Shown here: one piece after another, positions 1 to 37,465 of the stretch | Numbering within the stretch: the stretch's first letter is position 1 | Layout of the letters: each line of letters starts with the position of its first letter | IMG/VR virus record: IMGVR_UViG_3300034691_000045 | Span: 1-37,465 of that record | Origin: a virus | Lineage: Duplodnaviria > Caudoviricetes | Length of the DNA: 37,465 nucleotides | Strand: one strand, 5' to 3' | Program-made: the position numbers and the translations under genes | The notes under the pieces: generated by a model | The model's input: only the letters and a program-made list of their open reading frames with translations | The model's database searches: none | Told to the model about the DNA's origin: nothing

Positions 1-12
1 GTAGGGCACGGG

Positions 13-1464
13 TTAGAGGCGCCAGTCTGGGGAGGGGGGCTCGGCGTAGGTGTTGCCAATGCTCACGGGGAACGCAAACGAAAGACACAGGGCGTCGGCG
101 CGATTGCCGCTTCCTATCCCGCGTTTCTTCATGTCTTTCTTGGCCTCGATTTGAATTTTCCCGTCCATGCGCGGGACGGTTTCAGGCGCTTGCAGTTCGT
201 CGCGCAGCGAGGGATCGAGCGGTAGGCACCCACCAGATTTCAGCCAGTCGCGGGCCGATCTCCACATCTCGGCGCGCTTGTTCAGGCATCCTGGGTCGGA
301 TGATTCACCCGCGAACCAGACCAGGGTCCAGGAACGTCCCAGGCCGGAACCGGCAGAGACAATGCCAGTGCCGTAACCGGCATCGACAAACACCGCGTCG
401 GCCCCTTCCTGGTCCTGCCAGCGGGCGATCCGGGCGGCGGCGATCAAGTCGTTGTCGTTTTTCGGGAAGTGGTCGAGTATTCGGAAATTCAACCCTTGGC
501 GCAGGCCGATCACAAACTCATCATCGCCTTCCCAGGCCGGATCGACGGTGAGAATCTTTGGCGCAAAGGCAAACTGCTCGGGGGCGATCTCGCGCCCGTA
601 GGCGCCGTCCACGTCGACCTCGGAGATAAATTGCCGGCTCGACAGACTCGGGAACAACCCGCGGACGCGGACCTTGAAGAAGTCGCTATCCTCGCCGTAG
701 TCCGCGGCCCACTTGGCGATCTGATCCTTGTTGGTCCCGTCGACCTCGCGCGAATCGATCTGGCGCGTGATCCAGCGGTGCTTGAACTTGCGGAAACACT
801 CGCGGAACCGGCCAGAATTGCGCGTCGGGTTGCCGAACGCGAGCCATAGGATTTCCGTGTCCTCGTCGAGCAACACGCCCTCGGCGACCTCCCAGACCTT
901 ATCGGCGATGGCGCTCGCCTCGTCGAAGATCAGCACGATGCGACGGCCCTTGTTGTGCAGACCGGCGAAAGCTTCCGTGTTGTGCTCAGACCATGGAATC
1001 AGGTCGGCGCGCCAGGTCTTGGCGTGCGCCGGATCGCGCAACGTAACCGATTGCGCCTGGGTGTCGAACCAGGCGTCGGTCAGCGACAACCGCGACCACT
1101 TGCGGATCTCCGGGCTGGTCTTGGTGCGTAGCTGCGTCTCGGTGTTGGCCGTGACGATGATGCGGCAGTCGTCTCCGGTCGATAGCGCCCAGTTGACGAT
1201 CATGCCAATAACCGCGCTCTTGCCAATGTCGTGACCGCTGGCGACCGCGAGGTTCAGCGGCTGGCGGCGGCGGACCGGATCACACAGATGGTCGCGGATA
1301 TCGGCCAGCACATCGCGCTGCCAGGCCCGCGGCCCGGCGTAATCGAGCAACTCCCCGAAGCCCCAATCGTAGGCCGACAGCACCCAACGCAGGGGGTCTG
1401 TGGCGCACTCCTCGGCCAACGCGAACAGCGGCTCCAGTGGGTTACTTAGTGCGGTTGCGGGCAC
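13..1464 (-). CDS. terL: Phage terminase large subunit
   Basis: Walker A-like ASGHDIGKS, Walker B LIFDEAS, coupling motif FGNPTRNSGRF, nuclease motifs LTVDPAWEGDD and RADALCLSFA; follows terS. Confidence 0.93.
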   Translation of the reverse strand: MPATALSNPLEPLFALAEECATDPLRWVLSAYDWGFGELLDYAGPRAWQRDVLADIRDHLCDPVRRRQPLNLAVASGHDIGKSAVIGMIVNWALSTGDDCRIIVTANTETQLRTKTSPEIRKWSRLSLTDAWFDTQAQSVTLRDPAHAKTWRADLIPWSEHNTEAFAGLHNKGRRIVLIFDEASAIADKVWEVAEGVLLDEDTEILWLAFGNPTRNSGRFRECFRKFKHRWITRQIDSREVDGTNKDQIAKWAADYGEDSDFFKVRVRGLFPSLSSRQFISEVDVDGAYGREIAPEQFAFAPKILTVDPAWEGDDEFVIGLRQGLNFRILDHFPKNDNDLIAAARIARWQDQEGADAVFVDAGYGTGIVSAGSGLGRSWTLVWFAGESSDPGCLNKRAEMWRSARDWLKSGGCLPLDPSLRDELQAPETVPRMDGKIQIEAKKDMKKRGIGSGNRADALCLSFAFPVSIGNTYAEPPSPDWRL

Positions 1465-1981
1465 GGTTCAGTCGCTCCGCGAGGGCCGCACCAAGGGTCA
1501 GGTCCAGCGAGTCCTTACCCAGGAACATTCCCAAGTGCCGAGCGACGCTATCGAGCGCACCGAGCTTGTTGACCAGTTTGATCTTGAGCACTTCGGCCGG
1601 GGCGGCATCATCGCTGCCGAGCGGGCGCGACACATCCATTCCGGCAATGACCGCGGCCTCGTCGTCGCCGAGTTGGTGGATTGGGACCAAGGACCCGGAG
1701 GTGGAAAAGAATTTGCGGGAGTCGGCGAAAGCGATCCGGCCGTACTCTTGAAGCACGCGATCTACCGTAATTCCTGTTCTAACGGACCGTTCCTTCATCC
1801 GTTTTTCTAGAACTACTTGAACCTTAGGAATTCTTAGCAGGCGATGCGCGCTGACTTCAGCCCCTCTTGCTGAATATCCGGCGCGGATATACGCCTGAGT
1901 GGCGTTCAGGTCGATCAGGTACTCGTCGACGAATTTGGACTGCCTATCTCCAAGTTTGTCAGCCCCTTTCTTCCCAGCCAC
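1442..1981 (-). CDS. terS: Phage terminase small subunit
   Basis: Typical N-terminus QSKFVDEYLIDLNATQAYIRAGYS and C-terminal KLGALDSVARHLGMF. Confidence 0.95.
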   Translation of the reverse strand: MAGKKGADKLGDRQSKFVDEYLIDLNATQAYIRAGYSARGAEVSAHRLLRIPKVQVVLEKRMKERSVRTGITVDRVLQEYGRIAFADSRKFFSTSGSLVPIHQLGDDEAAVIAGMDVSRPLGSDDAAPAEVLKIKLVNKLGALDSVARHLGMFLGKDSLDLTLGAALAERLNRARNRTK

Positions 1982-1995
1982 ACATCAGAACCCCA

Positions 1996-2030
1996 AAGAA
2001 AAGCCCCACCCCGGAGAACCGGGGCAGGGC
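1996..2030 (-). terminator. Intrinsic terminator upstream of terS (tR'-like)
   Basis: Minus strand GCCCTGCCCCGGTTCTCCGGGGTGGGGC hairpin followed by TTTTCTTT. Confidence 0.6.
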
Positions 2031-2064
2031 CATATGTGGTGCGGGCGCGACACCCGCGATCTTT

Positions 2065-2097
2065 GGAATAACTAGCCGTTTTTTCGCGGAAAGTCAA
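2065..2097 (-). promoter_or_regulatory. Putative late promoter (pR'-like)
   Basis: TTGACT at 2097-2092, 17 nt, then a weak -10 (TAGTTA/TATTCC); lies upstream of the terminator and terS. Confidence 0.35.
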
Positions 2098-2321
2098 GAG
2101 CTATCGCGTTTCCCGGTGGTTGCGGGCGAGTCCGACCCGCCGGCGCGCAGCCGCTCGGCAGGGGCGGGGTCCCGCGCGGCGCACAGGGCGGCGGCGTGAT
2201 CCCGCACGGACTGCGCTTTGGCGGCCGGAACCCAGACCCGGACCCGTACCAGGCCGGCGGCGGTCTGCGCCTCGACGTGTCGGGCGCGGCGGGCGGGGGC
2301 TGTTGGGTCTTTAATGGTCAC
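2094..2321 (-). CDS. Small DNA-binding protein, DUF3018/MazE-like antitoxin-type
   Basis: GTG start overlapping the upstream TGA; motif RRARH..QTAAGLVRVRVWVP resembles the DUF3018 'GLRPVQIWVP' signature. Confidence 0.55.
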   Translation of the reverse strand: MTIKDPTAPARRARHVEAQTAAGLVRVRVWVPAAKAQSVRDHAAALCAARDPAPAERLRAGGSDSPATTGKRDSS

Positions 2322-2767
2322 AACGTCAGCTCGGCGGCGCCCACGCGGACCCGCACGGCACCGCGGGCGCGCATTTCGTCGGCGGCGCGCCTCCAGTATG
2401 CCGGGCCGGTCTCTGCGATGGCGGCGCGCGGGAACAGCCATTCAGTGCTGACCGGCTCGGCGCCGTCGCTATAAGCGCGGTGAGCTGATGCGGCCCACTC
2501 CGCCCCGCGCTCAGCAGTGCGCGCCTCGGTCTGGGTGCGCCCGTCGTAGCACAGCACGCGCCGGGCCGGATCAGTCGCTGAGCGGGCGGACCACAACTCG
2601 GGCGGGACGTGCTCAGCGAGCCAGCGGGCGGGACCCGTCAGGGTATCGGTGTCGGTCTCCAGATCGCGGACGTAGCTGGTTTTGCTGGCCGGATGGTGCG
2701 GGTAATGCACAATGACGCGGGCCTGTTGGTCCCAATTATTGGCGGCGGCGATGTGTTTGGTTTGCAT
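2318..2767 (-). CDS. Hypothetical protein (moron)
   Basis: 149-aa ORF with GGAG RBS, coupled to the downstream gene. Confidence 0.7.
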   Translation of the reverse strand: MQTKHIAAANNWDQQARVIVHYPHHPASKTSYVRDLETDTDTLTGPARWLAEHVPPELWSARSATDPARRVLCYDGRTQTEARTAERGAEWAASAHRAYSDGAEPVSTEWLFPRAAIAETGPAYWRRAADEMRARGAVRVRVGAAELTL

Positions 2768-2817
2768 GGTCTACTCCAAGAGGCAGTTGGTGCCCCGTCC
2801 GTGGGGCTGGTTTATCG

Positions 2818-3138
2818 CTAAGCCGAAAAATCAGACAGGCTTTTTCCGATCGATTCAGCGAGCGCGTAGTACGTCGGATAGCTCACCCCTTCGACCAGGG
2901 CGACCCCGTTGCCGTAAGAGTCCTGGAATACCTCAATCCCTTTTGCGATCGACACGGCGCGGACCAGGGCGTCGGAATCAATTTTGGTCGCCGTCGCGTC
3001 GTCACCGAACTGCTTCACTACGTCAGCATAGTCCGTATATCCGGCGTCCTGGGCGTAAGCGTCCAGCGCCTCGGCCGCCGTGCCAGCGTCGTATTCGCCC
3101 ATGTCGTTACCGTTCGCGTCGATTGTGTATGTGCTCAT
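2818..3138 (-). CDS. Acidic hypothetical protein (moron)
   Basis: 106-aa ORF, GGGA RBS, directly downstream of a sigma70-like promoter. Confidence 0.75.
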   Translation of the reverse strand: MSTYTIDANGNDMGEYDAGTAAEALDAYAQDAGYTDYADVVKQFGDDATATKIDSDALVRAVSIAKGIEVFQDSYGNGVALVEGVSYPTYYALAESIGKSLSDFSA

Positions 3139-3186
3139 TTCATTTTCCCGCTGGTGGGACGGCGGTTTGCTGCCCCGATGTCAGCC

Positions 3187-3237
3187 ACACTAACCGTTCG
3201 CCCCGACACCTGCAAGCGGTTTCGCGTTCGCCCCGAC
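3187..3237 (-). promoter_or_regulatory. Sigma70-like promoter with two 13-bp direct-repeat operators
   Basis: -35 TTGCAG (3215-3210), 17 bp, -10 TAGTGT (3192-3187); CGTTCGCCCCGAC at 3195-3207 (in the spacer) and 3225-3237. Confidence 0.6.
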
Positions 3238-3248
3238 GAACGGCGGTT

Positions 3249-3842
3249 TTAGCCCCTCCAGTGAGCCCTAATCCACCCTCCAGCCTCCCCCTCCAGCCGC
3301 CGCCCGGCGGCTAGGATGTCGAGGTAGCGCGCCTTCCACTCCCCCCGCCACGAGCCATCGTGACGCGCCGGAAGGCCCGGCCAGTCACGCGCGATCATCC
3401 CGCGACGCTCCTCGTCGCTGACCCGCGGGTTGCGCATCTGCACCGCCGGGCGCAGCTCCCACACCGCCAACCCCGCCAGCGCCGAGACCATGCCCTGGGG
3501 CCACCACCGCCCGTGCTTCATGGACTTCAGCCGGACCTCCAGGTCCTCGGCCTTACCGACCAGTGCCCGCAACACCTCGGCGTGGATGGTGTCGTCATCC
3601 ACGCCGTTGGACCACAACAAGCACGCCAGGGCCTCGGGCCGCATCCCCCGGCAGGCGAACACCGCGCGCTCCCAGGAGGCGCCGTGCGCGCCGGAAGTCC
3701 CGGCCGAACCCTCGCGTAACTGGTCCCAGCCGCGGGCGGCGATGGCAAACCCGCGCACGACCTGCTCCACGGGATCGGGCCGGCGCTCGTCGCCCGGCCA
3801 CTCGGGCAGGCGGCGCTTGCGTGCTATGGCTGTCGGTCGCAC
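3249..3842 (-). CDS. Putative late-gene antiterminator (Q-like)
   Basis: Size, position before the packaging genes, and C-terminal W..EWKARY..IL...RRLEGEA pattern seen in lambdoid Q-like proteins. Confidence 0.45.
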   Translation of the reverse strand: MRPTAIARKRRLPEWPGDERRPDPVEQVVRGFAIAARGWDQLREGSAGTSGAHGASWERAVFACRGMRPEALACLLWSNGVDDDTIHAEVLRALVGKAEDLEVRLKSMKHGRWWPQGMVSALAGLAVWELRPAVQMRNPRVSDEERRGMIARDWPGLPARHDGSWRGEWKARYLDILAAGRRLEGEAGGWIRAHWRG

Positions 3843-4285
3843 TATTTCACCCCCGGCAGGCGCGGCAGGGCGGCAAGTTCATAGTGCATACAATCCAATC
3901 TCCCCCTCCAGGCCCCACCCCACGCGAAACCAGCCTCCACGAAACAGGCGGTCAGCCGCGGGTCCTGCTTAGATGCCGCCCCCAGCGGGTTCCAGGCCGC
4001 GTTTATGTCCACCGCCAGGCCCCACGAGTGCAGCGACATCGTTGCCCGGCCGCGCTTCCTTCGCACCTGGAAACAGCCGTCCCAGGTGCGCAGCAACCCA
4101 GTCAGGTCGCGCTCTACAATCAACCCCAAGGCGCGGCTGAGCGGCCCCACCAGGTCCCGATTGCAATAGACCCGCCTGGGGACCGCGCCGATTTCCAGGG
4201 CGGTTGGAACATCGTACAACACCATCGCTTTCTCCCGTGTTGGATCGCCGTAGCGGGCGAGGGCTTGGGCGGCGGTGATACTCAT
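3842..4285 (-). CDS. Endolysin, peptidase M15 family
   Basis: SLHSWGLAVDIN and DCMHYEL zinc-peptidase motifs. Confidence 0.9.
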   Translation of the reverse strand: MSITAAQALARYGDPTREKAMVLYDVPTALEIGAVPRRVYCNRDLVGPLSRALGLIVERDLTGLLRTWDGCFQVRRKRGRATMSLHSWGLAVDINAAWNPLGAASKQDPRLTACFVEAGFAWGGAWRGRLDCMHYELAALPRLPGVK

Positions 4286-4605
4286 GGAGTTGCCCCCCTC
4301 AGCACCGTCAATATCGCGGCTACGGTAATAGCAATTCCAGTGCCGATGGTAATCAATTTGATCCAGCGGGCCGAATTGCTCTCACGCTGCGCATTGCGGC
4401 GGTTGGTTTCCTCGATCAGCATCATCGACATGGCATCAGCCACCATTTTCACGTTATGCACGTCGCCATGCACGTCCGCAAGCTGGTCCTGCATCAGCAC
4501 CAGCTTGCCCTCAATCGCCACCAGTCGCCGCTCGAATGACAGCGAGGGGTCCTCGTCCGTGCTGCGATAGCGGTCGATGCTGATACGATCATCCCGCATC
4601 GGCAT
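4282..4605 (-). CDS. Lysis-cassette membrane protein (coiled coil plus C-terminal TM)
   Basis: Heptad region followed by hydrophobic WIKLITIGTGIAITVAAILTVL; sits between holin-like gene and endolysin. Confidence 0.6.
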   Translation of the reverse strand: MPMRDDRISIDRYRSTDEDPSLSFERRLVAIEGKLVLMQDQLADVHGDVHNVKMVADAMSMMLIEETNRRNAQRESNSARWIKLITIGTGIAITVAAILTVLRGATP

Positions 4606-4900
4606 TGCCCGGTTGCCCCGGATCGGTGATGCGGGTCGCGGCCCCGCCGAGCACCCGGTCGGGCAGCAGGACACCGAGCACCTCTGACGCGGCGACACCC
4701 AACATTCCGATTTCCTTGATTTTTGTTGGCCAGATAAGGATCAAGACCAGCGTCGCGAGCCGCCCCAGGCTGCGCCAGGTCGATGCCTCGCGGGCACGGG
4801 CGAGCAGCCAGCGGGTGACCGCGGTACGGGGCGAGATCACGACCACCACGGGGCCGGTCGGGACTGTCGGGTCAGGCAAGGGGGCGTCGAAATAGCTCAT
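4589..4900 (-). CDS. Putative holin
   Basis: RAREASTWRSL followed by two hydrophobic segments; adjacent to endolysin. Confidence 0.6.
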   Translation of the reverse strand: MSYFDAPLPDPTVPTGPVVVVISPRTAVTRWLLARAREASTWRSLGRLATLVLILIWPTKIKEIGMLGVAASEVLGVLLPDRVLGGAATRITDPGQPGNADAG

Positions 4901-4932
4901 GGAATACTCGGTTGCGGGTTGATGTGTACAGT

Positions 4933-5397
4933 CTAGCGGGTATCTGCGGGCGGCAGAGAACCGCGGCCGGCATCGAGCGCGAGGTACGCCAGAATCACGG
5001 CGCGGGCCGCTTCCCAGCCCTGGCAAACGTGGCAGGAGTGGCCCACGGCGGCCAGGTCTGCAAGCCACTGCGACTGCTCGCTCGTCGGCTTCGGCTTGCG
5101 CCCTTGCCGTTTCATTTCAATGCGCAGACCGCAGAAGTTGCCACGGGGCACCGGTAGGTCCAGATCCGGGACACCCGGCTTCACGCCCTCGGCCTGGAGC
5201 CCCACCGCGACCGCGGCATACCGCTCGCCGCCGTTGGGTATGGCGTGCAACAGGCGCAGTTCGGGGCGTCGGCGCTCCTCCCAAGCGGCCCAGGCGATGA
5301 GCGCGCATTGGTCCTCGTGCTCGGTCGGCCAGACGATCGGGTTGCGGGCCTTGCGGCGGCCGTCGAAGAGGTCAAGTTGGGTCGGGATCGCTGTCAT
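4933..5397 (-). CDS. VRR-NUC domain nuclease
   Basis: HAIPNGG, EGVKPGVPDL, IEMK, SEQSQW motifs. Confidence 0.9.
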   Translation of the reverse strand: MTAIPTQLDLFDGRRKARNPIVWPTEHEDQCALIAWAAWEERRRPELRLLHAIPNGGERYAAVAVGLQAEGVKPGVPDLDLPVPRGNFCGLRIEMKRQGRKPKPTSEQSQWLADLAAVGHSCHVCQGWEAARAVILAYLALDAGRGSLPPADTR

Positions 5398-5761
5398 TGG
5401 TCGTCGCCGCCACGGTTTCGTTCAGCACTTCCTCGTACAGGACTCGCGGCAGAATGGCACGCGCTTGGCGCATAAACTCGCGCTCGAAACGCACACTCTG
5501 GGCCTCAGAAGCGGTGGCGCGCTGCTCCTTTAGGGCAACCCCAAGCGCGATCTGCACCTCGCCGATCTGGCGGCCCTTGATCCGCTCGGCGTGTTTAGCG
5601 GACGTAAACCATTCACGGTCGGAAAATACCCCGTCCACCGCCGCCGCACTGCGGGCGTCCTCCAACTGCTTGGTGATCTCGTCCTTGTCGCGCTTCAATC
5701 GATCTAGCAGCTGACGGATTTCGTCGGCTGTCATATTGTTGATATTTTTCATTTCAATCAC
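5372..5761 (-). CDS. Hypothetical coiled-coil protein
   Basis: 129-aa ORF overlapping neighbours in operon style. Confidence 0.7.
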   Translation of the reverse strand: MIEMKNINNMTADEIRQLLDRLKRDKDEITKQLEDARSAAAVDGVFSDREWFTSAKHAERIKGRQIGEVQIALGVALKEQRATASEAQSVRFEREFMRQARAILPRVLYEEVLNETVAATTNDSDPDPT

Positions 5762-5961
5762 GCAAGAGCATAGATAAGAAAATCGCGCAGTTTCTTGGCG
5801 TCTTCCCTGGAAAGGAAAGGAAGCTCAGTTTCTTCTGTTTCAACCAACGTATCGGGAATGTAGGTTATAAAAAACTCGTAATCAGCCCTTAACTCGAATT
5901 TCATCCAAGTATCATCTTCGGCGAAAAGATAAAGTTCTTTTGTTTGGGATCGATTAGTCAT
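5758..5961 (-). CDS. Hypothetical protein, AT-rich
   Basis: 67-aa ORF coupled to the next gene; visibly lower GC. Confidence 0.65.
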   Translation of the reverse strand: MTNRSQTKELYLFAEDDTWMKFELRADYEFFITYIPDTLVETEETELPFLSREDAKKLRDFLIYALA

Positions 5962-5966
5962 TATTC

Positions 5967-6431
5967 TCAGTCATCCGCTGATACGGCCGCACCGCCCACA
6001 GGGCGCAGGGCGACCAGTCGCTCGCGAGCCGCCGCCCGCCAGGCGTCGCTGACCACTTTGCGCCGCCGGATGCCCAGGATCGACAGGCACGCCAGTATCT
6101 CGTCGCGCGTCAACCGCCGCGTCCACGCCTCCCCGTCGAGCACATGCCACGCACCCCAGGTCGCAGCCGCACCCGGCGCGTGCGGCGCGTGGTCCGGGGC
6201 CAGCAGGTCAGCGAGACCGACCAGGATCGCCGTCACCTTGCGCGGCGTCAGGCCCGCCGTTGGGTCGCGGGAGTTGCACAGCCACACGTCCCAACCGCTC
6301 GCGATGGGCACGATGCGGCAGAACTTGCCGACGACCGCCCACTCGTTGTCGGCGCAACCGTCAAAATCCTGCCGGATCGCCGTCCTGGAGATCTGGCTGT
6401 CGAAGGCGGCGAACAGCTCGGATTTGGTCAT
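5967..6431 (-). CDS. Hypothetical protein
   Basis: 154-aa ORF with GAGGAG RBS. Confidence 0.7.
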   Translation of the reverse strand: MTKSELFAAFDSQISRTAIRQDFDGCADNEWAVVGKFCRIVPIASGWDVWLCNSRDPTAGLTPRKVTAILVGLADLLAPDHAPHAPGAAATWGAWHVLDGEAWTRRLTRDEILACLSILGIRRRKVVSDAWRAAARERLVALRPVGGAAVSADD

Positions 6432-6610
6432 CGCTGGGAATCTCCTCGTTTTTGGATAGCTGGCCGGCTACCCGCCACACTCGCACCGCCAGTGGGCCGC
6501 TTTTCGCGTAGATGCCATTTTGCTCGACGTTTTAGAAATTCTGCGGGCATTCTAGGCCCGCTCCCAGGGTGCCGTTTGCCGGTTGCCGTCGCGGGCGGTG
6601 TAGTCGGCAC
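6428..6610 (-). CDS. Small hypothetical protein
   Basis: Fills the gap between coupled genes; stop overlaps the next ATG. Confidence 0.35.
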   Translation of the reverse strand: MPTTPPATATGKRHPGSGPRMPAEFLKRRAKWHLREKRPTGGASVAGSRPAIQKRGDSQR

Positions 6611-7069
6611 TCACGACTCCGGCTCAAACAGCGAAAACCCGGCCCGCAGCAGCGCCAGTTGCGCGCAGCACTCGAAACCCCGCACCCACTGGCTCGGCGC
6701 CCGTCCCTGCGATGCGTCGTAGGGCGCCTCGGCCGCCAGCAGCCGGCAGGCGTCGCTGTAGTGCTCGCGCAGGACGGCCAGCAGCAGCGCCGGGTCGCCC
6801 ACCTCGGGCGGGTGGGGTTGGACTTCGACCGGCGGTGCCCGGGGCGGGGGGCGCGGTGGCGGGTCCATCTCGCGCAGCCGGGCCTCCAGCTCGCGCGGGA
6901 AAACATGCTCGGCCGGGATCTGCGCCGCCGCCTGGTGGGCCGCCATCGCCTTACGGGCGGCCAGCGCCTCGGCGCTCGGGGCCTGGATCAGCATCGATGC
7001 CGCCAGGGCGTCCGGGTCCATGCGTCGCTTGGGCGGGTTGCGACCCGTGTTGTAGCGCGGGCCGGTCAC
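6611..7069 (-). CDS. Hypothetical protein
   Basis: GTG start in GTGA overlap with upstream stop; GC3-rich codons. Confidence 0.6.
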   Translation of the reverse strand: MTGPRYNTGRNPPKRRMDPDALAASMLIQAPSAEALAARKAMAAHQAAAQIPAEHVFPRELEARLREMDPPPRPPPRAPPVEVQPHPPEVGDPALLLAVLREHYSDACRLLAAEAPYDASQGRAPSQWVRGFECCAQLALLRAGFSLFEPES

Positions 7070-7329
7070 GGCTTGCCCCCCAGTACCCGCGCGGCCAAAC
7101 GGGCCTCCACGAACGTCAGCGCCATCGCGGCTGTCGCCGGCGGGTAGCCTTCGAGCAGCCGCTCCAGGGCCGCGGCGCACCAGGCGGTTTCGACCTGCAT
7201 GGACACGGGCAAGGCCGCGATGATGCCCTCCATGATTTCTAGCCTGCCAGCCGTGGTTTTCGGCTGCTGGGTCGCGGCATCGGCCAGCAGGCGGTCGATG
7301 CGGCGGATGCGGTCGCTGATATCGCTCAT
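7066..7329 (-). CDS. Hypothetical protein
   Basis: 87-aa helical ORF, ATGA coupling, GGAG RBS. Confidence 0.65.
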   Translation of the reverse strand: MSDISDRIRRIDRLLADAATQQPKTTAGRLEIMEGIIAALPVSMQVETAWCAAALERLLEGYPPATAAMALTFVEARLAARVLGGKP

Positions 7330-7637
7330 TGGGGGCTCTCCGGGGGTTGGTCGGTAGGGTGGGCAGGGTCAGGGGCCGCGGATGGCTCTACGGGGCGCTG
7401 GTGCGCTCTGGCGGCCATCCGCTGCACCGGGTCGGGGTCGGGATTGGACCGCGGCGCCGGATCGAGAAACCAGGCCGGGTCGCGACCGCGGGGGAGGCAC
7501 CAGGCGCGGATCGCCTCCGGGGTCCAGTCGGCGGCGGTGCGCGGGTGCGCCTCGGCGTCCAGGTCAGCCGACAGGTCGGCCGGGTCGGGTAGGCCGGTCC
7601 AGGGCTGGGGCCCGGGGGAGGGGTTGGTCATGGACAT
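7326..7637 (-). CDS. Proline-rich hypothetical protein
   Basis: 103-aa ORF coupled on both sides. Confidence 0.55.
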   Translation of the reverse strand: MSMTNPSPGPQPWTGLPDPADLSADLDAEAHPRTAADWTPEAIRAWCLPRGRDPAWFLDPAPRSNPDPDPVQRMAARAHQRPVEPSAAPDPAHPTDQPPESPQ

Positions 7638-9013
7638 ATTTGGACGCTACCAGGAACAACCGCCGCCCCGAATTGTTCGCGCAATCGCTTCACCACCACG
7701 TCGTTATCGAGTCGCACCACGCGAACCTCCAACCGCAACGCCGGTTCATTAAGTGCGGCGGCTACGGATGACCGCAGCCGTTCCTCAATCGTCGGCGTGC
7801 GTAGATCTTCGGCGGCTGGATCAAGTTGCAACGTCAAGTGCCCGTCACTCAACGCGACGAGATTGCAATGACGGGCTAGTTGCGCGGCTATGCCAGTGAT
7901 CTTTAATCCGTCGACCAGGCGATGCCACTCGGCGGTGTTGGTGGGCAGCTTCCAACGAAATTGCGAGCACGCCGGATCGGTGGCGCGATTTTGGTCTTGT
8001 ATCATTCCAAGCGCCTTGACTCCCTCGCTCAGTAAGGCGGGCTCATATTGATTGACGTCGAAACCGCCCATGGCGATCTTCTCCGGCAACGGCAGTCCGC
8101 GGCGCCGGCTCTCCCTCGTGCACCACCCACCAAGCACTTTGGCGTTCGTGTCGCGCGTCCGGGGATAGATTGCTTGTGGATTGACTCCAGATTTCTTCAA
8201 AAAGAGCATCGCGGTCATTAAAACCTTGTCCCCGGTAATTTCGTCAAGGCGCTGGACCGCATCATCAAGCCGAGTGCGACAGTCCGCCACGCCGATGCTG
8301 GCTTCGTGCGCGTCCTGCGCGGCCTTATCGGCAACCCGCTTTGCTTCCGCTGATTCTAAAATAGAGCGCGCCACGATCTTCGCTTGCTCGCTTAGGTTCA
8401 GCGCAAAATCGGCAAGGTTGTTTCCAGTTAACTCAGGGACGAATGATCCTGTTCTTCTCACTTGAGGAATGATCTTTTCCAAAACCAATTCCTGGAACGG
8501 CTCAGCGTTTGGTGTGTTGCACATCAAAGCGAATTGATAGGCTCCATGCTCGTTCACCCACCGGCGATTGATGGTTGCTCCTGATAGCAATTTGACGCTG
8601 CCGAGCTTCTTGTACTTCGGTTTAATTTGGTCATAGTACCAGTCGCACGACTTAGCATTGCTCCTTGAAATAAAGTCTTGACCGTCATGTTTCGACGTTA
8701 TTTTGTAGGTATGCAGCAGCGCATGCAGTTGATCGAAGTCCAGCCATCCGTCTTTGCTTTCGATCCCCTCAATGATAAGAACCTCACCGCTCATAGTTTC
8801 ACCTCGTACCCCATGCAAAAGATCGTGGTGGTAATTACAAACGACAATCAAGTTGTCCAGGTGGTCATCTGCCCATCGCTTAGGGTAGGTGACGTGATGC
8901 ACCGCATCCGCGCCGGCCCCGCACAATTCGCACCGATTCCCCGCCCGCTGCCTGGCGGCCCGGCGTAGCGACCGCCACGCCGGGCTGTCGAGATAGGCGC
9001 GATAGCTGGCCAT
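7628..9013 (-). CDS. Fusion: HNH endonuclease + BRO-N antirepressor + coiled coil + DnaX tau C-terminal-like domain
   Basis: CELCG..HHVTY..DNLIVVCNYHH (HNH); VNEHGAYQF..FQELVLEKIIPQVRRTGSF (BRO-N); EWHRLVDGL..GIAAQLARHC..LREQFGAAVVPGSVQ (tau domain V-like). Confidence 0.8.
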   Translation of the reverse strand: MASYRAYLDSPAWRSLRRAARQRAGNRCELCGAGADAVHHVTYPKRWADDHLDNLIVVCNYHHDLLHGVRGETMSGEVLIIEGIESKDGWLDFDQLHALLHTYKITSKHDGQDFISRSNAKSCDWYYDQIKPKYKKLGSVKLLSGATINRRWVNEHGAYQFALMCNTPNAEPFQELVLEKIIPQVRRTGSFVPELTGNNLADFALNLSEQAKIVARSILESAEAKRVADKAAQDAHEASIGVADCRTRLDDAVQRLDEITGDKVLMTAMLFLKKSGVNPQAIYPRTRDTNAKVLGGWCTRESRRRGLPLPEKIAMGGFDVNQYEPALLSEGVKALGMIQDQNRATDPACSQFRWKLPTNTAEWHRLVDGLKITGIAAQLARHCNLVALSDGHLTLQLDPAAEDLRTPTIEERLRSSVAAALNEPALRLEVRVVRLDNDVVVKRLREQFGAAVVPGSVQICP

Positions 9014-9023
9014 CGGTCATACA

Positions 9024-9638
9024 TCACGGCGCATCGAGCGGTTGCGTGACCGGCCGCTCACGGGCGAACCGCGCCAACCCGAGCGCGTGCAGGTCCTCGG
9101 CATGGCGATCCAGGAAGGCGCGACGCTGGGCGAGCGGATCGACCAGCGGCGCGGCGGCCTCCGGATCGTCAGGGACCGCTCCGTCCGCCTGGGGCAGTAC
9201 GGCGGCGGCTACCGGGACCTGCGGCAGCAGCGTGCGGATCGCTTGCAGGTGCCCGAGCGCGGCCTGGTGCTGGTCGCGGGTGCGCGGTGGGGACGGCAGG
9301 TAGGTCGCCGGCTGGGCCGGGCGATTGGAGCGGGCCAGCTTGCGGAACTCGCGCGGACCCGGAGGCCAGGCATCCTTGCCGGTCGGCATGACGCTCAGGG
9401 CGTGCTGGATTTCCTCTTTGCTCAGGTCGTGGATGTGCGTCCACCACGAGACTTTCGCGTCGCGCACATCCGCGGCCGACTTCATGTCGGCCGACCAGCG
9501 CCCCTTGAACTCGTTGCCAAGCTCACGGAACAACCATGCCAGACACGACTCTCTCCGGTGGATCTTGATGTCCGCAATGTTGCTCGTAGTCGAGTCGGTT
9601 GAGTTCGCTGAAGGTGGGTCGGTCGGGTCGCTGGCCAT
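9024..9638 (-). CDS. Replication protein P-like (helicase loader)
   Basis: LF..L...F.GRWS, AK..W, WPPGPREFRKL pattern; GGAGG RBS; directly after the O-like gene. Confidence 0.65.
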   Translation of the reverse strand: MASDPTDPPSANSTDSTTSNIADIKIHRRESCLAWLFRELGNEFKGRWSADMKSAADVRDAKVSWWTHIHDLSKEEIQHALSVMPTGKDAWPPGPREFRKLARSNRPAQPATYLPSPPRTRDQHQAALGHLQAIRTLLPQVPVAAAVLPQADGAVPDDPEAAAPLVDPLAQRRAFLDRHAEDLHALGLARFARERPVTQPLDAP

Positions 9639-10380
9639 GGTTGCCTCCGGGGGTGTTGGTGTGTTGGCCTTGGTTTGTTTCCCAAGTCCTGATTGCTGCT
9701 CTCCAGTCGCTCATCGGCTTCAGGGACTTTCCGATTACCCAGCCAGATGAGTTGTTGTAGTTCATGAAACGCTCAGGATCGATGGCATTCCCGCGCTCAC
9801 GGCAGTAGGCGCGGACCTCCTCAACCGTGGGAGGAACAAATCGGGCGCGGCGGGGAGGGGGTTGCGGCGCAGCCGCCTGCGGTGTCTCAGCAGGAGTCGA
9901 GTCGGTCGGGCGCCCCTTCTCCCCCTCTTTCCGGTTCACTGATTGGTTATTGATTGGTTCGTGTCCCGTTTTTGGTACTGCTCCAGTCCCGTTTTCGGGA
10001 CTGGTCTGGGTCCCGTTTTTGGTACCGGTCCCGTTTTTGGTACCGGTCCCGTTTTTGGTACCGATTTTGCGTTTTTCGACCAGTCCCGTTTTTGGTACTG
10101 GTCTTGTTTGTCCATCCTCTCGGCCGATCACCCCGACCAGTTGGTAGTGAGTCCGTCTTCCGTTTCCCCGATCTGCGGAGATCACGCCAACTTTCTCTAG
10201 GTGTTCAATGGCCAACATCACTGTCTTCCGGTCAAGTTCAGTATCCATTGCTAACCGCTCGATACTTGGGTAAGCCGTGTGCATTTCGTCGGCGCGATCC
10301 GCGATCGAAAGCAACACGAGCTTTGCGCTGCTGCTGTTCACAACTTGCCGCCAAGCCCAGTGGGTAGCGTCGTTACTCAT
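9523..10380 (-). CDS. Phage replication initiator (O-like, N-terminal winged HTH)
   Basis: AKLVLLSIADRAD..AYPSIERLA..ELDRKTV HTH; internal GTKNGT iteron repeats; C-terminal FVPPTVEEV..DWRAAIRTWE domain. Confidence 0.88.
   Translation of the reverse strand: MSNDATHWAWRQVVNSSSAKLVLLSIADRADEMHTAYPSIERLAMDTELDRKTVMLAIEHLEKVGVISADRGNGRRTHYQLVGVIGREDGQTRPVPKTGLVEKRKIGTKNGTGTKNGTGTKNGTQTSPENGTGAVPKTGHEPINNQSVNRKEGEKGRPTDSTPAETPQAAAPQPPPRRARFVPPTVEEVRAYCRERGNAIDPERFMNYNNSSGWVIGKSLKPMSDWRAAIRTWETNQGQHTNTPGGNHGQRPDRPTFSELNRLDYEQHCGHQDPPERVVSGMVVP
9963..10098. repeat. Lambdoid origin iterons within the initiator gene
   Basis: GTCCCGTTTTTGGTAC at 9963, 10010, 10028, 10046, 10083 and variant GTCCCGTTTTCGGGAC at 9986. 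Confidence 0.85.
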
Positions 10381-10389
10381 GTTTTTTTC

Positions 10390-10629
10390 TCAGCGACTTG
10401 CGGCGCTTTTCTCGTCCTGATCGCCTTCTGGTTGGACGTTCTGCGCCAGGACCCAGGCATCTACCGCATCCGGGTTGTAGCGGATCGACCCGTTGATGAG
10501 CATGAACGGCGGTCCTTTTTTGCTCGCGCGCCACAGGCGCAGGGTCCGGTGCTTGAAGCCGAGGCGCGCGGCCTCCTGTTCTTCGGTGTGCCAGACACGG
10601 GGGCGGTTGGTTTCGGTTAGATTTGGCAT
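10390..10629 (-). CDS. AlpA/excisionase-like HTH protein
   Basis: EAARLGFKHRTLRLWR..GPPF..IRY..VDAW; AAGGTG RBS before ATG 10629. Confidence 0.8.
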   Translation of the reverse strand: MPNLTETNRPRVWHTEEQEAARLGFKHRTLRLWRASKKGPPFMLINGSIRYNPDAVDAWVLAQNVQPEGDQDEKSAASR

Positions 10630-10691
10630 ATTGTGACACCTTGTTGCGGTGTGCCGACTGTATGCCTGAGATAAGGCGAAATCAAGCGCGT

Positions 10692-10928
10692 TCACGCCAC
10701 CCCCTCCCCCGACCTTCCCCGCAGCCAGGCCCGGCAGCGAGCCCCCATCGCGCCGTCGCCGACCAGGACGTGCTGGGGCACCAGCAAGATCGCCACCCAG
10801 GGCGGTGGCTCGCGGCCGTCGAGCAGGTGGCGCAGCCACGCGCAGGTCGCTGGCTCGGTGGGCGAGCCGGGCGCGCACCAGCGGCAGGTGAGGCACGAGC
10901 GCGGGGTCGGGGTGGGGTCAGTGGTCAT
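10692..10928 (-). CDS. Small Cys-rich hypothetical protein
   Basis: CLTCRWC..C..C motif; coupled in operon. Confidence 0.6.
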   Translation of the reverse strand: MTTDPTPTPRSCLTCRWCAPGSPTEPATCAWLRHLLDGREPPPWVAILLVPQHVLVGDGAMGARCRAWLRGRSGEGVA

Positions 10929-11158
10929 GGCGCACCGCCCGCCACGAGTCGGCCCGCACCGCCACGAACCGGTCCCCGAACTGCTCGCGCAGGTCCGCCT
11001 CCAGGATCTCCAGGGTGTCCTCGGGGGCGATCACGCGCAGCCATCGTCCGGGGTGGTCGGTGACCTGATAGGCGAAGACGTGGCCCTGAGTCCGTGACGG
11101 GGCTACGAAAGGGGCGGTCGGGCTCGGTCGCCGCGGGCTCGGCGTGAGGGTAAGTCAT
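10918..11158 (-). other. Frameshifted (or recoded) small gene
   Basis: ATG 11158 frame is GC3-rich only up to CCC TTT CGT; the +1 frame then carries GC3-rich codons (HVFAYQVTDHPGRWLRVIAPEDTLEILEADLREQFGDRF) to TGA at 10920-10918. Confidence 0.55.
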
Positions 11159-11490
11159 GGTTCAATGGCCGCTTGTTGGCACTCGCTGGCCGCATAACGC
11201 CGTGGGCAGGGACCGGGCGGCCGGTCGTCTGGATGGCAGGTGCATGGCCGGTCACGCTCGGCGCGGTAGGTCGTCGGAGCGGCATACTCCGGCAGCCGAT
11301 GCGGATAGCTCGCCAGCCTGCACACCGATGCCACGGCGTCATCGGCGCTGGCGCAGGGTTGGCTGGTCAGGCTTCCGCGCCCGATGCTGGATATCCTAGC
11401 GATCCACTGCCCGGCCTCCTGCTGCACCTGGACCGTGACCGCGACCAGGCCGACGCGCTCGATGACGGGACCGCGGGTCTCGGCGCTCAC
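11155..11490 (-). CDS. Hypothetical protein
   Basis: 111-aa ORF, overlapping starts/stops, C-terminal CTCHPDD..CPRRYAASEC. Confidence 0.6.
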   Translation of the reverse strand: MSAETRGPVIERVGLVAVTVQVQQEAGQWIARISSIGRGSLTSQPCASADDAVASVCRLASYPHRLPEYAAPTTYRAERDRPCTCHPDDRPPGPCPRRYAASECQQAAIEP

Positions 11491-11729
11491 GACGGCTGGC
11501 CCTCCGTGGGCCGGCGCAACGCCGCCTCAGCCGCCTCGCGCGCCCCCTCCAGGTCGGTAATCCCCCAGCCGTCGGCGATGCGCTCCAGGGCCGCGCGCAA
11601 TCGGGCATGTTCCCAGAAAACATCTTCAAAACCAATTGCTTGCAACTTACCTCCGCACCATGTTTGCTTGCGGTCGATATTTGGCACGGTGTCGCCCGGC
11701 CACTCGAATAGGATGGTGTGGCGGGTCAT
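11487..11729 (-). CDS. Hypothetical protein
   Basis: ATG 11729 in ATGA overlap; MTRHTILFEWPG... 80 aa. Confidence 0.6.
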   Translation of the reverse strand: MTRHTILFEWPGDTVPNIDRKQTWCGGKLQAIGFEDVFWEHARLRAALERIADGWGITDLEGAREAAEAALRRPTEGQPS

Positions 11730-12016
11730 GGCGCCGCATACTCCGTGGGAAAGAGCCCGGTCCTTTGCCGCCGCGCCTCGGCCTGGGCCGTGACCTGCAA
11801 CGGCCCGAAACTGATCGGCCAGCCCCAGCCGGGGACGTAGCCCTTCGAGTCCGGCACCCGCAGCACGTCGGCGTGGGTCAGTTCGCCGATGGCCCCACAG
11901 CACAAGTACCGAACCCGGTAGATCACATCGATCTGCCGCGGCCCGGTGGCGATGCGATCGAGGATGCGCAGTTGTGCGACGTAAGTGCCGTCGGGGTAAG
12001 GGTCCCAGGTCGCCAT
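11726..12016 (-). CDS. Hypothetical protein
   Basis: 96-aa ORF, GAGG RBS. Confidence 0.6.
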   Translation of the reverse strand: MATWDPYPDGTYVAQLRILDRIATGPRQIDVIYRVRYLCCGAIGELTHADVLRVPDSKGYVPGWGWPISFGPLQVTAQAEARRQRTGLFPTEYAAP

Positions 12017-12019
12017 CGG

Positions 12020-12271
12020 CTAATCCTCGGTGTCCGCGGTCTGGCCGCGGTGGTGGTGGGCGGTCTTCCAGGGGGACGCTGCCGCGGCGGTCGCTGCCGC
12101 GTGGCATTCACTGTGCGTGTGATCGAGCGTGGAGAGCCCCTGGTCCCAAGTCAGGCGCGCCTGGTAGTACATCTCTCCCGGCTGGATCGCCTCCCCACAC
12201 CAAGAGCAGAAGTGGGCGCGCATGGCAGTGTGCAGGGTGGCCGGTGAGGCGCGGTAGGGCATGGCGGTCAA
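12020..12271 (-). CDS. Small putative Zn-binding protein
   Basis: HFCSWCGEAI.PGE.Y..HSECH. Confidence 0.6.
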   Translation of the reverse strand: MTAMPYRASPATLHTAMRAHFCSWCGEAIQPGEMYYQARLTWDQGLSTLDHTHSECHAAATAAAASPWKTAHHHRGQTADTED

Positions 12272-12480
12272 TCCCAGTTTCCCGCTTGCAGGTCCCAGCG
12301 CAGTTCATCGGTCTCGCAGGAGTGGCACCGGCCGCGCTCCCGGCACTCGATCGGCAGGCGGCTACCGCAGATCCGGCAGTGCGTGCGCGGGACTGGCCCG
12401 GCCGGTGGCACCCCGCGGGCGAGCTGGGCCAGGGTTTCCAGGGCCTCGATGGGGGTGGGCGCGGGTGCGTGCGGCTGCAT
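12268..12480 (-). CDS. Small putative Zn-binding protein
   Basis: CRICG..C..CHSC; AGGA RBS. Confidence 0.55.
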   Translation of the reverse strand: MQPHAPAPTPIEALETLAQLARGVPPAGPVPRTHCRICGSRLPIECRERGRCHSCETDELRWDLQAGNWD

Positions 12481-12611
12481 GGCTGGGGTCCTGGTGGTTG
12501 ACGGGGCGGGGGTGGGACCGATACTCGCGGGGTCACGCCGACCTCACGGTGGGAGTGCATCGCCGTCCCCGAAGCCTGATCCGCGTTCGGGGCGGCACCT
12601 TTTGTGACACG

Positions 12612-12646
12612 CGCCCCCGCTGGCTTTGGCTGGCGGGGGCGTTTTT
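12612..12646 (+). terminator. Intrinsic terminator facing the cro-like gene
   Basis: CGCCCCCGCTGGC-loop-GCTGGCGGGGGCG followed by TTTTT on the plus strand. Confidence 0.6.
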
Positions 12647-13004
12647 ACGTCTGGGCCTGGGCACGCGCCTCGCGCGGCTCATCAGGTTCAACCTTCGCCC
12701 CACCCCGCGGCCTCCCGCGGCGCCGCGGGGCGACCGCCACCAGATCTACCCACCCCGGCTCAAACAGGTCCGGGCGCAGCTTCTCGGGGGCATAGCGCCC
12801 CTCCGGCTGCTCAGCCGCCAGCAGCCGCGCCAGCCGCAGCGTTTGGCGCGCGCCGGGGAGCAGCTCGCCGAGCATGTATTTCGAGGTGGTTTGTTGGGAC
12901 ACGCCCAGGTAGTCGCCCAGGCGGGTCTGGGTTCTATAGATTGTCCAGGCGCGCTCCAGGGCGGCGTGCAGCAGGCGGCGAGAGGACTGTGACATAGTTG
13001 GCAT
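12645..13004 (-). CDS. Cro-like HTH regulator 1
   Basis: TQTRLGDYLGVSQQTTSKY HTH and C-terminal LRPDLF motif; divergent from the XRE gene. Confidence 0.75.
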   Translation of the reverse strand: MPTMSQSSRRLLHAALERAWTIYRTQTRLGDYLGVSQQTTSKYMLGELLPGARQTLRLARLLAAEQPEGRYAPEKLRPDLFEPGWVDLVAVAPRRRGRPRGGAKVEPDEPREARAQAQT

Positions 13005-13086
13005 AATCCCTCAGTCAACGTCCTGTACAGTAATCCGTCAACCATCTAACGGGTAGATTCGGACGAACGGCATACAGCGGTTCGCC

Positions 13087-13114
13087 TTGACCCTGCGCGT
13101 TTGCTGGTTAGAAT
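13087..13114 (+). promoter_or_regulatory. Sigma70-like promoter for the repressor gene
   Basis: TTGACC-16 bp-TAGAAT. Confidence 0.55.
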
Positions 13115-13151
13115 GCGCGGCAACTTACAACCAATAGCGTAAACTAAGGCT

Positions 13152-13613
13152 ATGGACCAACAAGCAAAGACCGATAAATGCCCGGCCGCCGCGACGCATT
13201 GGGGCGCGCGGCTGAAGTCGCGTCGGCGCGCGGATGGCTGGTCGCAGGGCGAGTTGGCGGCCCGCTCCGGGGTCAGCCAGCAGACCATCAGTGCGGTGGA
13301 GTGCGGGGAGATCGCCAGCAGCCGCGAGGTCGTGAAGTTGGCCGGTGCGCTGCGCGTCACGGTCGAGTGGTTGACGACGGGCCTGGGCGACCCGGAACAA
13401 CTGCGCCCGCCGCCGGTGGACCTGGAGCGCCTGCCGCTCGCGGAGTTGATGCAAGCGATGGCCGAGCGGTTGTCCCAGGCCGATCCGGTGTTGCGCGAGA
13501 CAGTGAGTGGTCTTATCGTGCGCTATGTGTGCAATCCGACCGAGCACGCCCAGATTGCTGAGTTAATACAGCGGCTTTTGCCGCCCACCGACCCGGAGGG
13601 CGCATCGCCGTAG
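13152..13613 (+). CDS. XRE-family (CI-like) repressor without S24 peptidase domain
   Basis: RLKSRR..WSQGELAARSGVSQQTISAVECG..LAGALRVTVEWL.TG. Confidence 0.88.
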   Translation: MDQQAKTDKCPAAATHWGARLKSRRRADGWSQGELAARSGVSQQTISAVECGEIASSREVVKLAGALRVTVEWLTTGLGDPEQLRPPPVDLERLPLAELMQAMAERLSQADPVLRETVSGLIVRYVCNPTEHAQIAELIQRLLPPTDPEGASP

Positions 13614-13624
13614 GACGTTGACCT

Positions 13625-13891
13625 ATGTGCAATCCGTTCCGCGCACCGCAGGAAGTGATCGAGCGCATCCAGGCCGAGGTGTGGCCCACCCTGGGCCTGC
13701 CGCTGGTCCCGCTGGCCCATATCGCCCCCGCTGGCTGCCCGCCGACGGTGGTGGCCGACCTGGCCCCCCTGGGGCTCGATGCCGCCCAGGTGGCTGCCGC
13801 GGGGCTCCTGCTCGCGGCCATGGAGCCGTGGCTGCTCGATGTCTACGGGGTGCGGGTTGCCGTGTGGGCGCCGGGGTGCGGTGGCGGTTGA
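13625..13891 (+). CDS. Hypothetical protein
   Basis: 88-aa ORF, AGGA RBS, GC3-rich. Confidence 0.55.
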   Translation: MCNPFRAPQEVIERIQAEVWPTLGLPLVPLAHIAPAGCPPTVVADLAPLGLDAAQVAAAGLLLAAMEPWLLDVYGVRVAVWAPGCGGG

Positions 13892-13898
13892 TCGGGGG

Positions 13899-13948
13899 CG
13901 CTCTGCGCAGAGCGTACAGTCTGCGCAGAGCGTACAGTCTGCGCAGAG
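13899..13948. repeat. 18-bp tandem repeat containing palindromes
   Basis: TCTGCGCAGAGCGTACAG at 13902 and 13920, partial at 13938; first copy extends to a perfect 16-bp palindrome CGCTCTGCGCAGAGCG. Confidence 0.9.
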
Positions 13949-14071
13949 GGCGGTGGATAACGTCCGGCCAGGGCAGCAGGATGGCGCGGCGATTGGCACT
14001 GATGCCGGCCGGATTACCGCCGCCGACCGGGCGTTGTTGGATTGGGCAAAAATAAACCGGAGACAGTGCGT

Positions 14072-14320
14072 ATGCACTTTGACAAGACCACGCCGTGCCC
14101 TTGGTGCGGGACCGAACTGAACGCGGCGGCTGGGATTAGCGATAAAGCGAACACCCCGACCCCAGGCGATTTGTCCATCTGCATCAAGTGTGCCGGGATG
14201 TTGTGCTTTGCCGACGACCTGATACCGCAGAAGGCCACTCTGGAGGAGATCGCGGATCTGGACGACGACTCGCGGATCACGCTGCAGCGGGCGCGCGAGT
14301 TCATCTTGGAGCGCGCCTGA
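14072..14320 (+). CDS. Small Zn-ribbon protein
   Basis: CPWC..PTPGDLSICIKC; GGAG upstream. Confidence 0.65.
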   Translation: MHFDKTTPCPWCGTELNAAAGISDKANTPTPGDLSICIKCAGMLCFADDLIPQKATLEEIADLDDDSRITLQRAREFILERA

Positions 14321-14458
14321 GCGGCTACACTCACCGTGGGCCGTCCGACTCTCCTCGGCCCCGCACCCGGCACTGTAAGGCGCGCAAACCTGACCGCGCC
14401 GGGGGCGTCAACTTACCCATACGACGGGCTTAGTCATCCGCTTAACGATTTGTCAAAT

Positions 14459-14929
14459 ATGGATATCTCAGACGAACAGATCGATGCGATCTTTGGCGAT
14501 TCACCGTACTGCGCCCGTCGCACGATGGACAAGACGCGATACGAGGTCATCCGCCAGACGAACGCCGACTGGCGCGACGTAATTGATGAAGATCCAGAGC
14601 ATTGCGGGTTTTTCTCGACTTACGATGAAGCCGAGACCGTGCGCCGGCGCCGGCATGTTCGGTTTGTTTTTACCAGCGGATCACCCATGCCCAACGACAC
14701 CCTGACCCTGACCGGCATCACCCCCGGCCCGGCCGCCCCCTTGCCGGAGCCGCTCGCCTCCCTGCTGCTGCTGATCGACCCTGGCGACGGGTCGGGGTTG
14801 CGGTTCTGGTTGAACGGCTATCGCGGGGCCGATGATGAGTTTGTCTGGCACAGAGTAGGCGGGGACGAGCCGCCGCTCCCTGATGCCTGGCGCGTGGTGC
14901 GGTGGTTTGCCCTGCCCGAGCCGGAGTAA
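14459..14929 (+). CDS. Hypothetical protein (possible two-part fusion; second Met at 14687)
   Basis: Open frame with a base-composition shift near 14687. Confidence 0.55.
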   Translation: MDISDEQIDAIFGDSPYCARRTMDKTRYEVIRQTNADWRDVIDEDPEHCGFFSTYDEAETVRRRRHVRFVFTSGSPMPNDTLTLTGITPGPAAPLPEPLASLLLLIDPGDGSGLRFWLNGYRGADDEFVWHRVGGDEPPLPDAWRVVRWFALPEPE

Positions 14930-14932
14930 ACC

Positions 14933-15145
14933 ATGAAATTCAAGAAAGCCAATTACCTAAAGTGGGACAAGGGAGAAGCCTTGCAGTTGTGGCAGGTCGC
15001 GTGCCTATGGGCTGACATTGAGCCGCCGGCTTCCGTCGCCGAATTTCGGAAGGACTATTTGAAGCACAAGGGCATTTCGGAAAAGTACACCATGTTGATG
15101 GATGCGGTCGCATCAGGCGAGCTGAAAAGTTCGCATCACCAGTGA
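14933..15145 (+). CDS. Hypothetical protein
   Basis: 70-aa ORF with GGAG RBS, lower GC. Confidence 0.6.
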   Translation: MKFKKANYLKWDKGEALQLWQVACLWADIEPPASVAEFRKDYLKHKGISEKYTMLMDAVASGELKSSHHQ

Positions 15146-15149
15146 CCCC

Positions 15150-15371
15150 ATGCCGACCGATACCAGACCCACCCACGACCCCGAGCGCGAGCGCCTGATC
15201 CACTTGGTCGGCTATCTGCGCGGGATGGCCACGCGACCGGTCTATGGCGCGGCGGCGCGTGCCCATCTGGATGCCGCCGCAACGGCGATCCTGGAGGGCC
15301 TGGCGGGCGTGGAGCACCTGCCGGGGGCCTGGCCCCAGGTCCCGCCCGAGACGCCCCAGGGGGCCGCGTGA
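15150..15371 (+). CDS. Hypothetical protein
   Basis: 73-aa ORF, GTGA coupling to the rep gene. Confidence 0.6.
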   Translation: MPTDTRPTHDPERERLIHLVGYLRGMATRPVYGAAARAHLDAAATAILEGLAGVEHLPGAWPQVPPETPQGAA

Positions 15372-16264
15372 GCGACCTGGAGGCGCGCATAGAGGCGACG
15401 CGGGCGATCGCCAGGACGCGGGGGAAGAAAGCGGTAGCCGGTCCTTTGGAGCCGCCCGCACCAGCTCCCGCTGGGACGCTTCCGAAGTGGCCTGAGCCGG
15501 TACGCGGAGTCCCCAACGGGATGCTGCGCTCTTCCTTATTTGGAGCCGTCGCCAGGGGACCGCGGGTATTTCTCACCGGCGTTCACGTTGCCAGTGTTGC
15601 CGGAATCGACCTGCTCTACACTGGCCCGCGGCTCGATCAGGCCGACCTGGACGTGTGGGAATCATGCCTGCACCGAGCGCGACACGCCCCTCTGACCACG
15701 CCGATAGCCTTTACCGCCAGAGAGTTTTTACGATCCATTGGGCGCTGCTCCGGGGGCAAGGACTTGGAATGGATCAAGAACGCGATCCGCCGCCTGACTT
15801 CCGCGAAGGTGGAGATTGTCGAAAAAGGAAAGCCGGCGAGGTCGGGTAATCTGCTCGCCAAGTACGAGCGCGACGATCAGGACCAGCACTATGTCGTCTG
15901 GGTCGATCCGGAGATTTCCGCGTTCTATGGGGTGAGCGACTGGACGCAAGTCCAATGGGAGCAGCGCCTGAAGCTCAAAGGCATGGCCCTTGCTCAATGG
16001 CTGCACGGCTTCTACGCCACCCATGCTAAACCCCATCCACTCAAGGTCGAGACCTTGCACCGGTTGTGCGGCAGCGAGACCAAGGCGCTGAACGACTTCC
16101 GACCGAAGTTGCGGGTTGCACTGGAACGGGTCACCGCCGCGACCGGCTGGACCTGGACCCTGGGCGCCGACGACTTGGTGCGCGTCGAGGTCGTTCCAAG
16201 CCGCAGCCAGCGCCAACACCTGATGCACCGGAAAGGGCCGACAGACTCGTTTTCCGGGCGTTAA
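15368..16264 (+). CDS. trfA: TrfA-family plasmid replication initiator
   Basis: LPKWPE.VRGVPN..LRSSLFG, YTG.RLDQ.DLDVW, LAQWLHGFYATH..P.PLKVETLH.LCGS motifs; iterons directly downstream. Confidence 0.85.
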   Translation: MSDLEARIEATRAIARTRGKKAVAGPLEPPAPAPAGTLPKWPEPVRGVPNGMLRSSLFGAVARGPRVFLTGVHVASVAGIDLLYTGPRLDQADLDVWESCLHRARHAPLTTPIAFTAREFLRSIGRCSGGKDLEWIKNAIRRLTSAKVEIVEKGKPARSGNLLAKYERDDQDQHYVVWVDPEISAFYGVSDWTQVQWEQRLKLKGMALAQWLHGFYATHAKPHPLKVETLHRLCGSETKALNDFRPKLRVALERVTAATGWTWTLGADDLVRVEVVPSRSQRQHLMHRKGPTDSFSGR

Positions 16265-16265
16265 G

Positions 16266-16458
16266 TTATGCACGGGGGTGCGGGATAGAAGGCGCACTTG
16301 GCGCCCCAGGGTGCGGGATAGAAGGCGCCGACCCGCGGGATAGAAGGCGCCAGGGTGCGGGATAGAAGGCGCCGATGGTATTGACTATACCCAGATATAT
16401 CAATGACGTGTGCGCGCTTGGCGGACCCGCTAATCTTCTCTTAATCTGAACTTAAATC
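16266..16458. promoter_or_regulatory. Plasmid-type replication origin (oriV-like)
   Basis: DnaA-box-like TTATGCACG (16266-16274); four GCGGGATAGAAGGCGC iterons at 16280, 16313, 16335, 16357; IHF-like TATCAATGACGTG; AT-rich TAATCT repeats ~16431-16458. Confidence 0.82.
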
Positions 16459-16675
16459 CGCGCGCGCGGCTTCGCCTGCGGCGCACGGGACTTTTTACAC
16501 GCTTCGCCAGAATAAAAGAGGGGACCAGCGCCAACCGGCCACGCCCGCGCTTTGGCCGATAGCTGGCCGATAGCCCGCGCACCATCGCGCCCGCCCTAAC
16601 CCGCTACCAGGTTGCGCGCTACGCTCCAAGTTGTATTCTGAGGGACAGGCCAGCCCGCACCGGACGGCGCGGGGT

Positions 16676-16936
16676 TCAGGCGGAAGCGGAGGCCGCGGCT
16701 GAAGCGGAGACGGTAGCCCGGCGGGACCGCGGCTTGAGCGCAGGCGCCACCGGCAGGCCGAACGCTTCGGGGTGCATCAGTTGCAGAAGCTGGCGGCGCG
16801 CCTTGGAGATCCCGACCTGGCGCCACTCCGACACGGAGGACGATTTGATCTGGCACAGCCGAGACACGGCGGCAGTTCCACCAAGCCGGTCGATAATTGC
16901 TGAGTCTGGATGTAGGGATTTAGCGTCGTGGTTCAT
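16676..16936 (-). CDS. Cro-like HTH regulator 2
   Basis: IIDRLGGTAAVSRLCQIKSSSVSEWRQ.GI..AR..L.L.HPEAF, typical phage Cro/YdaS-like. Confidence 0.8.
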   Translation of the reverse strand: MNHDAKSLHPDSAIIDRLGGTAAVSRLCQIKSSSVSEWRQVGISKARRQLLQLMHPEAFGLPVAPALKPRSRRATVSASAAASASA

Positions 16937-16973
16937 GGTGGCGATCCTGACCGCATAGCGCGGGACTCTTACG

Positions 16974-17089
16974 GTAGGGCAGCCGCATCCAGGAAGTCAA
17001 ATAGTCGCTATGTAGTCGCTCCAGTACGACGTAGGTAGCCCTAATATTTCGACTATGACCCCGTTGTATAGGTTGGTAGGGTAGCCTAC
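16974..17089. promoter_or_regulatory. Divergent control region with palindromic operators
   Basis: TAGG-N4-CCTA at 17032-17043 and 17077-17088; degenerate GTAGGGCAGCCGCA at 16974-16987; AT-rich. Confidence 0.65.
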
Positions 17090-17136
17090 TATGGGCGCAC
17101 CCCAACAGCGATCGATCTAACCAGCGGATCAACCCC

Positions 17137-17334
17137 ATGCACGCCATCACACTTAACCGCCACCCCTCTCCCGCCTACGCCCTGAGCGCCGCTCGCGGGT
17201 TCATGCCGGACCCGCGTTACGGCGCCAGCCGCCCCGACCCCAACGCCCCGGACCTGGACGACGACGGGCACCTGGAGCCCGACTTCCCGTGCACCCTGGC
17301 ACCGTTCGGCGTGGTCGCCGTGGAGGACTTCTGA
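17137..17334 (+). CDS. Hypothetical protein, first gene of early operon
   Basis: 65-aa ORF coupled to the next gene. Confidence 0.55.
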   Translation: MHAITLNRHPSPAYALSAARGFMPDPRYGASRPDPNAPDLDDDGHLEPDFPCTLAPFGVVAVEDF

Positions 17335-17627
17335 TGGCCGCTAAGCCCTTCCCCTCCGAGATCGCCGATGTCGTGGTCAGCGGCGCGAAGCCTAACCCGG
17401 CGTTCAGCGACGAGATGAACGCCTGCACCCACTTCCTGCAATACCGCCGCGCCGTCCCCTGCGCCCATTGCGGGAAGATGAAGCGCAAACACTGGACCTA
17501 TCTCCAGTTCTTCCGGGTTGGGGAGTTGGTCGCCTTCGCCGTGAGGCTCTCGGACAAGGAGTACCCGCCGCTGACCCCGGTGTGCACCGACCACCTGTTG
17601 CGGCCCACGCACGAGGTCCAGTCGTGA
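17334..17627 (+). CDS. Putative Zn-binding hypothetical protein
   Basis: GGAGG RBS, TGATG overlap; CAHC..PVCTDH. Confidence 0.65.
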   Translation: MAAKPFPSEIADVVVSGAKPNPAFSDEMNACTHFLQYRRAVPCAHCGKMKRKHWTYLQFFRVGELVAFAVRLSDKEYPPLTPVCTDHLLRPTHEVQS

Positions 17628-17860
17628 GCGCCCCCGTCTTCATCGTCACCTTCCGCCCGCCGCGCACCGCAGTCGTCGGCGCCCCCGTCATCCCGACCGT
17701 CGGCTACCGGGTCGACTACCGCCAGGAGGCCGAGGACGCGATCAGCGATGCGGCCGTCGCCGCGGCGCGCGAACTTCCGGGCTGGCTGTACCTGCACTGC
17801 CGCGTCGAGGTCAAGATCCCCGCCGACTCCCACCACCACGCACAGAGGATCGCCGCATGA
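17624..17860 (+). CDS. Hypothetical protein
   Basis: GTGA overlap, GAGG RBS. Confidence 0.55.
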   Translation: MSAPVFIVTFRPPRTAVVGAPVIPTVGYRVDYRQEAEDAISDAAVAAARELPGWLYLHCRVEVKIPADSHHHAQRIAA

Positions 17861-19179
17861 GCACCGTCCCGATGACCTACGAACAACAGCGCGCGGTCGC
17901 GCTCACCCCGGCCCTGATCCCGTTGTCTGACATTGAGCGGATGGCCGGCGCCATCGCCAAGTCCCAACTGTTCGGCGTCAAGAGCCCGGATCAGGCGCTG
18001 GCGCTCATGCTCATCGCGCAAGCGGAAGGCCGCCACCCGGCCATCGCCGCGCGCGACTACCACATTATCCAGGGCCGCCCGACGCTCAAGGCCGACGCGA
18101 TCCTGGCCCGCTTCCAGGAAGCGGGCGGGCGGGTCGAGTGGCACGCCTACACCGACACCAACGTCGACGCCACCTTCACTCACCCCTCCGGCGGCAGTCT
18201 GCGCCTGGAGTGGACCATTGACCGCGCCAAGCAGGCGGGCCTGCTCGGAAACGACACATGGAAGAAATTCCCGCGGGCGATGCTGCGGGCGCGGGTGATC
18301 TCGGAAGGGGTACGCACGATGCTGCCGGGCGTGATGTGCGGGGTCTACACACCCGAGGAGGTCAGCGACATGGAGCCGGCGCGCCCGCGGCCCACCAACG
18401 TGCGCAACATGGGCCGCGCCGAGCGGGTCGATACCGCGCCGGCCGCCACGCAACCCGCCCCCGAGCGCGCCAGCGCCCCGCAGGAGCCGCCCCAGACCCC
18501 GGCCGACCCTGACCCACGGACCCACACCGCGAGTTCGCCAGCGACCGACCAGACCCCGCCCCCCGGCCCCTACATCAGCGAGGCGCAGCACCGGCGCCTG
18601 GAGGCGCGCATCCACGAGATGGGCCTGAAGCGCGAGCGCGTGAAAGACTGGATCGCCCGCGCCTGGCGGGTGCAGCACCTCAACGAATTGCCCGAGGCCC
18701 TGCACGACAAGCTCGATGTGAAGCTGGAGGAGTGGGCCGCGCAGGCGCAGTTGCGTGCCGAGCGCGAGGCCGCCGAGGCCGCGCAGCAAACCGCGGCCGA
18801 GGTCCAGCCTAGCGCCGCGGTGCTTGATCTGCGCCGGCAGGCCGCCGCCGCGCGGGCCGAGGCCAACGCAGACAGCAACCCGCCGGCGCGCGCCGATGCC
18901 GACTGGCGGGCCGCGGAGTTGAACGCACAGGCCGCCAGCCTGTACGCGCAGGAGATCGCCGCCAAGACCGAGACCTACGATGACCGCGCGCGCCGCCTGG
19001 AGCAGGCCGCGGCCGAGCGCGTGCCCGGCGCCGACGATGATGCGGGGGATGGCGAGGCGATGACCGGCGAGGTGTTGCCGGCCGCGCCGGACCCGGCCCC
19101 CACGCGAGGTAAGAAGCGCGGTAAGGCCCCGGCGCACGATCCGGAAACTGGCGAGTGGCTGGACGCGGCGGGAGTATGA
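17857..19179 (+). CDS. RecT/Redbeta-like single-strand annealing protein with long C-terminal extension
   Basis: YHIIQGRPTLKAD, WTIDRAKQAGL..WKKFPRAMLRAR.ISEGVR..PGV..GVYTPEE; acidic tail HDPETGEW. Confidence 0.8.
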   Translation: MSTVPMTYEQQRAVALTPALIPLSDIERMAGAIAKSQLFGVKSPDQALALMLIAQAEGRHPAIAARDYHIIQGRPTLKADAILARFQEAGGRVEWHAYTDTNVDATFTHPSGGSLRLEWTIDRAKQAGLLGNDTWKKFPRAMLRARVISEGVRTMLPGVMCGVYTPEEVSDMEPARPRPTNVRNMGRAERVDTAPAATQPAPERASAPQEPPQTPADPDPRTHTASSPATDQTPPPGPYISEAQHRRLEARIHEMGLKRERVKDWIARAWRVQHLNELPEALHDKLDVKLEEWAAQAQLRAEREAAEAAQQTAAEVQPSAAVLDLRRQAAAARAEANADSNPPARADADWRAAELNAQAASLYAQEIAAKTETYDDRARRLEQAAAERVPGADDDAGDGEAMTGEVLPAAPDPAPTRGKKRGKAPAHDPETGEWLDAAGV

Positions 19180-19349
19180 AGATGAACCAGTACGAACGAG
19201 AGGAAGATCGCCTTGATCGCGACTTGCGCGAGGGACTGATCACGCGAGAAGAGTTCAGACAGCAACTGCGCGAACTGCAACGCGAGCAGCGGGGCGCGGC
19301 AGAGGAGGCCGCCGAGCGCGCCTACAACGACGCGATGGGGCGGTGGTAG
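19176..19349 (+). CDS. Small charged helical protein
   Basis: ATGA overlap; GLITREEF motif. Confidence 0.6.
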   Translation: MKMNQYEREEDRLDRDLREGLITREEFRQQLRELQREQRGAAEEAAERAYNDAMGRW

Positions 19350-19351
19350 CC

Positions 19352-19732
19352 ATGGACAACAAGTGGCAACCGATGGACACCGCACCCCGCGACGGGACCC
19401 CGATCGTGGCCTGGTGCGATCATGCAGCAGACCCCTACGTCGAGGAACCTGGCGGGCACACGCTGACCGCCTATGGCGCCTGGGCCGAGGGTGAGGGGCA
19501 TGTGGATGACGGGCTGAACGTGGTGCAGTGGGGCGGGGGATACAGCGACGACGGCGGACTGGAAGGCCCGCACGAGGAAATGCCCGATTGGTGGTTTCTG
19601 CGCGGCAGCGAGTTCCAGATCCCGGCCAACCCGGTGCGGTGGTTTCCGATTCTGACACCGGCTGAAGCGGCGCGGCAGCGGGACCTGGCGCGCCAGATCG
19701 ATGCGGCCGTTCGAGCCGCAGGTGGTGCGTGA
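19352..19732 (+). CDS. DUF551-like phage protein
   Basis: WQPMDTAPRDGT...P.RW.P. Confidence 0.7.
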   Translation: MDNKWQPMDTAPRDGTPIVAWCDHAADPYVEEPGGHTLTAYGAWAEGEGHVDDGLNVVQWGGGYSDDGGLEGPHEEMPDWWFLRGSEFQIPANPVRWFPILTPAEAARQRDLARQIDAAVRAAGGA

Positions 19733-19953
19733 TGGACCTTGACGCGATCCAAGCCGGCCAGCGGGTGATCTATGTGCCAAACCACGCCAACGGCGACCCT
19801 ACCCACAAGGACTGCGAGCACGGCATGGTCAGCAGTAAGAACCACGTCAACGCTTTTGTGCGCTTCGACCAATCGGTGGCGCGGCATGGGTGGGAGCGCG
19901 CCACCGCCCAATCGTGCGACCCCGCGACGTTGGTCCCGGAGGTGTCCTGGTGA
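19729..19953 (+). CDS. Hypothetical protein
   Basis: Coupled 74-aa ORF. Confidence 0.65.
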   Translation: MMDLDAIQAGQRVIYVPNHANGDPTHKDCEHGMVSSKNHVNAFVRFDQSVARHGWERATAQSCDPATLVPEVSW

Positions 19954-20285
19954 CCATCAGCACCGGCCAGACCGAGCCTGCCGCAACCATCAACGAAACC
20001 GCCCTGGAGACCCCCATGCCCCTGTACGCCGTTGACATGGATTGCTGTGTCTTGGTGATCGCCGACAACCTGCGGCAGGCCGAGGAGATTGCCCTGGGCC
20101 AGATCGCGAGCCCCCTGCGTTCCGATTTTCGCGTCTCTTCGGGTTTGATCGAGAAGACCGCCGACCTGGATGACCTGGGTATTGAATTGACACTGGAGCG
20201 GAGACTGGTCGGTTCCGACCCCGGCGACACCCGCACCATCGGCGACCACCTGGCCGCGGGTGCGGCGCCTGGGGGTGAGGCTTGA
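19950..20285 (+). CDS. Hypothetical protein
   Basis: GGAGG RBS, GTGA overlap. Confidence 0.55.
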   Translation: MTISTGQTEPAATINETALETPMPLYAVDMDCCVLVIADNLRQAEEIALGQIASPLRSDFRVSSGLIEKTADLDDLGIELTLERRLVGSDPGDTRTIGDHLAAGAAPGGEA

Positions 20286-20503
20286 GCACCGCGGAGCTTC
20301 GTCCATGCCCCTTCTGCGGCGGTCGGGTCGGGGCGGTTCAGACGCACCCCAACGGCGATGCGTTCGTCTACTGCCAGCCGTGCGCGGTGCAGTTTGATTT
20401 CGGGCGAGCCGGCGATCGCGTGATCGAGGCGGTTTTCAACCGCCGGGCGCCCGCCACCGCGGCGCGTCCGCACCGACAATCCGCCGCTGGAGGCCAGCCA
20501 TGA
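20282..20503 (+). CDS. Lar-family restriction alleviation-like Zn-ribbon protein
   Basis: ELRPCPFCGG..VYC..C..FNRRA. Confidence 0.7.
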   Translation: MSTAELRPCPFCGGRVGAVQTHPNGDAFVYCQPCAVQFDFGRAGDRVIEAVFNRRAPATAARPHRQSAAGGQP

Positions 20504-20919
20504 GCACCGATCTGGAGTGGTACGGCTACCAGCACATTGACGGCTCGGTCCACCTGAAGCGCCACACGCCCGGAGACGATCCGGTGGCGCGCGACCTGGC
20601 TGGCAACGCCTTCGTGGCGGCGATCGTCCCGCCGTTTTCCGCGCCGGATCGCGCGTCGGCGTTGGCGATGCTCAAGGAGCGCCTGCACCGGCCCGCGACG
20701 CTCGCGGAACTGTTCGACGCCTACCGGCGCACCGGGATCCCGCGCGACGCCCCGGCAGTCCAGGTGAGCGAGATGCGCAAGGGGTTCTACTGCGGCGCTG
20801 CGGCGATCCTGTCGATCATGGCGGGGTTTGACGACGACATGGACGAGGAGGTCGGAGCGCAGCACTTGGGCAATCTCGACGCCGAGTGCCGGGCGTTCTT
20901 CAAGAGGCTGAGGCACTGA
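20500..20919 (+). CDS. Hypothetical protein
   Basis: GGAGG RBS; 139 aa. Confidence 0.7.
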   Translation: MSTDLEWYGYQHIDGSVHLKRHTPGDDPVARDLAGNAFVAAIVPPFSAPDRASALAMLKERLHRPATLAELFDAYRRTGIPRDAPAVQVSEMRKGFYCGAAAILSIMAGFDDDMDEEVGAQHLGNLDAECRAFFKRLRH

Positions 20920-21122
20920 TGGGCTCTCAAACCGAAACCGAGTACCGCGTCTGGGCCATCATCGGCCCCGGCGGCGTGGTCGCCGACAGCGACTTCCAGG
21001 ACGAGGCCGCGGCCTGGCGGGTCGTGCTGGGTTGGCCGGATGCCGACGACATCGCCGCGGCTAAGGCGCGGGGATTTCGGGCGGTCTACGGTCGGTTCGT
21101 GGTGGATGGCGGGGGCGAGTGA
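20919..21122 (+). CDS. Hypothetical protein
   Basis: TGATG overlap, GAGG RBS. Confidence 0.6.
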   Translation: MGSQTETEYRVWAIIGPGGVVADSDFQDEAAAWRVVLGWPDADDIAAAKARGFRAVYGRFVVDGGGE

Positions 21123-21385
21123 TGACCTACGAAGCGTGGCGCATTTCCTACCAGTCCGACGAACAAGCGGCGCGAGCGGCCTTCGCGGAGGTCGAGCGGT
21201 TACGGCGCGGCCGGATCGCCGATTTCGTCGCCGGCGTGCGGTGGTGGGAGTTCAGCCGCACCGGTGCGACCCTGTGGGGTGAGGACCGGCAGCTGGCTGA
21301 GGCCGCGGCGGTGGCGCGGTTGGCGGCAGAGCAGGCGCCGCCTGATTCCGACCATGACCAACCAGCGCACTGTCAAGCCATTTAA
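21119..21385 (+). CDS. Hypothetical protein
   Basis: Coupled ORF MTYEAWRISYQS.. Confidence 0.6.
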   Translation: MMTYEAWRISYQSDEQAARAAFAEVERLRRGRIADFVAGVRWWEFSRTGATLWGEDRQLAEAAAVARLAAEQAPPDSDHDQPAHCQAI

Positions 21386-21574
21386 TTTAGGCCAAGCGTC
21401 GCGACCCGCCCGTCGGGAAAACGCGGTGCGCGACGCTGGCCTGGCTGCCGCCCCTGTGGTACTCGCGCCCGCGCGCCCGGACGCGCCGTTACAGCGTCGT
21501 TTGCGGTAGCGCAAGTCCGTGATTTATTTAACATAATTGGTATTATCGGCCATAGTTCACGAAGCGAGTAATTT

Positions 21575-21895
21575 ATGAGCGACCCAGAGAGCCCAGAAAA
21601 AACGGAAAACGAAGCGTGGTATGACGCCGAGATTGCGCCGGCGTTGGCCGCACTGGCAATCCGCTGCCAGGAGCGCGGCATGTCGTTCATAGCAACCGTC
21701 GAGTACGATCACGGCGAACGCGCGGGGACTTATTACCTGATCGAAGACGGAGGACTGGAAATGCAGATGCAATACTACTGTGCAATGACGGTCCCGAGCG
21801 TCGACGCCTACGTTATAAAGCTGATCCGCCACTGCAAGCGTAAAGGGATCGACACGTCAGGCAGTCTCGTGTTGAGCAGGAGCGAGATCCCTTGA
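21575..21895 (+). CDS. Hypothetical protein behind an AT-rich intergenic region
   Basis: 106-aa ORF; AT-rich 21520-21575 upstream. Confidence 0.7.
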   Translation: MSDPESPEKTENEAWYDAEIAPALAALAIRCQERGMSFIATVEYDHGERAGTYYLIEDGGLEMQMQYYCAMTVPSVDAYVIKLIRHCKRKGIDTSGSLVLSRSEIP

Positions 21896-22260
21896 CCGCC
21901 CCCGCCCCAGCCGATAATGCCGATCTGAACGCCGCGGTCGCCGCCGAGCGTGTGCGCTGCGCGGCCATCGTTGACGCCCAGCCCGACCACGGGATCAGTT
22001 ACCGCTCGCTGTGGCGGATTTCCGAACTGATCCGCGCGGGGGGCGCGCCACCGACGACGCCCGCGCGCCGTACCGATCCAGATTCAGATCTGCGCCGCGA
22101 CGCCGAGCGATACCTGGCGCTGCGAGACAGCGGATATTTCGCATACGGATTCGATCCGTTGACAGGAAAATGTGTCTGGACGCTTGCAGGCAGCGCTGAC
22201 GTTCAAATCACCGACATTGACGCCGCCGCCGATGCGCTGATTGCCAGGAAAGCACCATGA
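21892..22260 (+). CDS. Hypothetical protein
   Basis: AERVRCAAI and RRDAERY.ALR phage motifs. Confidence 0.65.
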   Translation: MTAPAPADNADLNAAVAAERVRCAAIVDAQPDHGISYRSLWRISELIRAGGAPPTTPARRTDPDSDLRRDAERYLALRDSGYFAYGFDPLTGKCVWTLAGSADVQITDIDAAADALIARKAP

Positions 22261-22823
22261 CCACCCCAGCCCCTGCGGCCAGCCAACACCCCGGAGCCGT
22301 CGCCACCTGGCTGCGCCGCACCGTGGCGGCCCTGCGATCCTATCAGGCCCATGAACCCTTCGAGTTGGCAGTGCCCTGCGGGACCTGCACCGCCTGCTGC
22401 CACGGCTATGCCGTCGAGGTCCGCGCGAGCGACGACCAGACCTTGGAGACGGTACCAGGGACAGGCGACTACGACCGTATCCTGCCGCACGCCGACGACG
22501 GGGCCTGTGCGTACCTGATCGATGGTCGGTGTAGCGTCTATGCCCGGCGGCCGGCGAGTTGCCGAGAATACGATTGCCGGCGGTTGTTCTTCTGTCGGCT
22601 ACAGGGGGATCGTGCCGATATCAACGCGGCGATCAACCAATGGAGCCCGGAGCGCGTCTTCAAGACGCCAGAGGATCGCGCGGTCTTCCAGATGCTGATG
22701 GACGTGCGCGAGGAGGCGATGGCGAACGACAAGCGGGACAACGGCGGGCGCAACACGATCGAGTCGGCGGCGGTGGTCTGCGTGGCGCTGGCGTCCCAGC
22801 GGTTGGCGGGGGTGACGATATGA
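22257..22823 (+). CDS. YkgJ-family CxxCxxCC cysteine-cluster protein
   Basis: CGTCTACC..C.YL..GRCSVYARRPASCREYDC. Confidence 0.85.
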   Translation: MTTPAPAASQHPGAVATWLRRTVAALRSYQAHEPFELAVPCGTCTACCHGYAVEVRASDDQTLETVPGTGDYDRILPHADDGACAYLIDGRCSVYARRPASCREYDCRRLFFCRLQGDRADINAAINQWSPERVFKTPEDRAVFQMLMDVREEAMANDKRDNGGRNTIESAAVVCVALASQRLAGVTI

Positions 22824-23059
22824 ATATCATGAACGACTTGCACGCGGTTGGCCTGAATCCATTCGGCGTGCAATTGGTGGCCGAGTCGATGCTGAGGTCA
22901 CCGCTTGCGCCAATGAGCGTAACCCAACCGCTGACGCTGTTCTTCCCGGTTCATCGGGACGACTGCAAGGGCTGGCGCGGAGTGAAGATCACTCTCGAAG
23001 CGGTGCCAGATGAGGCCCAGAAGCCTGACGGCGAAGCGGACGGAGAGGCTAATGGATAA
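22820..23059 (+). CDS. Hypothetical protein
   Basis: ATGA overlap; 79 aa. Confidence 0.55.
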   Translation: MNIMNDLHAVGLNPFGVQLVAESMLRSPLAPMSVTQPLTLFFPVHRDDCKGWRGVKITLEAVPDEAQKPDGEADGEANG

Positions 23060-23282
23060 CGACGGACTGGATGTGGGCGCGACCGTCGATCGCATCATGG
23101 CCGCGCTTGCGGAGGTTCCCGCGGAGCAACACCTCGCTGCCGCTGAGGTGCTGGTCAACATCGGCATCGCGTTGATGAAGGGGCTGGCGCCATTGGAGCA
23201 GGTCCAAGGCTACCTGGAGGCGGCGACCAAAGACTGCCAGGAACCGAAACAAGTTGTGGCGCGGTTTTCGCCGCGGCATTAG
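23052..23282 (+). CDS. Hypothetical protein
   Basis: GGAGAGG RBS; 76 aa. Confidence 0.6.
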   Translation: MDNDGLDVGATVDRIMAALAEVPAEQHLAAAEVLVNIGIALMKGLAPLEQVQGYLEAATKDCQEPKQVVARFSPRH

Positions 23283-23300
23283 GCGGGGCCGGAGCCCCGC
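23283..23300. terminator. Hairpin between convergent genes
   Basis: GCGGGGC-CGGA-GCCCCGC. Confidence 0.5.
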
Positions 23301-23307
23301 GTCACGA

Positions 23308-23796
23308 TCAGACCGGTTCATCCTCGGCCGGCGTATTGGCCGTGATCGCATCGGCCAGTTCCTGAGACTGCGCCGCCAAACGATCGCTGAGTGCCTGCAC
23401 GGCCGTCGGATCATTGCTGGCCAGGGCGTCCTTGAGTTGCTGGGAAATCCCGTTGAGCAGGGTGATCGCCGAGTCGGCGACGGTTTCAATGGCGGTGACT
23501 TGTTCGGTCAGGGCGTCGAGGGAGACGGACATAGCGGAAAGCCTCGTGTGGATGGCGGAGAGCTGCGCGTCCAGGTGGTCGAGCAGATGGGGTGGGGCCG
23601 CGAACGACCCGAGATAGAGATTGTGGATCGTCACCTTGGTGTGCCCCAGGTGATCGGCGACCAGGTGCAGCCGATCCACTTCGGCCTGGGCCGCGCGCAA
23701 CAGCCGCTCGCACTCGCGCAGGCGATGCTCGGGGGTTCCGGTGAGGCGCCAGTAGGCGGCTTGTTGGTAGTCGTCGTAGTCGGCGGGCTTGGGCAT
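23308..23796 (-). CDS. Coiled-coil hypothetical protein
   Basis: 162-aa helical ORF opposite to its neighbours. Confidence 0.7.
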   Translation of the reverse strand: MPKPADYDDYQQAAYWRLTGTPEHRLRECERLLRAAQAEVDRLHLVADHLGHTKVTIHNLYLGSFAAPPHLLDHLDAQLSAIHTRLSAMSVSLDALTEQVTAIETVADSAITLLNGISQQLKDALASNDPTAVQALSDRLAAQSQELADAITANTPAEDEPV

Positions 23797-23851
23797 AGGG
23801 TCGCCTGGGGGTGGGATAACCTACTAATTATAGACGAAGAAGGCTTTGAGC

Positions 23852-24088
23852 ATGAAAGAACCCATCGAGGAAAAGTACGCCGTCGAGATGAACGAGATCG
23901 GGCGCATCTTGGACCATGCGCTGCACGGCGGCGGGTTCTGCCTGCTGGTGTTCGACCGCAACACCACCCAGGGGCGGATGAACTACATCAGCAACGCCGT
24001 GCGCGAGGACATGCTGGTGGCGCTCAAGGAGTTCATCGCCAACGCCGAGGGGCGGATGCTGCCCGAGTCGAGCGACCGCCATGACTAG
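23852..24088 (+). CDS. Hypothetical protein
   Basis: GFCLLVF..MNYISNA.REDM..ALKEFI; GC3-rich. Confidence 0.7.
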   Translation: MKEPIEEKYAVEMNEIGRILDHALHGGGFCLLVFDRNTTQGRMNYISNAVREDMLVALKEFIANAEGRMLPESSDRHD

Positions 24089-24428
24089 CCCCCGGTCCCC
24101 GATGAACGTCGTCGTCGTCATCGCCGGGAAGCCGGCGCTCCCGGTGCGCGCCCTGCCGTTCTGCATCGACTGGGAGCGTGTCCGGGAGATTCCTGGTCGA
24201 CGCGAAACGTGGGATGCGATCTTAGGGTCGTTGGATACCTATCGCGCGGGACCCAAACTCAATCGGTATACCGCCTATCCCCGGCGGCAATGGCTGGCCG
24301 ACTGGAGATCGTTCTGTGCAGCCGAGCGGATCGACAAGGCCGCGCTGGAACGATTACCGGCTGGTGTGTTCGTCTGGAAATACGACCTGGATCAAGCGAC
24401 GGGGCATCCCGCGCCGGCGCTGCCCTAA
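24081..24428 (+). CDS. Hypothetical protein
   Basis: 115-aa ORF whose stop overlaps the giant gene's stop. Confidence 0.55.
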   Translation: MTSPRSPMNVVVVIAGKPALPVRALPFCIDWERVREIPGRRETWDAILGSLDTYRAGPKLNRYTAYPRRQWLADWRSFCAAERIDKAALERLPAGVFVWKYDLDQATGHPAPALP

Positions 24429-27400
24429 CCCCCAGCCCCGAACGCTGCCGCCGCCTCCTGCCTGAGTTCCGGAGACAGCGCCTTCAGGAACCGCGCGCTG
24501 CTGGTCAACTTCAGCGACTTCACCCGCTGGCGCAGTTGGGCATGGGTCCACTTGATCGGGGTCTCCGGGTTGGTCTTGTTCCACCCCGCAATCTGCTCCT
24601 TGGCCGCCTGCACCCCGGCGGCATCGCCCTTGAGTGCCGCGCGCGCCATGTGGTCCATGTAGGCCGACTCCATTTTCTTGCGGTAGGTGTCGCGCTCCAG
24701 GATGCTGTACTTCTGCTCGTTGAACTGCGCCACGCGCACGGGGTTGAAGCCGATCGCCTTGAAGATCGACTCGGTGCGCGAGAGCGGAATCAGCGGCGTG
24801 CCAAACCGGTCTTGCGCCTCACCGGTGAGGATCGCCGAGGTCCCATCCACCAGGCCCTTGATGGCGCGCGGCATGGCGGCGTAGGCGGCCCGGCTCCAGT
24901 TGCCGCGCGCGGCCTGCTCGGTGGCGGTACCGAGATCCTTGACGATGCCGGCGATCGGCCCCCACAACTCCGACTGCTCGCGGGCCGATCCGATGTTGCC
25001 TGGCTTCAGTATCCCGGTGCCGGGGATCAGGTTGCCCATGCCGACACGACTGGCGATGTCGAACGGCAACCCGGCGCGGCTGATGCCATGAGTGACCACG
25101 GGGCCGATAGCCTCGCCCAGCAGGGCGTTGGCCCACCGGTCCAGTTCCTCCTTAGACTGGAAGTTGTGCCCGAACCACTGCATCAGGGTGTCGATGATGT
25201 CCTCGGCGTCGTCGGCGCCCGGCAGTCCCCCGAGTCCGGCCCCGACTACCAGGGCGGCCAGCATCAGCGAGCGTTGCTTCAGCGGCATCCGCGCGAGCAG
25301 TTCGAGGTAGTTTACGGTGAACATTTTGAAGGTGAACAGCGGAGCGCCAAGCCCGCGCGCCCACACCGGCCGGTTCTCCTTGCGCATGACGAACTGCGTC
25401 TGGTTCACCGCCTCGGCGGCATAGTCATAGGCGCCCGCGTCCTTCAGTCCGTTGCCGAGCGCCTGGTTGTAGGCGGCGATGAACGTCACCTGACGGTTTG
25501 CTTGCTCGGCGAGCGAAAAGAACCCCCCCCATACCGTCATCACAAACTGCGCGTTGGGGCCGCTCATGAAGCCGCTTGGGCTCAGCGTCCCGCCGCGCGC
25601 CGTCGCCATCAGGTTGTAGATGCCCTGGGGCGAGATCAGCCCCTCCTGCTCGGCCTGCAGGTAGGCTTTGCCGAGCGCCGTCGCCGGGTCCGGCCGCCCC
25701 TTGCGCCCCTTGAGCACCTGGGCATAAGCGTTCTTCAAGAGCCGCGTCACGTTTCCCGGCTGATGGGTCAGGTAGGGGGCGGTGACCATCGGCACCTGGC
25801 TGAGGTTGGTCAGCGCGGAGGACACCGACGCCCCCAGGTACCAGGCGAACATAAACTGCCGCAGCCCGGCGAACTCCTCGCCCGGATCGGCCAGGTAGTC
25901 GCGCAGGTTGATGGCGTAGTCGCGCAGATCCCCGTGGCCCTGGGGGATCGCGTCGATGGCATAGCCCACGTCCCCGGCGTGCAGGTTGTTGGAGGCGAGC
26001 CGGGCGTTGCTGACGATGTAGCTGGCCAACACCCGCTGCGCCTCGGGCGAGTAGCCGGCGATGCCCTCGCGGTGCAGGGTGCGCTTCAGCGCCGATGCCT
26101 CGGCCGCGGCGAGCCGGATGTACTGCTGCATCAGCGCCGCGGTGTCTTTGCCGTCCTGGCTGGTGGTATCGATGTGGTCGGCGAAGAGCGCGAGGGTGTC
26201 CATGTTGAGCCCGCGGAACAGCTTGTGGCCCTCCTCGCTGGTGATGCCGTGGTGGACCTCCTCCCCCGGTCCCTTGGCCGCATCGATCGCCTTGAAGGCG
26301 TCCATCTGCTCGGCTTCAGAGGCGTACTTGCGGAAGAACACCACCTTGCGCTCGGTCTGCCCGGTCACCGGGTCAGTCTCCTCAGCCCATACCGTGACCG
26401 CGAACTGACCGAAGCGCATCAGCGGGAAATAGGCATTGTCCTTCAGATCCGCGACCCGCTCGGCGATGCCGTCGATGCTCGCCTGGGTGGCGTCGATCTT
26501 CTTGACAAGGGCGTCGGCTTGCTTGAGCCCCATCTCGGCCGCGTCCAGATTCCTGGTGGACTGCGCCAAGGCCCGCGCGGTGCCCTGCTGGGCTTTCTGC
26601 GCCGCCGTCAGGTCGGCGTGCGCCTTGGTATAGGTCTTGGCAGTAGCACCGTCCAGGGCCTTCTGAGCGCGCGTCAGGGCCTGCTGCGCCGCGGTGTCTG
26701 CCACCTGGTCTGCGCCATGCTCCCCGCGCATCAGCGTGACCATGTGCCGCGCCTCCTGGAAGCGCTGCACCGCGTCCTCGCGCAGCGGGCTCAGGGCCTG
26801 CTCGGCGTTGCTCGCGGCCTCCGCGACGTTCTCCCCCAGGATCAGGCGCGACAGCCGCCCGCTCATCGCATGGCGCACGGGGGGCGGTAGATCGGGGTGC
26901 AGTTCCTCCAGCAGCGCGCGCAGCGCCCCGGCCTGGAAGGTCTGCGCGGTGCTGTCGAGGCTGCGGTGGGTGGCGGCCAGCGCCTGGGTGTAGCTCGCGA
27001 CCTGGCGCGCGTTGAGCCCGCGGGCTTGCAACTCGGCGGGGCTGTAGCGGTGCTCGGCCAGCGTCCCCTCGTTGAGCGCCAGTTGGACCGCGGCCAGCTC
27101 GCGCGGGCTCATCGCCCCGCGCACCAGCTTCGCCGAACGCCAGGCTGCGCGCGGCCCCTGCTCCATCTGGGTGAACCAGTGCGGGGCCAGCGCCTCGGCC
27201 TCCATGGCATAGCTCGAATTGGAGTCGGCCTGGCGCGACAGCCCGTCATAGACCGGCCGGAACTCGGGCTGGTTGAGTGCCAGGTTGCGCGGGGTGCCGA
27301 CGGTCTTGTCCCAGCCGCGCACGCGCTTGGACGTGGCCCGGCCGGGGATGTTGTAGCCGTAGGGGGCGTAGCGTTCAAAGGCGGCAGCAATGCGGCTAGT

Positions 27401-30400
27401 GAGGGTGGGCGTGCTGGCGACCCGCGGCCCGGCCGGCGCCCCGCCCAGGGCGTAGCGGATGTCGGGGGAGGGGCCGAAAGCTCCGGTGTTATCTGTCGCT
27501 GACTTGACGTTTTCCGACTTCAATATTATCAATTCCATGTGTTTGTCGGCCGTAGCCCCCTCTATCATCACTGAATCGTACCCGCGATCCAATAACCACG
27601 ATCTCACTTTTTGTGGGTTGGTGTCGATCTTATCCGAATCAGATAATAGTTGCGTCTCGATCTGGCGGTTTTTGAGTTTTACAAAATATGGATTTTCCGA
27701 ATTTGAATAAAACGCTCGCACCTCGCCGCCGTATTGGGGGCTAATCGCGAACATCCGGTTAGGAGTGAAAAAGAACCCTATTTTCGATCCTTCCGTTCTT
27801 GTGTTCGTTCCCATCTTGTCCGGTTCAAATGTCGTGAAGGTCGGGTCTTTGTCTCCGCGATAGAGTGCAACAGGCTCCCCCGCTTGATCGACCATTGCGC
27901 TATTGCCGAACCAGCGCGCAAAGTTCTGCCACGCCAACCCCCCATCCGGTGCCCGCTGCTCGCCGAAGCGCGCCTTGGCCCAGGCCACCACGGCGGGGCG
28001 GTAGGCGGACTCGGTGAACTCTCCGGCGGTTCCGGATGGTTCCCCCGCCCGGCCGGTGGCATAGCGGATGTCATCACCCTTGGTTCCTTTCCGCGCAATG
28101 CGAACGCCGTTTTTCTCCAACTCTGCGCGCAGTTGTGGCGTGACCGTGTTTTCAGGAATACTCAGCCTGTTCTTGTTGACGATCGCCGCAATCTTCTGCG
28201 CTACCTCTGAGTCAGGAACGACTCGCTTGATTCTCAGGTACCGAGAGAGCACAACCTCGCGCCCACCGGGAACCTTGGACGCCACCACGCCGCTGTTCCA
28301 CTTGTTTGGTCCAACTTTTTTGACTGATCCTTCCGCTTGATAACCGCTTGTTATCTCGCTTATGGGAACCTCGACTTCCACGGTCACAAGCTGGGGACGC
28401 TCTACCCCATCATTCTTCCATGCGGCAGTGAACTGGTCATTCAATGGAACAGGGGAAGCGTGGAAGTAAGGGGCATACAGTGCCCACGTCGTCCCGCCAC
28501 CTGGCTTTTTAAGCGGGAACTGCCCTTTATACATCCCGTCAGTCGGAACCAAGTCCGGCCGTTCCTCGGAACGCATCCACTTCCCGACTGGCTCGGGCTT
28601 ACGCAGCGCAAGATTACCCATCTCGTCGGTCATCTTCGCCGACATTGGCGGATACAGTTTGCCGTCGATCATCGACATAGCGCGGTAGAGTGTGACCGTC
28701 TTTCCTGCGTCAAACTCCTTGGCTTGGGATGATGGCACAAGGCGCGGATCAGCCTGGTTATCCACTCCAACGTCAGCCAGGTATTCGGGAGCAAATTCGG
28801 TATCGGCCCGCCCGGTTGAGAACCGCCACCCGCCCGTTCGCTCACCGGCCATCTGCCCAAACCTTGCCCGCAACTGCGCCCGCACCCGATCCTCCCCGGT
28901 GCGGTTGTACTGCGCCACCCCGGCGACGATCTCGCGCAGGTCGGCGTCGGAGAAGTGCAGCACGAAGCCGGCCTTGCGCAACCAGGCCCGGATCGCGGCA
29001 TAGACCCGGCGCAGGAAGGGCAGGTCGGCCTGGGCGTTGACCTCGGCCAGGTGCGCCAGGAACTCATCAGCCGCTTCCCGGCGTTCGTCCAGGTTTTCCA
29101 TGGACAAACCCCGTGCGCGGGCGTACAGGGCAACGTCGGCCTGGCGGTCGGCGATCAACTCGTCCAGGAAGGGGTTGAGGGTTGGGCCGAACGCCTGGCG
29201 TAAGCCACTGTGAAACGCCTCATGACTGAGGACCGTCACTATCCCATCGCGCACGTCGGCCAAATTGTCCGCCACCGCCCAGATGGTCCCCTTGGCGCCC
29301 TTCTCGCCGGGGATGAACACCGCCTTCGCCGTCGCGCTCGGGTTGGCCTTGCGAGCCTCGCGCAGCCCCGCCACGGCCGCCGCGGGCAGTTCCCCTTCCG
29401 TCTGCACCACCCGGAGGTCGGCCGCGCGCGAGAGCCCCTTGAGCTTGGCAAACAGGGGTTGCAGTTTGGCGTCGAGGAAGGCTTGCGTCAGGCGCGGCAG
29501 GTCTGGGGACCGCGTGCGGGTCTGGGTCGGCACGCCGGGGAGGTTGCCGAGCGAGAAAAGCGCCTCGCCCTGGTCATCGACAGACTCCTCGTCCTCGCCC
29601 TGGTCCGCCGCATCCGCCTGTTCTTCGGCTGCCGCATCGACCACGACCGACTTATCCTCGGTGGACAGCAGCAGGTCCGCAGTCAACCGGTCCAACTCAT
29701 CGGCCTTGTCGCGCAACTCGTCGGCCTGCGCGAAAGGCTTTGAATACTCAGCTTCCAACCGCGGAATCTCGCGCTGCGCCTCCTTGAGACCCACAATGCG
29801 GTCCTGATTCTTCCCCTCGATGTGCGCGAGTAGTCCCTGCGCCAAAGTGCGCGGGGTGGTGTCCGCGCCAAACTCGTAACTGCCGCGTTTGGTGGCAAGG
29901 ATCGACACGAAGTCGTCGGCGTGCGGTTCCAGGCGCGTGTTGTCCTTCACCGTCCAGGTGGCGCTGATCCCGTGCCCGGCGAAGATTCCGACCGACAACG
30001 GGGGTAGATGATGGCGAGTGGGATAATTGGACCAGGGCAACAACGTGCCTTTGTTCTTCGGGTTGTCGTGCCAATCCTTATCGGCCTGATCGTAAGCCGC
30101 GGAGTCTTGCGCCCGCAGCTTATTCGCCTGCCCTTGATAGGCAGCAATCAGCGCCTTGGTGATATCGCCAGCCCGCTTGTTCTGCGCATCTTCCTGGAAC
30201 GAAAAGGCGGTGGCGGTCGCCCGCTTGGGCTCGAAGATCAAGAGCCCGCCGTCGATCGTCAGGTCTTCGAGTTGGTCGCGGTATTCGCCCTGCTCCGGCG
30301 TTTCGGCGAGAGCCTGCTTGACCCATGCCTTCGCCCGATTGAGTCGCCCAAAGACATCGCGGCGGGCTTCTTGGTAGGCGCGTTCCAGTGCCGCCATGCG

Positions 30401-33400
30401 GCGCACGTCGGCCTGAAGGTCAGCCCGGCGCTTGATGCGTGGATCGCCACTGAAGGCGGCCATCGCCTCGCCTGCGCTCATGGTGTCTTGCGACACGTCC
30501 TCGATGGTGCGCTCGATCAGGTTCTTGCTGAGAATCTTGTCGACAATGATGCCCTTCTGCTGCACCTTGTCCCAGACGAAGGTGTCCACCGTGCGCTCGG
30601 CACCGATGTTGAGGACCTTCACTTCACTGAACAGGTTGCCGAAGCGGATACCGCGGCCGTTGCGTTGCAGCCAGTTGGAGAGGTTCCACCAGACATCCAT
30701 GTGCAGCAGTAGGGAGACGCGCGTCTGCACGTTCACCCCGGTGCCCATGGTCGACGTTGATCCGATATAGACCCTGATCTTTCCGGCCCGCACTCGCCCA
30801 TGCTGCGCCAATCGCGCCGCTCGCCGCACATCGGTCGAGCCGCTGGTCTCTTGCGCAAAGGCGATCTCTGCCGCCGGGATTCCGCGCTCGATTAACTTCC
30901 TCTTCAGTTCGTCGTAGATCGAGAAGCGCCCTTCTTTGTTGGGCACCCCAAGGTCAGCAAAGACCAACGCAACACCATCGATTTTGATGGTCTTCTTGGG
31001 GTCAGTCGGGTCCTTCACGGAAATCCCGGTGGTGCGCTGGTACTCGCGAAACACCGTGTCGACCGCCTTGTTGGTCTTGCTGTCGGCCTCATCGGGATTA
31101 GCCGGGTCGATCATCCGCATATCCATCGCCGCCTTGCGCCCGTCGGTGACGATGTTCAGCATGTTGTCGGGCAAGGCTTGGCGCGGATTCTTGCGCACCC
31201 GCTTCGCCCGCACGATCAGCGTCTCTTGGAAGGCCGCCAGGGTCGGGGTCTGTGGCACCACGATCTGCTCGGGCGCCCCTCCCGTCATCGCTGGACGCGG
31301 CACGCCGGCCTCGGCCGCGGTCATCACGTCGAGCCGGCGATAGACCGCGCGCAGCATCTCCGGGGCGTTGTAGAAGCGCCGGAAGCGCACCACCTCGCGG
31401 AAGCCGCCGCCCTCGGGGGCATACTCGGACGCGACCCCAATGTCGCCGTACTCCGATGCCCAACGGTCAAAGTGATGCAGACCGGACGCGCGCAACGCGG
31501 GATAGTCCAGATACCGCTGAATGGTGTAGACCTCGGCGACCGAATTGGATACCGGGGTCCCGCTCGCCAACACCACGCCGCCGCCGAAGGTGTCTTGCAG
31601 GTAGCGCGCCTTCATGAACAAACCCCAGGCGCGGCCCGATCCTTTGGGGTTTCCGAGCCCTTTCACCTGACCTTGCAGTTTGGTATAGAAGGCTAGGTTT
31701 TTGTACTCCTGCGCCTCATCGACAAACAGCATATCGACGCCCAGATCCTCGAAGCTCGTCCCCTGATCCTTCTCGCGAATATCGCCGAGCGTCTTGAGTT
31801 TGGATTCCAGTCGCTTCTTGGCCTTCTCCAGGGCCTTGACCGCCTGGCTCGGTGGCTTCTTACCGCGCGCCGACCAACTCCCCCCTCCGGTGTCCGTCTC
31901 GCGCGCACCGCGCAACGCCTCCTCCAGGTCCTCCAACTCCTGAGCGATCCGCTTCATCTCGGTATCGGGAGATACCGGAATCCGGTTAAAGCTCTCATGG
32001 GTGACAATCACCGCATCCCAATTGTTGTTGGCGATTCGACCCAGCGCCAACCGCCGCTGCCGGGCGTTATCGCCAATATGGATCGTCAGGATATTGGCGT
32101 TCGGATAGAGCCGCAGGAACTCGGCGCGGAACTGCCCAACGGTGGAGCCAAGCACCGCGTACATGGGTTTCTTCTTCACCCCGGTGCGCTTTAACTCCAT
32201 GCCCGCGGTAATCATCTCAAAGGTCTTACCGGTTCCGACCTCGTGTCCCAGGTAGGCGTCCAGGTCCTGCTGAATGCGCCACACCGCGCCGGCTTGGTAG
32301 TCGCGCAACTGCTCGTGCGGACTCTGGCCAGGGAATGCCTCCTGTGGCTTTGCTGCGACGTAATAGGGATGCTGGAATTTGCGCAGCACCTCGGCGTTGC
32401 GCAAGTCGTTGTAGACCCGTCCCATGGCCTCGGAGCGGTAGCGGTCGGCCCAGGTCCAGCGTTGGAACTCGTCGCGGATCGCCTCCAGTTTGGCGCGGGC
32501 CGCCTCGGTCTGTTCCTCGTTGACGACTTGGCGGACCTTGCGCCGGCCGTCCTCGAAATACTCCACCGGATCAGTGACGCGCGGCACCCCACCGTTGAGC
32601 GCGAGATCCAGCAGGTCCAGCAGATGGGCGCGCTTGGTGCCCCAGGTGACGGTCGCCGGCGTCGATGACAGGATGGCGGCCTGGTTGCGATTGGCCGCCG
32701 CACCGTTCTCCCCGCCGATTTGCACATGCCACTTACCGGTCGGCCTGGCGTAGCTGACGATCAGCGCATCTTGCCCGCGGTAGTTCAGGTCGAGCAGATG
32801 AGACACGAAGTCGCGCACCGTCTCGGCCGGGACCCAGTTCGCGCCCAAGTTGGCATGGATCTCTTGCGGGGTCAGGTCGGGCGGCTGGATCGCCTCCAGT
32901 GCCGCGACATTCTCCTGGTAGGCGTCATCCACCTCGGCCGCGGTCTTGGCTGCCGTGAGCTTCTCGCGCACGTTTCCGCTCAAGTACGCATCGGCCGTCA
33001 CCCAGCCGGCCAGCGGATCGTTGTAGACCGTCCCGCGTAGCCCCTCGCGCACCGCCTCGAAGGGTTGGCCGGTCAGCGACTGCATGTACTTCCAGTCCAC
33101 GCGCCCGCGGTAGTTGAGCGCCGCGGCGAGCGCATCGAGCGGACTGTCGGCGTGGGTCGGGGCCTGCCGGATCGCCACCACCCGCTCGGTGAAGATATCG
33201 GCCAGGCGCCCGACCTTCTGCGCCTCGGCATCCCAATGCTCCAGGGCGAGCACCGCCGGGGCGTCCGGATCGGACCAAAACGCCTTGGCGTTCTCCTTGA
33301 GATTGAGCGGCCCGTGCGCCTTAACGAAGGCGTCATACTGCTTGCGTAGCCCCTGGCGCAGGCGCTTCAACTCCTGGTCGTCGGCTTGGCGCAGCTCGGC

Positions 33401-36400
33401 GTTGAGCACCGCGCGCCGCCCCTTCATGACCTCCAGGTAACCGCGCACGCGCGCTTGGTCGTCGGCCTTGAGCGGCGGATCAAGCGGGTAGAGCATCCCT
33501 TCGCGCTTCACCCACAAGGCACCCTCGTGCTCGGCAAAGCCGCCGTCCTTCACGTCGCCCACTTCCGCCGACACCGCGTACATGGACTCGTCGGCAAAGG
33601 CGGCCTGGCCCTCCTCCATCATGACGGCACCCGGCAGTCGGGCCAGCAGCGGCAGTACCGTCTCGCCGATCGGTTGGTCGCTGGGCTCCATCGCCGGTTC
33701 GTAGGCGTTGCCGTAGCGCCCGGCACGCCAAATCATGCGGGTTGCCATCTGCTCGGGGTGGCGGTGGTAATACTCGTTGACGTTGGCGGTCTTCTGGCCG
33801 TAGGTGCCGCGCTCGTCTCCGGCCTCCTTGTCGAGCGTCACCGCGCGCACGTCCTCCATGCCTGCCAACTCCATCGGCTGGGACTCGCCCCAGGTCTCGG
33901 TCAGGTCAGTTTTGTCCCCGGCCTTGCGCCGCAGGAAGATGATGTCGGTGGTGACCGTGGTCATGCCCGCTTCCTTGAAGGCGTTCTCGGGCAGGCGCAC
34001 GGCGCCGATCAGGTCGGCCTTGGCGGCCAGGGCCGCGCGCACCTCGGGGCCGCCCTTGGCGATCTTGTCCAGGGTCCCGCGCGAGGTGATGAAGGCAACG
34101 ATGCCGCCGGGGCGTACCAACTCGATCGACTTCAGGAAGAAGTAGTCGTGCAGGAAACGCTTGCCAGGGTTGTACTTCTTGTCGACTGGGGCAAAGTCGG
34201 CAAAGGGGACGTTGCTGACCACCAGGTCGAAGTAGCGCTCGGGCAGCTTCACATCCTCAAACCCCGACTGCTTGACCGCGGTGCGCTGCAACACCTGGGA
34301 CGCCAGGCGCGCTGAGATCGGATCAAGGTCGATCGCCATCAGTTTGGATGCCGCCTCCATCTCCTTGGGCATCATGGCGAAGAAGTAGCCCACGCCGCAG
34401 GAGGGGTCGAGCACCTTGCCCCCAGCGAAGCCCATCCGCTCCAGGGTCGACCACATGGCGCGCACCACCGCCGGGTCGGTATAGTTGGCATTGACGGTAG
34501 AGGCCCGCGCCGCGGTCATCTCCTCGTAGCTCAACAGTTGCTCCAGCGCATCAAAGCGCCGCTGCCAGGCCGGTTCCAGCCGGCGGTAGCTGAACAACTC
34601 ATTGGCGATCCCGCCCCAGCCGTGGAACTGCACCAGGATCGCCTGCTCGGCGGGCGTGGCCATGCGCCCCGCGGCTTCAATCTCCTTCAGAAGGCGGATC
34701 GCGCGGATGTTGTCGGCGAAGGCTTCCGCCTTGCCGGACGGGATCAAATCATCAGGGCGGGTGACGGAGAAATTGCCGGTGGCCGGAATCGCAGTGGCGT
34801 CTCCGGTTCCTCCTGTTCCGTCGGGACCCTCAGCAGGTTGTTGAACACCAGTTCCATCGCCTGGTTGTACGGCAGTCCCCGTGATGTCAGTTCCGCGCCC
34901 TGATCCTTCGCCGCTTCCTGAATCGTCACGCAGGTCTCCCGCAGCGTTCCCGCCTGCTCCAGGGCCGCGAACGCCGCCGGTCGGTTGGTCTTCAGATCCA
35001 ACCACACCTGGTGCGCCCACCCGGTCAACTTGGTTTCCACGTTCGTCCTCGGTCAAGTAAGTGGTGGATGGCCCGGCCTCGTGCTGGAACGGTTCCAGCA
35101 GGAAGGAGTTGATCTCCTCGGGTCCCAGCGGCTCCAGGTAGGCGACCGCGCCCAGGGCCTCGGTTGCCTCGCCCTGGCGATGCGCGTCGTCGTAGGCGGC
35201 AAAGCCTGGCGGTTGCGCGCCCGGCCCGCGTCTGTCCTCAGTATACGCATACCAATAGTGCTTATCTGCGGACTCGATCCCGTTGAGCGCGGCATAGCGC
35301 GCGCGCAGGTCGGCCTTCAACTCCTCGGCAAGCGCACGGATGGCGTCGCGTTGTGCGGTCAGCGGGTCTTGAAAACTGCCCAGCGCCTTGGGTTTGCCGT
35401 CGACCCAAGTGACGTGCTTGAGCATCTCGTGCCACATGGCCGAGAAGGCGATCCGCTCAGTCCCCGTCGGGTAGGGGGTTCCGCTGTACATCAGGCCCTT
35501 GGTGTACTGCCCCTCTTTCACGAAATCGCTGACCAGATAGTCGGAGCGCCGCTCCGCGCCCATCCAGTCATAGATCGACGCCTCCCAGGAGCGCGCCCAC
35601 AGCTCTTGCGGGCGCTTCCAGTAATCGCCCAACTGCGTGGCCTGGTCGTAGAAGTCGGTCTCACGCTTGATGCCGTACTTCGGGAACTCCCACCCGTCGT
35701 TCTCCAGGAACGCCGCGGCGGCATCCAGACGCCCGCGCTTGGTCTTGGTGTCAAACCCGTAGCCCACATCGGACCGGGCGCCGGTCAGGATGCTATCCAG
35801 GACCGATTCCAGCCGGGCCGGGTCCAGGCGGTGCATCAGCGCCGCCTTGACCAAAGCGGTCATGCGCCGGCCCTCGGGGGTAGCGTCAAGGGCATCGTCC
35901 AGGGCGTGGCCCCACTCGTGAGCAACCGACCCGTCCCCGGCCGCCTTGGTGATGTTGATCGCCTTCACATGGCCGTCAACGATCGGCATTCCGTTATCGT
36001 CTAGTGCCTCTTTCCCGTCCTCAGTGACCCGGAAGATCGGCCACGCCGGCGCGAAAAAGGCGGACGCCTTCCCGCCGCGCCCGAGCTTGCCGATGCTGTA
36101 GTGCAACTCCCCGCCGAAGGACAGGTCGGTCTTGGGGTCAGCGCCGATCAACTCGGCCAGGTCGTGCAGTCCCTCGAAGGAACCGGTCAGGTGCGCCGCC
36201 CCGCTGGTGCTGGTCACATAGTTACCAACCGGCACCGCCGCAAAGTTGAACTCGGCCTTGACCAGTTCGGAGGTCGGCTCGCGGCCCTGAAGCACGTCCT
36301 TGAAGCCTTCGCGCACGATCTTTTTGAGCACCGGCCGCTTGGGCTCGATGAGCTTGGTTACGGTGTCGGCTTCGCCCTTGAGGAACCCATACCACGGGGA

Positions 36401-37465
36401 TTTTTCGTTGGTCTCCTGAAGGAAGTAGGTATCGATGCGGTCGAGCTTGTGGCCGCGCTTGTCGCGGGGCGCGCGCAGCATCTCCAGCAGGCGCTTGCCG
36501 TAGGCATCGGCCTGCTCGGCGACCGTGTAGTCGAAGAGCTTGGTGCGCCCCCACCGCCCCTCGACCCGGCCGTCTTCGTCCATGTCCATGAACTTGGCGC
36601 GCTCGACTGCGTTTGGCGTCAAATACTCCTGCATCGCCGCCGCGACCTGGGCCACGTTGCCCGCCCCGGAGAGTTTCGCCCCCAGGGCCTCAACGGTGGT
36701 GATGTAGTCGGCGACCTCGGACTCGAAGGCGGCCCGCGCCGTCTCCCGGTCGCTGTTGCGCTCCGCACCATTGAGCCAGCGCACGATGGCATCGGCGTAG
36801 CTGGTGCGGTACTTTCCCAGCGCCCCCCCATGCTTGGCGCCAAGGTACTCCAGCGGGCTCAACAACTGGCCGCGCAGCCACTCCTGCGCCCGCAGGGTGC
36901 CAGGGGTGACGCCCTCGCGCACGGCGGGCAGGTCCCACACCTTCCCCGGCGTCGCGGCCTTCAGCGCCGCCTCGACGTAGTGCTTGGGGTCGGTCGCACG
37001 CAGCGCCGCGAGCGCCCGGCGGATCGCATCCATCGGGCGCACCAGCACCGTGCCAGCCCCGCGGTCCTTGGCCCCGCGGGGAACCTTCGCGTCCGCTGGA
37101 GTAGTCTTTTTGACCCTGGGGGTCTTAGCTTCGCCCGTGGTCTTCTTGGGGGTCTTGACCTTCTCGGGCTTGGTCTGTTCGCCGGGGCCTTCGGTCGTCG
37201 GGGGAGGCTCGGGTGTCGGCGTTGGTTCCGGGATCGGCTCCTGCTCGCCCGTGGCCACGGGCGTCTCGGTCGGCGGTTCAACGGTCGGTTCTTCCTGCGG
37301 CTGCTCGCCCAACGTCACCGCACCAGACTGCACGTCCTGCACGAACCGCTGGATGTAGGGCCGCATGTTCTCGATGGTCTCGCGCTGTAGTCCGTGGTCC
37401 TTGACCAGGGCGCGCACCAGCAACTTCACCATCTCGGAGATATCGGTCGCCGCCTCCTTGAAGTG
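24425..37465 (-). CDS. Giant DarA/DarB-like polyvalent protein, 5'-truncated by the window (>4,300 aa)
   Basis: LPD1-like AHEWGHALD (~35900); DarA_C-like (~35090-35260); N6-MTase VLDPSCGVGYF and VSNVPF (~34200-34415); SNF2 helicase GHEVGTGKT, FVDEAQ, SGTP, QRNGRGIR (~30640-32250); HEAFH metallopeptidase (~29210); two ART-like domains; PLMRFG (~26410); frame stays open upstream of ATG 37432 to the edge. Confidence 0.9.
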   Translation of the reverse strand, partial: HFKEAATDISEMVKLLVRALVKDHGLQRETIENMRPYIQRFVQDVQSGAVTLGEQPQEEPTVEPPTETPVATGEQEPIPEPTPTPEPPPTTEGPGEQTKPEKVKTPKKTTGEAKTPRVKKTTPADAKVPRGAKDRGAGTVLVRPMDAIRRALAALRATDPKHYVEAALKAATPGKVWDLPAVREGVTPGTLRAQEWLRGQLLSPLEYLGAKHGGALGKYRTSYADAIVRWLNGAERNSDRETARAAFESEVADYITTVEALGAKLSGAGNVAQVAAAMQEYLTPNAVERAKFMDMDEDGRVEGRWGRTKLFDYTVAEQADAYGKRLLEMLRAPRDKRGHKLDRIDTYFLQETNEKSPWYGFLKGEADTVTKLIEPKRPVLKKIVREGFKDVLQGREPTSELVKAEFNFAAVPVGNYVTSTSGAAHLTGSFEGLHDLAELIGADPKTDLSFGGELHYSIGKLGRGGKASAFFAPAWPIFRVTEDGKEALDDNGMPIVDGHVKAINITKAAGDGSVAHEWGHALDDALDATPEGRRMTALVKAALMHRLDPARLESVLDSILTGARSDVGYGFDTKTKRGRLDAAAAFLENDGWEFPKYGIKRETDFYDQATQLGDYWKRPQELWARSWEASIYDWMGAERRSDYLVSDFVKEGQYTKGLMYSGTPYPTGTERIAFSAMWHEMLKHVTWVDGKPKALGSFQDPLTAQRDAIRALAEELKADLRARYAALNGIESADKHYWYAYTEDRRGPGAQPPGFAAYDDAHRQGEATEALGAVAYLEPLGPEEINSFLLEPFQHEAGPSTTYLTEDERGNQVDRVGAPGVVGSEDQPTGGVRGPGAGGNAAGDLRDDSGSGEGSGRGTDITGTAVQPGDGTGVQQPAEGPDGTGGTGDATAIPATGNFSVTRPDDLIPSGKAEAFADNIRAIRLLKEIEAAGRMATPAEQAILVQFHGWGGIANELFSYRRLEPAWQRRFDALEQLLSYEEMTAARASTVNANYTDPAVVRAMWSTLERMGFAGGKVLDPSCGVGYFFAMMPKEMEAASKLMAIDLDPISARLASQVLQRTAVKQSGFEDVKLPERYFDLVVSNVPFADFAPVDKKYNPGKRFLHDYFFLKSIELVRPGGIVAFITSRGTLDKIAKGGPEVRAALAAKADLIGAVRLPENAFKEAGMTTVTTDIIFLRRKAGDKTDLTETWGESQPMELAGMEDVRAVTLDKEAGDERGTYGQKTANVNEYYHRHPEQMATRMIWRAGRYGNAYEPAMEPSDQPIGETVLPLLARLPGAVMMEEGQAAFADESMYAVSAEVGDVKDGGFAEHEGALWVKREGMLYPLDPPLKADDQARVRGYLEVMKGRRAVLNAELRQADDQELKRLRQGLRKQYDAFVKAHGPLNLKENAKAFWSDPDAPAVLALEHWDAEAQKVGRLADIFTERVVAIRQAPTHADSPLDALAAALNYRGRVDWKYMQSLTGQPFEAVREGLRGTVYNDPLAGWVTADAYLSGNVREKLTAAKTAAEVDDAYQENVAALEAIQPPDLTPQEIHANLGANWVPAETVRDFVSHLLDLNYRGQDALIVSYARPTGKWHVQIGGENGAAANRNQAAILSSTPATVTWGTKRAHLLDLLDLALNGGVPRVTDPVEYFEDGRRKVRQVVNEEQTEAARAKLEAIRDEFQRWTWADRYRSEAMGRVYNDLRNAEVLRKFQHPYYVAAKPQEAFPGQSPHEQLRDYQAGAVWRIQQDLDAYLGHEVGTGKTFEMITAGMELKRTGVKKKPMYAVLGSTVGQFRAEFLRLYPNANILTIHIGDNARQRRLALGRIANNNWDAVIVTHESFNRIPVSPDTEMKRIAQELEDLEEALRGARETDTGGGSWSARGKKPPSQAVKALEKAKKRLESKLKTLGDIREKDQGTSFEDLGVDMLFVDEAQEYKNLAFYTKLQGQVKGLGNPKGSGRAWGLFMKARYLQDTFGGGVVLASGTPVSNSVAEVYTIQRYLDYPALRASGLHHFDRWASEYGDIGVASEYAPEGGGFREVVRFRRFYNAPEMLRAVYRRLDVMTAAEAGVPRPAMTGGAPEQIVVPQTPTLAAFQETLIVRAKRVRKNPRQALPDNMLNIVTDGRKAAMDMRMIDPANPDEADSKTNKAVDTVFREYQRTTGISVKDPTDPKKTIKIDGVALVFADLGVPNKEGRFSIYDELKRKLIERGIPAAEIAFAQETSGSTDVRRAARLAQHGRVRAGKIRVYIGSTSTMGTGVNVQTRVSLLLHMDVWWNLSNWLQRNGRGIRFGNLFSEVKVLNIGAERTVDTFVWDKVQQKGIIVDKILSKNLIERTIEDVSQDTMSAGEAMAAFSGDPRIKRRADLQADVRRMAALERAYQEARRDVFGRLNRAKAWVKQALAETPEQGEYRDQLEDLTIDGGLLIFEPKRATATAFSFQEDAQNKRAGDITKALIAAYQGQANKLRAQDSAAYDQADKDWHDNPKNKGTLLPWSNYPTRHHLPPLSVGIFAGHGISATWTVKDNTRLEPHADDFVSILATKRGSYEFGADTTPRTLAQGLLAHIEGKNQDRIVGLKEAQREIPRLEAEYSKPFAQADELRDKADELDRLTADLLLSTEDKSVVVDAAAEEQADAADQGEDEESVDDQGEALFSLGNLPGVPTQTRTRSPDLPRLTQAFLDAKLQPLFAKLKGLSRAADLRVVQTEGELPAAAVAGLREARKANPSATAKAVFIPGEKGAKGTIWAVADNLADVRDGIVTVLSHEAFHSGLRQAFGPTLNPFLDELIADRQADVALYARARGLSMENLDERREAADEFLAHLAEVNAQADLPFLRRVYAAIRAWLRKAGFVLHFSDADLREIVAGVAQYNRTGEDRVRAQLRARFGQMAGERTGGWRFSTGRADTEFAPEYLADVGVDNQADPRLVPSSQAKEFDAGKTVTLYRAMSMIDGKLYPPMSAKMTDEMGNLALRKPEPVGKWMRSEERPDLVPTDGMYKGQFPLKKPGGGTTWALYAPYFHASPVPLNDQFTAAWKNDGVERPQLVTVEVEVPISEITSGYQAEGSVKKVGPNKWNSGVVASKVPGGREVVLSRYLRIKRVVPDSEVAQKIAAIVNKNRLSIPENTVTPQLRAELEKNGVRIARKGTKGDDIRYATGRAGEPSGTAGEFTESAYRPAVVAWAKARFGEQRAPDGGLAWQNFARWFGNSAMVDQAGEPVALYRGDKDPTFTTFEPDKMGTNTRTEGSKIGFFFTPNRMFAISPQYGGEVRAFYSNSENPYFVKLKNRQIETQLLSDSDKIDTNPQKVRSWLLDRGYDSVMIEGATADKHMELIILKSENVKSATDNTGAFGPSPDIRYALGGAPAGPRVASTPTLTSRIAAAFERYAPYGYNIPGRATSKRVRGWDKTVGTPRNLALNQPEFRPVYDGLSRQADSNSSYAMEAEALAPHWFTQMEQGPRAAWRSAKLVRGAMSPRELAAVQLALNEGTLAEHRYSPAELQARGLNARQVASYTQALAATHRSLDSTAQTFQAGALRALLEELHPDLPPPVRHAMSGRLSRLILGENVAEAASNAEQALSPLREDAVQRFQEARHMVTLMRGEHGADQVADTAAQQALTRAQKALDGATAKTYTKAHADLTAAQKAQQGTARALAQSTRNLDAAEMGLKQADALVKKIDATQASIDGIAERVADLKDNAYFPLMRFGQFAVTVWAEETDPVTGQTERKVVFFRKYASEAEQMDAFKAIDAAKGPGEEVHHGITSEEGHKLFRGLNMDTLALFADHIDTTSQDGKDTAALMQQYIRLAAAEASALKRTLHREGIAGYSPEAQRVLASYIVSNARLASNNLHAGDVGYAIDAIPQGHGDLRDYAINLRDYLADPGEEFAGLRQFMFAWYLGASVSSALTNLSQVPMVTAPYLTHQPGNVTRLLKNAYAQVLKGRKGRPDPATALGKAYLQAEQEGLISPQGIYNLMATARGGTLSPSGFMSGPNAQFVMTVWGGFFSLAEQANRQVTFIAAYNQALGNGLKDAGAYDYAAEAVNQTQFVMRKENRPVWARGLGAPLFTFKMFTVNYLELLARMPLKQRSLMLAALVVGAGLGGLPGADDAEDIIDTLMQWFGHNFQSKEELDRWANALLGEAIGPVVTHGISRAGLPFDIASRVGMGNLIPGTGILKPGNIGSAREQSELWGPIAGIVKDLGTATEQAARGNWSRAAYAAMPRAIKGLVDGTSAILTGEAQDRFGTPLIPLSRTESIFKAIGFNPVRVAQFNEQKYSILERDTYRKKMESAYMDHMARAALKGDAAGVQAAKEQIAGWNKTNPETPIKWTHAQLRQRVKSLKLTSSARFLKALSPELRQEAAAAFGAGG
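34744..35040 (-). CDS. Nested same-strand, alternate-frame gene; TnpV-like small helical protein
   Basis: GAGGA RBS 5 nt before GTG; GC3-rich codons; W..L..NRP..F.AL..AG.L...A..L...GLPYNQA.ELV....L..P.E pattern. Confidence 0.7.
   Translation of the reverse strand: METKLTGWAHQVWLDLKTNRPAAFAALEQAGTLRETCVTIQEAAKDQGAELTSRGLPYNQAMELVFNNLLRVPTEQEEPETPLRFRPPAISPSPALMI

Follow-up and report, generated by a model that had tools for sequence, protein, structure and literature searches.

A phage HNH/BRO-type protein that ends in a trimmed copy of DnaX tau domain V

The gene considered here raises the question of why a phage protein should end in a domain through which bacteria hold their replicative polymerase, and what that domain could do there. 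It lies in a 37.5-kb virus record of an uncultured peat phage, referred to below as the window. The open reading frame at 7628..9013 (minus strand) encodes 461 amino acids arranged as an HNH domain, a BRO-N-like region, a coiled coil, a small alpha/beta domain and a trimmed tau domain V, the tau-like stretch making up the last ~104 codons (domain residues 356-461). Both a 461-aa and a 388-aa form of this frame occur in the protein collection that was searched.

A copy of tau domain V at the end of a phage gene

The end of this frame is a real copy of DnaX tau domain V, as the original prediction had read its last ~100 residues. A phmmer search with the domain against 1.84e9 representative sequences gave 293 matches at E<=1e-3; among the 150 listed of these (73 scanned with Pfam, the remainder judged by eye), the best reached E 7e-22 with 52% identity, and nearly all were DnaX proteins or C-terminal fragments of DnaX. 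The listed exceptions were the protein itself, two repeat-protein false matches (P0005, and P0060 of 5,487 aa, which was taken as another) and three non-DnaX copies. A profile built from the domain and 60 phmmer matches finds E. coli tau (5fku_E) at E 1e-20. In one AF2 model, the predicted fold places the same chain first among 48,161 (Z 10.6, rmsd 2.5 over 75 aa), and a second AF2 model likewise has it as the top predicted match (Z 10.7, rmsd 1.1 A over 71 aa); Foldseek also ranked tau chains first, with none at E<=1e-3. The Pfam family DNA_pol3_tau_5 (PF12170) matches at E 4.4e-6 and 27.4 bits, just under its cut-off of 28.8, a shortfall explained by the deletion of helix 6 described below. 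The phmmer result, the profile match to E. coli tau and the fold match together rule out a chance resemblance. As candidate sources, DnaA domain I and DciA are weaker in both sequence and fold (Pfam DciA E 0.007; fold matches of the core to DnaA domain I and the DciA N-terminal domain at Z 7.0 and 5.0, respectively).

The core of the domain (residues 356-434, 7712..7948, minus strand), assigned from sequence and fold, has a type II KH-like fold and corresponds to E. coli tau 521-591, numbered here as in chain 5fku_E. No match to the AAA+ part or domain III of the DnaX clamp-loader subunit was found upstream of it in the window protein, and the NCBIfam DnaX models match residues 348-437 only, far under cut-off. 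The possibility of an assembly chimera, raised with the original prediction, is excluded by junction-bridging contigs from six peat runs of 2020, which may be one campaign. Logan contigs of two runs (X1 and X2, from either of which this DNA may derive) span the whole gene with zero differences, and those of four others (X5, X7, X6 and X8) bridge the fusion point near 7950 without a difference.

The nearest sequences to the domain are the dnaX genes of Thiodictyon and Lamprocystis, with 58% identity in the core for Thiodictyon, which marks the donor as a member of the Chromatiaceae. At each of the 36 genome loci found, the tau end is complete and includes helix 6. Phylogenies place the window domain with these two genera, with moderate support and on a long branch, the core having a branch length of 0.5-0.6 against less than 0.25 for neighbouring DnaX.

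The HNH domain, a likely internal start and relatives without tau

The protein begins with an HNH endonuclease domain (residues 3-70, 8804..9007, minus strand) that matches PHROGs HNH at E 1e-9 and, in fold, the HNH protein of phage GVE2 (Z 9.0). The alignment places the motif and zinc residues at H39, H40, N54, H63 and H67 and at C28, C31 and C59, one cysteine zinc ligand being replaced by histidine (H62), and nuclease activity is presumed for this domain. Shortly after it, M74 has a clear ribosome site upstream (8792..8805, minus strand, site and start codon as predicted from sequence), and the first start codon has none. In the window protein and in 18 of 19 relatives, the HNH motif is followed at a distance of 3-5 codons by a methionine, which is the case in 2 of 14 other HNH genes. 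The glycine codon before it is the purine-rich GGA or GGG in 15 of 16 rows, which are not independent of one another, against a background of 48%; anti-SD energies at the internal start are modest in many relatives. Since the methionine is conserved, the codon is biased and M74 has its own ribosome site, two products are likely from the one gene, as in Rpn systems: 461 aa with the HNH domain and 388 aa without it.

The BRO-N-matching part (residues 144-183, 8465..8584, minus strand) probably belongs to a domain of residues ~75-195. Its Pfam Bro-N match (E 4.9e-4) is partial, covering the C-terminal third of the model only, and its 21-23 bits fall under the cut-off of 25.6; the region has low pLDDT in the AF2 model. 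The PHROG anti-repressor (Ant) match reaches E 6.7e-10, and tblastn aligns the protein with genes annotated as antirepressors at 24-35%. The earlier naming of the gene as a BRO antirepressor had overlooked the HNH domain and the likely internal start. We use "antirepressor" as a family label, with repressor inactivation and DNA binding as putative properties. Long helices or a coiled coil are predicted at about residues 209-263 (8225..8389, minus strand; AF2 secondary structure, low confidence), followed by a small alpha/beta domain (residues 264-335, 8009..8224, minus strand), for which no family name was found.

A scan with the HNH part recovered 42 metagenome loci, 15 of which hold a complete protein of ~350-430 aa composed of an HNH domain, a variable DNA-binding-like middle, a coil and the small alpha/beta domain. 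These complete relatives end where tau begins in the window protein, and no tau domain V was found in six frames of 43 HNH loci. The closest HNH relative, L091, carries in the tau slot a different extension of 65 aa (L091:2446-2661), for which a Pfam scan gave no match and which may resemble TubC_N-like domains. As relatives end just before tau and this one carries another extension, the end position is a swappable slot.

The link of the window protein to this tau-less family rests on the HNH domain and the pre-tau domain and not on the middle: the BRO region gave no match to the middle domain of the relatives, and BLAST against L091 is significant in the HNH part only. For the small alpha/beta domain, hhalign of the window, L091 and P0039 (the second fusion, below) against 12 relatives gave 94% (E 9e-8), and the window domain alone scored 23.9 against the relatives compared with a shuffled maximum of 16.0. 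Judged by eye, the relatives occur singly, in mobile or island-like surroundings of varied kinds. A profile of this scaffold matched 10 of 380 genomes of the donor's family, through the HNH part only. The HNH genes of L091, L096 and L106-L121 form an unnamed family of ~350 aa with a conserved methionine and a purine-rich codon after the HNH motif and, judging from these features, are a candidate gene-within-a-gene nuclease system.

A deleted helix, a retained tail and other copies of the core

Helix 6 is cleanly deleted in the window copy. At the junction between core and tail (7711..7712, minus strand), the 24-aa stretch of loop and helix running from the TP motif to S617 (E. coli ~593-617) is absent by alignment, in a place covered by contigs of five of the peat runs (X1, X2, X5, X7 and X6). 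The gap between core and tail is 0 residues, against 23-36 in 142 of 142 DnaX rows (two DnaX rows that are broken, both false matches and the three non-DnaX copies having been set aside), which bears out the original prediction that the helix before the tail is missing and the tail itself is kept. The tail (residues 435-461, 7631..7711, minus strand) aligns with E. coli 618-643, the alpha-binding segment (PMC1888804). It keeps the equivalents of D621, L627, R628, F631, A633 and S639, has valine at those of I624, L635 and I640, and is changed at the conserved proline of the tail end (P642) and at the proline of the DP turn. On a leave-one-out profile of DnaX tails it scores 48.6 bits, above 35% of 142 real tails, a comparison that is favoured by the choice of profile rows for their likeness to the window domain; shuffled tails average -61.

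The core keeps 22 of the 33 positions that are at least 90% conserved in donors. Compared with the 8 nearest donor loci, its third codon positions are 38-45% identical, which is near saturation, and its second positions are 76-80% identical against the nearest donors, so the protein sequence has been kept. This codon pattern argues against free decay, though part of the history it records may predate capture.

Biochemistry of E. coli tau indicates what such a domain could bind. The main determinants for alpha are reported as L627, F631 and the last 7 residues, and the last 18 residues are required for binding (Jergic et al., PMC1888804). Native tau binds alpha at ~260 pM; the substitution S617P, which breaks helix 6, weakens binding ~1,200-fold (4.1 kcal/mol), and in isolation the last 32 residues have an affinity of 3.8 uM versus ~0.1-0.3 nM, which is 30,000-fold weaker (PMC1888804). 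Expression of tauC16 is lethal in E. coli even at low level, and so is that of tauC16-delta7, with a KD of 7 uM (PMC1888804). Binding of alpha by the core alone is described as undetectable (Su et al., PMC1888800), and cryo-EM places tau 530-535 and 562-566, both in the core, against the alpha fingers as a second contact (PMC4703070). Stretches matching both segments are retained in the window core. Taken together, the affinities measured for helix 6 and the tail and the contacts of the core make weak DnaE binding plausible and tight binding not. The S617P and 32-residue values in particular render tight sequestration of alpha unlikely, and the earlier suggestion that the protein sequesters Pol III is less well supported for this reason.

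The search for other BRO/KilA fusions to tau domain V, proposed with the original prediction, gave one, and that one lacks the tail. This protein, P0039 (471 aa, on one ENA contig), combines an HNH domain and a coil with the tau core, joined at the same place, but has neither helix 6 nor tail; it is 26% identical to the window protein overall and 44% in the core. It is the one fusion beside the window gene among the 150 phmmer matches listed of 293, and others may be among the remaining 143. A comparison of a single origin of the two fusions with separate origins gave an AU p of 0.52 over 73 columns, compatible with either. The tau V core also occurs as a protein by itself, lacking helix 6 and tail, in P0007 (89 aa) and in P0023, P0153 and P0154 (81 aa), which could be mobile-element genes or truncated calls. 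Two further proteins, P0018 and P0029, combine a full tau V end with a lipid A acyltransferase or biotin-lipoyl fragment and are probably assembly or gene-calling chimeras.

No further fusion was found in scans of IMG/VR viral contigs and of metagenomes, nor by word-index protein searches of low sensitivity, one of which did not return even P0039. The tau profile matched 357 of 380 donor-family genomes, with 10 candidates scored per genome; 17 genomes that gave additional matches were searched again, as was one whose single match was weak, and the 10 regions read held split or duplicated dnaX, DciA-like genes or chance matches and no fusion. The sole tau match among INPHARED phages was a host dnaX-ybaB-recR-htpG fragment, and 19 plasmid matches were annotated dnaX or lay mostly in chromosome-sized records. 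BFVD gave no match at E<=1e-3, and the domain combination was not found among 50,697 annotated phage records. In the main text of the openly accessible literature, no phage protein carrying or mimicking the tau-alpha contact was found described, in keeping with the earlier remark that no described system of this kind was known. Kazlauskas 2016 (PMC4889955) notes phage gamma/tau clamp-loader subunits, and its accessible text is without the words tau and DnaX. The parts are known; the combination was not found in this literature, the phage records or the IMG/VR scans.

With the gripping tail kept and the supporting helix lost, only weak docking on the host polymerase is likely. The reading that we put first, tentatively and at somewhat less than an even chance, is that the tau end is a low-affinity DnaE docking module that would bring a DNA-binding/HNH protein to Pol III forks. 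A captured and trimmed host domain would dock weakly on host DnaE and so place the DNA-binding protein, plus the nuclease in the long form, at these forks, where it might nick or slow chromosomal or competitor replication. The protein would oligomerise through its coil, and avidity together with tethering to DNA would assist DnaE binding of micromolar affinity or weaker. By losing helix 6, a tau fragment that was toxic and picomolar in affinity would have become a weak hook, tolerable to a phage needing host Pol III. We infer four elements of this reading: the two products, the oligomerisation, the DnaE affinity and the effect at forks.

Alternative roles, genomic neighbourhood and known systems

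What the four non-DnaX copies all share is the core and not the tail, and as P0039, P0007 and P0023 have a core without a tail, their shared function may not involve DnaE. For this reason, the main rival is a possible but rather unlikely Rpn-like gene-within-a-gene nuclease, in which a toxic long HNH form would be checked by the short form and the tau core would serve as a decoy for anti-replisome proteins of rival phages, or as a generic KH-type surface, any DnaE binding being incidental. The post-HNH methionine conserved in the window and 18 of 19 relatives fits such a system, as does the solitary placement of the relatives in mobile or island-like contexts, and Rpn provides a precedent for the layout (bioRxiv 2023.05.02.539157). 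However, this account leaves the intact tail of the window copy unexplained, most relatives work without a tau domain, and PADLOC has no model that matches the window protein, its models matching relatives through the HNH part only; toxicity and defence are hypothetical roles drawn by analogy. Elements of both accounts would be joined in a model that we regard as doubtful, a nuclease with a replisome-homing tau module, switched by its nuclease-less twin and either fork-targeted or bait-triggered, in which trimming of helix 6 and tail in each lineage would tune affinity.

The original prediction had also proposed recruitment of Pol III to the phage origin. The gene does lie directly downstream of O- and P-like genes identified with PHROGs, a P-like helicase loader immediately upstream (9024..9638, minus strand; phrog_109, E 2.3e-5) and an O-like replication initiator (9523..10380, minus strand; phrog_6643, E 1e-34). 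A replication factor whose BRO-N region binds the phage origin region and whose tau domain draws the Pol III core to the phage's own forks would suit this position and the retained tail, and the scanned genes of this partial contig showed no DNA polymerase. We nevertheless consider it improbable. A related O-P pair occurs in 1 of 380 donor-family genomes (Chromatiaceae; P 44% identical), where P is followed at once by a frame in which 12 of 15 residues agree with the beginning of the window VRR-NUC gene; in the window that gene lies 3.6 kb further on. Although this comparison is with one short contig, which breaks off after 51 codons of the next gene, the module there appears to lack the 461-aa gene together with the block that follows. 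Initiation can therefore probably do without the gene, its position beside O and P is weak evidence, and recruitment to the origin is less well supported. The GC content of the gene, 45-63% against 68-78% immediately outside, is as expected of an insert, and the comparison suggests an accessory insert and not a core initiation factor. Lambdoid phages already use the host holoenzyme with its own tau, and the window copy is without the DnaB-binding domain IV or clamp-loader part that would couple polymerase to helicase. The related O-P module and the donor clade make a Chromatiaceae host plausible.

Other genes of the window are recorded here as observations. The VRR-NUC gene (4933-5397, minus strand) starts with a QLDLF stretch, also seen in L143, whose letters PMC4703070 describes as a modified clamp motif; by this resemblance it may be a beta-clamp-binding-like motif and a possible second replisome contact in the phage. 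A TrfA-family plasmid replication initiator (15368-16264, plus strand; E 4e-18) adds a second initiator to O/P and hints at a plasmid-like state. The protein at 17857-19179 (plus strand) resembles RecT (E 3.6e-4, under cut-off) and continues in a long C-terminal extension, and at 24425-37432 (minus strand) lies a giant polyvalent protein of at least 4,335 aa, which runs to near the contig end and matches LPD1, an N6 methylase, an SNF2 helicase and ART-PolyVal.

Quite improbable is host shut-off, in which the domain, like overproduced tauC16, would pull alpha away from the clamp loader of the host. A phage with O and P genes depends on that holoenzyme itself, P0039 has no tail, and a copy lacking helix 6 would compete poorly with native tau at ~260 pM, against which stands the lethality in E. 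coli of tauC16 and even of tauC16-delta7 with its KD of 7 uM (PMC1888804). Least probable is that the domain is a neutral passenger, a piece of host dnaX that was joined on by accident and is in the course of decay. Great rarity (one other fusion found), long branches and successive losses of helix 6 and tail would suit this reading. Against it, the frame is open and the fold intact despite near-saturated synonymous sites, and although the two fusions share only 26% identity overall, their junction is the same and their cores are 44% identical.

The low-affinity docking module that we favour bears on a contact, that of tau and alpha, which is essential and a proposed antibacterial target. A natural deletion of helix 6 with an intact tail, together with tail-less forms, allows a direct test of which parts of tau domain V bind alpha, and the role of the KH-like core by itself is a question left open in PMC1888804. 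Through this locus, an unnamed HNH family comes to light whose members probably have a gene-within-a-gene layout and an exchangeable end domain.

Compared with known systems, the window protein shares with DnaX tau domain V (tauC16; PF12170; PDB 2AYA, 5FKU/5FKV chain E) a homologous KH-II-like core and alpha-binding tail, but it has no AAA+ part, collar or domain IV, helix 6 is deleted, and the domain is fused to a phage HNH/BRO-type protein. Phage antirepressors of BRO-N/Ant type are alike in the partial BRO-N match, the coil and the swappable C-terminal domain, and differ in that the window protein has an N-terminal HNH domain, a likely internal start and a terminal host replisome domain. 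DnaA domain I and the DciA N-terminal domain (PMC8216460) are replication-initiation interaction domains with the same type II KH fold, whereas the sequence and best fold match of the window domain point to tau. Rpn, as described by Zhong et al. 2023 (bioRxiv 2023.05.02.539157), resembles it in the N-terminal nuclease, the variable C-terminus and the mobile distribution, and also in the nuclease-less product that a likely internal start would give in the window protein; the nuclease is PD-(D/E)XK in Rpn and HNH here, and the short product is a small tail in Rpn, whereas here it would be ~84% of the protein. Finally, the Twort inhibitor of the host replisome, Gp168 (PMC8565349), is likewise a phage protein aimed at the Pol III holoenzyme, as the window protein may be; Gp168 is reported to block the beta clamp, whereas the part carried by the window protein is a captured host domain that would be aimed at alpha.
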